Made by a program: the position numbers and the translations under genes. Positions 1-64,000 of a stretch of 64,000 nucleotides of DNA are shown here, one piece after another (within the stretch, counting starts at the first letter, position 1; each line of letters begins with the position of its first letter). A model generated the notes under the pieces. It had not been told where the DNA came from, made no database searches, and worked only from the letters and a program-made list of their open reading frames with translations. This DNA is from an uncultured Acidobacteriota bacterium (GTDB taxonomy: Bacteria > Acidobacteriota > Polarisedimenticolia > Polarisedimenticolales > DASRJG01), in NCBI GenBank assembly GCA_964511835.1, contig CAZEII010000012.1, positions 17,569-81,568 on the forward strand. Reading direction: 5' to 3'.

Positions 1-2
1 CG

Positions 3-2606
3 AGATTCGCTCCGGGAATCGGGCTTCCGGGGCGCGTTTGGGAGAGCCGGCGCCCTGCGTGGATTCCCGACGTCGTCCAGGATGCGAATTTCCCTCGTTC
101 GTCGATCGCCGACGCCGAGGGCCTTCACGGCGCCCTCGGCTTCCCGATCGTGCTCGGAGAGCAGGTGCTCGGGGTGATGGAGTTCTTCAGCCAGGAGATC
201 GTCGAGCCCGACGAGCCCCTGCTCGAGCTCCTGGGAACGGTGGGAAGCCAGATCGGCCAGTTCATCCAGCGGAGGCGCGCGCAGGAGGAGCTGGACAAGT
301 TCTTCGCCATGTCGCTCGACATGCTGTGCATCGCCGGTGTCGACGGGTACTTCAAGCGCGTGAACGCGGCGTGGGAGAAGACGCTCGGCTGGACGAGCGC
401 CGAGCTGCTCGAGCGCTCGTACCTCCACTTCGTGCACCCCGACGATCGCGCGGCCACGATCGAGCGGGCGAGGAGCCACATCGCGACGGGCGAGGACCTC
501 GTCTCGTTCGAGAACCGGTACGCGTGCAAGGACGGCTCCTATCGCTGGCTGTTCTGGAAGGCCGCGCTCGACGCCGAGGAGCAGCGGATCTACGCGATCG
601 CGCGGGACGTGACGGAGCAGCGCCGGGCTCGGGAGGCGCAGGAGGAGAACGCCGCGCGATTGGTCCAGCTCGTCAAGGAGCTGGAGCTGGCGCGGCACCG
701 CGCGGAGGACGCGGTGCGCGTCAAGTCGGACTTCTTGGCCAACATGAGCCACGAGATCCGGACGCCGATGAACGCGGTGATGGGGATGACGGATCTCGCT
801 CTGGCCACGGAGCTGAGCGCCGAGCAGCGGAGCTACCTGGCGACGGTCAAGGTCTCCGCGCGGGCGCTGCTCGATCTGGTCGACGACATCCTCGACCTTT
901 CCAAGATCGAGGCGGGGAAGCTCGAGCTGGACCGCGTCGAGCTGGACGTTCGCGAGACCGTCGGGGATGCGATCAAGGTGCTCGCGGTGCGCGCGAGCCA
1001 GAAAGGACTCGAGCTAGCCTGCCGCATCTCCCCCGCGGTACCCCAGATCGTCCGCGGGGATCCTGGGCGGCTCCGCCAGGTCGTCGTCAATCTGGTCGGG
1101 AACGCGATCAAGTTCACCGAGCACGGCGAGGTCGTGCTCGACGCCGACGTGGAGCTCGTGGACGATGATGACGTCTGGATTCATTTCTCGGTCAGGGACA
1201 CGGGAATCGGCGTCCCCCTGGAAAAGCGCGAGCAGATCTTCGCCCCGTTCACGCAGGCCGACACGTCGACGACGCGGCGATTCGGCGGAAGCGGACTCGG
1301 CCTCGCTATCGCGACCCAGCTCGTCGAGATGATGGGAGGACGACTCGCCGTCGAGAGCGAGGTCGGACGCGGCAGCACGTTCTCGTTCACCGCGCGGTTC
1401 GAGCGCGAGCGGCACGAGCCCGCCCGGGCGGCGCCTCCCGCTGGGCGGGTCGACCTCGCCGGCCTCTCGGTCCTCGTGGTCGACGACAACACGACCAACC
1501 GCCGGATCCTCACCGAGATGCTCACGAACTGGAGAATGCGGCCGGTCGCGACCTCGGGTGGCGCGGAGGCGCTGCAGAAGATGAAGGAGGCGCACGCCGC
1601 CGGGCAGCCGTTCGGGCTGCTGCTTTCCGACGGACAGATGCCGGAGATGGACGGATTCATGCTCGCCGAGGCCGTCAAGCGCGATCCCGCGCTGCGAGCG
1701 GTGCCGATGATCATCCTGACTTCGGCCGGGCGCCCCGAGGACGGTGCGAGGTCCCGGCGCCTCGGCATCGCCGCGTTCCTCACCAAGCCGGTGAAGCAGT
1801 CGGAGCTGCTCGACGCCATGGCGATCGCGATCGCGGGGATACCGTCCGACGCAGGCACGGCCGGTGCCACCGGCGCGGCGGCGCACAAGCCGGCGCGCTC
1901 GCTCAGGATCCTGCTCGCGGAGGACAACCCGGTGAACCAGCACGTGGCCAAGCGCATCCTGGAGAAGCGCGGCCATCGGGTGACCGTCGTCGGGAACGGC
2001 CGCGAGGCGGTCGCAGCGCTCGCGCCGGAAGCGGCGGGCCGGTTCGACGTCGTTCTGATGGACGTGCAGATGCCGGAGATGGACGGCTTGGATGCGACCG
2101 TCGCCATCCGCGCGCGCGAAAAGGGCACGGCCACGCGCGTGCCGATCGTGGCGATGACCGCTCACGCCATGGAGGGGGACCGCGAACGCTGCCTCCAGGC
2201 GGGTATGGACGGGTACGTCACCAAACCCGTCGAGGCCGACCGGCTCTTCGAGGCCGTCGAATCCTCCGCCGGCCGATTCGACCCCACCGTCGCCGCGGCG
2301 CGGCTCGGCGGCGACCGCCGTCTTCTCCGGGAGATGCTCGACCTCTTTCTCGCCGAGTGCCCCGGCATGATGTCGGAGATTCGCCGGGCGATCGAGGCAC
2401 GGGATGCCGAGGCGCTCCGCCGCGCGGCCCACGCGCTCAAGGGGTCGGTCGCAAACTTCGGAGCGTCCCGGCCGGTCGAGGCGGCGAGAACGCTCGAGAA
2501 GCTCGGCATCGACCGCGACTTGGCGGGCGCTGCCGCCGCACTCAACGCGCTGCAGATCGCTCTCGACGAGTTCCGGCGGGAGGCGTCGGCGGAGGGGCCA
2601 CCATGA
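3..2606 (+). CDS. Hybrid sensor histidine kinase (partial GAF, PAS, HisKA, HATPase_c, 2x REC, Hpt); 5' end lies outside the window
   Basis: Frame is open from the window edge (RFAPGIGLPGRVWES..GFPI, GAF-like). H-box FLANMSHEIRTPMN, N-box LVGNAIKFT, G-boxes DTGIG and GGSGLGL, two receivers (LLSDGQMPEMDG, VLMDVQMPEMDG), Hpt AAHALKGS. Confidence 0.95.
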   Translation, partial: RFAPGIGLPGRVWESRRPAWIPDVVQDANFPRSSIADAEGLHGALGFPIVLGEQVLGVMEFFSQEIVEPDEPLLELLGTVGSQIGQFIQRRRAQEELDKFFAMSLDMLCIAGVDGYFKRVNAAWEKTLGWTSAELLERSYLHFVHPDDRAATIERARSHIATGEDLVSFENRYACKDGSYRWLFWKAALDAEEQRIYAIARDVTEQRRAREAQEENAARLVQLVKELELARHRAEDAVRVKSDFLANMSHEIRTPMNAVMGMTDLALATELSAEQRSYLATVKVSARALLDLVDDILDLSKIEAGKLELDRVELDVRETVGDAIKVLAVRASQKGLELACRISPAVPQIVRGDPGRLRQVVVNLVGNAIKFTEHGEVVLDADVELVDDDDVWIHFSVRDTGIGVPLEKREQIFAPFTQADTSTTRRFGGSGLGLAIATQLVEMMGGRLAVESEVGRGSTFSFTARFERERHEPARAAPPAGRVDLAGLSVLVVDDNTTNRRILTEMLTNWRMRPVATSGGAEALQKMKEAHAAGQPFGLLLSDGQMPEMDGFMLAEAVKRDPALRAVPMIILTSAGRPEDGARSRRLGIAAFLTKPVKQSELLDAMAIAIAGIPSDAGTAGATGAAAHKPARSLRILLAEDNPVNQHVAKRILEKRGHRVTVVGNGREAVAALAPEAAGRFDVVLMDVQMPEMDGLDATVAIRAREKGTATRVPIVAMTAHAMEGDRERCLQAGMDGYVTKPVEADRLFEAVESSAGRFDPTVAAARLGGDRRLLREMLDLFLAECPGMMSEIRRAIEARDAEALRRAAHALKGSVANFGASRPVEAARTLEKLGIDRDLAGAAAALNALQIALDEFRREASAEGPP

Positions 2607-3466
2607 AAAGGAAGGAGCTCGTCCTCGTCGTCGACGACGTTCGCGTCACGAGGCATCTGCTGCAGTCGGTGATCGAGAAGGCCGGATACGCGGTGACGAC
2701 GGCGAGCGACGGACAGGAGGCCCTCGACCAAGCGCGGCGAACCGACCTGCGCGCTCCGGATCTGATCCTGCTCGACGTGTGGATGCCGGGAATGTCGGGG
2801 CTCGACGTTTTGGCGCGCCTGAGGGCCGACGGGGTCGATTCGAAGGTCATCGTCATGACCGGGGACGACACGCCGGAGACGCTGCTCCAGGCGCTCCGAT
2901 CCCAGGCTCTGCATTTCGTGGCGAAGCCGATCGACGCCGCGGCGCTCGTCGAGCTCGTCGAGAGCGCGTTGGCCGCCGACGCCGGTCCCGATATCGAGGT
3001 CGTCTCGGCCCGCCCCGAGTGGGTCGAGCTGATCGTCCCGTGCACGCGCGAGGCGGCGTCGCGCATCGAGGGGTTCCTCACCCACCTCGACGCGGACCTC
3101 ACGCCGGAGGTGCGCGAGTCGGTCGGCTACGCGTTCCGCGAGCTCCTGCTCAATGCCGTCGAGTGGGGCGGCCGACTCGACCCGAACCGAAAGGTGCGGA
3201 TCGCCTGCCTTCGCGCCCGGCGCATGCTGCTCTACCGCATCGCCGATCCCGGGCCGGGGTTCCGGCTGGAGGACCTGACGCACGCCGCCATCTCCTACGA
3301 AGGCGATCCGATGGAGCACATGAAGGCCCGCGAGGAGAAAGGCCTCCGCCCCGGCGGCTTCGGCCTGCTCCTGGTCAAGGCGCAGGTGGACGAGCTGCTC
3401 TACAACGAGGCACGGAACGAAGTGGTGTTCGTCAAGTATCTCGATTCCCCGGGAGGTGGGTCGTGA
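2603..3466 (+). CDS. Response regulator receiver fused to an anti-sigma/RsbW-type HATPase_c domain
   Basis: ATGA overlap with the kinase stop. REC LILLDVWMPGMSG, then RELLLNAVEWG...IADPGPGF...GGFGLLLV. Confidence 0.88.
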   Translation: MKRKELVLVVDDVRVTRHLLQSVIEKAGYAVTTASDGQEALDQARRTDLRAPDLILLDVWMPGMSGLDVLARLRADGVDSKVIVMTGDDTPETLLQALRSQALHFVAKPIDAAALVELVESALAADAGPDIEVVSARPEWVELIVPCTREAASRIEGFLTHLDADLTPEVRESVGYAFRELLLNAVEWGGRLDPNRKVRIACLRARRMLLYRIADPGPGFRLEDLTHAAISYEGDPMEHMKAREEKGLRPGGFGLLLVKAQVDELLYNEARNEVVFVKYLDSPGGGS

Positions 3467-3547
3467 GGAAGCCGCCCGAGGCGCTGCCTTGTTACAAAAA
3501 GAAGTAGACTCCCGCCGTCGGCGCACCTGACCCCTTGGAGGGCCCGA

Positions 3548-4111
3548 ATGAGAAGGTTCCCCCTCGCCCTCGTTCTGATCGTCGCCGCCCTGCCGGCGCT
3601 GGCGCAAACCCCGGAACCGTCGCCTCCTCCGACCGACGACGAGAAACCAGCGGCGTTCAACCAGCGAGTGTTCTTCGGCGGCGCGGTCGGTGCGGCGTTC
3701 GGAACCGTCGATTACGTCGAGCTGGCGCCGATGGTCGGATTCCGAATCGCGCCCCGATTCGAGATGGGCGTTCAACCTTTCTACCGTTGGACGGACGACC
3801 ACCGCTACTCCCCGAGCTTCTCGACGACGGACTACGGCGCGACCATCTTTGGGAGGGTCCGCATCTGGCAGGGGTTGTTCGGCGAGGGGGATTACCAGTA
3901 CACGAGCTACGAGTATCAGAACGCCGGGGGCGGCAGCACTCGGGACACCAACAATGCGTTCCTCGCGGGAGCCGGGTACGCGTTTCCCGTCGCGCAGCAC
4001 GTGGCGTTCTACGCTTCCGCGCTCTACGACTTCACCTACAGTAGCAGCGATCTGCACTACCCGTACGACTCCCCCGTGCGCTATTCGGTCGGAGTGTCGG
4101 TCGGCTTCTGA
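3548..4111 (+). CDS. Secreted probable outer-membrane beta-barrel protein
   Basis: Signal peptide MRRFPLALVLIVAALPALA, alternating aromatic beta-strands, C-terminal Phe (VGVSVGF). Confidence 0.7.
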   Translation: MRRFPLALVLIVAALPALAQTPEPSPPPTDDEKPAAFNQRVFFGGAVGAAFGTVDYVELAPMVGFRIAPRFEMGVQPFYRWTDDHRYSPSFSTTDYGATIFGRVRIWQGLFGEGDYQYTSYEYQNAGGGSTRDTNNAFLAGAGYAFPVAQHVAFYASALYDFTYSSSDLHYPYDSPVRYSVGVSVGF

Positions 4112-4210
4112 CGTCACAGAACCGTCACCGGCCTGTTGCGTGTCCGGCGAGCCTCCGCATCTCCCTGATCCTATTCTCCGTATTCAGGCAAGGTCGCGGA
4201 GGAGGCGGAC

Positions 4211-4735
4211 ATGAAAGCGCTGCGAGACGTGGCATCGACCGACCTTCGGTGGTCCAAGCCCGACTTGTTTCGAAGACTCTACGAGCTCCGCTCCGAAACG
4301 GACCTCGTGGTGGTTCTCCGATGGGAAAAGGCGTTGTGCTCGAGCGCCCTGGCGGAGAGCGTGGACGGCCGTTGGATCCTGAGGCGGAACGGGGTGTTCA
4401 CGCGGAGAGTCACCCTCGTCCGCGAGGGGTCGACGAGCGAGCTGGCGTCGATGACCTCGCGCTGGGGAGGGGGCGGCATTGTCCACGGTCCCGCTTCGAG
4501 ACGCTACGAATGGCTCAAGCCGAGCTTCTGGCGCTCCCCGTGGATCTTCGCGGACGAATCGGGCCGTCCCGTCGTCCGTTTCGAGCCCGAGTGCTTCGGA
4601 CAAGGTGCGCGCGTGCAGGTGTCCCCCGAGCTGCGGAACCACTCGGATCTCCCCTTCCTCGTCACCCTGGGCTGGTACCTGCTCGTGCTGATGGCGGACG
4701 ACGGAGCGGTCGCCGCGGTGGCGGCCGCGAGCTAA
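4211..4735 (+). CDS. Hypothetical protein
   Basis: GGAGG RBS before ATG, natural-looking composition, fits between neighbouring genes. Confidence 0.65.
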   Translation: MKALRDVASTDLRWSKPDLFRRLYELRSETDLVVVLRWEKALCSSALAESVDGRWILRRNGVFTRRVTLVREGSTSELASMTSRWGGGGIVHGPASRRYEWLKPSFWRSPWIFADESGRPVVRFEPECFGQGARVQVSPELRNHSDLPFLVTLGWYLLVLMADDGAVAAVAAAS

Positions 4736-4823
4736 CGCCCCCAATCGGCCTGACCGGGCACGCACTCCCCTTTCGAGAGACGGGCGGCTATCATCTGGGA
4801 GACGCCGCAGGGAGGGGGCGTGC

Positions 4824-5168
4824 ATGACCGAGTTCGAGCTGATCAAGGCCACCGACGCGTACACGCTCGTTGCGGTGCGCGGACGGCTCGACCCTGCCGG
4901 AGTCGGTCTGATCGAGCTGAGGCTGACGAGCGAGACGGTCGCGCGCCGGAAGCCCGCGATCGTCGACGTCACGGCGGTCAACCTGATCGGGTCGATCGGG
5001 ATCGGGATGCTGGTCGGGATCGGTCACGCCATGAAGGGCCACGACCTCGGATTCGCGGTCGTGGCGTCCGGGCTCGTCAAGGAGATCCTGGACAAGGTCT
5101 CTTTGAACGCTCTCTTCCCGGTGGTCGAGACGGTCGACGAAGCGAAGGGCGCGCTCGGAGTGAGCTGA
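4824..5168 (+). CDS. STAS-domain anti-sigma factor antagonist
   Basis: VRGRLD...IVDVTAVNLIGSIGIGMLV pattern with the phosphorylatable Ser position; 114 aa. Confidence 0.85.
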   Translation: MTEFELIKATDAYTLVAVRGRLDPAGVGLIELRLTSETVARRKPAIVDVTAVNLIGSIGIGMLVGIGHAMKGHDLGFAVVASGLVKEILDKVSLNALFPVVETVDEAKGALGVS

Positions 5169-5308
5169 ATCGCGGCTCCGCTGCGGCCCACGACCCACCG
5201 GCGCCTCCCACCATTTCTCGCGCGACAACGTGGTAGCATCCGGGCATTTTCTGGTCGCCCGCTGGGCCGCTTTCAGTCGGACCAGAGCAAGCCACCGGAG
5301 GGACCTCG

Positions 5309-6145
5309 TTGCTCGAGGAGCGCTGGTTTGTGCTCGCCGACCAGCTTGCGGCCACCGAGTGCCGCCGCCGTGCTCTTCGACCGGAGGACGCCGAGGAATT
5401 TCGCTCCTTCATCCGGCTGCGCTTCGCCGAGCGCGGCGAGCGGATCGTGGCTGCGTACGACGGGCGAAGCAGCATCGAGACGTACTTGCTCGTCGTCATC
5501 GCGCGGGCGTTCGGCGACTGGCGACGTTCGGTCTGGGGACATTGGCGGCCGAGCACCGCGGCGCTGCGGCTGGGCACCGTCGCGATCGAGCTCGAGTGGC
5601 GAATCGGTCACCGCGGTGAATCGTTCGAGAGCGCAGCGGCCGAGTTGGGCTCCCGCTTCGGCCCGCGCGCCGGCCGTGAGGAGCTCGAGACGATCCGGCG
5701 GCACCTGCCCGAGCGGGTCCGGTGGCGGCAAGTCCCCGCCGAGGAGCTGGAAACCCGGGCGACCACGACGACGTCCCCGAACGAGGCCCTCGACGCCCGC
5801 GAGCGAGCCGATGCCGTGCGTCGGCTGGCGCCGCTCCTCCAAGAGACCCTGCGCGAGCTCCCGCCCTTGGATCGCCTCATCCTCCTCCTCGTTTTTCGAG
5901 AGGGACTCAGCGTCCGCGCCGTAGCCCGCTCCGTCGGGATGGATCACCAGCGCGTCGGGCGCCGCCTCGATCGAACGCTCGTCAGGCTGCGGGCCGCCAT
6001 GGAGACCGCCGGCGTGGACCGGCACGCCGCGCTGCTGCTTTTGGAGAAGTCCGGGGACGACGAACAGGGTTGGCTGGAAGCGATCGCGGAGCCCGAATGG
6101 GACAACCCGCCGCGGCGTCCGTCTACTGGAGAGGCAGAATCGTGA
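5309..6145 (+). CDS. Sigma-70 family ECF-like RNA polymerase sigma factor
   Basis: Region-2-like FDGRSS/ETYLLVVIARAFGDW and region-4 LPPLDRLILLLVFREGLSVRAVARSVG; start codon uncertain. Confidence 0.8.
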   Translation: MLEERWFVLADQLAATECRRRALRPEDAEEFRSFIRLRFAERGERIVAAYDGRSSIETYLLVVIARAFGDWRRSVWGHWRPSTAALRLGTVAIELEWRIGHRGESFESAAAELGSRFGPRAGREELETIRRHLPERVRWRQVPAEELETRATTTTSPNEALDARERADAVRRLAPLLQETLRELPPLDRLILLLVFREGLSVRAVARSVGMDHQRVGRRLDRTLVRLRAAMETAGVDRHAALLLLEKSGDDEQGWLEAIAEPEWDNPPRRPSTGEAES

Positions 6146-9100
6146 GCGAGCGATCACCCAGCCGGTTCGGCCCCGCGGGGAGGGACCCCTTCGACCCGTG
6201 CCCCACGGACGCCGAGTTGGCCGCTTTCTCGGAGGGCAAGCTCGGTCCGCCTCGCCCGGAAGAGGTCGCTCGCCACGTTCTGCACTGCGCGGAGTGCCAG
6301 GACGTGATCGGCTCGCTGGCCTATCGACACGCCGAGTCTCTTGCGGCCTCGTCTCGGGTCGCTTTCCCGCGGCGCGCCGCGATCGCGGCGGGGCTCCTGC
6401 TCGCGGTCCTCGCCGCTTCCGGGGGCGTGTGGCGGCTGTCGCGCGGCCGCACCTCGACGGGCATCGCCGACCTCGTGCGGGCGGTCGGACAGCGACGTCT
6501 GGTCGAGGCGCGCCTATCGGGCGGGTTCGCGTGGGCGCCCGTGACCGAAGTTCGAGGCGAGGGGGGCCCCGCCGGCACAGGGGCTCTGGATCCGGCGCGA
6601 TCGGAGATCGCGGGGGCGGCCGCCCGGATCCGCGGCGGCAAGATGTGGAACGACCCGACAGGAGACATGCACTCGCTGGGCGTCGCTTACCTCGTGCTCG
6701 GAAACGTGGACGAGGCGGTCACGGCGCTCGATGCGGCGGCGAAGGCGTCACCGGACGATGCCGCTGTGCTCTCGGACTTGGCAGCCGCGTGCATCGAGAA
6801 GGGAAAGGCTCCCGATCAGGCCCAGCAGCTGGTTCGCGCGCTCGACCTCTCGGAGAAGGCGATCGCGCGCGCGCCCGCCTTCGTCGAGGCGCGGTTCAAC
6901 AAGGCGCTGGCCCTCGAAGCGCTCGGCCTCCGGGACGCGGCGATCGAGGCCTGGGAGAGCTACGTCAAGGCGGACCCGTCATCGCCCTGGTCGAACGAGG
7001 CGCGGAGCCGATTGGCGAAATTGCGGAGCGCATCGCGGCTCGAGAGGTGGGAGGACAGCGCCCAGGCCTTCCAATCCGCCTGCTCGGCGGGTGATGCGCG
7101 GCGCATCGAGGAGATCGTGCGGGCGCACCCGCAGCAATCCTCCGAAGCGCTGATGACGGATTTGGGGCGCTGGGCCGATCTCGCGCTGACGGGCCAGCCC
7201 AGCGCGGGGGCTACCCTCCGTGCCGTCGAGAGCGGCTCGGCGGTCATGGCCCGGGTCGTCGGAGATCCGATCGTCAAGGACGCGGTCGCCGAGATCCGGA
7301 GATCGGCCGCCGACCGCGAGCGGTTGAGCCTGCTCGCGGCGGCGCACCGCCAGCTCCGCCTCGGCCGCGCCGCCGAGGACGCGATGCAGGCGAACGACGG
7401 GAAGCGCCTGCTGACGGACGCGTCCGACCGATTCGCGAAGCTGAAGAGCTCGTATCGCGACCTCGCTTTGCTCTACGAGCTGTCGAGCGAGTACTACATC
7501 GATCCGGCGGGAGCTTTCACCCCCCGGCTCGAGGCGCTGATCGAGCGCTATCCCGCCGGCGAGAAGCGGATCGTGGGAGCGAGGGCGAGGTGGTTGATGG
7601 GGCTCGCGCTCGGCGTATCCGGCCGGACGTCCCAGGCGTTGACATCGCTCGCGGAAGCCGGCGAGGGGCTGCGCGCGCTGGGCTTCACGGCCGACGCCGT
7701 TTTTGTGCGCTCAATCGAGGCGAACACCTGGTGGATGCTCGGTCGGTCGGGTCGCGCGTGGACGCTGCATCGCGATGTCTTCCGGCAGCTCGACGCTGTG
7801 ACCGACGCGCGTCTCGTCCAGGCGCTCATCGGGGCGACCGCCAAAGAAGCGGAGCTGGACGGCCAGCAGCTCGCAGCGCTGTCGATCGGGCAAGCCGCAC
7901 TAGCGATGTCCAAACGCCACAATTCCGCTTTCGACCGATGCGATGGCCTCGCGTGGTTTGCGAGTGCCGCCGCGCGGGCGGGCCGAACCGCCGCAGCGGG
8001 GGACGCGGTGCATGAAGCTCGTGGCCTGCTTCCCCAGGTTTCCGATCCAAGCACTCACGCACGGCTCGATGGCCTGCTCGGCCTTGCCGAGGCTCGCCTG
8101 AGCCTCGACGTGAATCCTGACGACGCGCTCCGAGCAGCGGATCGCTCGGTGGCGTGGCTCGAATCCGTCGACAAGGAGAATCTGCTCGCGGAAGCCTACG
8201 AGCTCCGGGCAAAGGCGAAGGAGAAGTCGGGGGACCTCGACAGCGCCGCGAAGGACTACCTCTCGGCGCTTCAGACGGTGGAGCACCAGCGCGATCGTCT
8301 CAGAGACGTTTCGCTGCGCACCTCGTTCGTCGACACGGCGTGGGAGCTTGGACGCGATGTCGTTCGGTTCGAGATCGATCGCGGCGACCCTCGTGGTGCG
8401 CTCGCAATGGCCGACCGACTTCGGGCGACCTCGGTTGCACCGCCGATGAAGCTGTCGCCCGAAGAAGCGCGCGACCCGGTCGATGCTTTGGTCCACCAAT
8501 TGGGCCCCGATGATGCGGTCATTTTCTATGAGATCTTGGAGCACCGGACGATCGCGTGGGTCCTGCGCGCGGGCAGAGTTCAGTCGGCCGTTCTTCCCAT
8601 CGAGGAGCGCGCGATCGATCTTTTCGTCGACGCGATCCGTCGCGAAATGACGCCCGGCGACTCCGGAGCGGACGAGGGCGGGGGTCGGAAGCTGTTCGAG
8701 CAGGTCGTCGGCCCGCTGCGTGGCCGCCTCGAAGGTGCACAGCGGATCATCATCGTCCCGGACGGACGTCTTCACTCGATCCCGTGGGGAGCGCTTCAGC
8801 AGGCGCCAAGCGGCCGCAGATGGATCGAGGACGCGTCGGTGGCGGTGGCTCCGTCACTTCGGTGTCTCATCGGGCGTCGCGTCGGAGCCGGCGAGCCGGC
8901 CGATTTCCGCGTCGTTGCCGTCGGCAACCCGGCCTTCGACCGCCTGGCCTTCCCCGGCCTGCCCGATCTTCCGGCGGCGGCGAACGAGGCTCGGGAGATC
9001 GGCGCGCTCTATGCGAGATCGTCTGTGCTCGTCGGCTCCGACGCGATACCCGATCGCTTCCTCGCCGAGATTGCCAGCGCGGAAGTCCTCCACGTAGCCG

Positions 9101-9534
9101 CCCACGCGATACCCAGCGGCGTTGACCCCGACCGATCGACGGTCGTCCTCGCTCCCGGCGGCACGATCGCGTCGGACGGGGGGCTGACTGCGGGTGAGAT
9201 TCGCGGCCACGATCTGCGTAGAGTGCGACTGGCCGTGCTCGCGGCCTGTCGCTCGGGAGATGGTCCACTCTCTCGCATCGAGGGACCGCTTAGCCTCGCG
9301 CGACCGCTCCTGGAAGACGGCGCTCGCAACGTCGTGGTCTCACTTTGGGATTTGCCCGACGAGGCGGGTGCGTCGGTCATGGTGGCGTTGCACCGCGCCC
9401 TGCGTGATGGCGCCGATCCGATTGATGCTCTGCGCCGAGCTCAGCTCGAGTGTTGGTCAGCTCCGAATCCAGATCCACGCGCCTGCGGCGGGTTGCAATT
9501 GATCGTGAACGAACCGGGGGGAGGTCGAAGATGA
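6142..9534 (+). CDS. Zinc-finger anti-sigma (zf-HC2)-TM-TPR-CHAT (caspase-like) protease
   Basis: GTGA overlap with sigma stop. HVLHCAECQD zinc finger, hydrophobic AAIAAGLLLAVLAASGGVW, TPR helices (ARFNKALALEALG), CHAT His (VLHVAAHA) and Cys (LAVLAACRSG), VVVSLWDLPD. Confidence 0.9.
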   Translation: MSERSPSRFGPAGRDPFDPCPTDAELAAFSEGKLGPPRPEEVARHVLHCAECQDVIGSLAYRHAESLAASSRVAFPRRAAIAAGLLLAVLAASGGVWRLSRGRTSTGIADLVRAVGQRRLVEARLSGGFAWAPVTEVRGEGGPAGTGALDPARSEIAGAAARIRGGKMWNDPTGDMHSLGVAYLVLGNVDEAVTALDAAAKASPDDAAVLSDLAAACIEKGKAPDQAQQLVRALDLSEKAIARAPAFVEARFNKALALEALGLRDAAIEAWESYVKADPSSPWSNEARSRLAKLRSASRLERWEDSAQAFQSACSAGDARRIEEIVRAHPQQSSEALMTDLGRWADLALTGQPSAGATLRAVESGSAVMARVVGDPIVKDAVAEIRRSAADRERLSLLAAAHRQLRLGRAAEDAMQANDGKRLLTDASDRFAKLKSSYRDLALLYELSSEYYIDPAGAFTPRLEALIERYPAGEKRIVGARARWLMGLALGVSGRTSQALTSLAEAGEGLRALGFTADAVFVRSIEANTWWMLGRSGRAWTLHRDVFRQLDAVTDARLVQALIGATAKEAELDGQQLAALSIGQAALAMSKRHNSAFDRCDGLAWFASAAARAGRTAAAGDAVHEARGLLPQVSDPSTHARLDGLLGLAEARLSLDVNPDDALRAADRSVAWLESVDKENLLAEAYELRAKAKEKSGDLDSAAKDYLSALQTVEHQRDRLRDVSLRTSFVDTAWELGRDVVRFEIDRGDPRGALAMADRLRATSVAPPMKLSPEEARDPVDALVHQLGPDDAVIFYEILEHRTIAWVLRAGRVQSAVLPIEERAIDLFVDAIRREMTPGDSGADEGGGRKLFEQVVGPLRGRLEGAQRIIIVPDGRLHSIPWGALQQAPSGRRWIEDASVAVAPSLRCLIGRRVGAGEPADFRVVAVGNPAFDRLAFPGLPDLPAAANEAREIGALYARSSVLVGSDAIPDRFLAEIASAEVLHVAAHAIPSGVDPDRSTVVLAPGGTIASDGGLTAGEIRGHDLRRVRLAVLAACRSGDGPLSRIEGPLSLARPLLEDGARNVVVSLWDLPDEAGASVMVALHRALRDGADPIDALRRAQLECWSAPNPDPRACGGLQLIVNEPGGGRR

Positions 9535-10451
9535 GATATCGATGGTTGTCGTTGACGGTTCTCTTGGTACTGATTCTGCCGGGATGCGTGCACAACGCTC
9601 CCGTGACGACCGTCAGCACCGCGGCATCGCAGGCGGACGCGCCGGCGCGGGACCAGGCGGACATACTTTTCCACGGGCTGATAGCGTTCGTCTTCAAGAA
9701 GGACGATACCGTCGAGAGCGTCTTCTTGAGCCCGGACGCCGAACCCCACATACCTCTGATAGCGGTCAATACCACGGATATCGACAAGCTGAATGCGAGT
9801 GATCCCGATCTCATCGCGTCGGGAGACGGGGACGCAGGCTTCGCGGTCTGGAAATTCACCGAGGCGACGATCGACCAAGCCGATTTCTCAGACAAATCTC
9901 TGAGAAAAGACATGACCGCACTGGACTTGAACAACCCGGACTACACGCTGCTCCGTTGGGTGCCCAGCATGGACGACATATTCGGTTCGCTCCAAAAAGT
10001 GGATCAGAAGGAGATCGACTCGGCGCCAGCGCGGGGAAAGTGGCCCAAGGGCTGGATGACCCCCGTATTTGACGAGCTCACGCACCGGACCGATCCGTGG
10101 ACCATCGGCAATCGCCGCAACACACCGGTCGCCGACGGCGTCCGCCTACGTCTTCAGCTCAGCGATCCGGGAAGACCGTTCGGAATCCTGATCACGCGGA
10201 TAGACCCAAAGGATCCAACGAAGAAAGTTGACGAAACGATTGTAGTGAAAGGCGGCGCGACGATTTTCATCAGCGACTACCCGACGAAGATACCGAAACC
10301 CGGCAACGATTTGACTCACTTTCGTCACTATTACACGCTTCGTTATCCCGATAAATCGGGCTACGACCCCGTCCACGGCGGTCCGCCGACGCCGTATCCA
10401 TCGCGTTGCGCTCCAGGCGTGTTTTACCCGCCGGACCCGGACCTCCCATGA
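9531..10451 (+). CDS. Putative lipoprotein of unknown function
   Basis: ATGA overlap with the CHAT gene; lipobox LILPGC after a hydrophobic stretch. Confidence 0.75.
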   Translation: MRYRWLSLTVLLVLILPGCVHNAPVTTVSTAASQADAPARDQADILFHGLIAFVFKKDDTVESVFLSPDAEPHIPLIAVNTTDIDKLNASDPDLIASGDGDAGFAVWKFTEATIDQADFSDKSLRKDMTALDLNNPDYTLLRWVPSMDDIFGSLQKVDQKEIDSAPARGKWPKGWMTPVFDELTHRTDPWTIGNRRNTPVADGVRLRLQLSDPGRPFGILITRIDPKDPTKKVDETIVVKGGATIFISDYPTKIPKPGNDLTHFRHYYTLRYPDKSGYDPVHGGPPTPYPSRCAPGVFYPPDPDLP

Positions 10452-11920
10452 TTAGGGGGGCGGCGAGGACTGTCGCGGCGATCGTGTTTTCCGCCTGGGC
10501 GACGACCGAAATCGCGATGGCCGATCGCGTTCCCAAGGGGGTGTGCTTCAAGAACGTCGACGACCGACTGGAAATCCTGTTGGCCGTCGATCTCAAACCC
10601 TCCCAGGCCCCGATGAAGCAATTGAAGGATGTCCAAGCACTTGGCCCGCTGTTCCAGTTTCTCGTGCAACATGCCGCGTGGATCGAGCCGAGCATCGCGC
10701 CCGAACGAGCGGTCAAACTTCATCTGCTTCGTAGTTACACCGTCAGATTCAAGCCCGGCGTCCACAAGACGCCTCAGGAATTGCTCGATCTGACACAGGG
10801 ATTGATTCAACTCGGTCCAACGGTGATTGCGCGCGCTGCGCCGGTCCCGAGCGCGCGACCTCCGAGCAACGATCCCTACGTCGGTGCGGGGCGCCCGGTG
10901 ACCTATCCTGCCCAGACTCCTTGCGGGACTCAGTGGTACCTGTTCGACACGGGAGTCGATTTCGCCTGGAATTGCTCAGCGACGGGGGCGTCGGTCGTCG
11001 TCGCCGATGTCGATTGGGGGTTTGACCTGACGCATTCTGAGCTTTCCGGCGCTTGGGACCCGAACCACACCTACGACATGTGCAACGGGGCAAGTGCTCC
11101 CGGGTGGGCCTACCACGGAACCGGGGTCGCCGGATTGATCGCCGCCCGACAAGACGGGAATGGAATTCAAGGGATCGCGTACCAGTCGACGATCTGGCCG
11201 ATCACGGCGTCCTGCTCGACAAACACCTATCTCCCCTGCGAGGCCAAATGGGAGAGTGGGAACCCTTGGGCGGATGCCATTGCGAAGGCTGCCACCGATC
11301 TCTGCGATAGTTGCAGAAAGGTCGTGGTTCTCGAGAACCAGACATGTTGCTACGGCAACTATGAAGCAAGCATTGCGGTCAACACGACGATCACAGCCGC
11401 GATCGCAAAAAAAGTCGTCGTGGTGGTCGCCGCCGGGAACGGTTACAAGGACGCCACGTACGACGATGTCGGTACTCTTATCCCAGAGAGCGGCGCAATC
11501 GTCGTCGGCTCCACCGATTATGTCGACGATTATCGCCTCTCGGCGGACAGCAATTTCGGTGCGCGTATCCTGGTTTCGGCGCCGGGGGACATGGACCACG
11601 ACCTGACTCTTACGACGGGTGGGCGGAAGTGCCTTGGCGAGCCGTCAGGTACGACGTACAGCGAGTGCTTCGGAGGCACCTCCGGCGCGGCCGCCAAGGT
11701 CGCTGGAGTCGTCGCGCTGATGCTCCAAAAGAATACCGGTCTAGATCCAGAAGGCGTGAGAGAAATCCTGAAGCGAGTCGGCAAGCCAGTGACATCCAGT
11801 GACGGAAAACAACCTGGCGGCGTTTTTCTAGACGCCCACTGCGCTGTCGCCGCCGCAGACCCTGTCAGTTGCGGGCCCGTTTGCCCAACCCCCACGCCGA
11901 CGCCGACACCAACCCCTTGA
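10448..11920 (+). CDS. Secreted S8 subtilisin-like serine protease with Pro/Thr-repeat tail
   Basis: Triad motifs VADVDWG, YHGTGVAG, GGTSGAAAKVAG; oxyanion AAGNG; ATGA overlap; ends PTPTPTPTP. Confidence 0.92.
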   Translation: MIRGAARTVAAIVFSAWATTEIAMADRVPKGVCFKNVDDRLEILLAVDLKPSQAPMKQLKDVQALGPLFQFLVQHAAWIEPSIAPERAVKLHLLRSYTVRFKPGVHKTPQELLDLTQGLIQLGPTVIARAAPVPSARPPSNDPYVGAGRPVTYPAQTPCGTQWYLFDTGVDFAWNCSATGASVVVADVDWGFDLTHSELSGAWDPNHTYDMCNGASAPGWAYHGTGVAGLIAARQDGNGIQGIAYQSTIWPITASCSTNTYLPCEAKWESGNPWADAIAKAATDLCDSCRKVVVLENQTCCYGNYEASIAVNTTITAAIAKKVVVVVAAGNGYKDATYDDVGTLIPESGAIVVGSTDYVDDYRLSADSNFGARILVSAPGDMDHDLTLTTGGRKCLGEPSGTTYSECFGGTSGAAAKVAGVVALMLQKNTGLDPEGVREILKRVGKPVTSSDGKQPGGVFLDAHCAVAAADPVSCGPVCPTPTPTPTPTP

Positions 11921-13227
11921 CGATCATGCTGCCGCCGCTTGCTGTCGCACTCGCGATCCTCGTCGCCGACGCTCGGGCGACCTCTCCGGTGATCTCCCCA
12001 ACGCAAGAGCTGGTGCTCGGCGAGAAGGCCTTGCAGCAGTATCTGGCGAAGCATCCGGAGACGGCGGATGCGGAGCTTGCCGATCGTGTCGACGCGATCG
12101 GCAGGCGGCTCTCCCCTTTCACGGACCGGCCCGAAGCATCTCACCGAGCGATCGTGGTCGCCGGAGACGAGATGCAAGCGGTGCCCTTCTTGGGCGGGAC
12201 GGTTGCCGTCACCGAGGGTCTGGGACGCGCGCTCGACGATGACGAGATCGCTTTCGCAGTCGGCCACGAGATGGCGCACATCGACCTTCGTCATCAGCCG
12301 GGGCGCGTGGTCGCCGAGGACGTGGTCCGGGAGGCGGCCGGAGCGACCTCGGCGGCGAGTGCGGCGCTGTCGGTGCACGACCGCCACGCCGAGCTGGAGG
12401 CCGACCGCTTCGGAGCCCTCTACGCCGTGCGAGCCGGGTTCCGTTTCAGCGCGGCGGTCGGTGCGCTGCGCAAGCTCCAGGAGAGCGGAGGCTTGGATCA
12501 GGACGCCAAACATCCCGACTACGCCGATCGGATCCAAGCTCTCGCGGGCTTCGAGGCGGAGCTGCGCCGCACGCTCACGGCGTTCGATCGGGGATGCGCC
12601 GCGCTCAAGGATGCGAGGCTGACCGACGCGGTCGAGTACTTCTCGCTCTTCGTCGCGGACTTTCCCAACAGTCTCGCCGGACGGATCGATCTCGGAGCGG
12701 CGTATCTGTCGCGCTGGCGCGCCGGCCACGGCCCGACCGAGGGGCTGGCGGAGGAGCTTCCCATCCTGTCCGATCCTGGGGTCTCCGTTCGGTCCGGGCT
12801 CGCGGACGCCGACGCGCGCAACGCGCGCTCGCACTTCGAGGCGGCGCTGCGGCTCGATCCGGGCTCGGTGCCGGCCCGCGCCGGGTTCGCGCTTCTTCTG
12901 ATCCGCGAGGGTCAGATCGCCGAGGCTCGAGGCTACCTGCGCCCCGTCGCGAACGATCCCCAGCTCGGGCCCGAGGTCACGCTGCTCCTCGGCAACGCCG
13001 ACTACCTCGACGGGGCGTGGGCGGCCGCGGCCGCGCACTACGAGCAGGCGCTCCAGGCGCGCCCAGGCTGGAGCGGCGCGCGAGCGAACCTCGCGCGTGC
13101 GCTCGAACGCCAAGGCAAGGACAAGGAATCGAGAGCCCAGTGGGAGATGCTGCGCGACGATCCCGTTTGGGGCGACGAGGCTCGCCGGCGGACGGAGGCT
13201 GCGCCGCAGCAAGCGAATCCGAAATAG
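11917..13227 (+). CDS. M48 family metallopeptidase with C-terminal TPRs
   Basis: GHEMAH, ELEADRFG, HPDYADRI and TPR repeats; TTGA overlap (alternative ATG at 11926). Confidence 0.88.
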   Translation: MTIMLPPLAVALAILVADARATSPVISPTQELVLGEKALQQYLAKHPETADAELADRVDAIGRRLSPFTDRPEASHRAIVVAGDEMQAVPFLGGTVAVTEGLGRALDDDEIAFAVGHEMAHIDLRHQPGRVVAEDVVREAAGATSAASAALSVHDRHAELEADRFGALYAVRAGFRFSAAVGALRKLQESGGLDQDAKHPDYADRIQALAGFEAELRRTLTAFDRGCAALKDARLTDAVEYFSLFVADFPNSLAGRIDLGAAYLSRWRAGHGPTEGLAEELPILSDPGVSVRSGLADADARNARSHFEAALRLDPGSVPARAGFALLLIREGQIAEARGYLRPVANDPQLGPEVTLLLGNADYLDGAWAAAAAHYEQALQARPGWSGARANLARALERQGKDKESRAQWEMLRDDPVWGDEARRRTEAAPQQANPK

Positions 13228-13250
13228 CTGCTCGACCCAGGAGGACTGTC

Positions 13251-14081
13251 ATGCATCGTCGACTGATCGGCATCGTCTTGGTGATTGCAACGTCAACGGT
13301 TGCGAGCGCGCAGAGCATCAATCTTCTCTCCTCCACGAGGAATGAGGTCTATAGGGAACAGGCGCGTGCCGACGGGTTCGAGCCCGCGCTTCAGATGGCC
13401 GTTCCGATCGGCGCCACCGCGGGTCTCGCCGAGCACGATTCGGACGTCGGTGCGGTGCTCGGATTTCAGCTGTGGAAGAAGGATGTAGGCTTCCTCGCCG
13501 TCTTCTTCAGCTTCTCGGGGGCGCAGACGATCAGCGGGAGCCAGAGCGAATTCGGCTCCTTCCTCCTGAACCCGGCGACGAACGGCAACTCGTTCTATCT
13601 CGCAGGTAACCGAGTTTGGCAAGCCGGACACGCTCCTCTGTGGATGGGACCTTCGGGAAGAATCGGCGTCACCCGGAGCACCTGGGAGGCCACGACGGCG
13701 GCCGGCGCGCAGTCGGTCGGAGGATTCGTAGGCTATTTCTCCCCGACGTTCCTTCTGACGTCGGGAACCTACAGCACGACGACCGGCGACCGCAACGAAT
13801 ACCAGTTCGGTTTGGAGGTCGGCCCGAGCCTGCGCCTTCTGGGCGGCGATCTCGCGCAGTCGGACGCGTTCCTCTCGGATCCCACCGTGCTCGGCTCAGC
13901 GGATCACTCCTACCTCGGCTACGAGCTGACCTTCTTCGCACGCCTCAACTCCGCTCAACCGTTCATCCGGATCAGCCACTTCAGCGCCGACAATCCGATC
14001 TCGGGCTTCAGCGGCACGCAGGCCATCATCGGCTTCAACATCCTCACGTCCGTGTTCAAGAGCGAGGTCAAGCAGCAGTAA
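13251..14081 (+). CDS. Secreted beta-rich hypothetical protein (possible outer-membrane protein)
   Basis: GGAGGA RBS, signal peptide MHRRLIGIVLVIATSTVASA, aromatic-rich strands. Confidence 0.75.
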   Translation: MHRRLIGIVLVIATSTVASAQSINLLSSTRNEVYREQARADGFEPALQMAVPIGATAGLAEHDSDVGAVLGFQLWKKDVGFLAVFFSFSGAQTISGSQSEFGSFLLNPATNGNSFYLAGNRVWQAGHAPLWMGPSGRIGVTRSTWEATTAAGAQSVGGFVGYFSPTFLLTSGTYSTTTGDRNEYQFGLEVGPSLRLLGGDLAQSDAFLSDPTVLGSADHSYLGYELTFFARLNSAQPFIRISHFSADNPISGFSGTQAIIGFNILTSVFKSEVKQQ

Positions 14082-14091
14082 CCGCACGCCC

Positions 14092-14496
14092 TCACGCCTT
14101 CTCCTTCGGCGCCATGACGAACACGTAGACGAGAAGGGCAAGGCCGACGAGCATCGGAATCAGCGCGACGAAGTGGGCTTGGTTGTGCCCCTCGACGTTC
14201 ATGAGGAACACCCAGAGGCCGACCCCCACGCCGAGGGTGATCAGGCCGCCGAGCTTCAGGCCTTCGCGCTGGCGCCTGGCGGCCGCTCGCTCGTGCTCGC
14301 GAAACAGCTCGATCGCGGCGTTGGCTCCGGGCTGCGGCGTCTCCGCGATTTTCTTGAGAACCTCCCCGCGGTAGAACGCCTCGCGCTCGCGGCGGCGAGC
14401 GTCCGCCCAGGACACCACCGCCAGGAACCCGAAGAGGGCAAACGACCCGACCATGCACATGAACATTGCGGCGACGGCGACGGTGTAATCCGACAT
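14092..14496 (-). CDS. Small membrane protein, DUF6249-like
   Basis: N-terminal TM, RRREREAFYRGEVLKKIAE, two C-terminal TMs (LKLGGLITLGVGVGL, LIPMLVGLALL); GGAGGA upstream. Confidence 0.75.
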   Translation of the reverse strand: MSDYTVAVAAMFMCMVGSFALFGFLAVVSWADARRREREAFYRGEVLKKIAETPQPGANAAIELFREHERAAARRQREGLKLGGLITLGVGVGLWVFLMNVEGHNQAHFVALIPMLVGLALLVYVFVMAPKEKA

Positions 14497-14533
14497 CGTA
14501 TCCTCCGTTGCGACGTTCGATCGCACGAGGTGA

Positions 14534-14620
14534 GACCCCGACGGACCCCTCCCGGTTGCATTATTTGTGAGAGCCGAGCGGACACGAAGAAAATGCAACC
14601 GGCGGCGAGACCCGGGCGTC
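14534..14620. promoter_or_regulatory. Back-to-back ECF-type promoters (TGCAAC-N17-CGTC on +; TGCAAC-N17-GGTC on -)
   Basis: Perfect 11-bp inverted repeat CCGGTTGCATT (14552-14562) / AATGCAACCGG (14592-14602); -10-like boxes at 14617-14620 and 14534-14537. Confidence 0.6.
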
Positions 14621-14645
14621 CCACGGATGCAGGCGGTATTGCAAG

Positions 14646-15212
14646 GTGAGCCGTGACGAAAACCGCGACGACGTCCGAGCCGTGCTGGCGGGCGACCCTG
14701 CCGCGTTCGACGGCATCGTTCGCCGGTGGCAGGGGCCGCTCGTGAATCTCGCCTACCGGTTCTGCCGGGACCGCGGGAGGGCCGAAGACCTGGCGCAGGA
14801 CGCCTTCCTGCGAGCGTACCGAAAGCTCGACACGTGGCGCGAGGACTCCGCGTTCTCGACGTGGCTCTTCGCGCTCGCGCTGAACGTCTATCGCTCCGAG
14901 CTGCGACGCATCCCCCCGCGGTCCATCTCGATCGAGGACATCGGCGAGCTTCGCGACCAGCGCCCGCCACTCGGCGGCGTCGACGTCGAGGACCGCGATC
15001 GCGCCGTCCGCGCCTCGGTCCATGCCTTGCCGCCGAACTACCGCGATGCGATGATCGTCTTCTACTTCCACGGGATGGACGTGCCGGCGGCGGCGCGATC
15101 CCTCGGCGTCGCGGAGGGTACGTTGAAGGCCCGGCTGTTTCGTGGCCGCGAGCTTCTGCGGAAGAAGCTGTCCGTGCTGTTGTCCGCGCCGCGCGTCGAG
15201 GAGGCCCGATGA
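14646..15212 (+). CDS. ECF RNA polymerase sigma factor
   Basis: AEDLAQDAFLRAY, FSTWLFALALN, ALPPNYRDAMIVFYF, GTLKARLFRGRELL. Confidence 0.93.
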   Translation: MSRDENRDDVRAVLAGDPAAFDGIVRRWQGPLVNLAYRFCRDRGRAEDLAQDAFLRAYRKLDTWREDSAFSTWLFALALNVYRSELRRIPPRSISIEDIGELRDQRPPLGGVDVEDRDRAVRASVHALPPNYRDAMIVFYFHGMDVPAAARSLGVAEGTLKARLFRGRELLRKKLSVLLSAPRVEEAR

Positions 15213-15574
15213 ATCATGACGACATCGATCGGATCCTCTCCGGAGACGACGATCTCCTGCCGTCCTCGGGTTTCCGGGAGTCGGTCATGGACGCCGTGCG
15301 TCGCGACGCCGCGACGCCCCCTCCGATTCCATTCCCGTGGAGGCGCGTCCGGCTGGCGATCGTCGTCGCGTCGCTCGCGCTGGTCGGAGGCATGGCCCTG
15401 CTCGTCGTCCAGCCGCGCCCCACGCCCTCGCCGCGGCTCTCTGCGCCCGACGCGACCGCCGCGCTCGAAGCCTTGGTTCGGCCGGCGACGAGCGTGGGAC
15501 TGCACTGGGTGCTGCTCGCGATCGTGCTGACGCTCGCCTCGGTTGCGCTCGCGAGACGAATCGCCCGGGTCTAG
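15209..15574 (+). CDS. Putative membrane anti-sigma factor
   Basis: ATGA overlap with sigma; short cytoplasmic N-terminus and two TM segments. Confidence 0.7.
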   Translation: MNHDDIDRILSGDDDLLPSSGFRESVMDAVRRDAATPPPIPFPWRRVRLAIVVASLALVGGMALLVVQPRPTPSPRLSAPDATAALEALVRPATSVGLHWVLLAIVLTLASVALARRIARV

Positions 15575-15575
15575 G

Positions 15576-16229
15576 TCATCGAACGAACGGGATCAAGGCT
15601 CCCACCTCGCGGCGATAGCTCTCGTAGGCTTCGCCAAATGCGGCGACGAGCATGGCGTCCTCGACGCGGATCCGGTAGGCGTAGGCGGCGGACGTCGCGA
15701 TGATCGAGCCAAGGAACACGAAGAGGTTCCCTGACGTGAGGGCGATCCCGTTCAGGCAGAGGAGCGATCCCAGGTAACCCGGATGACGGACGAACCGGAA
15801 CGGGCCGCTCCTCTCGACGGTGTGGTTTTCGTGAACGAGGAGCGTTCGGGTGTACCGCTCGCGCAAGGTGAGGAGCGCCCACATGCGGAGGGCGATCCCC
15901 ACGAGGCCTAGCCCAGCGCCGACCCACGCAACGGCCGGCATTCCGGGAAAGGCGCCGGCGGCGCCCAGCCAGCCGGGCAACGGCCCTGCGTATCCGGGAC
16001 GCGACCGGAGCATTGCGGCGACGAACCCGAAGATCGGCACGATCGAGGACAGCGAAACCGCGATCGTGCTTCCTCGGTCCGCGGCCCCGGCGCTGTGCGT
16101 CCGCGCTCTGGCGCCGAACCGGATCTCGGCCTGAATCGCGTAGAGCAGGAGCAAGAGCACGCCCGCCATCCCGTAAGCGGGCAGGTCGAGCCCCAACGCC
16201 TGCGCGAGACGCTCGAGGATGTCGGACAT
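15576..16229 (-). CDS. Isoprenylcysteine carboxyl methyltransferase (ICMT/PEMT) family membrane protein
   Basis: GPFRFVRHPGYLG, RIRVEDAML...Y..YRREV motifs; multiple TMs. Confidence 0.88.
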   Translation of the reverse strand: MSDILERLAQALGLDLPAYGMAGVLLLLLYAIQAEIRFGARARTHSAGAADRGSTIAVSLSSIVPIFGFVAAMLRSRPGYAGPLPGWLGAAGAFPGMPAVAWVGAGLGLVGIALRMWALLTLRERYTRTLLVHENHTVERSGPFRFVRHPGYLGSLLCLNGIALTSGNLFVFLGSIIATSAAYAYRIRVEDAMLVAAFGEAYESYRREVGALIPFVR

Positions 16230-16404
16230 CGAGCCTCCCTCGTCCTTATACGGCCCCGCGAGCTACGGGGTTATCCGGTCGGCCACCGCCCGCATGAGCG
16301 CGTCGGCGCGGACGGAGCCGACGACACGACGGGAGCACGCGGACGTCTCGTCTTACGCGAATTGTACCCGGATGGCGGGACTCCGATAGGCTTATCCATG
16401 GGAG

Positions 16405-16686
16405 ATGCCGATGGTGACCCGCGTCCGTCTCGTCGTCTTCGGGCTCGTGCAAGGAGTGGGGTTCCGTTACGCGGCGCGCGACGCAGCGCTCGATTGCGGC
16501 GTCGACGGCTGGGTGCGCAATCTCGCGGACGGCTCCGTCGAGATCGTGGCGCAGGGCTCGGTGACCGCGGTCGCGCGCATGACGGCTTGGGCCGAGCGAG
16601 GGCCGCGCCACGCCTTGGTGGAGCGCGTCGTCGTCGATCGATTGCAGCCCGAGGGCGATCTGATCGCATTCGACATCCGCCGTTGA
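16405..16686 (+). CDS. acyP: Acylphosphatase
   Basis: GLVQGVGFRY and GWVRNLADGSVE signatures. Confidence 0.93.
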   Translation: MPMVTRVRLVVFGLVQGVGFRYAARDAALDCGVDGWVRNLADGSVEIVAQGSVTAVARMTAWAERGPRHALVERVVVDRLQPEGDLIAFDIRR

Positions 16687-16739
16687 TGGGTTGAAAACGA
16701 ACGCGCGCCGTCGTCATCCCACGACTACAATCGTGGCTC

Positions 16740-17663
16740 ATGAAGATCGCGGTGTTCGGCACCGGCGCCGTCGGAGGGTACTTCGGGGGCAGACTCCTGG
16801 CCGCGGGCGAGAACGTCTCGTTCATCGCGCGGGGGCGGCTCCTCGAGACGCTGCGGCACGACGGCCTCTTCATCCAGAGCCCGAATGGCGATCTCCACCT
16901 GAGCGGTCTCGCCGCAACCGATCGGCCCGAGGAGATCGGCCCGGTCGACGTCGTCCTCTTCTGCGTCAAGCTCTACGACGCGGAGCAAGCGGCGGGGCGG
17001 CTCGCGCCGCTCCTCGGCCCCGGCTCGGTCGTCGTCACGATTCAGAACGGGGTCGAGGTCGTCGACCTCGTCTCGCGCAAGGTCGGCGCCGAGCGCGTCG
17101 CCGGCGGAGCGGCCTACATCATGGCGGCGATGGAATCACCCGGGCGCATTCGCCACATGGGCGCGGACCACCTGGTGTTCGGGGAGCGGGACGGCTCGCG
17201 CTCCCCTCGCCTCGCCGCCTTCGACGCTGCCGGAACGCGGGCGGGTTTCAAGACCACCTTGAGCACGTCGATCGAGGTCGACCTGTGGACCAAGTTCGTC
17301 CGCCTCGCGACGTGGGCGGGCCTGACCTCGGTCGCGCGATCGACCGTCGGCGTCATCCGAGACGACCCGGCGCTGGCCGCGATGATGCGCGCCGCCCTCG
17401 ACGAGGCGGTCGCCGTGGGCCGCGCTCGCGGCGTAGCGCTCTCTCCGGACATCGCGGCGGAGACCGATGCTCTGGTGCATCGTTTCCCGCACGACGCGAA
17501 ATCCTCGATGCTGGAAGATCTCGAGCGCGGCCGGCGCCTGGAGCTGCCGTGGCTGTCCGGCGCCATCGTTCGCATGGGGCGCGAGGGCGGCGTCGCGACT
17601 CCGATCCACGGCTTCATCGCGGCCGTCCTCGGACCCTTCGCCGCGGGAGCGCGCCCCGCCTAG
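16740..17663 (+). CDS. panE: 2-dehydropantoate 2-reductase (ketopantoate reductase family)
   Basis: GTGAVGGYFG, FCVKLYD, IQNGVE, LWTKF, SSMLEDLERGRRLE. Confidence 0.9.
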   Translation: MKIAVFGTGAVGGYFGGRLLAAGENVSFIARGRLLETLRHDGLFIQSPNGDLHLSGLAATDRPEEIGPVDVVLFCVKLYDAEQAAGRLAPLLGPGSVVVTIQNGVEVVDLVSRKVGAERVAGGAAYIMAAMESPGRIRHMGADHLVFGERDGSRSPRLAAFDAAGTRAGFKTTLSTSIEVDLWTKFVRLATWAGLTSVARSTVGVIRDDPALAAMMRAALDEAVAVGRARGVALSPDIAAETDALVHRFPHDAKSSMLEDLERGRRLELPWLSGAIVRMGREGGVATPIHGFIAAVLGPFAAGARPA

Positions 17664-17695
17664 CTACGTACTCGCGGCCCCGATCACTCGAACGG

Positions 17696-18550
17696 TCAGG
17701 CAGCCGGCAGGTGCGCCACGAGCCACTTCGTCACGTCGGCGACCACTGCCTCTCGGCCGATATCGTTCAACGGATCGTGATAGTACCCCTCGTAAAGCTT
17801 CAAATTCTTGTCGACCGAGCCGGCCGTCTCGAAGAAGTACTTGCTCCCGCTCGGCTTGGTCGCTTTGTCGGCGGTGCCGTGGAGGATGAGCACCGGCAAC
17901 GTGATGCGCGGGAAGTCCTTCTTGAGCCTTTCGTCGGCGCGAACCATCGCGGCGACCGTCTGCGTCGACTGCGTCTCGTGGGCGATCAGCGGGTCGGCGT
18001 TCATCGCCGCGACGACGTTGGGATCTCGCGAGAAGTCCTCGTTCTTGAGCTTGAGCACGTGGGCGTGAGGCGCCACGTGACTGAGCCCCTTGAGCACGGC
18101 GAGGGCGAAATCGGGGGCGGGCACCTGGTAGGCGAAGCTCTCGCAGATCAGCCCCGCGATCTCCGACGCATGGTCGATCGCGTAGACGCAGGAGACGACG
18201 CCGCCGGCGCTGTGACCCAACACGAACGCTGGAACACCGGGCTCGCGCGATTTGGCCATGGCGACGCACGCCGCGACGTCGCTGACGTAGTCTTCGAAGG
18301 TCTGCACGTAGAAGCGCTCGCCATCCGACTTGCCTCGGCCGCGAAGATCGAGCGCGTAGACGGCGCATCCGGCGGACACCAGATGCTCCGCCACCCAGCC
18401 GTAATACCCGCTGTGCGAGTTGAATCCCGGGACGATGACGACCAATCCGCGAGGCTTCGCATCCGGCCGCCACGCTCTGAAGTAGATGTTGAGATCACCG
18501 GCGCTCTTGAAGGTCCCTTCGATCTCCGTCTTCACCGACACTTGTCCCAT
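17696..18550 (-). CDS. Alpha/beta hydrolase, lysophospholipase/monoacylglycerol lipase family
   Basis: DLRGRGKSDG, nucleophile GHSAGG, ILHGTADK, YHDPLND. Confidence 0.9.
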   Translation of the reverse strand: MGQVSVKTEIEGTFKSAGDLNIYFRAWRPDAKPRGLVVIVPGFNSHSGYYGWVAEHLVSAGCAVYALDLRGRGKSDGERFYVQTFEDYVSDVAACVAMAKSREPGVPAFVLGHSAGGVVSCVYAIDHASEIAGLICESFAYQVPAPDFALAVLKGLSHVAPHAHVLKLKNEDFSRDPNVVAAMNADPLIAHETQSTQTVAAMVRADERLKKDFPRITLPVLILHGTADKATKPSGSKYFFETAGSVDKNLKLYEGYYHDPLNDIGREAVVADVTKWLVAHLPAA

Positions 18551-18600
18551 GGGAGCCTCCTGTTCAATCGGTTTTCGATCCCCGCTGCCTTGCGCTCGTC

Positions 18601-18846
18601 TTACTGCTCGTACTTCTCGACGATCTCGGGGGGACGCACGCGGGCGTGCTCGGGGTCCTCCCCGAACTCCCGGAGGGCACGGCGCTGGCGCAGCAGATCC
18701 CAGCATTGGTCGAGCTCGACCTGGATGGCTTGCAGGCGTTCGTGGTCCGCGCCCGACAGCGCCTTCTGTTTGCGCAGTCCGTGCTCCTCGCCCACGAGGT
18801 CTTCGATGTGCTTCCGGATCGGCTGATCCAGTTTGTCGTCCGCCAT
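18601..18846 (-). CDS. DUF2630 family protein
   Basis: LVGEEHGLR, VELDQCWDLLRQRRA, RPPEIVEKYEQ. Confidence 0.88.
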   Translation of the reverse strand: MADDKLDQPIRKHIEDLVGEEHGLRKQKALSGADHERLQAIQVELDQCWDLLRQRRALREFGEDPEHARVRPPEIVEKYEQ

Positions 18847-18848
18847 GT

Positions 18849-19439
18849 TCAGTCCGCCTTGACCAGAGGCACGTCCACGACGTGCTCGGAAAGAAACCAG
18901 ACCTGCTTCTCGTTTCCGCGGATGACATCCGAGACGAGAAGGTCGTTCGTGCCGTCGTCCCCCGACTCCGCGGCCAGCCGCGCCATCGAGCGCGCCTCCT
19001 CGATGAGGATCTCGTGCGCGTGCAACAGCCTCGAGATCTGGACCGGCGGCTCCTCGCGCCCCTTGGGCGGCCGCGGGATGATCGTGGTCTCTGCGATGTC
19101 CGCCGCCATCGCGAGGCTGACCCCGCCGAGCATCTGAATCCTCTCCGCGATCACGTCGACCAGCTCGCTCTGACCTTCGAAGTGCTTGTCGAAGAGCAAA
19201 TGCAGCTGGTAGAACGTCGGGCCTCCCGTCTGCCAGTGATGCTTCTTGTAGAGGTCGCGCAGCGTGATCGTGTCCGCGAGGACTTGATTGAGATTCTCGA
19301 CGCTCTGCTGCGCCGCGGTCTCGGAGAGCGCGATCGGCCGCCGCGTCATGCGGCCGTAGCCCTGGAACTCGCGCCCCTTCTGGTGGTCGATCGGACGAGC
19401 GCGGTCGTCGTCCGTCCGCTCATGGGTGGATCTGGTCAT
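18849..19439 (-). CDS. dps: Dps family DNA starvation/stationary-phase protection protein
   Basis: LYKKHHWQT, LHLLFDKH, DVIAERIQMLGG, DDGTNDLL, EKQVWFL. Confidence 0.92.
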   Translation of the reverse strand: MTRSTHERTDDDRARPIDHQKGREFQGYGRMTRRPIALSETAAQQSVENLNQVLADTITLRDLYKKHHWQTGGPTFYQLHLLFDKHFEGQSELVDVIAERIQMLGGVSLAMAADIAETTIIPRPPKGREEPPVQISRLLHAHEILIEEARSMARLAAESGDDGTNDLLVSDVIRGNEKQVWFLSEHVVDVPLVKAD

Positions 19440-19591
19440 ATCGGATGTCTCCTTCCGTGCGTGGGAGGGATCTTACGCCTCCTACGCTCAACCGGCGAGC
19501 AACTCCGCTGACCGAGACCGTGTAAATACTTCGACCCGGTTCGCGCCGCCGCACCGATGAGGCGGAGAATGTCGACGGAAAGGGTGACGCC

Positions 19592-20629
19592 ATGATGGAG
19601 ATCGGCATCGACAGCTTCGCGGCGGCATTCGACGAGTCGAGCCGCGCGGTCAACACGTCGGAGCGTCTGCGGAACGTCGTGGAGCAGATCGAGCGCGCCG
19701 ACCAGGCGGGCTTGGACGTCTTCGGTATCGGAGAGCACCATCGCCGCGACTTCCTCGATTCGGCTCCCTCGGTGATTCTCGGAGCGGCGGCCTCACGGAC
19801 GGACCGGATACGTCTCACGAGCGCCGTGACCGTGCTCAGCGCGGACGACCCGGTGCGGGTGTTCCAGCAGTTCGCGACGCTCGACCTGCTGTCCGAGGGG
19901 CGGGCGGAGCTGGTCGTCGGCCGCGGCTCGTTCATCGACGCGTTTCCGCTCTTCGGGCACCGGCTCGAAGACTACGATGCTCTGTTCGCCGAGAAGCTCG
20001 ACTTGCTCCTCAAGATCCGCGAGAACGAGATCGTTCGCTGGTCGGGCAAGCACAGGCCGGCGCTGACCGGCCAAGGCGTCTACCCGAGGCCGGTGCAGAA
20101 TCCCCTGCCGGTCTGGCTCGGAGTCGGGGGCACCCCGCAATCGTTCGCGCGCGCCGGGGCGCTCGGGCTTCCCTTGATGGTCGCGATCATCGGCGGCGAG
20201 CCGCGGCGCTTCCGGCCGCTCGTCGATCTCTATCGCGAGACCGGCGCTGCGTCAGGATACGCCGACGGCCGGTTGAAGGTCGGCATGCACGCGCTCGGAT
20301 ACGTCGCCGCGACGACCCAGGAGGCCGCCGACGATTTCTATCCGGGCTACGCGCGCGCCTTCACCGATGTCGGGAAGGAGCGAGGCTGGCCGCCCATGAC
20401 ACGGGCCAGCTTCGACGCACAGCGCGGGCCGCTGGGCGCCCTGCTCGTGGGCGAGCCCGACGAAGTGGTCGAGAAGATCCTCCGGCACAGCGACGCGCTC
20501 GGCGGACTCTCGCGCATCACCTTTCAGATGAACGCGGCGTCCCTGCCTCACGCCAAGCTCATGGAGGCCATCACGATGCTCGGGGAGCGCGTCGCGCCCC
20601 TGCTTCGGAAGCACTTCACGAAAGGTTGA
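19592..20629 (+). CDS. LLM-class flavin-dependent oxidoreductase
   Basis: GIGEHHR, RLTSAVTVLSADDPVRVFQQFATLDLLS, GRGSF, WLGVGGTPQS. Confidence 0.93.
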   Translation: MMEIGIDSFAAAFDESSRAVNTSERLRNVVEQIERADQAGLDVFGIGEHHRRDFLDSAPSVILGAAASRTDRIRLTSAVTVLSADDPVRVFQQFATLDLLSEGRAELVVGRGSFIDAFPLFGHRLEDYDALFAEKLDLLLKIRENEIVRWSGKHRPALTGQGVYPRPVQNPLPVWLGVGGTPQSFARAGALGLPLMVAIIGGEPRRFRPLVDLYRETGAASGYADGRLKVGMHALGYVAATTQEAADDFYPGYARAFTDVGKERGWPPMTRASFDAQRGPLGALLVGEPDEVVEKILRHSDALGGLSRITFQMNAASLPHAKLMEAITMLGERVAPLLRKHFTKG

Positions 20630-20721
20630 GCTTACGGGCAACTCCCCGAGCCGTTCTGAATCCGCGCGGTGAGCTGCGTCCCGGAGCGCTCGAATCCAGC
20701 CGGACCCTCTGGAACCGTCGC

Positions 20722-21510
20722 TCATCGCACGAACGTCAGCACGACCTCGAGGCAGATCAGCGCGACGATGGCCGCCTCGAGCAGCACGAGGCGGCGGTCG
20801 CGCGCGACACCCAGCAAGAGCTCCAAGGCGTCCTGAACGGCGCGCAGCTTGCTCTCGAGCGCGCTGAACCGGTCGCCCAGATCGAACTCCGCGCGCAGGT
20901 CGTCATAGATGCGATCCATGGCGGGGTCGTCCCATGTGGCATCGGGCTTGTCGAGCAGGTGAAGCGTCGAGAGCACCTCGCTGCGTCGTCCCACGGCCTC
21001 TCCGATGAATCGATGGAGCGGCCGCGTCCGCAACGGAACGATCCCGCGCTGCTCGAGTTGATCGAGGAGCCGACGCGTCCTCCCGAACAGACCCTCCACG
21101 ATGCGCTCGTAGGTCTCCATCGCCGCGCTCTGCGCGACGATCAGCGCGACGACAGCCGCCCGCGTCGTTCCGAGCCGGTCGACGACCAGCCGGCCCTGGG
21201 TCATGCCGACGCGGGATCCGAGCGATTCGAGGACCGTGAACTCTTCGCGAACGACGTCGGGAACGAGGCGCGGATGCTGCTCGCGCAGCTTGTTCAGCAC
21301 GATCTCCCGCGCCCCTGGCAGGACGTCGTGGAACACGACCGCGCCGAATGGGAACGCAAAGACTTCCCCTCCGTCCGGAAGGACGGCGTGGAGCTCGTGA
21401 GCGGTGACGCGGGGGCTCGGCAGGAGAGGCGTCAGCCAATCCAAGGCAAGATCGTCGACGAAGGCCACGGCGACGAAGACGTGCGTCGTTGCTTCCTCGG
21501 TCTGGGACAT
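20722..21510 (-). CDS. RMD1/YagE (DUF155) family protein
   Basis: FAFPFGAVVF, IVAQSAAME, LLDKPDATW, RFSALESKL, C-terminal LEAAIVALI TM. Confidence 0.87.
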   Translation of the reverse strand: MSQTEEATTHVFVAVAFVDDLALDWLTPLLPSPRVTAHELHAVLPDGGEVFAFPFGAVVFHDVLPGAREIVLNKLREQHPRLVPDVVREEFTVLESLGSRVGMTQGRLVVDRLGTTRAAVVALIVAQSAAMETYERIVEGLFGRTRRLLDQLEQRGIVPLRTRPLHRFIGEAVGRRSEVLSTLHLLDKPDATWDDPAMDRIYDDLRAEFDLGDRFSALESKLRAVQDALELLLGVARDRRLVLLEAAIVALICLEVVLTFVR

Positions 21511-21565
21511 CACGCGTCCGGCTTACGTTGCATAATGACGGTCACCTGGACTCACGGAGGTCGTC

Positions 21566-21802
21566 ATGAAAGACGCACGTTTCCACATCGTCGTCGCGGG
21601 AGCAGCGCTTCTCACGTCCGTTGCCGGGGCAGCAGTCTACATGCTTCTTGCTGGTGAGCGCGGCGGGCTCAAGCTCCTGGGATGGTCGATCATGCTGATC
21701 GTCACAAGTTATCCGGCGCTTTTGATCGCCGTGCGGTCTCGGTCAGAGGATCCCTGCACCAGGTGGCTGAGACGGATTGCCACCGGCCGTGGGCTGGTGT
21801 GA
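21566..21802 (+). CDS. Small two-TM hypothetical protein
   Basis: GGAGG RBS, ATG, two hydrophobic segments; overlaps the 3' end of the opposite sigma gene by 60 bp. Confidence 0.5.
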   Translation: MKDARFHIVVAGAALLTSVAGAAVYMLLAGERGGLKLLGWSIMLIVTSYPALLIAVRSRSEDPCTRWLRRIATGRGLV

Positions 21803-23050
21803 AAGTTTGCACGCCTCGATGCGATGCCGGAGGAAACGCTCTTCCGTGGGATTTCGCGCGAGAGCGAGCGCGCTCTCGTAAGCCCCGCGGGCTTTGTCGA
21901 GCGCTCCGAGCCGGCGATTGAATTCCGCGATCGCCATGAAATAGAACGGGTATCCGTCGAGCCGATCTCGGTTCTCGATCCGAGCCAGCTCTTCGAGGCC
22001 GCGGGCCGGTCCGTCGCGTTCCGCGATCGCGACCGCGCGACCGAGCGACGCAACAGGCGACGGTTGAATGCGCAACAGAGTGTCGTAGAGAGAGACGATG
22101 GCGTCCCAATTCGTCTCCTCGACGGTTCGCGCGTCCGCGTGGAGGCTCGCGATCGCCGCCTCCACGTGGTACGCGGACAGCTCCCCGCCGGCCGCCGAGA
22201 GATCCATTAACCGGTGGCCTTCGGCGATCAAGGTGCTGTCCCAGAGGCAGCGATCTTGGTCGGCGAGAAGGACGAGGTCCCCTACCCCGTCGAGCCGCGC
22301 GGGCAGCCGCGCGGCGTCGAAGCTCAGGAGAGCGGCCAAGGCGTACGTCGAGGGGGTTGCGGTCAGCGCGTTCTCGAGGAGGAGCGAGACCAGGCGCCGC
22401 GCCTCGTCGCACAACTCCCCGCGCACGGCGTTCTCCGGCGATGCGCCGTGGTATCCCTCGTTGAACAACAGGTACAACGCGCGCTGGACCGCGGGGAGGC
22501 GCGCCGCGATGTCGGCCGAGCCGCTCAGGCTGAACAGCTCCTTCGACTCCGCGAGCGTCTTCTTGGCACGAACGAGCCGCTTCTCCGTCGCCGCCGGATT
22601 CTTCAGGAAGGCCGCGGCCGTCTCGTCCATGCCGAAGCCGCACAGCAGGTGAAGTATCAGTGCGAGCTGCGTCTCCTCCGGCAGGCGAGGATGGACGCAC
22701 GAGAACATCATCCGAAGCTGCCGGTCGTTGATGCCGCCGGCGTCGAACGCATCGTCGACGGCCGGCGCGAGCGTCCACTCGGATTCGAGGTGCCGCGCGA
22801 CCTCGGGTGAGAACTTGCGGGCCGTCGCCTCCCGCCGCATCACGTCGAGGGCTCGATTCTTCGCGGTCGTCATCAGCCACGCGGCGGGGTCTTGGGGGGG
22901 ACCGTGGAACTTCCACGTCTCCAGCGCCTGGCAGAAGGCGTCCTGAACGACGTCTTCCGCCAGGGCCAGATTGTGCATGCCGAACAGGCCGGTGAGGATC
23001 GCGACCAAGCGGCTCGACTCTCTGCGGAACAGGTGGTCTTCGAGATCCAC
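21743..23050 (-). CDS. ECF sigma factor with C-terminal TPR extension (ECF42-like, DUF6596)
   Basis: AEDVVQDAF, WLMTTAKNRALD, LRMMFSCVHPRL, YLLFNEGY; GTG start overlaps the YciI stop. Confidence 0.9.
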   Translation of the reverse strand: MDLEDHLFRRESSRLVAILTGLFGMHNLALAEDVVQDAFCQALETWKFHGPPQDPAAWLMTTAKNRALDVMRREATARKFSPEVARHLESEWTLAPAVDDAFDAGGINDRQLRMMFSCVHPRLPEETQLALILHLLCGFGMDETAAAFLKNPAATEKRLVRAKKTLAESKELFSLSGSADIAARLPAVQRALYLLFNEGYHGASPENAVRGELCDEARRLVSLLLENALTATPSTYALAALLSFDAARLPARLDGVGDLVLLADQDRCLWDSTLIAEGHRLMDLSAAGGELSAYHVEAAIASLHADARTVEETNWDAIVSLYDTLLRIQPSPVASLGRAVAIAERDGPARGLEELARIENRDRLDGYPFYFMAIAEFNRRLGALDKARGAYESALALARNPTEERFLRHRIEACKLSHQPTAGGNPSQPPGAGIL

Positions 23051-23406
23051 TAGAGGTTCATCTGCATCACGGGCCGCACTTCGACCGATCCTCCGCCTTC
23101 GAGGATCGGGCACCCGGAAGCGAGCTTCGCCGCCTGGTCCGAATCCTTGGCCTCGACGATCGAGAAGCCGCCGACGACGTCCTTGGTTTCGGCGTAGGGC
23201 CCGTCGGTGACCGTCTTCTCCCGACCCTTGACGACCTTCCCGACGCGCTCGAGCGGCTGACCGAGACTCTTGAGATGGCCCTTCTGGGCCAAATCGTCGA
23301 ACCAGGCCCGCCACTTCTTCATGGATTGCTGCGCCTGTTCGGGCGACCCCATGGCCGCCTTGTGCTGCTCCGGAGTGTTGCGGTACAGGAAAATGTATTC
23401 GCTCAC
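23050..23406 (-). CDS. YciI/DGPF family protein
   Basis: TVTDGPYAETKDVVGGFSIV, GSVEVRP. Confidence 0.92.
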   Translation of the reverse strand: MSEYIFLYRNTPEQHKAAMGSPEQAQQSMKKWRAWFDDLAQKGHLKSLGQPLERVGKVVKGREKTVTDGPYAETKDVVGGFSIVEAKDSDQAAKLASGCPILEGGGSVEVRPVMQMNL

Positions 23407-23634
23407 GGCAAGCCTCCTTTTCTGGGACGTTCAGCTCATGAACGTTTGGAGGGCTTCCGAACGGACACCTCCCGAACAAGTTCGAGAAGGATTGTCATCC
23501 CGGACGGTCGCCGCCCGCCAGGATCAAGGGGAATCGCTAGACGCCGAGTCGTGGGAGCTCCTGGTGCGCCATGCGGCGAAAAGCCTAGCAGAGCGCGGCG
23601 TTGCAACTCGGGATCGGCCCTAGGATAGTGGCAC

Positions 23635-25293
23635 GTGATGACGGGCGAGGGCCGATCCACTTGGAGTCCGCTGGCGCACTCTGTGTTCCGAGCCCTCTGG
23701 ATCGCGTCGGCGGCCTCGTACCTCGGCTCCTTCATGGCGGACGTGGCGCAAGGCTGGCTCATGTCGTCGCTCACGCCGTCCCCGCTCATCGTGTCTTTGT
23801 TGCTGACGGCTGAGAGCCTGCCGTTCTTCTTGCTCGGACTCCCCGCGGGCGCACTCGCGGACATCGTCGATCGTCGCAGGCTCTTGGTCGTCACGCAGCT
23901 CGCCATGGCCGTTGCGGTGGGCACCCTTGCGATCGTGACGCTCACGGGGGTCGTGACGCCGTGGATGCTTCTCGTGCTGGCGTTCGCGCTCGGGATCGCA
24001 ACCGCCCTCAACGACCCGGCCTGGTTCGCGATCGTGCCGGAGCTCCTGCCGAGCGACGAGCTCGCGGCGGGCGTCACTCTGAGCGGCGTCGGCGTCAACA
24101 TCGCCCGAGCTCTGGGCCCCGCTCTCGGTGGATTCGTGGTCGCGGCGGCGGGGCCGGGCGCCGTGTTCGTGCTCGACGCCCTGTCGTTTCTCGGAGTCGT
24201 CGCGGTTCTCCTGACGTGGCGGCGAGAGCGATCGATCTCCGTTCTTCCCGCCGAGCGCATTTTCGGCGCCATACGCGCGGGCTTGCGCTTCGCTCGATAC
24301 TCGGACGCGCTGCGCCGTGTGCTCCTCGGAACGTTCCTCTTCATGGTCTGCGGCGGGGGGATCATGGGGCTGATGCCGGTTCTGGGGCGAGAGACCGGGC
24401 ACGGCGCGATCGCTTTCGGACTGCTCCTCGGGTCGCTCGGTCTCGGTGCCGTCACCGGGGCCGCGCTCTTGCCGCGCGTCCGCTCTCGTGTCAGGCCCGA
24501 CGCGCTGATCGCTGCCGGCTCCCTGGTGTTCGCGGGCGTCGCGACGGGCGCCGCGATGTCGCGCGAGCTCGCCATCCTCTGTCCGATCATGCTTCTCGGC
24601 GGCGTCGCCTGGATCTCCGTGCTCTCGACCCTGACCCTCGGGGCCCAACAGGCGAGCCCGCCGTGGGTGCGAGCGCGCGCGCTCGCCGTCTACTTGATCG
24701 TTTTTCAGGCCGGGATCGCCGGAGGAAGCGCGCTGTGGGGCTGGGTCGCGACACGCGGCGGACTGAACGCCGCGTACTTCGGCATCGGTCTCGGGCTGCT
24801 GCTCGGGGCGGCGATGGCCGTACGGCTGAGGGCGGTGGCAGCCGAAGCCGTCGATCACTCCCCCGCACGACATTGGGCCGACCCGGTGGTGACGGGGGAG
24901 CCTTCGCTCGAAGCGGGACCGATCATGGTGCAGGTGGAGTACGGCGTCGATCCAACGTGCGTGGATTCTTTCAGGATCGCCATGGCCGATCTCGGCCGCA
25001 GCCGCCGGCGCGATGGCGCGATTGAATGGTGGCTGTTCCAGGACACGTCGGACGCGTCGCGCTTCGTCGAGACCTGGATCGAGGAGACGTGGGCGGATCA
25101 CCTGCGGAATCACGAGCGCGTTTCGGTCGCGCACAAGGCCCTGGAGCAGAGGGTGTGGGATCTGACACAACGCGGTGCCACGACCACGACCCGGCACTTC
25201 ATCGCGCCGCACGACCGGCGATCGGCAGCCGCAGCCGTGCGCGCCGTCGAAGAGCGGGCCGGTTGCTGGGCCCCGGACGGCACGCTGGAGTAG
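23635..25293 (+). CDS. MFS transporter (MFS_3/DUF894 type) with soluble C-terminal domain
   Basis: About 12 TMs, GALADIVDRRRLL motif A, tail RRRDGAIEWWLFQD..FVETW..WADHLRNHER. Confidence 0.9.
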   Translation: MMTGEGRSTWSPLAHSVFRALWIASAASYLGSFMADVAQGWLMSSLTPSPLIVSLLLTAESLPFFLLGLPAGALADIVDRRRLLVVTQLAMAVAVGTLAIVTLTGVVTPWMLLVLAFALGIATALNDPAWFAIVPELLPSDELAAGVTLSGVGVNIARALGPALGGFVVAAAGPGAVFVLDALSFLGVVAVLLTWRRERSISVLPAERIFGAIRAGLRFARYSDALRRVLLGTFLFMVCGGGIMGLMPVLGRETGHGAIAFGLLLGSLGLGAVTGAALLPRVRSRVRPDALIAAGSLVFAGVATGAAMSRELAILCPIMLLGGVAWISVLSTLTLGAQQASPPWVRARALAVYLIVFQAGIAGGSALWGWVATRGGLNAAYFGIGLGLLLGAAMAVRLRAVAAEAVDHSPARHWADPVVTGEPSLEAGPIMVQVEYGVDPTCVDSFRIAMADLGRSRRRDGAIEWWLFQDTSDASRFVETWIEETWADHLRNHERVSVAHKALEQRVWDLTQRGATTTTRHFIAPHDRRSAAAAVRAVEERAGCWAPDGTLE

Positions 25294-25371
25294 GGGTCCG
25301 GGGCGAGTCGGCCGTCCGGCACGAAACTTTGTATGATGCCCGTGGTTTCCAATCAGGCACGGGTTAGCACG

Positions 25372-26604
25372 ATGCACGACCTCGAATCGATCTCGGCCGA
25401 ACCGAGCGCCGCCCGGGCGCGCATGGAGCGCGCGCGCGGGCTGTCCGATCGACTGTTCGCGCAGGTGCGTCCCGAGGCCTGGCTCGACCGCCCCATCCCC
25501 GAACGCAATCGTCTTATCTTCTATCTCGGCCACCTCGAGGCGTTCGACTGGAACCTGATCGGGAGCGCCGTCACGGGACGGGCCGTCGACGAAGCACTCG
25601 ATCCGCTGTTCGCGTTCGGAATCGATCCTCCCCCGGGGGAGCTGCCGCAGGACGAGCCAAGCGATTGGCCCTCGCCGACTCAGGTGCGCGACTACGTGCG
25701 CTCCGCTCGGGCCCGCCTGGACGGAATCCTCGAGCACGCGGCCGACGCGGCGACCGACATGGCGGTCGAGCACCGCCTCATGCACGTCGAGACCCTGACC
25801 TACCTGCTGCACGCGCTCCCTTATGAACGGCGCATCGTGGCGCCCGTCCGACCGGCTCCCCAGCGCCGCGTGCCCGAGCGATCGCGGGTCGAGATCCCCG
25901 CGGGGACCGCGACTCTGGGGATGACGCGCGGCGCGAGATTCGGCTGGGACAACGAATTCGATGAGCACCAAGTCTGGGTCGAGCCGTTCGCCGTCGACGC
26001 GCACAAGGTCACCAACGCGCGCTACCTCGAGTTCGTCGAGCGCGGCGGCGGGGAGCCTTCCCCGTTCTGGATGCGCGACAAGGACGAGTGGCGCTGGCGC
26101 GGGTTCGACGCCTCGGTCCCGCTGCCTCTCGATCATCCGGTGTACGCGACCTGGGAACAGGCCGACGCGTTTGCCCGGTGGGCGGGCGGTACGCTTCCGA
26201 CCGAAGCGCAGTTCCACCGCTACGCCTACGGCACGCCGGCGGGGCGCGAGCGCGCTTTTCCTTGGGGTGGCGCGCCGCTCTCGCGCGAGCGCGGTAACTT
26301 CGACTTCGTCGAGCGCGACACGGTCGCGGTCGGCGCAGACGGTGCGGGCAACAGCGCGTTCGGCGTCGCGCAGGCGGTGGGGAACGGATGGGAGTGGACG
26401 CGGACGCCGTTCGCGCCGTTCCCGGGGTTTGCGTCGGACCCTTCGTACCCCGGCTACTCCGCGAGTTTCTTCGACGCGCGGCACTTCGTTCTGAAGGGCG
26501 CGTCGTGCGCGACCGGTCGCGCGCTCGTTCGGCGCTCGTTCCGCAACTGGTTCCGCCCGCACTATCGCCACGCGTACACCACCTTCCGCGTGGTCGAGGG
26601 TTGA
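25372..26604 (+). CDS. DinB + FGE-sulfatase non-heme iron sulfoxide synthase (EgtB/OvoA family)
   Basis: RNRLIFYLGHLEAFD, EHRLMHVET, PTEAQF, GNGWEWT, FVLKGASCAT, SFRNWF; alternative start 25333. Confidence 0.88.
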   Translation: MHDLESISAEPSAARARMERARGLSDRLFAQVRPEAWLDRPIPERNRLIFYLGHLEAFDWNLIGSAVTGRAVDEALDPLFAFGIDPPPGELPQDEPSDWPSPTQVRDYVRSARARLDGILEHAADAATDMAVEHRLMHVETLTYLLHALPYERRIVAPVRPAPQRRVPERSRVEIPAGTATLGMTRGARFGWDNEFDEHQVWVEPFAVDAHKVTNARYLEFVERGGGEPSPFWMRDKDEWRWRGFDASVPLPLDHPVYATWEQADAFARWAGGTLPTEAQFHRYAYGTPAGRERAFPWGGAPLSRERGNFDFVERDTVAVGADGAGNSAFGVAQAVGNGWEWTRTPFAPFPGFASDPSYPGYSASFFDARHFVLKGASCATGRALVRRSFRNWFRPHYRHAYTTFRVVEG

Positions 26605-26605
26605 G

Positions 26606-27637
26606 GTGCGTGCGCCTCGTCCCGAAACGATCCTTCGCGCCGTGCGGCCGCCGCGCGCGAGCGTGGTGCCGCGCGAGGCGACGCTGGATTTCGCCGCCGA
26701 CGTGCGCTCGGGGCTCGGCCGCGCGCAAAAGTCGCTCCCATCGAAGTACCTCTACGACCCCCTGGGAGCGGCGCTTTTCGATGCGATCACGGAGCTACCG
26801 GAGTACGGTCTGACGCGGGCCGAGGAGCGCATCCTCGGCCGGCACGCGCACGACATCGCCCGTCGGCTTCCGCACGGCGTCGCGGTCGCGGAGCTCGGGG
26901 CCGGGAGCGGGCGCAAGACGATCCCCGTGCTCCATGCGATCCTCGCGTGCCAGCCGGGGGTCTCGTACACGACGATCGACGTCTCGGCCGCCGCGCAAGA
27001 GCGCTGTGCCCGCGAAATCGGCGGGCGGCCAGGGGTCCGCTTCCGCGCCATCGAGGCCCCGTATCTCGAGGGCCTCGCGCGCTTCGACGTCCTCCGTCCG
27101 CAGCGCGCTCCCCTGCTCGTGATCTTCCTCGGCAGCTCGATCGGCAACTTCGACGCCCGCGAGCAGCATGCGTTCCTGGCGGGCGTGCGCGCGCTCTTGA
27201 GTCCGGGGGACATGTGCTTCATCGGATTCGATCTCGTGAAGCCCGTCGCGCGTGTTCTGGCCGCCTATGACGATTCCCTCGGAGTCACGGCGGCCTTCAA
27301 TCTCAACCTATTGTCGCGGATCAACCGCGAGCTCTCGGCCGACTTCGATCTCGGCGCCTTCCGTCACGAAGCGCGATGGTTCGAGCCCGAGAAACGGATC
27401 GAGATGCACCTGCGCGCGCTGCGCGCCCAGACGGTGCACGTTCCCGGTGCCGGGTGCCGCGTCAGCCTCGCCGAAGGCGAGACGATCTGGACCGAGTCCT
27501 CCCACAAGTTCGAGCCGGCGCAACTCCCTGAGCTTGCCGCGTCCGCCGGATTCGTGGAGGCCGCCCGCTGGGTCGACGAGACGTGGCCCTTCGCGGACTC
27601 GCTCTGGCTCGCCGGACGCCCCGACGGTCGAGCGTGA
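26606..27637 (+). CDS. egtD: L-histidine N-alpha-trimethyltransferase
   Basis: KSLPSKYLYD, PEYGLTRAE, ELGAGSGRKT, FLGSSIGNF, YDDSLGVTAAFNLNLL, IWTESSHKF. Confidence 0.95.
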   Translation: MRAPRPETILRAVRPPRASVVPREATLDFAADVRSGLGRAQKSLPSKYLYDPLGAALFDAITELPEYGLTRAEERILGRHAHDIARRLPHGVAVAELGAGSGRKTIPVLHAILACQPGVSYTTIDVSAAAQERCAREIGGRPGVRFRAIEAPYLEGLARFDVLRPQRAPLLVIFLGSSIGNFDAREQHAFLAGVRALLSPGDMCFIGFDLVKPVARVLAAYDDSLGVTAAFNLNLLSRINRELSADFDLGAFRHEARWFEPEKRIEMHLRALRAQTVHVPGAGCRVSLAEGETIWTESSHKFEPAQLPELAASAGFVEAARWVDETWPFADSLWLAGRPDGRA

Positions 27638-27653
27638 GAAAGGGAGAACGGCG

Positions 27654-27923
27654 ATGTCCGAACGAACCTGCGCCCACATCGAAGCGATCGCCGAGCCCCT
27701 CCACCCGAAGCGCCGCGAGTGCGAGGAGTGCGTCAAGATCGGGGCACGCTGGGTCCACCTGCGGACCTGCCAGGACTGCGGGGGAACGCGCTGCTGCGAC
27801 GACTCCCCCAACCGGCACGCCAGCAAGCACGCGCACACGAGCGGCCACGCCGTGATCGCTTCGGCTGAGCCCGGAGAGCGCTGGCTCTACTGCTATCCCG
27901 ACGATGCTTTTGCCGAGTACTGA
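27654..27923 (+). CDS. UBP-type zinc finger protein
   Basis: CAH, CEEC, WVHLRTCQDCGGTRCCDDSPNRHASKH, WLYCYPD. Confidence 0.92.
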   Translation: MSERTCAHIEAIAEPLHPKRRECEECVKIGARWVHLRTCQDCGGTRCCDDSPNRHASKHAHTSGHAVIASAEPGERWLYCYPDDAFAEY

Positions 27924-27947
27924 AAGTTGCAGGCGAAGGAGGCGAGC

Positions 27948-29579
27948 ATGAGCGGATCGACGACCGACGTTGCCTTCCCCACGCTGAGCGAGCAGGAGCT
28001 GAGCTGCGCAGCCACGATCGGCGCACCGCGCCGCTTCCACGACGGGGAGGTGCTCATCGCACTCGGCGCTCGAGATTACCCGATGTTCGTCGTGCGCTCG
28101 GGGTCGATTGCGATTCTCGCGAGCCGTTCCGGCGAGCCCCAGGAGGTCGTCGTCCACGGGCCTGGAAAGTTCACCGGCGATGTGGACTTGCTGACCCGCC
28201 GCCCCTCGCTGACCTCGGCCGTCGCACGAGGAGATTGCGAGGTCCTCGAGGTCGAGGCGGCGCGCATCCGCCAGCTCTTGAACGAGGTTCCCGACCTGAG
28301 CAACAAGCTGCTGGAAGCCTTCCAAGCGCGGCGCGAGCTGCTCGAGCGCGGCGATTTGATCGGAATCCGCGTGCTCGGCGAGAGCGATTCCAGGGAGACC
28401 CTGGAGCTGCGCGAGTTCTGCTACAAGAACAAAGTCCCGCACACGTTCCTCGACATCGAAGAAGACCGCGGCCGCGCCGCGCTCGACGAGCTGGGCCTCA
28501 GCTCCGCGGATGCCCCGATCATCGCGTGCAGCAAGCACGTCGTCTCGCGCCCGTCGCTGATCCGGTTCGCGGAAGCTCTGGGCATCTCGCGCGAGATCCC
28601 GGACGAGCTCTACGACGCCGTCATCGTCGGCGCCGGACCCGCCGGCCTGGCGGCTGCGGTCTACGCCGGCTCGGAGGGGCTCAAGACCTTGCTGCTCGAC
28701 CGCGTGGGGCCGGGCGGCCAGACCGGGCAGAGCTCCAAGATCGAGAACTACTTGGGGTTTCCGGCGGGGCTCTCCGGCGCCGAGCTCGGAAATCGAGGCT
28801 ACCTACAGGCACTCAAGTTCGGGGTCGAGTTCCGCGCGCCGGTCTCCGTGCTCGGGATCGAGCGTCGGGAGTCGGGCGTTCAAGGCCTCGACTTGTGCAG
28901 CGGCCAGACCGTGCGCTCGCGCACGGTCCTGATCGCCACGGGCGCCTCCTACCGACGGCTCCCGGTCCCGGATTGCGGGCGGTTCGAGGGCGCCGGGCTC
29001 TACTACGCGGCGACCTCGGTCGAGGCGCGGGCGTGCCGCGGAGCGACTGCGATCGTCGTCGGCGGCGGCAACTCTGCCGGCCAGGCCGCGATGTATCTCT
29101 CGCGACAGGCCGCGCAGGTGAAGCTTGTGCTGCGCGGCGACGACCTCGCGAAGAGCATGTCCCACTACCTCTGCCGCCGCATCGAGCTGACGCCCAACGT
29201 CGAAGTTCTACGCAATACCCTGGTGGTTGCGATGCACGGCGCGCGGCACCTGTCGGAGGTCGAGCTGCACGACACCGTCACCGGCGAAAGGCGGCGCCTC
29301 GAGTGCGCCGGGCTCTTCAGCTTCGTCGGCGCGCGCCCCCACACCGAGTGGCTCGACGAGAGCTTCCTGCGGGACGAGCACGGCTTCGTGCAGACGGGCA
29401 GGGCCGTCGCCGCGGACGCTCGCTGGGACGCAGGGCGCGAGCCGTGCGAGCTCGAGACCTCGCGGCCGGGGGTGTTCGCGGCCGGCGACGTGCGCAGTGG
29501 GACGACCAAGCGCTGCGCCTTCGCGGTCGGGGACGGCGCTCTCGGGGTGACCTGCATCCACTGGTACCTGGCGCACTAG
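27948..29579 (+). CDS. cNMP-binding domain + thioredoxin-reductase-like FAD oxidoreductase
   Basis: N-terminal cNMP (FVVRSG..GKFTGD), VGAGPAGL, SSKIENYLGFP, VGGGNSAGQAA, GVFAAGDVRSG. Confidence 0.9.
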   Translation: MSGSTTDVAFPTLSEQELSCAATIGAPRRFHDGEVLIALGARDYPMFVVRSGSIAILASRSGEPQEVVVHGPGKFTGDVDLLTRRPSLTSAVARGDCEVLEVEAARIRQLLNEVPDLSNKLLEAFQARRELLERGDLIGIRVLGESDSRETLELREFCYKNKVPHTFLDIEEDRGRAALDELGLSSADAPIIACSKHVVSRPSLIRFAEALGISREIPDELYDAVIVGAGPAGLAAAVYAGSEGLKTLLLDRVGPGGQTGQSSKIENYLGFPAGLSGAELGNRGYLQALKFGVEFRAPVSVLGIERRESGVQGLDLCSGQTVRSRTVLIATGASYRRLPVPDCGRFEGAGLYYAATSVEARACRGATAIVVGGGNSAGQAAMYLSRQAAQVKLVLRGDDLAKSMSHYLCRRIELTPNVEVLRNTLVVAMHGARHLSEVELHDTVTGERRRLECAGLFSFVGARPHTEWLDESFLRDEHGFVQTGRAVAADARWDAGREPCELETSRPGVFAAGDVRSGTTKRCAFAVGDGALGVTCIHWYLAH

Positions 29580-30295
29580 AGGAGCTGCTGCCCGCCGTCG
29601 ATATCGTACGTCGCCCCCGTGAGGGCCGTGTTGCTCATGATGTGCACGGCGAGCGCGGCCACGTCGGCGGGTCCGACGACGCGACGGATCGGGAGCGTGG
29701 CGCGGAGTTGACTGCGTCGGTCTTCGAGCGCATCGCCGAGGAGCGATGCCGAGAGCGGCGTGTCGACGAAGCCTGCGGCGATGAGGTTGACGCGCACGGG
29801 CGCCAGCTCCACCGCCAGGCTGGCGACCAGAGCGGGGAGCGCGGCGGTGACCGCCGCGAGGATCGAGAGGCCGACGCCCGGGCGTCGGCCTCCGGTTCCA
29901 CCCATGAAGAGAAGCGTCCCTCCCGGTCTCACTTTGCCGCTCGCATGCCGGGCCACCCGGATCGCCAGCAAGAGGTGCTCGTCAAGGGCGCTGCGCGCCT
30001 GCGCCAAGTCCATGTCGATGAGTCGGGCGTAGTACGGCCCGCCGGCCGTGACCATCACGTGGTCGATCGGGTTCGGTAGGCCTTCGAAAAACCGATCGAG
30101 AGCAGCAGCGTCCGTGGCGTCGAAGGCCGCCGAGCTCGTCGCGCCGAGCTCGCTCGCGGCCCGCCTCAAACGGTCGGGGTTCCGGGCGGTGAGGATCACG
30201 CCGGCTCCCTCGGCGCGCGCTCGGCGGGCCGTTTCGAGCCCGATCCCGGCGCTGCCGCCGATCACGACCACGGTTTGTCCGAGCAACCCGCTCAT
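29576..30295 (-). CDS. SDR family oxidoreductase
   Basis: IGGSAGIG, VRVNLIAAGFVDTP, TGATYDIDGG. Confidence 0.92.
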   Translation of the reverse strand: MSGLLGQTVVVIGGSAGIGLETARRARAEGAGVILTARNPDRLRRAASELGATSSAAFDATDAAALDRFFEGLPNPIDHVMVTAGGPYYARLIDMDLAQARSALDEHLLLAIRVARHASGKVRPGGTLLFMGGTGGRRPGVGLSILAAVTAALPALVASLAVELAPVRVNLIAAGFVDTPLSASLLGDALEDRRSQLRATLPIRRVVGPADVAALAVHIMSNTALTGATYDIDGGQQLL

Positions 30296-30314
30296 GTTGG
30301 CTCCTACGATCGGA

Positions 30315-30911
30315 TCAGTCCTGCTCCGCGAGCTCCTGAGCTCGTGTCTTCCCGTACGGATAGAAACCGGCCTTGTCGCCCTTTTCCCAGGCTGCTCGCT
30401 GCTCCGCGCTGCCGATGTCCCAATCGGGGCGGCAGCGCGACAGCATGGCGCGGAGGTCGAGGCGAAGCTCCTCGACCGTCGGTCGGCCGAAGAACCAGTA
30501 CCCGTTGTAGACCCTGTGGATGCGCAGCCCGGGCTCGAGCACCAGCGTGTGCGGGATCATCGGATTGTGCTGTGGGTCGGTGTACTCCGCGATGTCGAGG
30601 TCCTTTTGTACCTTGCGCCCGGGGTCCGCGAGGAACGTCCAGGGTGCGCCGACGCCGTTGCGGAACTCGTTCGTCTCCACCAGGTTGTCGGTCGAAAGAG
30701 TCACGAGCCGGCAGTAGCCGACCTGCATCTCGCGATAGAGCTGCAAAAGCCCTTCGTGTTGTCTCCGGTCCTTCGGACAGTAGCCCCCGCGGGCGAGCAC
30801 CAGCACCAGCGGATCGCGTTCCTGCAGCTCCGAAAGTTTGCGATGCCTGCCTCGGTGGTCGGATAGCTCGTAGTCCGGAAAGACCGCGCCGGGAACGATG
30901 TCGGCCCTCAA
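30315..30911 (-). CDS. Peroxiredoxin-like redoxin (AhpC/TSA fold)
   Basis: PGAVFPDYELSDH, LARGGYCPKD, TLSTD, FLADP, PHTLVL; TTG start overlaps the upstream stop. Confidence 0.85.
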   Translation of the reverse strand: MRADIVPGAVFPDYELSDHRGRHRKLSELQERDPLVLVLARGGYCPKDRRQHEGLLQLYREMQVGYCRLVTLSTDNLVETNEFRNGVGAPWTFLADPGRKVQKDLDIAEYTDPQHNPMIPHTLVLEPGLRIHRVYNGYWFFGRPTVEELRLDLRAMLSRCRPDWDIGSAEQRAAWEKGDKAGFYPYGKTRAQELAEQD

Positions 30912-31096
30912 CGCCGGTCCCCTTCGATATGACGCGTGGCATCCTTCACGGCCTCGTCGGGACTTCTGCCGCCGTCGCGCGCGAGGACGTAGGCGGCGTA
31001 CCACCCGGACCAGTGGTGCTTCGGGGCGGTCGGTTCGTATTGGCCGTGATGGATCTCCGCCTCTCGCAGCAGCTCCGTCAGAGTCGCCAGGTTCAT
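30908..31096 (-). CDS. Small protein resembling the C-terminal helical extension of some glyoxalases
   Basis: LLREAEIHHGQYE...HWSGWYAAYV; GGACG RBS-like site; TTGA coupling to the downstream gene. Confidence 0.7.
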   Translation of the reverse strand: MNLATLTELLREAEIHHGQYEPTAPKHHWSGWYAAYVLARDGGRSPDEAVKDATRHIEGDRR

Positions 31097-31122
31097 GGCT
31101 CGTCCCCCGTCCGCCGGTTCGC

Positions 31123-31560
31123 TCACACGCGTCCGGGGAGCCGCGTCTTGATTTCCTGGAGCAACCAGCCGTTGCCGTCCGGATCTTTGAACGTAGCGAG
31201 CGTACTGTAGGAGCGACCCTCCGGATCGGGGCCCGGTACCGGTGATCCTCCGAAGCCGGTGAAATGGAACGTGTCGCTCACGTCGGCGCCGCGGCGTTTG
31301 AGATCGGCACGCGCCGCCTCGATGTCGTTCACCACGAGGTACAGGTTCTGGACCGAGCCCGGCGCCGCCGCCGTGACTCGCTTCCCGAAGTGAATGGAGC
31401 ATGACGAACCGGGAGGCGTGAACTGGATCACCCGAAAATCGTTCTCTCCTGGGAAGTCGGCGTCCAGCCGCCACCCCAGCCCCTCGTAGAAGCGTTTGGC
31501 ACGATCGACATCGGACACGGGAATCACGACGACCTCGAGCTTCATTTCGACTTTGCTCAT
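31123..31560 (-). CDS. VOC/glyoxalase family protein
   Basis: LEVVVIPVSDVDRAKRFY, QFTPPGSSCSIHFG, FKDPDGNGWLLQE. Confidence 0.93.
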   Translation of the reverse strand: MSKVEMKLEVVVIPVSDVDRAKRFYEGLGWRLDADFPGENDFRVIQFTPPGSSCSIHFGKRVTAAAPGSVQNLYLVVNDIEAARADLKRRGADVSDTFHFTGFGGSPVPGPDPEGRSYSTLATFKDPDGNGWLLQEIKTRLPGRV

Positions 31561-32951
31561 CGCGGCCTCCGTGGGTGGCTGGCGAGCTCCTCTAGGCTTG
31601 CCCCCAGCACCCGGTTGAAAGCTGGGAAAGGGTGGATGACGTCGGCGAGCGTCGTGAGCGGCGTGCCCAGCTTGATCGCCAGGACGAGCTCGCCCAGGAT
31701 CTCACCCGCCCGCGGGGTGACCAGCGTCGCTCCGATCAGCACCCCGCGCTCGCGGTCGGCGACCAGCTTGAGCGCGCCGCCGTGAAAGTCGTGGATGTAC
31801 CCTCGCGCGGTCTCGGCCGGATCGGCGCCGGCGACGACGACGTCGATGCCTCGCGAGCGCGCGGCAGCCTCGGACAGGCCGACGGATGCGATTTCGGGAT
31901 CGGTGAACGTCACGCGAGGGACCGCCGAGTGATCGGCCGTCGCATCCTCGCCTCGCAGCCGGCGCGCCACGACCTGTCCGTGGTAGTAGGCGAGGTGGGT
32001 GAAGCCGCCGAGCCCGGTGACGTCGCCTGCTCCGAAGATGCCGGGCTGCGCCTCGAGCGTCGCGGGGTTCACCTTCAGCCAGCCGCGCTCCGTTTGTGCG
32101 ATCCCGAGTCCGCCCCAAGCCTCGACGTTGGCGTGGCGGCCCGTGGCCACGAGCAGCCGGTCGGCCGAGACCACGGCTCCCGACTTCAGATGAGCGGCAA
32201 CCGCGGAGCGCCTAGGCGAAGCCTCCACGGATCGGTTCTCGACGGCGACGCACGGGTCGCCGATGATCAGCGTGATGCCATCCGCTTCGAGGTGCGGCCG
32301 GAGCGCGGCTCCGGCTTCCGGCTCCTCGAGGCCGAGGAACTTCGATCCGGCTTCGATCACCGTGACCTTGGAGCCGAGGCGGGCGAATGCCTGACCCAGC
32401 TCGACGCCGATGGCGCCGCCGCCGAGTATGGCGAGCGACGCCGGCAGCTCCCTCGGAATCGCCGCCTGGCGGTTGGTCCAGAACTCGACGGTATCCAGGC
32501 CCGGGATCGCCGGAATCACGGCGGTGCTGCCGTTCGCGATCACCACGGCGCGGCGGGCTGTGAGTCGCTCGCCTGCGACCTCGATGGTGCGCAGGTCCGT
32601 CAGCTTGCCTTCGCCTCGAAAGAGCTTGGCGCCGGTCGCCACCATGGCGGCGGCAGGCCGGCTGTCGTCCAGGTCGCGGGCCATCCATAGCACGCGCTTC
32701 GCGACCTTGGGAAAATCGACGGTCCATTCCACGCGCGAGGCGGCGACGCGACGGGCACGATCGGCCTCGGTCAACGTCTCCCCCGAGCGAAGCAAGGTCT
32801 TGGACGGGACGCAGCCCCAGTACGGGCATTCCCCGCCGACGAGATCTCGCTCGACGACCGCCAGGGTCAGGCCGCTGTCCTGAAGGCCGACCGCGATCGC
32901 TTCTCCGGCGACACCACCGCCGAGACAGACGACGTCGAACTCCTGGGCCAA
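31557..32951 (-). CDS. Class I pyridine nucleotide-disulfide oxidoreductase (DLDH/MerA-like, no MerA C-terminal CC)
   Basis: GGECPYWGCVPSK, ILGGGAIG, GAGDVTG, PRVTFTDPE, IHPFP; TTG start. Confidence 0.9.
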   Translation of the reverse strand: MAQEFDVVCLGGGVAGEAIAVGLQDSGLTLAVVERDLVGGECPYWGCVPSKTLLRSGETLTEADRARRVAASRVEWTVDFPKVAKRVLWMARDLDDSRPAAAMVATGAKLFRGEGKLTDLRTIEVAGERLTARRAVVIANGSTAVIPAIPGLDTVEFWTNRQAAIPRELPASLAILGGGAIGVELGQAFARLGSKVTVIEAGSKFLGLEEPEAGAALRPHLEADGITLIIGDPCVAVENRSVEASPRRSAVAAHLKSGAVVSADRLLVATGRHANVEAWGGLGIAQTERGWLKVNPATLEAQPGIFGAGDVTGLGGFTHLAYYHGQVVARRLRGEDATADHSAVPRVTFTDPEIASVGLSEAAARSRGIDVVVAGADPAETARGYIHDFHGGALKLVADRERGVLIGATLVTPRAGEILGELVLAIKLGTPLTTLADVIHPFPAFNRVLGASLEELASHPRRPR

Positions 32952-33121
32952 CTCCGGTACCTCTTGGTATCGGTTTCGACTTGCCTCCGTGCCGATACCA
33001 TCGTCTCATAGATCGGGCATCGCAGCTCTGATCCGATGTGACACGGGTAAGCGAATGCGCAAAATGAAAGCCCCAGGGCAGTGAGGCTTCGTTTCGCCGC
33101 GGCATACGCTCGTATGAGCAT
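32867..33121 (-). CDS. Putative small Cys-rich protein (84 aa) or frameshifted N-terminal extension of the reductase
   Basis: GAGAGGA RBS and ATG just after the rhodanese stop; FCAFAYPCHIGSELRCPIY; overlaps the reductase start out of frame. Confidence 0.35.
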   Translation of the reverse strand: MLIRAYAAAKRSLTALGLSFCAFAYPCHIGSELRCPIYETMVSARRQVETDTKRYRSWPRSSTSSVSAVVSPEKRSRSAFRTAA

Positions 33122-33135
33122 GCGGTCCTCTCGCC

Positions 33136-34077
33136 TCAAGCCTCACCGCTGCGCTCCACCGGATGCCCCGCGGCGGCCCAAGCATCGAGGCCTCCGGCGA
33201 GAGGCCGGACTCTCGTGAACCCCCTGGCGATGAGCAGGCGTGCCGCACGGGCCGCCGAGGCTTCGTTGGGTCACGTGCAATACAGGACGATCTCGCGCTC
33301 GAAGGAGACGCCCTCGAGCTCCGCGTCGAGCGGGTCCAGACTGAGGAGCCGCGAGCCCGGAATCGCCCGTCCGTCACGGAGACGTGCCGCCTCCGAGCGA
33401 ACGTCGAAGACTCCGGGCGGGTCGTCCGTCGCCAGTCGTGCTGCGAGCTCGTCGGGAGCGATCCTTCTCATCGCGAAGGCGCGCGTGAACCGTAGGCGCT
33501 CCCAGATGCGCCAGGCGACGTAGAGAACGAGCATGGCGAGCACGACCGTCGCCGCGCCCTTACCCATCGATTCCAGCACCGCGAGCGCGTCCTCGATCTG
33601 CCTCGACAGAAGGGCCCCCGCCAGCATCGCGCTCGCGGACCATAGAAGGGCGCCGATCGCGTCGAACAGGAGGAACGTCCGAACCCGCATGCCCGATGCC
33701 CCCGCCAGCGACGTCGAGACGGCGGACAGCCCCGGGACGAACTTCGCGATGAGGAGCGCGCGCGCGCCGAACCGCGTGAAGAGCGACTCCGTCTGCCTGA
33801 CGCACGCGTCGGGCGAGAGGGAGACCTTGCAAACGAGGCGAAGCGCCACGTCCCCATGCCGGCGTCCGACCGCAAACCAGATGGCGTCCGCGCCGACCGC
33901 CGCCAGCATGGCGACGAGCGCGGTGAGTCCCGCCGGCATCCCGCCGTCGCGGGCGACGGCGCCGGCGACGACGAGCGTCGGGACGGCCGGAATCGGCAGC
34001 CCCAGCTGGTCGACGAAGACGTTCAGGGCGACGAACGAAACCCCGTGGGCGGCGATGAGCTGGACCGGAGTGCGCAT
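33136..34077 (-). CDS. DedA/VTT-rhodanese fusion, putative selenoprotein (in-frame TGA at 33271-33273)
   Basis: DedA motifs (GLPIPA, AKFVPGLS, FLLFDAIGALLW). The rhodanese domain continues past TGA: IVLYCT*PNEASAARAARLLIARGFTRVRPLAGGLDAW; next stop at 33136-33138. Confidence 0.85.
33237..33256 (-). promoter_or_regulatory. Candidate bacterial SECIS hairpin
   Basis: mRNA GGCG-GCC[CGUGC]GGC-A-CGCC: 7 GC pairs and one bulge; loop 21 nt after UGA with G at loop position 2. Confidence 0.6.
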
Positions 34078-34157
34078 CTTTCTCCTCCCGCGAGTCGGGC
34101 GACGATTGTGTCACGGCATCCGGGAGAGTTTGGGGTAACCTCAAGCAGGGCACGAAC

Positions 34158-34463
34158 GTGACTTGGATCCGCGTCTTGGACGATCGAGAGCTTCCGGAAG
34201 GGAGCATGACGCCGGTGTATCCCCTCGGAATCCACCTTGTTCTCGCCCGTGTGGGCGGTGCCGTCTTTGCCGTAGCGGGGAAGTGCGCTCACATGGCGTG
34301 TCCCCTGTCCGGGGGGACCCTCGATGGCTACATCCTCAAGTGTGGCTGCCACGACTGGCGGTTCGATGTCAGGACGGGGCGGTTCGTCGACGCTCCGGAG
34401 CTGGGCATTGCGGTCTACCCGACCAAGTCCGAGTCGGGGAACCTCTACGTCGGCATGGGATGA
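34158..34463 (+). CDS. Rieske (2Fe-2S) ferredoxin
   Basis: CAH...CGCH ligand motifs, FDVRTG. Confidence 0.92.
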   Translation: MTWIRVLDDRELPEGSMTPVYPLGIHLVLARVGGAVFAVAGKCAHMACPLSGGTLDGYILKCGCHDWRFDVRTGRFVDAPELGIAVYPTKSESGNLYVGMG

Positions 34464-34475
34464 CTGGAGATCATC

Positions 34476-34721
34476 ATGAAGAAGGTATCGATGTACACGC
34501 TTTCCACCTGTCCTTGGTGCCGAAAGGCGAAGAATTACTTCAAAGAGCACAACGTCCCGTTCGAGTTCATCGACTACGACTTGGCCGACCAGGCCACGCA
34601 GGACCGGATCATGCGAGAGCTCGACAAAGAGGGAGTCAGCGGCTTTCCGTACGTGCGCATCGGAGAGACCGGCGTCGAGGGGTACCAGCCGGCACGTTAT
34701 GCCGAGCTCCTCGGCCTCTAG
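34476..34721 (+). CDS. Glutaredoxin/NrdH-like protein
   Basis: YTLSTCPWC, FIDYD, GFPYVRIG. Confidence 0.93.
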   Translation: MKKVSMYTLSTCPWCRKAKNYFKEHNVPFEFIDYDLADQATQDRIMRELDKEGVSGFPYVRIGETGVEGYQPARYAELLGL

Positions 34722-34730
34722 AGAAGAGCG

Positions 34731-35066
34731 ATGGACGCTGAATCGAGAAAACGGGCGCTGCGGCAGTTCTACGGGAAGGTCGTCAAGCCTCTGGGGTTCA
34801 AGTTCACTCCGGACTCCGATCTCTCCGAATTCCTCCTCGATCAAGAGGTCAAGCTCGAAGAGAAGCATGGTGTGCCGTTTTGTCCGTGCCGGCCCATCCG
34901 TCGGGACAGAGCCCGCGACATGCAGATCGTCTGCCCCAGCATCCCCTTTCACCGCGCGCACTTCGATGCCATGAAGCGATGCTGGTGCGGGCTTTTCGTC
35001 CACGAGGACGTCACCGACCCGGACAGCCTGCCGCAGGTGCCTGCGAAGGAGCTGGGCATTGAGTGA
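34731..35066 (+). CDS. Ferredoxin-thioredoxin reductase catalytic-subunit-like protein (atypical CPS motif)
   Basis: HGVPFCPCRP...VCPSIPF...RCWCGLFV. Confidence 0.85.
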   Translation: MDAESRKRALRQFYGKVVKPLGFKFTPDSDLSEFLLDQEVKLEEKHGVPFCPCRPIRRDRARDMQIVCPSIPFHRAHFDAMKRCWCGLFVHEDVTDPDSLPQVPAKELGIE

Positions 35067-35469
35067 CGAGTTCGTCCGCGGCATCCGCGCCGACGAGGTC
35101 GCTCCGGGAGGCATGAAGGCGATCGAGCTCAATGGCCGCGAGATCGTGGTGTGCAACGTCGACGGAACGTACTACGCGATCGATCGGCGCTGCGGACACA
35201 TGAGCGCGCCGCTCGAAAAGGGGACTCTGGACGGGACCATCGTCACGTGCGCCTTTCACAGCGCCCAGTTCGACGTCGCGACGGGCGAGGTGCTGGGACC
35301 TCCGGTCATGCCGTACGTGGACGAAGTGCCGCCGCCGCGGATCGCCGCGCTCCTGCAGACTTCGGGGGCGCTGATGCAGCACATCCGGACGGGTCCGATC
35401 GGTACGTACGAGGTCAAGGTCGACTCGGAGTGGGTGCTCGTGGCGCTCGAGCGGCGGAAAGATCGATGA
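35059..35469 (+). CDS. Rieske (2Fe-2S) ferredoxin with C-terminal insertion
   Basis: RRCGHM...TCAFH, FDVATG; TTG start overlaps the FTR stop. Confidence 0.88.
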   Translation: MSDEFVRGIRADEVAPGGMKAIELNGREIVVCNVDGTYYAIDRRCGHMSAPLEKGTLDGTIVTCAFHSAQFDVATGEVLGPPVMPYVDEVPPPRIAALLQTSGALMQHIRTGPIGTYEVKVDSEWVLVALERRKDR

Positions 35470-35591
35470 CGGAACCGTCTCGCTGGCTTGACGACGGCGA
35501 AGGGCGGTCCTAGACTCGATTCACCGCGCGAGGCATGTTGCCCGCGCGCTCGACCCGCCGGGCGCGATGGCCCTGGCGAGAGGAGGCTTCG

Positions 35592-36083
35592 ATGATCCCC
35601 AGAGTTCATCCCGCCGTTATCGTCTGGAATCGACAGGGCGAAGCGTGCCGCGCGAGCCATGCCGGCTGCGGCCCGGCCGCCTACGAAAGTGGCGCGAGCT
35701 GGTCGTGCTCGCCGGCCGATGCCGAGGATTTCGGCGCCGGCGGAGGTTTCGGCGTCCGGCGCCCGCTGCGCTTCCTGGCGTTCAAGCTGCAGCTCGACGA
35801 GGCGCAGCGCGCGAAGCTCGCTCATATCCTGAGCGAGCTGAAGACCGAGCGCGCGCAGGCGGCCGTCGACGACCGTCGGACGCTGGCGGCGTTCGCGGAC
35901 GCGATCTCGGCCGAATCGTTCGACGCCACGAAGGCCGGCTCCGGAGCGGCCCTTAGAAGCAAGAGCGCGGAGAAACTGGCGGGGTCCGTCGCCGCGGCGC
36001 TCGAGCGGATTCATGCGCTCTTGACGCCCGAGCAGCGCGAGCGTTTCGCCTACTTGATCCGCGCGGGGCAGATCGTTCTGTGA
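35592..36083 (+). CDS. Spy/CpxP-like helical protein
   Basis: AGGAGG RBS; KLQLDEAQRAKL and HALLTPEQRERF (LTxxQ motifs). Confidence 0.75.
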   Translation: MIPRVHPAVIVWNRQGEACRASHAGCGPAAYESGASWSCSPADAEDFGAGGGFGVRRPLRFLAFKLQLDEAQRAKLAHILSELKTERAQAAVDDRRTLAAFADAISAESFDATKAGSGAALRSKSAEKLAGSVAAALERIHALLTPEQRERFAYLIRAGQIVL

Positions 36084-37015
36084 GCTTGGCTCCCATGCCG
36101 TCGTCCGATGCCGAGCTTCTCGACGCGTACTCGACGTCGGTCGTCGCCGTCGCGGAGGCGGTCAGTCCGGTCGTCGTGAAGATCGACGCGCGAGGCGCGT
36201 CGGGCTCCGGATTGATCGTCGCCGCAGACGGGTTCGTCGTGACGAACGATCACGTCGTCGAGCGCGCGAACAAGCTCGAGATTACGCTCGCCGACGGTCG
36301 GACGGCATCCGGGGCCGTCGTGGGCCGCGACCCCGACACGGATCTCGCCGTTCTGCGCGTCGAGGGGGATGAGCTGGCCGCAGCGAAGCTCGGGGACTCC
36401 GCAGCTCTAAGAGTCGGACAGCTCGTCGTCGCCATCGGCAATCCTTACGGATTCCGGTGCACGGTGACGGCTGGAGTCGTCAGCGCCTTGGGCCGGTCGC
36501 TCCGCGCGCGCTCGGGGCGGCTCATCGACGACGTGATCCAGACCGACGCCGCTTTGAACGCCGGGAGCTCGGGCGGCCCGCTCGTCAACTCCCGCGGCGA
36601 GGTCGTCGGCGTCAACACCGCGATGATCCTGCCGGCGCACGGGCTCTGCTTCGCGATCGCGATCAACACGGCGAAGTGGGTGATCGGGAGGCTCCTCCGA
36701 GACGGTCGCGTGCGCCGGAGCTACCTGGGGATCGCGGGGCAGAACACCTCGCTCGACCGGCGAGTCGCTCGGCTTCACGGCCTGGAGGGAGAGACCGGAG
36801 TTTCGGTGCTGTCGACGGAACCGGGTGGACCCGCACAGAAAGCCGGTCTGCGCGAGGGGGACGTCGTGGTCCGGATCGACGGACACCGGGTCCGCGGGAT
36901 GGATGACCTTCAGCGCCTGCTGACCGACGAGGCTCCGTCAGCGTCGAGGACGATCACCGTGATCCGCGGCGTCGAGATCCTCGAACGTTCCGTCCATTCC
37001 GCCGTGCGGGGGTGA
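36080..37015 (+). CDS. S1C (HtrA/DegS-like) serine protease with PDZ domain
   Basis: VVTNDHVV, DTDLAVLRV, IQTDAALNAGSSGGPL, GPAQKAGLREGDVV. Confidence 0.93.
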   Translation: MSLAPMPSSDAELLDAYSTSVVAVAEAVSPVVVKIDARGASGSGLIVAADGFVVTNDHVVERANKLEITLADGRTASGAVVGRDPDTDLAVLRVEGDELAAAKLGDSAALRVGQLVVAIGNPYGFRCTVTAGVVSALGRSLRARSGRLIDDVIQTDAALNAGSSGGPLVNSRGEVVGVNTAMILPAHGLCFAIAINTAKWVIGRLLRDGRVRRSYLGIAGQNTSLDRRVARLHGLEGETGVSVLSTEPGGPAQKAGLREGDVVVRIDGHRVRGMDDLQRLLTDEAPSASRTITVIRGVEILERSVHSAVRG

Positions 37016-37047
37016 TCGGGGGGTCGGTCTCAAGGTAGACTCCGCGG

Positions 37048-38184
37048 ATGATGAACCAGCGGATTCTCATCCTCGGCGCCGGGTTCGCGGGGCTCGAGCT
37101 CTCGACCGCCTTGTCGGAGGCCTTCGGCGACGGCATCTCCGTCACGCTGATCGACAAGGCCGAGAGCTTCGTCTTCGGCTACGCGAAGCTGGACGTCATG
37201 TTCGGCCACAGGACGCTCGCCGATGTCGAGCTGCCCTATCGGTGCGTCGGCAAGCCGGGGGTGACGCTCAGGCGGGAGACGATCACGTCGATTGACCTGG
37301 CGTCACGCCGCGTCACGACCGACGCCGGCACGCACGAGGGCGACGTTCTCGTGATCGCTCTCGGCGCCGACTACGACGTCGCGAGCACGCCCGGCGTGGT
37401 GCTCGGCGAGAACGAGTTCTACTCGGTCCAGGGCGCGGCCCGCATGCGCGAGGCGCTGCCCGGCTTTCGCAAGGGGCACGCCGTCGTCGGAGTCTGTGGG
37501 GCGCCCTACAAATGCCCCCCCGCGCCGAGCGAGTGCGCGTTGATGCTCCACGATTATCTCGTCGGCCGCGGCGTGCGCGGGGACTGCACGATCACGCTCG
37601 TCAATCCGCTCCCGAGCCCCGTGCCGCCGTCCCCCGACACCTCGAAAGCGCTGATCGCGGCGTTCGCCGAGCGCGGGATCGAGTATCTCCCGAGCAAGCG
37701 GGTCGTTCGGGTGGATCGCGACCGCCGACTCGTCGTTCTCAATGAGGGGACCGAGATCCCCTGCGACCTGTTCCTCGGTGTGCCGAGGAACACGGCGCCC
37801 CCAGTGGTCGTGGCGACGGGAATGACGGAGGACGGGTGGGTGACGGTCGATCCGCACACGCTCGAGACGAAATACCCCGGCGTCTACGCCGTCGGCGATC
37901 TCGCCAACACGGGCGCGCCCAAAGCGGGGGTCTTCGCCGAGGGCACGGCGCGCACCGTCGCGGCGAATCTCATTGCGAAGCTGCGCGGGCAGGCGCAGAC
38001 GGCGAAGTATCCCGGCGCAGGATCTTGCTTCATCGAGTTCGGCGGCGGCCGCGTCGCGCGCGTCGACGTCGATTTCTTCTCGGGTCCCCGGCCGACCGGG
38101 AGCTACCACGAGCCGTCGGAGGCGCTGCGCGCCGACAAGCAGCAGTTCGGCGCCACGCGTCGCGCTCGGTGGTTCGGACGATAA
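37048..38184 (+). CDS. FAD-dependent oxidoreductase, sulfide:quinone oxidoreductase/FCSD-like
   Basis: LGAGFAG, YKCPPAPSE, VYAVGD, PKAGVFAE, SCFIEFG. Confidence 0.88.
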   Translation: MMNQRILILGAGFAGLELSTALSEAFGDGISVTLIDKAESFVFGYAKLDVMFGHRTLADVELPYRCVGKPGVTLRRETITSIDLASRRVTTDAGTHEGDVLVIALGADYDVASTPGVVLGENEFYSVQGAARMREALPGFRKGHAVVGVCGAPYKCPPAPSECALMLHDYLVGRGVRGDCTITLVNPLPSPVPPSPDTSKALIAAFAERGIEYLPSKRVVRVDRDRRLVVLNEGTEIPCDLFLGVPRNTAPPVVVATGMTEDGWVTVDPHTLETKYPGVYAVGDLANTGAPKAGVFAEGTARTVAANLIAKLRGQAQTAKYPGAGSCFIEFGGGRVARVDVDFFSGPRPTGSYHEPSEALRADKQQFGATRRARWFGR

Positions 38185-38206
38185 GGGGCGGCCCGAAGGC
38201 CGCCCC
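38185..38206. terminator. Hairpin between convergent genes, probable bidirectional terminator
   Basis: GGGGCGGCC-CGAA-GGCCGCCCC, a perfect 9-bp stem right after the stop codon. Confidence 0.75.
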
Positions 38207-38232
38207 ATCAACTCTCTGTTCCTGAAAGCGGG

Positions 38233-39336
38233 CTACTGAGCGACGAACGGCTCGGTCGGAATCACCCGAAGCTTCACGCCGTCCATCTCGGCCGGGAAGC
38301 TGCTCGGCTGCAAGTGCATTCCGGCGGCCGTGTCGAAGTAGACGATGATCGCGGCGCGGGAGGCATCGGTCTCGTCGACACCCACGCCGACTCCGATCAC
38401 GCCTGGTTGCGCGAACAGGTCCGGCTCGAACCTCTCCTTGACGGTCCGCGCGAACTCGAGGTCCGCTTCGACCGGTCCGACCTGCTCTCCCTTCCCGAGC
38501 GCGGAGCCGGCCTTCTCGGACGCCAGCGTGCCGCAGGTGCTGCCGACGAAGGTGAAGGTGTGACCGCCCGTCTGATACGCGTTGACGACGGACTGGATCG
38601 GGTTCGCGATCGTCTGCGTGCTGTTGCCGGCGAAGAGGAGGCCGACGGGGTTCGGCGTTCCGTCGTTAGACACGATCAACGAGCCGGAATCTCCCCCGGC
38701 GCTGAAGCTGCCGCTTCCCGCGACGATCACGAGTTGATTGGTGTAGTTGATGACGAACTTCTTCCCGACGCCGCAGCCCTTCTGGTATTGAACCGACACG
38801 CTCGTGTTCGTCGATTGGATCGTCCCGGTGGTGAAGCCGGAGGTCCGTCCGCTCTTCTCCACGGCGAGTCCCAAGGTCGGTGTCTGCGTCGTGTTGCACG
38901 GAACGCCGACGTCGATGATCGCTCCCGTGGTGTCCACCATGCCCGCGCGGGCCGTCGAAATCGCCGTGTCGACGTTGGCCGTGCCGAGCGGCACCTTGTC
39001 GCCGGCGAAATCCCCGACGATGTTGGCCGTCGCACCGTTGCATCCGACGTCGATGAGCCCCGGCTGGATGTCGTCCTCGCCCGCGCTCGCGCTTCCCGAC
39101 CGGGCGAGGATGTGGTTGTTGCTCAGGATCGACAGCACGCCGTCGTAACGGACGAGCGATCCGAGCGTCCCTCCGCAGCAGAAGAACCTGCTGATGTCGG
39201 ATACGCTCCCTCCCGACGTTCCCATCTTGACCGGTGGCGTTTGCTTCACTTGATGGTTCGGTCCGCCGTCCGCCAGGACCGGCACGGCCACCAAGACGCC
39301 GATGGAAAGAACGAACGCCACTCCGAGCTTCTTCAT
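38233..39336 (-). CDS. Secreted trypsin-like (Nal1-type) serine protease
   Basis: Signal peptide MKKLGVAFVLSIGVLVAVPVLA; GTLG, SNNHIL, DTAIS, VEKSGRTSGFTTG, GGDSGS. Confidence 0.85.
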   Translation of the reverse strand: MKKLGVAFVLSIGVLVAVPVLADGGPNHQVKQTPPVKMGTSGGSVSDISRFFCCGGTLGSLVRYDGVLSILSNNHILARSGSASAGEDDIQPGLIDVGCNGATANIVGDFAGDKVPLGTANVDTAISTARAGMVDTTGAIIDVGVPCNTTQTPTLGLAVEKSGRTSGFTTGTIQSTNTSVSVQYQKGCGVGKKFVINYTNQLVIVAGSGSFSAGGDSGSLIVSNDGTPNPVGLLFAGNSTQTIANPIQSVVNAYQTGGHTFTFVGSTCGTLASEKAGSALGKGEQVGPVEADLEFARTVKERFEPDLFAQPGVIGVGVGVDETDASRAAIIVYFDTAAGMHLQPSSFPAEMDGVKLRVIPTEPFVAQ

Positions 39337-39493
39337 GCCTGGTTCCCCCCGTGTCTCGCGACGGCTGCGCAGACGTTGCGCACCGGTACAACCGCGTAAC
39401 CATACTCTTCGTTGGAGTCCGCCAAGAAAGATTCTTGGGCAACTTCGCGGTGGCTGCCCGATCGGTGAGGCACCTGCGGGCCTGAAAGCGCGG

Positions 39494-41755
39494 TTATCGC
39501 GAGGCGTCCCGCATGATCTCTTCAAATCGCGGATCGGCGCGCACGCCATCCCACAGCGGGATCTTTCGAGCGAAGATCACGAACGGATCTCTCTCGGCCA
39601 CCGCGCGCGAGGCCAGGCGCATCGCTTCGTCCCGAAGCCCTGCCGCGGAGGCAACCGTTGCGAGCCAGAACGGTCCGACGAACTCGTGGCGCGAGCGTGC
39701 GATCAGCTCATCGTAGACCGCCCGGCACCTCGACGCGTCGCCGCTCTTGCCGTAGCTCCAGCCCAGCGTTGCGAGAGGCCAGATGTTGCGGCCCGACGCC
39801 GCCAGCAAGGCGGGGGCGGCCTCGATCGCCCGGGCGTGGTCTCCCGCCCAGGAGTGCGCCCTCATCACATTCCAGTGGGCAAAGAACGAGTCGGGATCGG
39901 TGCCGAACGCCCTCTCGGCCTCGGCGATCGATTCGGCGTGTCGTCCTCCGAACCCGAGCATCATGCTCTTCATCCCGCCGATCCAGGCGTTCAGCGGATC
40001 GTCCGTCAAGGCTTTGTCGATTTCCACGAGCGCTTCGTCGACCGTGTAGGCGTCGAACCCGAACCCCCAGAGCGCGCGCTCGCACCGACTGCGGACGTGG
40101 CGAGGATCGGAGGTCAGGGCGCGAGTCCACGCAGCGGCCGCCGGTGGCCAGCGGAGCTCGAACTGCGCCTCGACGTCGGCGAGCGTCGCATTCGCCTCCG
40201 CGAGATCCGGATCGATCGCGAGCGCTCGCTCGGCCAAGGCTTTCGCCTTGGGCCCCACCTCCGACGTCGCTGCGACGCTGAACGTGCCGAGCAAGCGGTA
40301 GGAGTCGGCGAGCCACGCAAGGGGCTCTGCATAGTTCGGGTCGAGAGCGATCGCCCGCTCGAAGCATTCGATCGCTCTCTGCAGGAACCGCCCGCGCTTG
40401 AATTGAAACGCGCGACCCTTGAGCAGAAGCTCGTAGGCCTCGAGGCTCGCCGTGCCCCGCCGGCCTCTTCCCCGGTCGGCGTCCCCCGCCAGCGTGACGC
40501 GCAAGCGCGCGGCGATCGCATTGGCGATCTCGTCCTGCACCTCGAAGACGTCGGTCATCTCGCGGTCGTAGCGCTCCGACCAGAGCTGGTATCCGTCGGC
40601 GGCGTTCACGAGCTGCGCCGTGATGCGCAGCCGTGCGCCGGCGCGACGCACGGTTCCTTCGAGGACGGTGGTCACTTCCAGCTTCTCGCCGATCGAGCGC
40701 AAGTCTTCGCGCCGCCCTTTGAACGCGAAGCACGACGTCCGAGCGGCGACGCGCAGCCCGTCGAGGTGAGTGAGGGCGTTCAAGATCTCGTCGGTGATGC
40801 CGTCGGCGAAGTACTCGTCTCCCGCCCCGCTCTGATTCTCGAAGGGCAGCACGGCGATCGATTTTTCGCGTGCCGCCTCGCGCTTCGTTCCGACGGCGGT
40901 GGCATCCGCGAGCTCCAGGCGAACGTCGCGGATGTCGCGCGGCCGCTCGCTCGAGTCCTTGCGCAGGCAGCGGCGCAGCAATGCGCGCACTCCGGCGGGA
41001 ACCTCGTCCGGGAGCAATCCCCAGTCCGGCTCGCGCTCGAGAATCCTGGCGATCAGATCGGGGACCGTTTCGCCGTCGAAGGGCGGCCGCCCGGCGAGGA
41101 CTTCGAACAGCACGCACCCGAACGACCAGACGTCGCTGCGCCGGTCGACCGGCCGGCCGCGCGCCTGCTCCGGGCTCATGTAAGCGGCCGTCCCGAGGAT
41201 CGTCCCGACCTCCGTAGCTCCGGGCGTGTGCGTCAGCGTCGGCGTCTCCGCGGAGTCCACGCCGGGTCGACCGGCCGCTTCGGATTTGGCGATCCCGAAA
41301 TCGAGCACCTTGACGACGCCTGAGGTGCCGATCATGACGTTGCCGGGCTTGAGGTCGCGATGCACGACGCCGCGCTCGTGAGCGGCTTCGATGGCCGCGG
41401 CGATTTGAACGCCGATGCGCAGCGCGTCGCGCATGTCGAGCCTCCCGCGCGCGAGGCGGGCGGCGAGCGACTCCCCCTCCACGAGCTCGAGCACGAGGTG
41501 CGGCGCGCCGTCGCCGTCCTCGAGCCCGTAGATCGCCGCGATGTTCGGGTGATTCAGCGAGGCCAGCGTCTGCGCCTCGCGGCGGAACCGGTCGAGCCGG
41601 TCCGCATCCTGGGAGACGGCGGCCGGGAGCGCCTTGATCGCCACGTCGCGACCGAGCCGCGGATCCCGTGCGCGGTAGACCTCTCCCATCCCGCCGACCC
41701 CGAGGGGCGCGACGATCTCGTAAGGGCCCAGACGAGTGCCGGGTGCTAACGGCAT
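39494..41755 (-). CDS. Hanks-type Ser/Thr kinase with TolB-like/adenylate-cyclase-associated domain and TPRs
   Basis: GVGGMGEVY, HRDLKPGN, DFG, YMSPEQ, SIAVLPFEN, TPRs. Confidence 0.95.
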   Translation of the reverse strand: MPLAPGTRLGPYEIVAPLGVGGMGEVYRARDPRLGRDVAIKALPAAVSQDADRLDRFRREAQTLASLNHPNIAAIYGLEDGDGAPHLVLELVEGESLAARLARGRLDMRDALRIGVQIAAAIEAAHERGVVHRDLKPGNVMIGTSGVVKVLDFGIAKSEAAGRPGVDSAETPTLTHTPGATEVGTILGTAAYMSPEQARGRPVDRRSDVWSFGCVLFEVLAGRPPFDGETVPDLIARILEREPDWGLLPDEVPAGVRALLRRCLRKDSSERPRDIRDVRLELADATAVGTKREAAREKSIAVLPFENQSGAGDEYFADGITDEILNALTHLDGLRVAARTSCFAFKGRREDLRSIGEKLEVTTVLEGTVRRAGARLRITAQLVNAADGYQLWSERYDREMTDVFEVQDEIANAIAARLRVTLAGDADRGRGRRGTASLEAYELLLKGRAFQFKRGRFLQRAIECFERAIALDPNYAEPLAWLADSYRLLGTFSVAATSEVGPKAKALAERALAIDPDLAEANATLADVEAQFELRWPPAAAAWTRALTSDPRHVRSRCERALWGFGFDAYTVDEALVEIDKALTDDPLNAWIGGMKSMMLGFGGRHAESIAEAERAFGTDPDSFFAHWNVMRAHSWAGDHARAIEAAPALLAASGRNIWPLATLGWSYGKSGDASRCRAVYDELIARSRHEFVGPFWLATVASAAGLRDEAMRLASRAVAERDPFVIFARKIPLWDGVRADPRFEEIMRDASR

Positions 41756-41839
41756 CGTGAGAAGGTACCTCAGCCGCAGGCTTCTACCTACTCGGAGCCT
41801 GCACGATCATTCGGTCGACGGTCGACCTTAGCGGCGTGT

Positions 41840-43378
41840 CTAGACCCCCGCGGTCACGACGCTCGAGGCGATGCCGGCGTCATCCCGCGCGGCGAGCCTG
41901 GCTCGAAACCGGAGATGGCGCCGGCGCGTCATCTCGACGATCGGCCGCCAGACCCTGTGCACCTGGTGATGCCGGATCAAGAGGCGCCACAACCGATTCG
42001 ACCGCTTGTACAAGTAGGACATGGCAAGGTACGCGCCGAGCGCGCGCCAGTCTTCCGGACGGCGCCGCCAGATCGAGGCGTGCGAGAACAGGCGCTCGTA
42101 GATCCAGGCATACCCCTCCTCGAGCTCCTCCGGCGTCATGTGCTTCGGCCGGAAGACGCAGTGCGCCGTGTCGTAGCGGCTCCAGTCGCGGTGCAGCAGG
42201 CGGCCCTCGGCTTCCATCCTGCGGAACAGCGGCGTGCCCGGGTACGGCGTGAGGATGTGGAACGTGGCGCACTCCAGGCGATTCGATTCGACCCAGTCCG
42301 CCGTGCGCGCAAAGACGTCCTTCCCGTCGTGGTCGAAGCCGAGCACGAACGACCCGTTCACCTGAATCCCGTTGTCATGAAGGATGCGCACGCGCCGAGC
42401 GTAGTCGGCCGACTTCGGAGTCTTCTTGTGCGCGTCGGCCAGATTCTGGTCGCTCAACGATTCGAGGCCGATGAAGACTCCCGTGCACCCGGCGAGCGCC
42501 ATCTCCCGGATGAGCCCCGGATCGTCGGTGACGTCCAGGGTCACCGCCGCGCTCCAGATCTTGTCCAGAGGGCGAAGCTCCCGGCACAGCGCCCGGAGAT
42601 AGTCGGGACGCGAGCCGAGGTTGTTATCGACGAAGACGGCGTAGGGCTGTCCGTCGGCCTCGAATTCTGCCGCGATCTGCCTCGGATCGCGCATGCGGTA
42701 CGGCATCCGGAGACCGTCGGTCGCGAGATAGCAGAAGCCGCAGCGGTTGTGGCATCCGCGGGTGGCGATGAGGCTCGTCGTCGTGAGGAAGCCGTGGCGC
42801 GGCAGGAGGTCGCGGCGGGGCGCCGGATCGTCGCGATAGTCGTTGTCGTAGTCGGCGGCGTATCGCGCGCGAAGCGTGCCCGCTTCGACGTCCTTCAAGA
42901 TGCGAGGCCAGAGCTGGACGCCGTCGCCGAGCGCCAGGGCATCGGCGTGGGGAGCGCATTCGTCCGGACACGAGAGCACGTGAAGGCCGCCGAGGACGAC
43001 CTTGCTGCCGCGACGACGATACCAACGGGCCAGCTCGTACGCGCGCGCGGCGAACGTCAGGTGGACGGAGATGCCGATGACCTCGGGAAGCGGGTCGAAC
43101 GGCGGCCTCCCGTCGAGCAGGTTCTCGTCCCAGTAGGCGAGGCGCCAGTGGGCCGGTGTCGTCGCCGCAAAGCTCGTGAGCGCGAGCGTCGGCGTCAGCA
43201 CGTGCTTGCCGAACGAAGCGTTCGGGTCCTTGCGGTAGAACGGATTGACGAGGAGCGCGTAGCGCCGCTCGAGCCCATGCGAGACCCGCGCGGGGTCGAG
43301 CGCAGGCGCCTGCACCATGTCCACGGGGAGCCGCTTGGTCCGCTTCGGCCGGGGGGAAACGTGCGGTGGTGAAGTCAT
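41840..43378 (-). CDS. B12-binding-domain radical SAM protein
   Basis: VVLGGLH, TRGCHNRCGFC (CxxxCxxC), FVDNN, FIGLES, FVLGFD, LTPYPGTPL. Confidence 0.92.
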   Translation of the reverse strand: MTSPPHVSPRPKRTKRLPVDMVQAPALDPARVSHGLERRYALLVNPFYRKDPNASFGKHVLTPTLALTSFAATTPAHWRLAYWDENLLDGRPPFDPLPEVIGISVHLTFAARAYELARWYRRRGSKVVLGGLHVLSCPDECAPHADALALGDGVQLWPRILKDVEAGTLRARYAADYDNDYRDDPAPRRDLLPRHGFLTTTSLIATRGCHNRCGFCYLATDGLRMPYRMRDPRQIAAEFEADGQPYAVFVDNNLGSRPDYLRALCRELRPLDKIWSAAVTLDVTDDPGLIREMALAGCTGVFIGLESLSDQNLADAHKKTPKSADYARRVRILHDNGIQVNGSFVLGFDHDGKDVFARTADWVESNRLECATFHILTPYPGTPLFRRMEAEGRLLHRDWSRYDTAHCVFRPKHMTPEELEEGYAWIYERLFSHASIWRRRPEDWRALGAYLAMSYLYKRSNRLWRLLIRHHQVHRVWRPIVEMTRRRHLRFRARLAARDDAGIASSVVTAGV

Positions 43379-43385
43379 GCAATGT

Positions 43386-43414
43386 ACTTTGCATCACAAA
43401 GCTTATCTTGTCAA
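43386..43414 (-). promoter_or_regulatory. Sigma70-like promoter TTGACA-N17-CAAAGT with overlapping palindrome CTTTG-N5-CAAAG
   Basis: Read directly from the AT-rich intergenic sequence upstream of the radical SAM ATG. Confidence 0.5.
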
Positions 43415-43436
43415 GGGACGCTTCGGGACGCGCCGA

Positions 43437-44603
43437 TCAGCGTCGGGCCGGCGGGAAGACCTTCGCGATGCTCAGGGTGACCGCGATGTCGGCGGTGTTC
43501 TCGAACGTGAACAGGTTCTCCGTCAGGGCGAACCGATAGACCCAGTTGTGGGATTCGGCCTGGATCCCGAGCGACGTCAGGTACTTGTTCGCCTTCAGCT
43601 CTTCGAGGTCCGTGTCGCGAATGACGCTCGGGCTCGCGTAGAACTGCAGGATGCCGTTGACGTGGCGGCTCATCTTGAATTCCCACGCGAAGATCCCCGT
43701 CGGGACGCGCATACGCTGGTCTGAGATGCCTTGAAGATCCGTTCCGCCGTACGAGACCAGGCTCGTGGTGAGATAGAGAGCCTGCCTCTCGAAAAAGCCC
43801 TGCAGCGAGACCTGGAGGCCGTAGTCGGTCTCGCCGCTCGCGACATAGGCCCGCGCATCGCGGAATGCCGGCTTCACCGCGGTCTCCACGATCACGTTCC
43901 ACCGTCTCGGCACCGGGACGACCGAGTAACGGACGCCGATCGCCGGATCGCCGAGGCCGTCGTCGGGGGGCGACGTGAAGGTGACGGTCCCGCCTTTGGT
44001 CTTTCGCAAGACGAAGAATTGATTGCGGTCCGTCAGCTCCCGGTCGCCGGTGCCGACCCCCACGAGGTTGTGGAATCCCTCGATCGTCGAGTCGAGGAAT
44101 CCCTTCCGGAAGATGAATGCGGGAACGGTGAAGTATCCGCCCCAGTGGGGACTGAATCGATAGTGCCCGGTCAGGTCGAACACGCCGAGCTCCCCGTCGA
44201 CGATGTAGGCCTCGTCTCCGATCGCGAGGATTGCGGGCACGTCTTCCGGACCGAGGTGGACGCGGTTGCCGCCCCCCCTCGCCCTCAGGTAGTCCGCGAC
44301 GTTTCTGCTGAGCACGTAGGTATTCTGGTAGGACAGGTTCAGCTCGAGCGCCCACGTGCGCGGAGGGGCCGTGACCGCATGGGCCGGCAGGAAGTCCATC
44401 CTGAGAAGCCCGAACGGCGTGAGGTCGCGGATGCGGAGCGGGCCGAGGTGAACCCACGGCGCGGGAGGCACGCCGCCGGTCTCCTCGGAATGTCGCGCGC
44501 GCTCGTTCTCCACCGCGTTCGCGGAGAGGAAACCCTGGGCCAAGGAGCCCAGGACAATGATGGTATGCGTGGCGATGCGACCCAGCTTTGCTCCGAACGA
44601 CAC
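43437..44603 (-). CDS. DUF3187-like outer-membrane protein
   Basis: LRIRDLTPFG, TIEGFHNLVG, GLGDPAIG, FALTENL; beta-strand pattern. Confidence 0.75.
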   Translation of the reverse strand: MSFGAKLGRIATHTIIVLGSLAQGFLSANAVENERARHSEETGGVPPAPWVHLGPLRIRDLTPFGLLRMDFLPAHAVTAPPRTWALELNLSYQNTYVLSRNVADYLRARGGGNRVHLGPEDVPAILAIGDEAYIVDGELGVFDLTGHYRFSPHWGGYFTVPAFIFRKGFLDSTIEGFHNLVGVGTGDRELTDRNQFFVLRKTKGGTVTFTSPPDDGLGDPAIGVRYSVVPVPRRWNVIVETAVKPAFRDARAYVASGETDYGLQVSLQGFFERQALYLTTSLVSYGGTDLQGISDQRMRVPTGIFAWEFKMSRHVNGILQFYASPSVIRDTDLEELKANKYLTSLGIQAESHNWVYRFALTENLFTFENTADIAVTLSIAKVFPPARR

Positions 44604-44625
44604 GCCCCCTCCTGCGATCCGAGGA

Positions 44626-45237
44626 TCAGGTTCGAGTGAATCGTGTATACCAGAACTCTTGCGTCTTACCGGCGGGGGTCACGTGGGGCTCCGTTACCGC
44701 TTCGTCGAGGTGAAAGCGCGGGCCGAGCTCCCGCGCCAATGTTTCGGGAGAGTAGCGCGCCACCGGCAGGTCGCTGCACACCGGCGGTCCCTCGAGAGCG
44801 AACGTCGCGATGATCAGCGAGCCGCCGGGACGAAGAGCTTCGTTCAAGCGCGCTCGATAGCGGTCACGTTCCGTCGCGTCGGTCAAGAAATGAAACACGG
44901 CGCGATCGTGCCAGACATCGACGGCGGGTACGGGCCACTCCGCCGTGACGTCCGCCTCGATCCAGCTCACGAGGGAGGCCCGGGCACCAAGCCGCTCCTT
45001 GGCCCGTGCCAGGGCGATCGGCGAGATGTCGAGCACGCTGACGCACGTCAGCCCACGTTCGATGAGGTGATCGACGAGACGAGAATCCCCGCCCCCGACG
45101 TCGATCACTCACGTCGCCGGTGACAACCCGGCGTTGGCGAGCAACCGGGCCGAGACCGTCGGCGCAGCCTGGTACCAGCTCACCGCGTCCGCGGCCTTCG
45201 ACTTGTAGACCGCCTCCCAGTGCGACTTGTCGCTCAT
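44626..45237 (-). CDS. Class I SAM-dependent methyltransferase with in-frame TGA at codon 43 (selenoprotein candidate or nonsense pseudogene)
   Basis: MSDKSHWEAVY...VSWYQ...SPAT*VIDVGGGDSRLVD...DVWHDRAVFHFL; ATG overlaps the sortase stop (ATGA); TGA at 45109-45111. Confidence 0.8.
45067..45108 (-). promoter_or_regulatory. Candidate SECIS-like hairpin directly 3' of UGA
   Basis: 10-bp perfect lower stem GUGAUCGACG/CGUCGAUCAC, 5' bulge UCGG, 7-bp upper stem with G-U pairs, GAUU loop 21 nt from UGA. Confidence 0.45.
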
Positions 45238-45947
45238 CCGTGCACTCTAGCGCGTCTGTTCCCGTCTCCGGCGGCCCTGCGCGCCCGGATCGCGTACCGC
45301 CGAGGGGCGTCGCCGACGTAGTAGAACGGGTAGCAGGTCACCAGGGTGATCGCCGAGACGGCGGTGGGGCGGAGGACATCGACGGCGGCGGGATCGACGA
45401 TTCGAATCTCGTCCACCACGTAGGTCAGGCTGGCGTCGAGCGTCTCGAGCGTGACGGCATCGCCCGGCCGAACGTCTTTCAGTCCTCGGAAGAATCCGTC
45501 CCGGTGCCCCGCGATGCCGGAGTTCCCTGCTTCACCGGGGCGAGCCGTCCCCTCGATCCATCCGACGCCGCGATTCAGACGGAGCTCGTCCGTTCCATTC
45601 AAGACCGGAACCTCGAGCCCGATTCTTGGAATGCGCAGGATTGCGAGCGGCGACCCGACGTCCGCTCCGAGCTGGTCCTTGTAATGGCGGACCCGCTGCG
45701 GCGACCAGAGCCGGGTGTCGACGTCGGAGACAACGTTGAGAGTCCGACGCGTCACCGCGGGAGGAGACGCGGCGGGATCGGCGGCTTGGGCGAGATGTTC
45801 CTTCCTTGCGGACTCGAAGCGTTCGATCTCCGCCCGCCGCATCGCCTCCCCGTAGCCCCGCGCGGCCAGGTAGAACGCGATCGCCGCGAGCCCAGCGATG
45901 ATGAAGACACGCTCGGCGACGCGAAGCTTGCTTAGGGGGCTCGTCAC
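45234..45947 (-). CDS. Class D-like sortase
   Basis: N-terminal TM, LRIPRIGLEVPV, GNSGIAGHRD, ITLVTCYPFY, RRYAIRA. Confidence 0.92.
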   Translation of the reverse strand: MTSPLSKLRVAERVFIIAGLAAIAFYLAARGYGEAMRRAEIERFESARKEHLAQAADPAASPPAVTRRTLNVVSDVDTRLWSPQRVRHYKDQLGADVGSPLAILRIPRIGLEVPVLNGTDELRLNRGVGWIEGTARPGEAGNSGIAGHRDGFFRGLKDVRPGDAVTLETLDASLTYVVDEIRIVDPAAVDVLRPTAVSAITLVTCYPFYYVGDAPRRYAIRARRAAGDGNRRARVHG

Positions 45948-45966
45948 GCCGATGAGATGGAACGGG

Positions 45967-46710
45967 TCAGCTCTGCGCGAGGAGCCGCCGAACGAGGGTC
46001 GACGCGATCCCGAGCCCGAGCAGCGCGACGCCGACGATTCCGATCAAGGGAAGCGAGCTTCCCGTCTTCGGCAGCTTCTTGGGCGCGGCGGCCGGCGGTG
46101 GCGGTGGCGGCGGCGTGGACTCCGCGGCCGGAGCGGGCTTCGCCACCGGACGCGGTGGCGGAGGCGGGCTCGAGACGAATGCCTTGAGCTCGGTGTCGGT
46201 GACGATCATGGGCGGCAGCTTCGTCACGATGGTCGCCGAGAGCCGGTCCCCTTTCTTCAGCTTCGTCACGTCGACCCTCTCGCCGGCCCTGTAGACGACG
46301 AGATCCAGGTCCCTCAACTGGGCCGTCGTGAACTGTCTGTTCTCGTTCGTCTTGAGGTCCTTGACGATGATCGTGCCCGCGCTGACGTAGACGACCTCGG
46401 CGTCGCGGACCTCGTTGGTCGTCACTTCGATCGGCGTTTCCGTCGTCGTGACCATCGCCGTGACCTTCATGCCGGGCTTCAGCTGGTGAACGGACAGCTT
46501 CTGACCGTCCATGTCGAACCGGAAATCCTCGGGAACCACGAATTGCCTCACGCCCGCAGGCCCTCGGGCAGTGACGATGTTGCCGTCGACCGCGAGAATC
46601 TCTCCGCTGCGCAGCTCCACCGTCGTGAGCTGGGCCATCGTAGGTGCCGAGACCGCCCAGCCAACGATCACGACCATCAGCAGACCCGTCGTTACGAGCA
46701 CACGTCTCAT
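45967..46710 (-). CDS. Secreted LPXTG-anchored protein
   Basis: Signal peptide, Pro-rich linker, LPKTG + hydrophobic segment + RR tail. Confidence 0.88.
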   Translation of the reverse strand: MRRVLVTTGLLMVVIVGWAVSAPTMAQLTTVELRSGEILAVDGNIVTARGPAGVRQFVVPEDFRFDMDGQKLSVHQLKPGMKVTAMVTTTETPIEVTTNEVRDAEVVYVSAGTIIVKDLKTNENRQFTTAQLRDLDLVVYRAGERVDVTKLKKGDRLSATIVTKLPPMIVTDTELKAFVSSPPPPPRPVAKPAPAAESTPPPPPPPAAAPKKLPKTGSSLPLIGIVGVALLGLGIASTLVRRLLAQS

Positions 46711-46781
46711 GTCGGACCTCCCTCTGTAGACAGGACGTCGATCCGCTGCATTCTTGGACGAGGGCGTTTACCGCGAGGGGC

Positions 46782-47039
46782 TCACTGCGTAGGTCCGCCG
46801 GGAACGCACGGCCCCGGCGCACACGCCCTGTCCGCATAACATTGGTTGCTGTATGTAATTCCGTCGGCGCAGGTCACGGGCTGCCAAACATCCAAGCAGA
46901 CGATGTCCTTCGGACAGCCGGGCGGCGGCGGCGGTGGAGGCGGCGGTTTCTTCCCCGCATAGGCGATCGTCGCGACCAGAGCGGCTGCGGCGAGCGCGAG
47001 CGGCACCGCGGCCTTGAAGAAGCGAGCGTTTCTCTTCAT
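46782..47039 (-). CDS. Secreted Kazal-type protease inhibitor
   Basis: GAGGAGG RBS, signal peptide, poly-Pro, C-PKDIV-C-LDVWQPVT-C-ADGITYSNQ-C-YADRA-C-APGP-C. Confidence 0.85.
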   Translation of the reverse strand: MKRNARFFKAAVPLALAAAALVATIAYAGKKPPPPPPPPPGCPKDIVCLDVWQPVTCADGITYSNQCYADRACAPGPCVPGGPTQ

Positions 47040-47192
47040 GAGCACCTCCTCTCGAGTGCCGCAATCCATCCGACTGCGGCATCGATGCAACGCGATGTCG
47101 GAGTCCCTTTCGTTGAGTATACGCCACCGTCAAGACGTCGAGAGCCCCGCTTTCCCTTCCGGCTCCGTTCACGGTAGATTCAAGCCATCTCC

Positions 47193-50100
47193 GTGAGGGT
47201 AGCGATGAACAACGGTGCCATGGTCCGACCGATTTCCTTGACGCTCGCGGTTGCGCTCACGAGCACCGCTTTCGCGGTGCACGGGCCGCAACCGGGTCGG
47301 CGATTCGACGCTCTTGCGTTCCAAGATCCGGCCGCCTTCATCGACGTCGCGGCGACACCTGTCGGCTCGCTCCCCGCCGGCGACACCGTGCGGGCCGGCT
47401 GGGATGGATTCCGAGCGACCTACGGTCGAGACTGGAGCATTTACCTCGATCGGCGGTCGGGCGCTCCGCTCCTGGCTGAAGGAAATGGAATTCCGTGGCC
47501 TGGCACGAAGGGAGCGACGGTCGCATCTCTCGCAGCATCGTTGAGGCCCTTCGCCGCAGCGCGCCGGTCGCTCCTGCTCGCCGACGATTCGGAGCTCGTC
47601 CTCGCGCCTGCGGCGTCGGGGGAGCTGAGCGACGACGTCTGGCAGATCGTGTTCGACCGGGCCGTCGCGGGGATTCCGGTCGAAGGCGAGCGGTACCTTT
47701 TCACGATCGGCCACGGCCACCTGGTCTCGTTCGGCGCGCCGCGATGGAGCCGCATCGACGCAAGCCCGGTTCCCGACCTGACGGCCGCCGAGGCGCAGGA
47801 GCGGTTGGCGGGTTATATGAATCTGACCGCAGCGGACGCAGTCAGCGTCGTCGAACCTCCGGAGCTGATGTTCGTCCCGCTTCGTGCGTCAGGTCCGCGC
47901 TACGCCGGACCGGTCGGCTCCGGTTACTCGTCGGCGCTCGTCTGGCGCATGGCAGTGCGCGTCGAGGGCGTGGACGGGACCTGGCTCGCGCGCGTCGACG
48001 CCCACAGCGGCGCAATCCGGTCGTTCGCCGACGAGAGCCGGTACGTGCGGGTCAAGGGAGGCGTCTTCCCGGTCAGCGACGATTCGATCTGTCCTTCCGG
48101 CTGCGAGCAGGCGAATGACTCCATGCCGTTCGCGGACGTCCTGATCGTGAACACCGGCATCCCGCAGACCGCGAGCACGATGGGGAACTTCAATTGCACG
48201 CCATCGGGCTCGATCGCGCGGACGAATCTCGCGGGCCCTTACGTCAAGATCCTCGACTCGTGCGGGGCGATCTCGCAGTCGCTCTCGTGCAGCGGCGACC
48301 TCAATCTGGGAACGAGCACCGGCACCGATTGCACCGTCCCGACTGGCGGCAGCGCGGGGAACACGCACGCCGCGCGGACCAGCTTCCATCATGTGAATCG
48401 CATCGCGGAGCACGTACGAGCGTGGCTTCCGGGCGTCGCCTGGCTGACGCAGCAGCTCACGATTCACACGAACGCGGCCCAGGGTTGCGTCGGCGGTTGG
48501 GATGGGGTCGGCATCAACTTGGGCACGTTCGGGAACGGCTGCAACAACGCCGGCGAGAACGCGGGGGTCCTCTATCACGAATGGGGGCACGGCCTCGACA
48601 AGAACGACGGCGGCGACTACGACGTGCCGACCGAGGCCTACGCCGACGTCACGTCCATCCTCGAGCTGCACGCCTCGTGCGTCGCGCGCGGATTTCTGAG
48701 CGGAGGCTCGCTCTGCACCGGATTCGGCGTGGGCGACGCGTGCCTCGTCTGCACGGGCGCCCGCGAGGACGATTGGGACCAGCGCGCCGGCCACACTCCG
48801 TCGACGCCCGCGGGCTACGCGGCGACCCATTGCTCCGACGCCACGGACGGCGGTCCCTGCGGCAAGGAGCAGCACTGCGAAGGGATGATCGACGGCGAGA
48901 CCCTTTGGGACCTGGCGGCGCGCGACCTCCCGGGGTCGGGGCTCGATCAAGCGACCGCATGGAGCGTGATCGACCGGTTGTGGTTCGCGTCCCGCTTGGG
49001 CTCGGGAGGGAACTCCTACAACTGCTCCCTCCCCGATTCCGACGGCTGCTCGGCGAGCTCGTGGTTCGAGAAGATCCGCGCGATCGACGATGACGACGGC
49101 AATCTGGCCAACGGCACGCCGCACGCGGCCGCGATCTTCGCCGCCTTCGACCGGCACAAGATCGCCTGCGGCCTCGTCTCCGACGCGTCGAACCAGAACA
49201 GCTCGAGCTGCCCGGCCTTTTCCGCACCGACCCTGACGGCGGTGCCCGGCTCGACCTCCGCGAGCGTGCAGCTGACCTGGACGACCGCGCCGGGAGCGGT
49301 CTCGTACAAGGTCTTCCGGAACGACTCCGGGTGCGAGACGGCGATGACGCGCGTGGCGGCGACCTCGGAGAACGCCTTGGTCGACTTGGGTCTCGCCAAT
49401 GGTATTCCGGTCTATTACACGGTTCAGGCGAGCACGGCGAACGCCGCGTGCGACGGCCCCGTCTCCGCTTGCCAGGCGGTGACCCCTCAGCCGTTCGCCG
49501 GGGCGATCAGCCTCGATTCCGGAATCTACGGCTGCCTGTCCTCGGTCACCGTGACGGTCTCCGACGGGAACGGCGCCGCGTCCCTGTCGGCCGCGGTCAA
49601 GTCGACGACCGAGACCACGGCCGAGACGGTTGCGCTGACGAAGATCGCTCCCGGATCGACGACCTACCGGGGGATGATCCTGACGACGTCGAATCCGCCG
49701 GCCTCGGACGGACTGCTCTCCGTGACGAGCGGCGACACCATCACGGCGACGTACGTCGACGCGAACGATGGCGGAGGAGGGACGAACATCCCCCGCGTGG
49801 CGACGGCGAGCGTGTCCTGCGCTCCCACCGGCGCGCGGCCGGTCGCCGACGGATCTTTCGGGACCGCGATGAAGGCGTCGCGCGCGAACCCGTCGGGCTC
49901 GAGCGTCAACGTCACGTGGGACGTCGCAACCTGCTCGTCGACGAACCACCATCTCCTCTACGGCGATCTCGCCGGCGTGGCGTCGGTTCTCGTCACCGGG
50001 GCCGCATGCAATCTCGGAACCTCCGGCTCGGCGTCCTGGTCCGGCGTTCCCGCGGGGAACCTGTGGTTCGTCGTCGTCGGCGACGACAACGCGTCGACCG

Positions 50101-50204
50101 AGGGAAGCTGGGGCACCGACGGCACAGGCGCGCAGCGCGGCGGGGCGATCGTATCCGGCCAGTGCGGCATGGGCGCGAGGAACAACTCGGGGACCTGTCC
50201 GTAG
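47193..50204 (+). CDS. Large secreted zinc metalloprotease (M4/M36-like, PepSY-type propeptide) with FN3-like and Cys-rich C-terminal domains
   Basis: Signal peptide, WLARVDAHSGAI (PepSY-like), VLYHEWGHGLD followed by EAYAD, many paired Cys; start may be 47205. Confidence 0.8.
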   Translation: MRVAMNNGAMVRPISLTLAVALTSTAFAVHGPQPGRRFDALAFQDPAAFIDVAATPVGSLPAGDTVRAGWDGFRATYGRDWSIYLDRRSGAPLLAEGNGIPWPGTKGATVASLAASLRPFAAARRSLLLADDSELVLAPAASGELSDDVWQIVFDRAVAGIPVEGERYLFTIGHGHLVSFGAPRWSRIDASPVPDLTAAEAQERLAGYMNLTAADAVSVVEPPELMFVPLRASGPRYAGPVGSGYSSALVWRMAVRVEGVDGTWLARVDAHSGAIRSFADESRYVRVKGGVFPVSDDSICPSGCEQANDSMPFADVLIVNTGIPQTASTMGNFNCTPSGSIARTNLAGPYVKILDSCGAISQSLSCSGDLNLGTSTGTDCTVPTGGSAGNTHAARTSFHHVNRIAEHVRAWLPGVAWLTQQLTIHTNAAQGCVGGWDGVGINLGTFGNGCNNAGENAGVLYHEWGHGLDKNDGGDYDVPTEAYADVTSILELHASCVARGFLSGGSLCTGFGVGDACLVCTGAREDDWDQRAGHTPSTPAGYAATHCSDATDGGPCGKEQHCEGMIDGETLWDLAARDLPGSGLDQATAWSVIDRLWFASRLGSGGNSYNCSLPDSDGCSASSWFEKIRAIDDDDGNLANGTPHAAAIFAAFDRHKIACGLVSDASNQNSSSCPAFSAPTLTAVPGSTSASVQLTWTTAPGAVSYKVFRNDSGCETAMTRVAATSENALVDLGLANGIPVYYTVQASTANAACDGPVSACQAVTPQPFAGAISLDSGIYGCLSSVTVTVSDGNGAASLSAAVKSTTETTAETVALTKIAPGSTTYRGMILTTSNPPASDGLLSVTSGDTITATYVDANDGGGGTNIPRVATASVSCAPTGARPVADGSFGTAMKASRANPSGSSVNVTWDVATCSSTNHHLLYGDLAGVASVLVTGAACNLGTSGSASWSGVPAGNLWFVVVGDDNASTEGSWGTDGTGAQRGGAIVSGQCGMGARNNSGTCP

Positions 50205-50232
50205 CGAGCCGGCTGAGGTTAAGCTGTCGCCC

Positions 50233-50883
50233 ATGATCCGACGGGCCCGGCTGACCGCATTCGGCGTTCTCGCCGCCGTCACGGCGCTCGGCGCGGCGGG
50301 CAGCAAGCCGGCGCCGCCGCCGGCGAGGCCGTCGTTCCGGTGGCCGGTGCCCACGGGATGGCGCAAGGAGACGATCCCGTTCCCGCTCGATTTCGCGAAG
50401 GATCTCCCCTACTCCGGGGTCGAGGAGATCCGCTTCGCGCCGGGCATGTTCACTCCCGGCGAGCGCGGATACTGGTCGTACGCGTTCGTCTGGTGGCTCA
50501 ACGGCCATCCGCGCCTCGGTGCAACGGATCTCCAGAACGCCCTCGAGCGCTACTTCGCGGGGTTGAGCACCAGCGTCGCGAAGGAGAAGGGTTTCGCGAT
50601 CGACCCCCAGCGTTTCGTTGTGTCCATTCAGCCGCTGCCCGGCTCGCCCGAAAAACTCGGGCACCCGGCGCATCGGTTCACCGGAACGGTCGACTCGTAC
50701 GACGCGTTCACGACGGGCAAGCCGATCGTCCTCAATCTCGAGGTCTGGGTGTGGGACTGCAAAGACTCCGGCAAGCGGGCCGCGATGGTGCTTGCCTCAC
50801 CCGCGGACACAGGCGATCCGGTGTGGAACTCGCTCCGCGACCGGCGCGACGAGTTCGTTTGTCATGGCGGTACTCGACAGTGA
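50233..50883 (+). CDS. Secreted hypothetical protein
   Basis: Signal peptide; WRKETIPFPLDFA, EEIRFAPGMF, WSYAFVWW. Confidence 0.75.
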   Translation: MIRRARLTAFGVLAAVTALGAAGSKPAPPPARPSFRWPVPTGWRKETIPFPLDFAKDLPYSGVEEIRFAPGMFTPGERGYWSYAFVWWLNGHPRLGATDLQNALERYFAGLSTSVAKEKGFAIDPQRFVVSIQPLPGSPEKLGHPAHRFTGTVDSYDAFTTGKPIVLNLEVWVWDCKDSGKRAAMVLASPADTGDPVWNSLRDRRDEFVCHGGTRQ

Positions 50884-51456
50884 TGTCGGGGCGCGCTCGT
50901 GTGCGCAATAGGCCACGTACCGCCACGGCGAGTGCAGCCAGCCACGGAAGGGCCAGCAGGTGACGATCGTCAGCCGATCGCCATCGTCCTGCAGCACTCG
51001 AGAGTCGTCGAAGCGCACGACGCCGGTCGCGACGACGCGGTAGACCGCCCGCCGGCCCGGGGCTTCGAGCACGATCTCATCGTCGGACTTCAGCTCCTCG
51101 AGGAACGAAGCCCAACTGTCCCTGTGGCCGGCGAGCACGCAATTGCCGAATGCCGTGGGGGCGGCCGTTCCGTCGACGTGGCCGATCCCGAATGCGAGAG
51201 CGGAGCCGGACGCGTTCGACAGCACGGGCCGCTCGATCCCGAGGCGCGGCACGGTGAGCCGCGCGATGGGGTGCATGTCGGCCCAGGCCCAGGGGCGGTG
51301 CCCGCGGCCGTCCTCGAGCGTCGCGGCGAGGGCGCGGCGGATGAGCACCTCACCCACCGCCCCTTTCGCCTCGACCCATCCGGCTCGCGCCACGAGCAAC
51401 GCCCCAGGGAGCAGCAGCGCGATTCCGACGACGGCCGCGAGCGTCGTGCGTCTCAC
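50797..51456 (-). CDS. Class GN sortase
   Basis: GTGA overlap with the target gene; PWAWADMHPIARL, GNCVLAGHRD, LTIVTCWPF. Confidence 0.88.
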   Translation of the reverse strand: MRRTTLAAVVGIALLLPGALLVARAGWVEAKGAVGEVLIRRALAATLEDGRGHRPWAWADMHPIARLTVPRLGIERPVLSNASGSALAFGIGHVDGTAAPTAFGNCVLAGHRDSWASFLEELKSDDEIVLEAPGRRAVYRVVATGVVRFDDSRVLQDDGDRLTIVTCWPFRGWLHSPWRYVAYCAHERAPTSLSSTAMTNELVAPVAERVPHRIACVRG

Positions 51457-53393
51457 GCCGACGCCGACACAGCGCGGCTGGCGCGCAAGAGAACGAAGCC
51501 CCCGATCGCGCACAGGACGACACCGAGCACGAACAGCAGGGGTTCGTCGCTCCCGCCCTGGGGGAGAACGTCCCCATCGTCTCGCCGGGATTCGCTCGGC
51601 GCGGCGTAGGAGTCGTCCGCCACGACGACGAAGCTCGTGTAGGTGGTGACCAACGAGAAGCGCTTCGCGAGGTCGACGACGTCGGCGCGCACGGCGGCCG
51701 GATCGGCCCCGTGCACCCGCGATTGCTCGAGGCTCGCGATCCGCGCGCGCGCCCATCGGGTGCCGATTCCGGCATCCCGGCTCGCCTGCGCGAAATCGAC
51801 GTCCATCGTCACCGGCCCGCCCGGCGCGCGCCCCCAAACGCGAAGCTTGGGGAGAGGGCGTGCGGGATCGAAGCGGGCGGTCACCACGAGCGGTCGGCCT
51901 GCGTAGAGATCGGGAACGGGAGCCGGGCCGACTTCGAGCGGCGCCGCGCCGTCCCACTCGAGCGTCACGTCGGTGATCGCCGCCCGCTCGGTCCGCTCGA
52001 GCAGCGCGACGGTCTTCGCCTGGACGTCGCCGATGTTGCCGATCGCCTCGAAGCTGCCGCGTCCGGCCCGGGCCAGCTCTTTCATGAGCCAGCGGTTAGG
52101 AGCGAACCCGATGCCGACGACATGGAGCCTCGTGCCGCCGAGGCGCCGCCCCACCTCGGCGACGACCTCGTCTTCGTTCTCGACCGCGCCGTCGGTGATG
52201 AGGATCACGCGCTGCAAGACGGACGGGTCGCCGCGACTCGAGATGTCGAGCGCACGGACGAGAGCCGGCAGGATCTCCGTGCCGCTCCCTGCCGTGAGCC
52301 CGGACACCCAGCGCTTCGCGGCGGCTGTCGCATCGGGATCCGCGGCGATGAACCTGTCCGAGTAGGCCTCGTTGTTGCTGTCGAACTTGATCAGCGTGAA
52401 GGTGTCTCCCGGGCGCAGGCGGTCGAGGGCCACTTCGAGCGCCGCCTTGGCTTGCGCGAGCGAGGGCCCGGCCATCGAGCCCGACACGTCGATCACGAAC
52501 ACGGTCTGCGTCGGAAAACCATCGGCTCCGGGCCGCTCGATCTGCGGGGGAACGAGCATCGCGAGACCATAGCGTCCGTCCGCTCGCTCTTCGATCAAAC
52601 CGCCGGCGAGCGGCGCATTCGCGTTGGCCGGCCGCCACCGAAGCACGAAGTCGCGATCCGCGAAAACCGAGGCGTCGCCCGTCCGGATGTCGAAGGACGA
52701 ACCGCGCTTGGTGCTTCGGATGGTGTGAGACGGCGAGTCGATTCCGGCGAGGGGAATTCCCGCGTCCACCGTGGCACGCATCGACACCTTTGTGCCTCGA
52801 GCGACGACTCCGATCGAACTGTCCTCGCACCACGCCGAGCCTGCGGGCGCGTAGCGCGGCGTGATCGTCGTCGGAAAGACGGTCGAGAACTCCCCCGAGC
52901 TCCATTCGGCCTCGTCCAGCATCTCGAGGCGGACGACGACCGTCGCGTGCGGCGGGATGTTCGCGACCCGCGTGCGGAAGAGGTTCGGTCGGCTCTGCTC
53001 GAGCAGAGCGGCGCCCTTGCCTTCCGCCTTGGCGATCTGATAGGTCCGCTGGGCCTCCTCTTTCTCTTGGATCTTGCCGACGAAGCGCCGGTCGCCGACC
53101 TCGAGCGTGAGGCTGTCGACCGCGGCCCCTTCCGGCAGTGGGAACACGTAGTCGGCGTCGAGGGCGTCCTCGGTCGGGTTGTCGAACGATTGAACGAGCC
53201 GGCCGCGGACGACCGGCCCGGAGATCGAGAGCGTGACGTCCATGGAGTCGACCGGCAGCGGGACGAGCGTGCCGTTGATCTTCGCGAGGAGAGCTCCCGT
53301 GCCGGGGCTGTCGGCCTCGGGCGGCTGCTGTGCGCCCGCCGGGGCGTGGACGATCGAGAGGAGGGCGGCGATCAAGAGCATGTGCTTTTTCAT
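51453..53393 (-). CDS. VIT + vWA sortase-target protein
   Basis: VIT (YVFPLPEGAAVDSL), MIDAS DVSGS, VILITDG, C-terminal LPQGG + TM + R tail. Confidence 0.9.
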   Translation of the reverse strand: MKKHMLLIAALLSIVHAPAGAQQPPEADSPGTGALLAKINGTLVPLPVDSMDVTLSISGPVVRGRLVQSFDNPTEDALDADYVFPLPEGAAVDSLTLEVGDRRFVGKIQEKEEAQRTYQIAKAEGKGAALLEQSRPNLFRTRVANIPPHATVVVRLEMLDEAEWSSGEFSTVFPTTITPRYAPAGSAWCEDSSIGVVARGTKVSMRATVDAGIPLAGIDSPSHTIRSTKRGSSFDIRTGDASVFADRDFVLRWRPANANAPLAGGLIEERADGRYGLAMLVPPQIERPGADGFPTQTVFVIDVSGSMAGPSLAQAKAALEVALDRLRPGDTFTLIKFDSNNEAYSDRFIAADPDATAAAKRWVSGLTAGSGTEILPALVRALDISSRGDPSVLQRVILITDGAVENEDEVVAEVGRRLGGTRLHVVGIGFAPNRWLMKELARAGRGSFEAIGNIGDVQAKTVALLERTERAAITDVTLEWDGAAPLEVGPAPVPDLYAGRPLVVTARFDPARPLPKLRVWGRAPGGPVTMDVDFAQASRDAGIGTRWARARIASLEQSRVHGADPAAVRADVVDLAKRFSLVTTYTSFVVVADDSYAAPSESRRDDGDVLPQGGSDEPLLFVLGVVLCAIGGFVLLRASRAVSASA

Positions 53394-53591
53394 GCGGGCC
53401 TTCTTTCGACCCGGGGAAGCCTCGCGCCGAGGGCCGGGTTCACACTCGAGCGGGCGAAAGGCGTGCCACGGCTGCTGCGCGTCACGTGTTCGGATTTCAC
53501 CGCGCGGGCCGGCGCGAACGTGGGGTCCAAGACACGGGCGTGTCCGCCGGAACCCGTCGCTCGAGCGGTTCGGCCGGCCAGGAGTGCGAGA

Positions 53592-54296
53592 ATGATTCGC
53601 GTGAGCAGGCCCAGCGTTTCCTTGACGGCTCGACTCGGCCTTGGCATCTGCCTGACCGCCGTGGCTTCGGCCCAGGGCAACCCCGTCGGCGCGAAGGAGC
53701 CCGGCAAATGGTCGACGGTGCGCGGCAAGGCGAGCCTGGTCGACGCGATCTCGATTCCTCCCGGGTCGATCCTGCGATTGATGCTTCAGGACCTCGCCCA
53801 GGGAACTCGCCGAGCGGTGATCGTGGAATCCAAGGGGATCGAGCTCAAGGGGAACTTCCCGATCTCCTTCGAGCTGCCGTACAACGAGAGCCTCATCGAC
53901 CCGACCCGGCTTTATGGCCTGGCCGCGGTCGTCACCGACGTTCTCGGCCAGACGCTGGCGGAGACGCGCGTCCCGGTTCGCGTCGTGACGAAGGGCAACG
54001 GGAAGAGGGCCGATCTCGCGCTACGCCGACCGGGGAAGCCCTCCGCACCTGCCGCGGAGCCGACCGCGTTCACGGTCGGATGCGAAGGCCTCCGCTTTCA
54101 GGTTCGCATCACGGGCGACACGGCGCACGTCCGCCTACCGGAGCGCGAGCTCGTTCTTCACCGCGTCGAGGCGTCGTACGGGAAGAAGTACTCCGACGGA
54201 GCCACGATTCTGACGGTGTTCGGCGAGGCGGTGTACATCCAGCAGCACGAGAGAGCCTATCGAGATTGCAAGATCACGTCGGCCGACGGGAAGTGA
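53592..54296 (+). CDS. Secreted YbaY/YscW-like + MliC-like domain protein
   Basis: FPISFELPYNESLIDPTRLY (YbaY-like), VEASYGKKYSDG (MliC-like). Confidence 0.75.
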   Translation: MIRVSRPSVSLTARLGLGICLTAVASAQGNPVGAKEPGKWSTVRGKASLVDAISIPPGSILRLMLQDLAQGTRRAVIVESKGIELKGNFPISFELPYNESLIDPTRLYGLAAVVTDVLGQTLAETRVPVRVVTKGNGKRADLALRRPGKPSAPAAEPTAFTVGCEGLRFQVRITGDTAHVRLPERELVLHRVEASYGKKYSDGATILTVFGEAVYIQQHERAYRDCKITSADGK

Positions 54297-54327
54297 TGTC
54301 GGCGGACGAGCGGTGTCTGGCTCCGAC

Positions 54328-55128
54328 TCAGGGGCAAGTTCCGGGGGAGAGCGCGATCCCCGGATCGGGCGAGCCGACCTGCCAAGCGTCTCCGTCCGCG
54401 TAGACGTCGGTCATCGCGCGCTCCAAGAACCAGAAACCGTCGTTCGGGGCGGGTGCGCCCGCGAACGGAGCCGAGCCGGTCGCGTTCGCATCCGTGGCGC
54501 AGCCCCACGTGGCGACGTCGAACGCACCCGTGGTCTCCCGAAGCGTGCGGAGGCTGCCGTAAACGACGTCGGATCTCTTGTCGACGTTCATCGGATCGAC
54601 GTCCCAGCGAAGGTCGAGAGGATCCGTGTACAGGCGCCGAGCGGGCCGGGCGTGGAGCGTCATCACGGTGTCGTGGCAGTATCCGCCGTTGATCGAGATC
54701 GCGATGTCGATCTTCGGAAAGGCCGCCCCGCCCGGAACGTCGCCGCTCTTGTAGAGCGTCGGCGGGTCGGTTCCCACGACGAGCGTCAGCTCCATTCGCT
54801 GGTCATCGGAGATCGTGCTCACAGCGTACGTGCCGGAGCCCGTGACGTCGACGATCTCGCCGGTCGACCGTTGATACTTGAAGCGCACGCCGGTGACGTC
54901 GTAGAAGTCGAACACGTTCCCCACCGAGGCGAGGGTGAGGCGGAACGTGCCCCCGAGCGCGGCCGACTCCAGCATCGGGCACATGCAGGGAGCGAAGCAT
55001 CCGCGCTGGAACGTGCTGGTCTTGTCGAGCCGGTAGAGGGTGGGCTTGTCGAGGACTTGGGAGAATGCCGGAAGGCTCGCGGCGGCGAGCACCCATCCGG
55101 CGGCCAACAACCGGTGACGGAGTTTCAT
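54328..55128 (-). CDS. Secreted Cys-containing hypothetical protein
   Basis: GGAGG RBS, signal peptide, GCFAPCMCP, C-terminal module ending GTCP. Confidence 0.75.
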   Translation of the reverse strand: MKLRHRLLAAGWVLAAASLPAFSQVLDKPTLYRLDKTSTFQRGCFAPCMCPMLESAALGGTFRLTLASVGNVFDFYDVTGVRFKYQRSTGEIVDVTGSGTYAVSTISDDQRMELTLVVGTDPPTLYKSGDVPGGAAFPKIDIAISINGGYCHDTVMTLHARPARRLYTDPLDLRWDVDPMNVDKRSDVVYGSLRTLRETTGAFDVATWGCATDANATGSAPFAGAPAPNDGFWFLERAMTDVYADGDAWQVGSPDPGIALSPGTCP

Positions 55129-55155
55129 GGCGGGGCCTCCGTGCTCGGCACCAGT

Positions 55156-55611
55156 CTACTCCCCGCGAGTCAACCGGCTTTCCCAAACTCGGGAGAGGAG
55201 CTCTTTCAGCTTCGCGAAATCCTTGGGCCCCAGCTCCTCGCGCCATTCACGCTCGATCTGCCGCAGGATGTCGTGAACCCTCGCGTAGGCGGCGCGCCCG
55301 CGCTTGGTGAAGCGGACCATGCGGGCGCGGCCCTCGTCGGGGGCGGCCGACCTGACCAGGAAGCCGAGATCCTCCAGGCTCCGGAGGAGCTGGTTCATCG
55401 CCTGCTTGCTCATCCCCGCCCGCTCGGCGAGGACCCCCGGGCGGACCCCGTCCGGTCCCGGAAACTGCAGCACGGCCATGTGCGGGAGGCGCAGCTCGTC
55501 GAACCCGGCCCCGTTGAGCTCGTTGATGATGCGGCGGTGAATGGCCTGGGCCGGGACTCGCAGGAGCGCCCCGATCAGCATGTCGGCACTCTTGAGCGGC
55601 AAGGTCGCCAT
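55156..55611 (-). CDS. MarR family transcriptional regulator
   Basis: LAERAGMSKQAMNQLLRSLEDLGFL, GRARMVRFTKRG. Confidence 0.93.
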   Translation of the reverse strand: MATLPLKSADMLIGALLRVPAQAIHRRIINELNGAGFDELRLPHMAVLQFPGPDGVRPGVLAERAGMSKQAMNQLLRSLEDLGFLVRSAAPDEGRARMVRFTKRGRAAYARVHDILRQIEREWREELGPKDFAKLKELLSRVWESRLTRGE

Positions 55612-55621
55612 GATTTTCCCC

Positions 55622-55672
55622 TTGACGAGTTAGTAAATTACGTTTACATTCATATTAGTAAATGTAATTTAC
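55622..55672. promoter_or_regulatory. Sigma70 promoter (TTGACG-N17-TACATT) overlapping two GTAAA-N5-TTTAC operators
   Basis: Palindromes at 55633-55647 and 55658-55672 in an AT-rich spacer between the divergent marR and cupin genes. Confidence 0.75.
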
Positions 55673-55687
55673 CACAAGGAGGCTTGA

Positions 55688-56161
55688 ATGTCGCAGAAAA
55701 CCATGGACCTTCGCGTCAACCCTTCGGACGAGGCCATCCGCCTCGGACCCCTCGTCGTTCGCTTCTTGCTGACCGGGGAAAACTCGACGGGCAGCGTCGC
55801 CGTCTTCGAGCTGACGGTCCCCTGTGAGCAGAGCCTGGCGGCTCCGGCTCACAGCCACGACGCGTTCGAGGAGACGATCTACGGGCTCGCCGGCGTGCTG
55901 ACGTGGACCGTCGACGGCAAGCCCGTCGACGTCGGGCCGGGTCAGGCGCTGTGCATCCCGCGCGGCGCCGTTCATCGGTTCGGCAACAATTCCGGCCAAG
56001 ATGCCAAGGCGCTCTGTGTGCTCTCACCCGCCGCCATCGGCCCGCAGTATTTCCGCGAGTCGGCCGAGGTGATCAACGCTGCCACGGGCGGTCCGCCGGA
56101 CCGGATGAAGATGGCGGAGATCATGCGCCGCCATGGCTTGACCCCGGAAATTCCTCGGTGA
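55688..56161 (+). CDS. Cupin domain protein
   Basis: AAGGAGG RBS; PAHSHDAFEE, IPRGAVHRF. Confidence 0.92.
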   Translation: MSQKTMDLRVNPSDEAIRLGPLVVRFLLTGENSTGSVAVFELTVPCEQSLAAPAHSHDAFEETIYGLAGVLTWTVDGKPVDVGPGQALCIPRGAVHRFGNNSGQDAKALCVLSPAAIGPQYFRESAEVINAATGGPPDRMKMAEIMRRHGLTPEIPR

Positions 56162-56170
56162 GCGAGACCG

Positions 56171-57526
56171 CTAGCTGGTTTCGACGACGAGCTTGTCTCC
56201 CTTGACCTTGATGCGGAGCGTCGTCTCACCCGCGCGGGGAAGCTCGATGGCGGAGACACCGGAGACGTACGTCGAGCCGTCTTCCGCGGTCAGCTTGGCG
56301 CTGATCCTGTGGCTTCCGGCGGTCACCTGGACGGGATCCCATGTCGTCGTCTGTGCGATCGCGAGGCGCGCCTTGGAGAAACGCTCGTTGAAGATCGCGC
56401 GCCCGTCGAGGGTGACGGCGAGCGTCCCGTTGCGAACTCGATGGGTCAGGCTGATCGTGAGCTTGGCCGTGGGCACCGGAGCCTTCACCGCGCTCACGGG
56501 AGGCTTCGGCTTGATTGCCGGAACCGGAGCGTGGACGGCGGCGGAGACGGGAGGCGTCTTCGACGAGATCAGCTCGCGGCCCGAATACGCCGCGAGCGCA
56601 GCGACCATCACCAGCACAGCCCCAGCGAATGTCCACGGCGTCCGGTTCGAACGGCGCCTGGACACGGCGCGCGCGGGACGACGGGTCGGTCCCGCTTCGT
56701 TCAGGCATCGAACGACGGCCTCATGGAACACGCTTCCGCTCCGGAAGCGGTCGTCGGGATCCTTCGCCATCATCAGCGCGAAGACGCGGTCGAGCGACGG
56801 GGGCAGCTGGGTGTTGGCGACGCTGATCCGCACCGGATCCTCATGAGAGATCGCGTAGGCGATCGCCATCAGGTCCGTTCCTCCAAACGGCTTCTTGCCG
56901 GTGAGAACTTCGTAGCTCAGCACGCCCAGAGAGAACAAGTCGGCTCTGGCGTCGAGCGGCCGCCCGTTGACCTGTTCGGGAGACATGTAGGCCGGGGTCC
57001 CGAGCTTCGACAGATCCTGGGTCAAAGACGATGAGGCGATCTGCGTGATGCCGAAGTCGACGATCTTCGCCGTGCCGCGTTCCGTGAACAGGATGTTCGA
57101 GGGCTTGACGTCCCGATGGACGATCTGCCGCTCGTGCGCGGCGTCCAAGCCGGAAGCGATCTGGCCGATGATCTCGACGGACCTGTCGATCGTGAGGGTC
57201 GCCTCTTCGATCATGCGCTCGAGGCTGGGACCGGAGAGATACTCCATGACGATGTAGAGCTCTCCGCTCTCCTTGTCGTCCCCGACGTCGAAGATGCGAA
57301 CGATGTGCGGGTGGTCGATGCCGCCCGCGGCCTGCGCTTCGCGCCGGAACCTCTCGCGCGCGACGAAGAGCCGCTCGGGCTCGAGCCCCATGCCGGCATG
57401 GAGGACCTTGACGGCGACGACGCGGTGGATGAGCGGATCCTCGGCGCGATAGACGACGCCCATCGCTCCCCGGCCGATCGGCTCCAGGAGCAGATACCGC
57501 CCGATTTTCCGATCGGTCGTCGGCAC
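56171..57526 (-). CDS. Ser/Thr kinase with TM and C-terminal PEGA-like domain
   Basis: GRGAMGVVY, HRDVKPSN, DFG, YMSPEQ, TM FAGAVLVMVAALAAY; GTG start inferred. Confidence 0.92.
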   Translation of the reverse strand: MPTTDRKIGRYLLLEPIGRGAMGVVYRAEDPLIHRVVAVKVLHAGMGLEPERLFVARERFRREAQAAGGIDHPHIVRIFDVGDDKESGELYIVMEYLSGPSLERMIEEATLTIDRSVEIIGQIASGLDAAHERQIVHRDVKPSNILFTERGTAKIVDFGITQIASSSLTQDLSKLGTPAYMSPEQVNGRPLDARADLFSLGVLSYEVLTGKKPFGGTDLMAIAYAISHEDPVRISVANTQLPPSLDRVFALMMAKDPDDRFRSGSVFHEAVVRCLNEAGPTRRPARAVSRRRSNRTPWTFAGAVLVMVAALAAYSGRELISSKTPPVSAAVHAPVPAIKPKPPVSAVKAPVPTAKLTISLTHRVRNGTLAVTLDGRAIFNERFSKARLAIAQTTTWDPVQVTAGSHRISAKLTAEDGSTYVSGVSAIELPRAGETTLRIKVKGDKLVVETS

Positions 57527-57626
57527 GTCACCCGCGTCTCCCAACGGTCCCAGGATGAATATGGGCGCGCGAGGGCAAACGCCCAGTCCACGCGCTGGAG
57601 GCGTTCTAACTCGTTGCAATCCCGTG

Positions 57627-58271
57627 CTAACGCCCGAGTCGCTCGAGCCGATACGCCAGCTCCGGGCCGCCCTTCCCCTCGTACGCCAATCGGGCGACGA
57701 GCAGCGCGAACGGCTCCGTATAGCGTGCGACCCGCAACGGCCCGGCGTCGACGGGCTCGAACCCGACGTCGGCGATCAGCTCGGCGACCGTCTTCTTGCT
57801 CCGCGCGTCGTCTCCGCAGTAGACCAAGCTGGGCCTCCGGGCCTTGCGCCGGGACGCGAACACGTCGAAGAGCACTTCGCTGGGCACCGTGTTGAACGCG
57901 CAGACGACGCGAGCTTTGGGAACTCTCCTTGCGAGCGCCTCGGCGCCCGAGGACGAGTGCGCGACGACCAGCTCGGTATCGTCGTCGTTCATCGGTAGCG
58001 AGCACGTGACGATGACCTTGCCCGACGGGTCGCCGGCCTGGCTGAAGACGTCTTCCAGTCGCGACCAGTGAACGGCCAGGAGAACCGCATCAGCGCCCTG
58101 CACCGCTTCCGCGGGCGTTCCGGCCCTCGCGTTCTTGCCGGCCTCTCGCGCGAGCCGCTTCAAGGTCTCCCGGCTGCGCGAGTAGCTGAAGACCACCTCA
58201 TGCCCCGCGCGCGCAAAGAGCGTCCCGAGCTTGCCGCCCATCAGCCCCGAACCGAGAATGCCGACGCGCAT
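57627..58271 (-). CDS. NADPH-dependent F420-reductase-family oxidoreductase
   Basis: ILGSGLMG, VLLAVHW, VVCAFNT, GFEPVDAGPL. Confidence 0.88.
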   Translation of the reverse strand: MRVGILGSGLMGGKLGTLFARAGHEVVFSYSRSRETLKRLAREAGKNARAGTPAEAVQGADAVLLAVHWSRLEDVFSQAGDPSGKVIVTCSLPMNDDDTELVVAHSSSGAEALARRVPKARVVCAFNTVPSEVLFDVFASRRKARRPSLVYCGDDARSKKTVAELIADVGFEPVDAGPLRVARYTEPFALLVARLAYEGKGGPELAYRLERLGR

Positions 58272-58288
58272 CCTGATCCTCCCGCGAC

Positions 58289-59287
<999 letters not shown>

Positions 59288-59818
59288 TCAGTCGTCGCCG
59301 AGGGAGATGACGATGTGGGTCACCGAGTCCCAAGCATTGTGGATCCCGACGAGCAGCAACGCGAGCGCCGCAGCGCCGATCATCAAAACCGCAAGCCCCG
59401 TGGCGACGCTCAAAAGGAGTCCGGCCAACGCAAGTCCCGCGTAAGCACCGCACGGCAACGTCGTGTACCAAAGCCAGTCTTCCCAGACCGGTCTGTAGTC
59501 CCCCTGGCGCCGGGTGCGGCGGATCACGACGACGCCGTAGCCAAGCCCCGCGAAGCCCGACACCGCAATCGACGTCGCGAGGGGACCCAGCGACGGCCAA
59601 GGAACCGTCATCAGAGCGGAGACGAGCAGTGCGGCGCCCAATTGGACGACGTTCGGCGTCGAGAAGGCGTGGATGGCGTCGGCCGTAGGGCGCTTCCGGC
59701 GGGTGGCGACGAGCGTGATCACGACGAATTGAATGCCGATGAGCGCCGCCGCAGACGAGCCCAGGATGACGTAGAAGTTGGCCCAGACAGAGAGGTTCGA
59801 GATCGCGAACTCCGTCAT
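59288..59818 (-). CDS. Multi-pass membrane hypothetical protein
   Basis: WANFYVILGSSAAALIG, WEDWLWY, GIHNAWD; several TMs. Confidence 0.78.
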   Translation of the reverse strand: MTEFAISNLSVWANFYVILGSSAAALIGIQFVVITLVATRRKRPTADAIHAFSTPNVVQLGAALLVSALMTVPWPSLGPLATSIAVSGFAGLGYGVVVIRRTRRQGDYRPVWEDWLWYTTLPCGAYAGLALAGLLLSVATGLAVLMIGAAALALLLVGIHNAWDSVTHIVISLGDD

Positions 59819-59888
59819 GAGGGGTCCCGAGCTGTATTCAACTCCGAACGGGGAGCCAACCGCAAGGCCGTACAATGGCGCTCCGCCG

Positions 59889-60887
59889 ATGATCGCTCCC
59901 GTCCTCGCCGCCGTCGCCGTCCTCGCCGCCGAGCCTCGCGTGCTCCGCTACGTACCGAAGCACGAAGAGTTGAAGTACACCTTCGGAGGGGTGGCGCCCA
60001 CCCACCACATCCCGCCCGGTACCCGGATCGTCTCATGGACCGAGGACTGCTTCGACGGCGCCCTCAACAAGCCGGGACAGAAGCCGGGGGAGGTGCTCAA
60101 GCCCGGCCACGACAACCCGCAAACCGGGCCGTTCTACGTGGACGGTGCCGAGCCCGGCGACACGCTGGCGGTGCGGATCGAAAAGCTCGAGCCCGCCCGC
60201 GAGTACGGCGTCTCCGTCGCCTTCCCGGGCTTCGGCGCGCTGAAGGGGACCGACCGAACCGCGATGCTCGGGCCCGACCTCCCGGAAACCGTCTGGTTCT
60301 ACACGGTCGATCGCGCGAAGGGGGTCGCGCGCACCCGCTCGCAGGACGGCACGCTCGCCTGGGAGGTTCCCTTGGCGCCGTTCCTCGGCTGCCTCGGCGT
60401 CTCTCCCGCGTACGGCGAGGCGCGCTCGACGATCGTTCCCGATTCGTTCGGCGGCAACATGGACTGCCCCGAGGTGCGCGCCGGCAACACCATCTACCTC
60501 GGGGTACGCGTTCCCGGCGGCCTCCTCTCCTTCGGCGACGGCCACTACGCCATGGGAGACGGCGAGATCATGGGGACAGCGATCGAAGGCGCCATGAACG
60601 TCGAGCTGACGGTGGATCTGATCAAACACAAGGACACGGCCTGGCCCCGCATCGAGAATGCCGAGTGGATCATGACGGTCGGCGCCGCGCGCCCGCTCGA
60701 GGACGCAGCGCGAATCGCCTTCAAGGAGATGGTGCGCTGGGTCCAGGAGAAGACGGGCTTGAGCGAGATGGACGCCTACGAGTTCGTCTCGCAGAACGCG
60801 AAGGCGCCGATCACCGAGATCGTCGATCCGGAATACACGGTGACCGTGAAGATCCCGAAGAGCCGCCTCCCGTCGACGAAGCCCTGA
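59889..60887 (+). CDS. Acetamidase/formamidase family protein
   Basis: TGPFYVDGAEPGDTL, PFLGCLGV, FGGNMD, SFGDGHYAMGDGE. Confidence 0.92.
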   Translation: MIAPVLAAVAVLAAEPRVLRYVPKHEELKYTFGGVAPTHHIPPGTRIVSWTEDCFDGALNKPGQKPGEVLKPGHDNPQTGPFYVDGAEPGDTLAVRIEKLEPAREYGVSVAFPGFGALKGTDRTAMLGPDLPETVWFYTVDRAKGVARTRSQDGTLAWEVPLAPFLGCLGVSPAYGEARSTIVPDSFGGNMDCPEVRAGNTIYLGVRVPGGLLSFGDGHYAMGDGEIMGTAIEGAMNVELTVDLIKHKDTAWPRIENAEWIMTVGAARPLEDAARIAFKEMVRWVQEKTGLSEMDAYEFVSQNAKAPITEIVDPEYTVTVKIPKSRLPSTKP

Positions 60888-60894
60888 GGATCCG

Positions 60895-61278
60895 TCAGCG
60901 GCCCCGCGGCTCGTCGCTCGCCCTGCGTTCGCCGAGAAACAGCGTCAGCGCCCATGCGACGAGTGAGACGACGATCGCACCGAGGAACGCCGCGCCGAAT
61001 CCTTCGACCTGGAAGCCGAGACCGAGCCGGGTCGACAGCCAACCGGTGAACCAGAGCATCAGCGCGTTGATGACGAGCAGAAAGATCCCGAGGGTCAGCA
61101 GCACCGCCGGGAGGCTGAGCAGCGTCACGATCGGTTTGACGATCGTGTTGACGACGCCGAACACCAGCGCCACGGCGAGCAGGAGAACCGGGTTCCCCTG
61201 GAACGAGATGCCGGGGATGAATCGCACCGCCACCCAGAGCGCGGCGGCGTTGACGAGCAGTCGGACGAGCAGGCGCAT
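60895..61278 (-). CDS. 4-TM phage-holin-family (YvlD-like) membrane protein
   Basis: GVVNTIVKPI, LTLGIFLLVINA, AFLGAIVVS; GGAGG RBS. Confidence 0.88.
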   Translation of the reverse strand: MRLLVRLLVNAAALWVAVRFIPGISFQGNPVLLLAVALVFGVVNTIVKPIVTLLSLPAVLLTLGIFLLVINALMLWFTGWLSTRLGLGFQVEGFGAAFLGAIVVSLVAWALTLFLGERRASDEPRGR

Positions 61279-61354
61279 GGTCGACCTCCTGGATGCGCGC
61301 ACTTTAGCGTAACGTTCCTGTAAGCTCCGTGCCGTCTTCGCACAAGGGGGGCTC

Positions 61355-61777
61355 ATGAACGCAACCGTGAGGGGGATTCTGGCCGTCCTCGCCGGCTTCG
61401 TCGTCGCCAGCGCCATCATGCTGATCGTCGAGTCCATCAATGGCTCGGTGCTCTATCCGGACCTGGCCAAGCAGGCTCAGGGTGTGACCGACCGCGAGGA
61501 GATTCGGAGGATTTTCGCCACCGCGCCGACGGGGTCGCTGCTCGTGGTGCTGTTCGGGTGGGCCTTGGGAAGCTTCGCCGGCGGCCTTCTCGCGACGTGG
61601 ATCGGAAAGCGGCCGCCCTACCGGCACGCTCTCACCGTGGGCATCCTCGTCACACTCGGAGTGATCGCGAACAACCTCATGTTGCCGCCGCCGGCGTGGT
61701 TCTGGCTCGTCGGCGTGATCCTACCGATTCCTGCGGCGTGCGCCGGGGCGCGAGTCGCTCCTGCGGTTTCGTCCTAG
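61355..61777 (+). CDS. Membrane hypothetical protein
   Basis: Four hydrophobic segments; NNLMLPPPAWF. Confidence 0.75.
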   Translation: MNATVRGILAVLAGFVVASAIMLIVESINGSVLYPDLAKQAQGVTDREEIRRIFATAPTGSLLVVLFGWALGSFAGGLLATWIGKRPPYRHALTVGILVTLGVIANNLMLPPPAWFWLVGVILPIPAACAGARVAPAVSS

Positions 61778-61816
61778 AATCGCTGGCCGCGTCCGACTCG
61801 ACGAGGAACCTGCTTG

Positions 61817-64000
61817 TTGGCGCTGACTCCGGGTGATTGCCTCGGCCCCTACGAGATCGTCGCCCCGCTGGGGGCGGGCGGCATGGGCGAAGTGTACAAG
61901 GCGAAAGACACGCGCCTCGACCGGTTCGTCGCGGTGAAGGTGCTCCCGGGGCAGCTCGCCAGGGATCCGGATCTGCTCGCCCGCTTCGATCGCGAGGCGA
62001 AAGCCGTCGCGGCTTTGAACCACCCGAGCATCCTGGCGCTGCACGATTTCGCGAGAGAGGGGGACGTCGCTTATGCGGTCATGGAGCTGCTCGAAGGCGA
62101 GAGCCTGCGAGAGCGACTTTCGCAGGGGCCCCTCCCGCCGCGCAAGGCGGTGGAGCTCGCGATCCAGCTCGCACGCGGCCTGGCCGCCGCCCACGAGAAA
62201 GGGATCGTCCACCGCGACTTGAAGCCGGACAACCTCTGGATCATGAGCGATGGCCGATTGAAGATCCTCGACTTCGGACTCGCGAAGCAGGTCTTCCAGA
62301 AGGAAGGCCCGATGCTCTCCCAGCTCGCGACCGAGGGGTTCGGCGCGGGTGCGGCCGGCTCGACCGAGCAGGGAATGATCCTCGGCACTGTCGGCTACAT
62401 GAGCCCCGAGCAGGTGCGCGGGGAGGTGGTCGACGCGCGCACGGACATCTTCTCCTTCGGCGCGGTCCTCTACGAGATGCTGACGGGCGCCAAGGCTTTC
62501 GCGAGGAACAGCTCGAGCGAGACGCTCGCGGCAATCCTGCGCGACGATCCTCCGGCGCTCGAGGCTACCGGCCGCACGATCCCGCTGGGCCTGGAGCGCA
62601 TCATCCATCATTGTCTCGAGAAGAACCCGAGCCAGAGGTTCCGCTCGGCACACGACGTCGCGTTCGCTCTCGAGAACGTCTCGAATACGTCAGGGGTCTC
62701 GGCGGTAGCCGCCCCGAACGTAGGGAAACGAACAGCGTACGGGACGGCGGCGCTCGTCGCACTCGTCGCGGCGGCTGCCGGAGCCGGCGGCTTCATGCTG
62801 CGCGGCGGCCCGCTGGCCGAGCCGGTGTTCCACCGGCTCACGTTCGAGCAGGGAACGGTCGAGAACGCCCGCTTCGGACCGGACGGCAAGACGGTCGTCT
62901 ACAGCGCGCGCTGGAAAGGCGGACCGCCGACCCTCTACTCGATTCCCGCCGGAAGCCTCCAGGCGCAGCGGCTCAACGTGCCGAGCGCAACGCTGCTCGC
63001 CGTGTCCAAGGACAACGAGCTCGCCGTCGTGCTGTCGCCCCTTCTCACTTACGGCCTCTATCCGGGGAGCCTCGCTCGCGTCCCCGGAAGCGGCGGAGGC
63101 GCGAGAGAGATCGAAGCCAACGCCCTGGCCGCGGACTGGAACCCGCTTTCGGGGGAGCTCGCGGTCGTGACGGTTCGCCGCGCGGACTGGACCCTCGAAT
63201 CGCCGCCGGGGAAGCCGCTGCGCACGTCGGCCGGTATCGACTACGTTCGAATCTCGCGACGGGACGGCTCCCTCGCCTTTTTCGAGAACCGGTTCGGACT
63301 CGGCTGGCCTCTCCTGCCCCAGCCGGGGTCGATCGTCGTCATCGATCCCTCAGGAAAGGCGCGCGTGCTCGTGACCGAACGGCAGTGCACGGGTCTTGCG
63401 TGGTCGGCCCGCGGGGACGAGGTCTGGTTCACGGAGTGGGAAGACGGCCGGCGCACGATCCTCAACGCCGTCTCGCTGTCCGGAAACGTTCGGAAGATCT
63501 GGAGTGGACCGGGAAACGTCGCGCTCCAGGACGTCGCCGCGGACGGACGCGCTCTCTTCCAGACCAGGCAGATTCAAGACGGCGTCGTCGTCGTGGAGGA
63601 CGGGGCCGCACGCGAGCGAGACGTTTCCATTTTCGACGGGACCGTCGCCGTTGACTTCACCCCCGATCGCCGAGCCCTGCTCGTCACCGAGCGCGGCGCC
63701 GGCGGCGGCCCCAAGGGCTCGGTCTTCTTGACGCCCCTCGACGGCTCGCCTCCCGTCAAGCTCGCGGAGGGGCGCGCCGAATCGCTGACCCCCGATGGGA
63801 AGATGGTGCTGGTCGGCTCGTCGGACCGACCGGATCGCTACACGCTCGTTCCGACGGGGAGCGGCCAGGCCTCCGTCGTCGAGCTCGCGGGCATCGCTTC
63901 GAACCAAATCGGACGGTTCCTTCCCGACGGCAGGCGATTCGTCTTCCAGGGCGCGCCGGAGGGCAAGCAAATCCGTTTGTTCCTTGTTGATCCCGGAAAG
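61817..64000 (+). CDS. Ser/Thr kinase with C-terminal WD40/PD40-like beta-propeller; runs off the window end
   Basis: TTG GCG CTG... LGPYEIVAPLGAGGMGEVY, HRDLKPDN, DFGLAK, YMSPEQ, ARFGPDGKTVVY; not in the ORF track, presumably because no stop lies in the window. Confidence 0.92.
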   Translation, partial: MALTPGDCLGPYEIVAPLGAGGMGEVYKAKDTRLDRFVAVKVLPGQLARDPDLLARFDREAKAVAALNHPSILALHDFAREGDVAYAVMELLEGESLRERLSQGPLPPRKAVELAIQLARGLAAAHEKGIVHRDLKPDNLWIMSDGRLKILDFGLAKQVFQKEGPMLSQLATEGFGAGAAGSTEQGMILGTVGYMSPEQVRGEVVDARTDIFSFGAVLYEMLTGAKAFARNSSSETLAAILRDDPPALEATGRTIPLGLERIIHHCLEKNPSQRFRSAHDVAFALENVSNTSGVSAVAAPNVGKRTAYGTAALVALVAAAAGAGGFMLRGGPLAEPVFHRLTFEQGTVENARFGPDGKTVVYSARWKGGPPTLYSIPAGSLQAQRLNVPSATLLAVSKDNELAVVLSPLLTYGLYPGSLARVPGSGGGAREIEANALAADWNPLSGELAVVTVRRADWTLESPPGKPLRTSAGIDYVRISRRDGSLAFFENRFGLGWPLLPQPGSIVVIDPSGKARVLVTERQCTGLAWSARGDEVWFTEWEDGRRTILNAVSLSGNVRKIWSGPGNVALQDVAADGRALFQTRQIQDGVVVVEDGAARERDVSIFDGTVAVDFTPDRRALLVTERGAGGGPKGSVFLTPLDGSPPVKLAEGRAESLTPDGKMVLVGSSDRPDRYTLVPTGSGQASVVELAGIASNQIGRFLPDGRRFVFQGAPEGKQIRLFLVDPGK

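Follow-up and report, generated by a model that had tools for sequence, protein, structure and literature searches.

A stretch of 64 kb of DNA from an uncultured soil bacterium of the Acidobacteriota (hereafter the window) carries a gene that resembles a methyltransferase from its first residues to its last, and whose reading frame contains a TGA at codon 43. Does this codon end a protein, or is it read through, and in that case as which amino acid? Comparison of the gene with its homologues indicates that it very probably encodes a protein of 203 residues, a class I S-adenosylmethionine (SAM)-dependent methyltransferase, in which UGA is decoded as selenocysteine (Sec). This reading follows from the conjunction of three observations: the UGA falls in a column occupied by Cys, it recurs at this column in other loci, and a hairpin at the appropriate distance is found only in the forms with TGA. 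The features of the locus are listed in the table.

Features of the methyltransferase locus and of a second gene with an in-frame TGA in the window
Feature	Position	Strand	Remarks
Predicted SAM-dependent methyltransferase gene, complete, 203 residues, Sec at 43	44626..45237	-	Translation, Pfam, full-length homologue alignment
ATG start codon	45235..45237	-	Overlaps stop of upstream sortase gene (ATGA)
Sortase ORF	45234..45947		Pfam Sortase match
Codon 43, an in-frame TGA proposed to encode Sec, directly before strand β1 and motif I	45109..45111	-	
Motif I VIDVGGG, codons 44-50, SAM-binding glycine-rich loop after β1	45088..45108	-	D46, G48 and G50 invariant in family
TGC codon of Cys65, which opens the second sheet strand and may be the partner of Sec43	45043..45045	-	
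Cys154 codon TGC, GPxxCSGLP loop	44776..44778	-	The only Cys kept throughout the wider family
True stop codon TGA of the methyltransferase gene	44626..44628	-	Translation
bSECIS-like hairpin within coding sequence, codons 44-57	45067..45108	-	Fold -28.2 kcal/mol
Apical element of hairpin: 8-bp stem 45095..45088 with 45083..45076, G-U pairs included	45076..45095	-	
DedA(VTT)-rhodanese fusion gene	33136..34077	-	In-frame TGA 33273..33271; Pfam VTT_dom

One Reading Frame for a Class I Methyltransferase

The frame opens with MSDKSHWEAVYKSKAADAVSWYQAAPTVSARLLANAGLSPAT, meets the TGA, resumes with VIDVGGGDSRLVDHL and runs on to the final TGA. It is a single frame of 42 codons, the TGA, and 160 codons, and both halves align to full-length homologues, although gene callers split it into an ORF of 42 aa and another of 160 aa. 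The ATG (45237..45235) overlaps the TGA of the sortase gene (45236..45234) in the context GG-ATGA-GC, which suggests translational coupling, and homologues start at the equivalent M-x-x-K-x-HW position. The original prediction had described an ATG coupled to the sortase stop and a TGA at codon 43 followed by VIDVGGG, and all of this is borne out by the sequence. The G+C content at third codon positions is 0.95 in the 42 codons ahead of the TGA and 0.76 in all those behind it, of which the first 50 reach 0.82.

The protein matches three Pfam methyltransferase families, Methyltransf_12 (PF08242, 41.4 bits for a cut-off of 30), Methyltransf_25 (PF13649, 40.1 for 27), and Methyltransf_11 (PF08241, 37.3 for 21.2), all above the curated thresholds. 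Homologues of ~204 aa align over the full length at 57-64% identity. The family-invariant H6, W7, W21, P26, and S29 lie within the N-terminal 42 residues, which also supply two of the fold's helices; downstream of motif I, the acidic residue that ends the strand 65-70, D70, is also invariant in the family. An AlphaFold2 model was made of P0007, a homologue with Cys at position 43, rather than of the window protein (pLDDT 94, pTM 0.91). Foldseek returns more than 1500 PDB matches to this model at E <= 0.001, and the 50 listed all have the class I methyltransferase fold. The window protein is therefore a class I (Rossmann-fold) SAM-dependent methyltransferase.

Cysteine and UGA in the Same Column

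Among the 120 best homologues, 111 have Cys at the column of the UGA and only 4 have Arg, so that the alignment called for by the original prediction shows Cys, not Arg, as the dominant residue. That prediction also depended on finding TGA in other genomes, and the same column is TGA in 19 other loci, 14 from Acidobacteriota metagenome-assembled genomes (MAGs) and five from metagenome contigs, with intact frames on both sides. The former were found with a degenerate pattern that fixed only the TGA and V-x-D-[VI]-G-G-G-D-S-[RH]-L, run against a collection in which each species is represented by a single genome. The pattern gave 14 loci, all in Acidobacteriota and distributed over 13 MAGs, since one MAG holds two of them. 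A homologous in-frame N-terminus lies upstream of the TGA in 13 of the 14; the remaining locus, L005, ends at a contig edge. The other five belong to the nearest relatives in metagenomes. With the window gene included, the TGA forms number 20; they make up ~7 clusters interleaved with Cys forms and show no other disruptions. Furthermore, three of the top 150 cluster representatives have profile position 44 as their very first residue, the sign that truncated gene calls should leave.

A change of the genetic code was considered and can be set aside: TGA is the main stop codon in the window, where it ends 35 of 53 likely genes, and a reassigned code is thus rejected.

A Hairpin Restricted to the TGA Forms

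The original prediction placed in the 42 nt after the TGA a 10-bp stem, a bulge, an upper stem, and a GAUU loop 21 nt from the UGA, and each of these elements is present. The lower stem pairs GUGAUCGACG with CGUCGAUCAC over 10 perfect base pairs (45108..45099 with 45076..45067), and is followed by a 4-nt 5′ bulge, UCGG (45098..45095), and by an upper stem of 7-8 bp, GGGCGGG/CUCGUCU, which includes G-U pairs. The GAUU loop (45087..45084) starts 21 nt after the UGA. The consensus for bacterial SECIS (bSECIS) elements, in the Zhang and Gladyshev summary as given in PMC13188914, asks for an apical loop of 3-9 nt with G in one of its first two positions, an upper stem of 4-16 bp, a distance of 16-37 nt from the UGA, and a folding energy of -7.5 kcal/mol or lower. 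With its GAUU loop, 8-bp stem, 21-nt spacing, and -28.2 kcal/mol, the window hairpin agrees with this consensus. The loop departs from the commonest pattern, G[G/U].

Taken alone, the window hairpin is not significant, as it has z = -1.57 relative to shuffles in a sequence of 67% G+C, and 14 of 200 shuffles match its stability. It is the comparison of loci that indicates a real hairpin. All 20 TGA forms have an apical stem of 7-10 bp closed by a loop of 3-6 nt that begins 20-21 nt after the UGA. By inspection of the alignment, one of the first two loop nucleotides is a G, and the mean folding energy of the apical segment is about -16 kcal/mol. In ten Cys forms, by contrast, stems have 4-7 bp and scattered positions (Mann-Whitney p = 4e-7). 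The minimum free energy of the whole segment does not separate Sec forms from Cys forms, which are told apart only by the position-specific apical stem and by codon usage.

The codons provide another view of the same segment. Gly50 is encoded by GGG in 18/20 TGA forms versus 1/10 Cys forms, Leu54 by CTC in 17/20 versus 2/10, and Ser52 by TCC or TCT in every TGA form whereas 7 of the 10 Cys forms use TCG. Synonymous codon identity among TGA forms is 0.70 at codons 50-56 versus 0.44 elsewhere (all codons except 44-58), and Cys forms show no such peak (0.42 at codons 50-56 versus 0.49 elsewhere). The original prediction carried the caveat that the stem might arise from the codons of conserved residues. 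This does not hold, because in Cys forms the peptide GGGDSRLV is identical but written in other codons, and the hairpin is absent.

Covariation, which had been proposed as a check, gives no such help: there is a single double-sided change, the score is not above that of shuffles, and no compensatory changes are seen. In the alignment, 88% of the cells of the hairpin pair, versus 63% or less in slid controls. The hairpin thus appears to be conserved rather than covarying, its support coming from the conservation of synonymous sites. The lower stem is looser, with 83% of cells pairing across the 20 loci and the perfect 10 bp found only in this genome, and the conserved, functional element is presumably the apical 8-bp stem with its loop. 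If the established bacterial mechanism operates here, the ribosome would pause at the UGA while SelB, carrying Sec-tRNA(Sec), binds to the apical stem-loop located 21 nt further on, and Sec would be inserted at codon 43, after which translation would run on into motif I.

Search for Sec Machinery and a Second UGA Gene on the Contig

Neither selA, selB, selD, nor a tRNA-Sec was found within the 64-kb window using Rfam at gathering thresholds, ARAGORN, and Pfam: about 60 window ORFs include no Pfam match to SelA, SelB, or SelD, and Rfam has no match at all in the window at these thresholds. ARAGORN also finds no tRNA-Sec on 20 related loci. Sec users have been reported among Acidobacteria.

The window does contain a second gene with an in-frame UGA, a DedA-rhodanese fusion, in which the codon stands in the motif IVLYCT-U-PNEAS. 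At 21 nt downstream of it comes a hairpin closed by a CGUGC loop. The original prediction had mentioned a rhodanese gene with this spacing, and it is indeed there. Its best NCBIfam match is NF041203, "rhodanese_LYCAU, rhodanese-related (seleno)protein" (60.4 bits for a cut-off of 115, E = 1.3e-16); the motif is LYCT-U in the window gene and LYCAU in the name of the model. The gene was located by tblastn with the rhodanese domains of fused members of the methyltransferase family. It was missed in the window by a search for the regular expression U..G.R, by GC3-filtered TGA junctions, by a hairpin scan, by the apical hairpin motif of the methyltransferase type, and by tblastn with GlpE and PspE of Escherichia coli. 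A second UGA gene with an LYCxU motif on the same contig counts as indirect support for Sec decoding.

Other Explanations for the UGA

The UGA might be read through without insertion of Sec, either by an opal-suppressing allo-tRNA or by a SelB-like factor with a tRNA-Sec-like tRNA(Cys). This is improbable. The window shows no Sec machinery, and the allo-tRNAs of Acidobacteria, possible missense or nonsense suppressors (Mukai et al., PMC5389517), could in principle do the suppressing. However, the selC*-type tRNA(Cys), for which opal suppression is also possible, was reported from Firmicutes, Thermodesulfobacteria, Nitrospirae, and Proteobacteria and not from Acidobacteria (PMC5389517). General suppression would leave unexplained both the use of UGA as main stop codon and a hairpin that occurs at SECIS distance only in TGA forms. 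Nor does it fit easily with the rhodanese gene, whose UGA falls where a named (seleno)protein family has its Sec.

Alternatively, the locus could make two products, a 42-residue peptide and, by restart at codon 44, an N-terminally truncated methyltransferase of 160 residues. Coupled termination-reinitiation is known in bacteria, the codon directly after the TGA is here GTG, and database entries model the 160-aa ORF. Yet 8 of the 20 TGA forms have no start codon at position 44, which in them is GTC, GTA, GTT, or ATC, and no Shine-Dalgarno-like sequence precedes codon 44 of the window gene. The shorter enzyme would also be deprived of the invariant N-terminal residues and the two helices, which makes this explanation very improbable.

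The notion of a pseudogene, with the methyltransferase disabled by a nonsense mutation of TGC or CGA to TGA and a hairpin present by coincidence, is hardly credible. A single change of TGC to TGA would be enough, the locus is called as two ORFs, and the hairpin taken alone does not stand out from shuffles, but a decaying gene does not explain why TGA, flanked by intact frames, is found at one column in 20 loci and ~7 clusters among Cys forms, and this recurrence effectively refutes the idea. Neither frameshifts nor relaxed selection (dN/dS near 1) mark the TGA forms. The constraint on synonymous sites is moreover confined to TGA forms, and the third-position G+C content upstream of the codon shows continued coding selection. 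Finally, a sequencing or assembly error masking a TGC or TGT has practically no chance of being the cause, for although single-base errors do occur in metagenome-type assemblies such as this one, the gene is identical, TGA included, in five independent run-level assemblies (SRR12313477, -78, -79, -83, and -84), and P0001, a relative at 98% identity, is likewise annotated as a 160-aa ORF that begins just past the UGA column.

Residues 43, 65, and 154

Given a Sec at position 43, one may ask what its partner would be. The protein has only two cysteines, Cys65 and Cys154. The original prediction proposed that the UGA precedes strand β1 and a Cys precedes strand β2 in the same register; both contexts, T-U-VID and T-C-VSV, are found in the sequence, and the P0007 model agrees, with residue 43 first in the strand 43-47 and residue 65 first in the strand 65-70. 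At the column of Cys65, Cys is present in 110 of 120 close homologues and in all 20 TGA forms. Over 204 sequences of the family, columns 43 and 65 are both Cys in 113 cases and Sec with Cys in 20, that is, a pair is found in 133, while 3 have Cys only at 43, 1 has Cys only at 65, and 67 have neither. The association is strong (Fisher p = 5e-49), but this value is not corrected for phylogeny and is inflated by shared ancestry. As far as the alignments can tell, Cys65 appears and disappears within the family in step with residue 43, be it Sec or Cys.

Cys154 has a different distribution. It is invariant in both family alignments; of the 93 related loci that could be assessed, 91 have it, as do 149 of the 150 cluster representatives listed, the remaining one having a gap at this column.

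In the predicted structure, Sec43 and Cys65 would occupy the N-terminal ends of consecutive strands, taken as the neighbours β1 and β2, at the sheet edge that lies across from the SAM site. Pairing of Sec43 and Cys65 through a Se-S bond is consistent with the data, both the co-occurrence and the model. The two residues may, tentatively and at somewhat less than even chances, form a reversible selenenylsulfide reduced by partners of the glutaredoxin or thioredoxin type. The pair would then belong to a redox or ligand-binding module and not to the site of methyl transfer, and Cys154 would be the likelier residue on the substrate side. The more specific idea that the selenenylsulfide is a non-catalytic allosteric switch, sensing redox state or chalcogens and metalloids and serviced by glutaredoxin-type partners, is rather doubtful.

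Sec is normally found in catalytic redox centres. A position at the sheet edge, far from SAM and from the substrate site, is unusual for this residue and speaks against a redox switch.

Comparison with Known Selenoproteins and Methyltransferases

The locus resembles bacterial selenoprotein genes with an intragenic bSECIS element, for which fdhF of E. coli is the model, in having an in-frame UGA where homologues have Cys, an intragenic hairpin with a small G-containing loop, and orthologues with TGA. It differs from them in that the protein is a Rossmann-fold methyltransferase, the Sec is at the N-terminal end of β1 and not in a CxxC/UxxC motif, and the loop is GAUU.

Closer in fold are the ArsM selenoproteins (NF008823, with UxxG; the ArsM/AhpD type, NF041537; and the ArsM/DUF2284 type, NF041536), which are also class I SAM methyltransferases with Sec. 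The UxxG motif of ArsM lies in the C-terminal As(III)-binding region. Cysteines matter for the metalloid substrate of ArsM, and the window family includes fusions with ArsR, rhodanese, LMWPc, and glutaredoxin domains. In a review listing, the Sec of ArsM is in UxxG, while that of the window protein is in T-U-V-I-D before motif I, in a much shorter protein (203 aa). Membership of the ArsM type was rejected: the protein scores 18.5 bits with NF041537, for a cut-off of 510, and neither NF008823 nor NF041536 reaches the list at E <= 0.01.

MduS and the methyltransferase/UXPK-star double selenoproteins (Haft and Tolstoy 2025) are, in the table of PMC13188914, proteins with a PF13649 domain and two Sec, in CxxU or UxxG. 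They are likewise predicted Sec proteins with a methyltransferase domain, and the description in that table sets them apart from the window protein. The latter was excluded from this group, as it has one in-frame TGA, no CxxU, and no match to NF047649 in the NCBIfam scan. In eukaryotes, SECIS elements are found in the 3′ UTR. Among algae, Ostreococcus and Thalassiosira have a predicted selenoprotein described as homologous to a bacterial one and, like the window protein, as a SAM-dependent methyltransferase, the comparison being by description only (Lobanov et al. 2007, PMC2375036).

Regarding structure, the best matches of the P0007 model are Ecm18 (4nec), the heterocyclic toxin methyltransferase of Mycobacterium tuberculosis (7ndm), and the toxoflavin methyltransferase (5ufm), along with halide/thiol methyltransferases (9h09 and 3lcc) and the tellurite methyltransferase TehB (2xva and 4dq0). 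These small-molecule methyltransferases share with it the architecture of N-terminal helices and a seven-stranded Rossmann-like core (TM 0.63-0.78, Foldseek E of 1e-11 to 1e-13), at 12-23% identity and with weak profile matches. Assignment to the TPMT/TehB type was rejected, since PF05724 is not reached at E <= 0.01 and no TehB model is among the Pfam and NCBIfam matches. The likeness to TehB is structural only, with TM about 0.65; a few fused homologues have weak, sub-threshold TPMT matches.

Gene Context and Significance

Members of the family are fused to glutaredoxin, rhodanese, the ArsR helix-turn-helix, the low-molecular-weight phosphatase family (PF01451, LMWPc), and OsmC. A glutaredoxin fused to a family member itself carries a UGA, in UxxC, and PF01451 also contains thioredoxin-coupled arsenate reductases. 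Neighbour genes include those of GDCCVxC and C-GCAxxG-C-C (seleno)proteins. These partners and neighbours suggest that the substrate is a reactive species of sulfur, selenium, or a metalloid, or else a thiol compound. The neighbourhoods of TGA forms are, however, heterogeneous, and linkage to the sortase is found only in this genome. Function is thus poorly constrained by gene context.

The family was not found in the selenoprotein review tables of 2022 and 2026, and no model specific to it is among the matches of the window protein in NCBIfam release 20. As its genes are cut into an ORF of 42 aa and a fragment of 160 aa, the family is systematically misannotated in Acidobacteriota MAGs, which a family-specific model allowing U at column 43 would mend.

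With this protein, the bacterial selenoproteome would gain a Rossmann-fold methyltransferase that has its predicted Sec at a structurally unusual place, and the use of Sec would be extended in abundant soil Acidobacteriota (Vicinamibacterales-like). The joint gain and loss of residues 43 and 65, along with the repeated exchange of Sec and Cys over ~7 clusters, constitutes a natural experiment on what Sec offers over Cys within a two-residue redox or ligand pair. Should the pair act as a switch, Sec would be in use outside the classical catalytic redox centre, and soil Acidobacteriota would have an uncharacterised route for methylating reactive species of S, Se, Te, or As. The fusion partners, of redox and metalloid type, suggest a testable role in the methylation of such species, which bears on the volatilisation of selenium and arsenic from soil.

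A UGA Codon Probably Read as Selenocysteine

UGA 43 of the window methyltransferase can be read as selenocysteine (Sec) with high confidence, if short of biochemical proof. The original observation of an in-frame UGA in a gene whose ATG is coupled to the sortase stop is borne out by the sequence: on the minus strand the frame reads MSDKSHWEAVYKSKAADAVSWYQAAPTVSARLLANAGLSPAT, TGA, and then VIDVGGGDSRLVDHL. The 42 codons before this TGA have a GC3 of 0.95 (window G+C is 67.5%) and are thus under coding selection. Once Cys replaces the stop, the product of 203 residues scores above threshold against Methyltransf_12, Methyltransf_25, and Methyltransf_11, and no family-specific NCBIfam model matches it (top score 26 bits, cut-off 180). 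Its only Cys/Sec positions are U43, C65, and C154.

Relatives in the protein database number in the thousands, of which the top 120 have ~204 residues and 57–64% identity over 96–100% of the query, N-terminus included, with the exception of a 160-aa entry, 98% identical, that begins right after the TGA column. The cysteine that the proposal led one to look for at column 43 is present in 111 of these 120, as against Arg in 4, Ser in 3, and Tyr in 1. The TGA itself also recurs there in other genomes. A search of one genome per species, with the TGA and the following amino acids fixed and third codon positions free, gave 14 loci, every one from an Acidobacteriota MAG (13 MAGs, one of them holding two loci). 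A homologous N-terminus (M-x-x-K-x-HW...VSWF) lies in frame upstream of the TGA in 13 of the 14, i.e., in every locus extending that far; the contig end cuts off the upstream part of the remaining one (L005). Five more TGA forms occur among the 80 closest metagenome loci and rank among those most similar to the window protein. Database entries for the family model the ORF in truncated form, and an exhaustive profile search (1242 cluster representatives at E ≤ 1e-30) gave three sequences among the top 150 that start exactly at profile position 44, the mark that this truncation leaves.

A translational restart at codon 44 fails as a general explanation, since eight of the 20 TGA forms have GTC, GTA, GTT, or ATC at this codon. 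Reassignment of UGA is excluded by the 35 of 53 likely window genes that end in TGA, and sequencing or assembly error by five independent run-level assemblies, in all of which the gene has the TGA and is the same to within one base.

A Hairpin Specific to the TGA Forms

Folding of the 42 nt that follow the in-frame TGA gave the hairpin originally described: a lower stem of 10 perfect base pairs, a bulge of 4 nt, an upper stem of 7–8 bp that includes G-U pairs, and a GAUU loop starting 21 nt after the UGA. By itself it is not unusual for its composition (z = -1.57; 14 of 200 shuffles are equally stable), and its significance was therefore judged against other sequences. The Cys forms, which encode the same GGGDSRLV peptide, provide a natural control. 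In all 20 TGA forms, an unbroken stem of 7–10 bp closes a loop of 3–6 nt, with G in position 1 or 2, starting 20–21 nt after the UGA. The stems of ten Cys forms reach 4–7 bp at most, at scattered positions (Mann-Whitney p = 4e-7), and those of 62 more distant non-Cys forms are similar to them (p = 1e-11 versus TGA forms). Codon choice for the same amino acids differs between TGA and Cys forms: GGG/GGA at Gly48 in 17/20 versus GGC in 9/10; GGG at Gly50 in 18/20 versus 1/10; TCC/TCT at Ser52 in 20/20 versus TCG in 7/10; CTC at Leu54 in 17/20 versus 2/10; and GTG at Val55 in 17/20 versus 1/10. Pairwise synonymous codon identity among TGA forms is highest at codons 50–56 (0.70 versus 0.44 at all codons except 44–58), a peak absent from Cys forms (0.42 versus 0.49). 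The initial caveat, that codons for conserved residues could produce the stem by chance, does not hold, since the Cys forms encode the same peptide with other codons and without such a stem.

The window hairpin falls within all constraints of the bSECIS consensus: loop of 3–9 nt, upper stem of 4–16 bp, G in the first two loop positions, spacing of 16–37 nt, and MFE of -7.5 kcal/mol or lower (PMC13188914). The proposed check for covariation revealed no compensatory changes across TGA-form loci, the apical stem being conserved, not variable. Lower-stem pairing across these loci is only 83%, and its 10 perfect base pairs are peculiar to the window genome.

Evidence for Selenocysteine Decoding, and Known Selenoproteins

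The recoding mechanism of this UGA would be the ordinary bacterial one, and the window gives good though indirect evidence that the organism decodes Sec. The rhodanese gene said to share the 21-nt spacing was located; it is probably a second selenoprotein gene, with a hairpin whose CGUGC loop lies 21 nt after its UGA, the spacing of the methyltransferase gene. Its top NCBIfam match is "rhodanese_LYCAU, rhodanese-related (seleno)protein" (E = 1.3e-16, 60 bits for a full-length cut-off of 115). The rhodanese domain is C-terminal to a DedA/VTT membrane domain, an unusual fusion. No tRNA or Rfam family was found within the window, nor SelA, SelB, or SelD in a Pfam scan of its ORFs. Sec users have been reported among Acidobacteria (PMC1794560, PMC12013277).

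Described selenoproteins of related name differ from this one. In ArsM types, Sec lies in a UxxG motif, which the window protein lacks. MduS combines a CxxU motif with two Sec residues, unlike the window protein, and methyltransferase/UXPK-star proteins are double selenoproteins, whereas the window protein has one Sec. [quoted passage not shown] A possible relative is the algal "SAM-dependent methyltransferase" selenoprotein reported earlier (PMC2375036). The literature searched contained no description of a [ST]-U-V-[IL]-D-[VI]-G-G-G-D methyltransferase selenoprotein. This is apparently an uncatalogued bacterial selenoprotein family.

The Proposed Sec43–Cys65 Pair

Columns 43/65 are Cys/Cys in 113 of 204 family sequences, Sec/Cys in 20, Cys at 43 only in 3, Cys at 65 only in 1, and neither in 67 (Fisher p = 5e-49, shared ancestry uncorrected). 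Practically all sequences aligned from the wider family keep C154. In the confident AlphaFold2 model of the Cys homologue P0007 (pLDDT 94, pTM 0.91), residue 43 opens strand 43–47 and residue 65 opens strand 65–70, which we take to be the neighboring parallel strands β1 and β2 of class I methyltransferases; counting back from G48 and D70, the two residues would be in register. The geometric argument made for an Se–S bridge is thus a reasonable one, and that the two residues occur together speaks for a functional pair. The Se–S pair is a well-motivated hypothesis, to be held tentatively; its proposed role as a regulatory switch is speculative. A part in methyl transfer itself is unlikely, as the pair lies at the sheet edge opposite the SAM site. 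In a neighbor-joining tree, Sec forms fall in about seven clusters interleaved with Cys forms, which suggests repeated Cys/Sec exchange.

Genomic Context and Possible Function

The same-strand gene run holding the methyltransferase was not seen at the other TGA-form loci; sortase linkage is unique to the window genome, and the other neighborhoods are variable. Elsewhere in the window, a second sortase gene adjoins one for a VIT and von Willebrand A domain protein, which looks like a separate sortase-substrate pair. An EgtB-like gene (DinB_2 + FGE-sulfatase) forms an ergothioneine-type biosynthesis pair with the gene after it, for an EgtD-like histidine-specific methyltransferase (Methyltransf_33). 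A dense redox cluster encodes a cNMP-binding domain fused to a thioredoxin-reductase-like flavoprotein, a peroxiredoxin-like ORF, a glyoxalase, a dihydrolipoamide/mercuric-reductase-like flavoprotein, two Rieske proteins, a CPWC glutaredoxin, a ferredoxin-thioredoxin reductase beta chain, an LTXXQ/metal-resistance protein, and a sulfide-dehydrogenase-like flavoprotein. There is also a membrane methyltransferase of the ICMT/PEMT family, which includes the methanethiol methyltransferase MddA.

Features in the window and at related loci
Feature	Location	Strand	Remarks
Methyltransferase start (ATG)	45237	minus	overlaps sortase TGA stop, GGATGAGC
Methyltransferase codon 43 (TGA)	45111..45109	minus	
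Methyltransferase stop (TGA)	44628..44626	minus	from translation
Gene run holding the methyltransferase	41840..46710	minus	
LPKTG sorting-signal protein	45967..46710	minus	247 aa, hydrophobic tail
Sortase	45234..45947	minus	
DUF3187 protein	43437..44603	minus	
Radical SAM/DUF4070 protein	41840..43378	minus	
DedA(VTT)-rhodanese fusion	34077..33136	minus	TGA 33273..33271 in IVLYCT-U-PNEAS
Second sortase and VIT/von Willebrand A protein	50803..54020	minus	
EgtB-like, EgtD-like genes	25294..27634	plus	
Redox gene cluster	27924..38184		peroxiredoxin-like ORF 30315..31004
ICMT/PEMT-family methyltransferase	15579..16262	minus	
Glutaredoxin-methyltransferase fusion P0035	L100 3963..4810	plus	TGA 3998..4000; MTHTVVVFSQPG-TGA-MFCNQVKEFL
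GDCCVxC domain (seleno)protein genes	L008 83..301; L014 5227..5448; L010 6896..7123		adjoin TGA forms; NF041374, 70–88 bits
C-GCAxxG-C-C family (seleno)protein	L001 3001..4011		near TGA form; sub-threshold DVU_1555 model match
TGA-form genes with C-terminal extension	L004 5242..6744; L013 2452..4074		extension ~260 residues

Some TGA forms have neighbors that may themselves be selenoproteins (see table). Two of these loci, L008 and L014, are contigs 5 and 3 of MAG MFD02199.bin.1.6, with near-identical copies of the TGA-form gene and its GDCCVxC neighbor. The window protein weakly matches the DVU_1556 methyltransferase model. By eye, the extensions at L004 and L013 resemble a nucleoside phosphorylase or MTA/SAH-nucleosidase-type domain (…EMESAALYAFA…).

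In some family members the methyltransferase is joined to another domain: glutaredoxin, rhodanese, ArsR-type HTH, OsmC, GNAT, or one of the LMW phosphatase family (PF01451 LMWPc), to which thioredoxin-coupled arsenate reductases also belong. The single glutaredoxin fusion examined, P0035, has, upstream of its called start, an in-frame TGA in the glutaredoxin CxxC motif (...VVVFSQPG-U-MFC...), where UGA takes the place of the first Cys (UxxC), and R/S at methyltransferase columns 43/65; other glutaredoxin fusions (P0002, P0012, P0013) also start just past this motif. ArsR HTH, rhodanese, LMWPc, OsmC, and GNAT fusions are carried by wider-family representatives with invariant Cys154 and no Cys at 43/65 (P0134, P0198, P0220, P0252, P0172, P0197, P0190, P0177, and P0164), and such partners suggest thiol, chalcogen, or metalloid chemistry. 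The top PDB matches of the P0007 model (Ecm18, METTL6, M. tuberculosis heterocyclic toxin methyltransferase, toxoflavin methyltransferase, halide methyltransferases, and TehB) place the predicted fold among small-molecule class I methyltransferases. Together, the fusions, the neighbors, and this TehB/halide/thiol-methyltransferase-like fold suggest chemistry on thiols or on reactive species of sulfur, selenium, tellurium, or arsenic.
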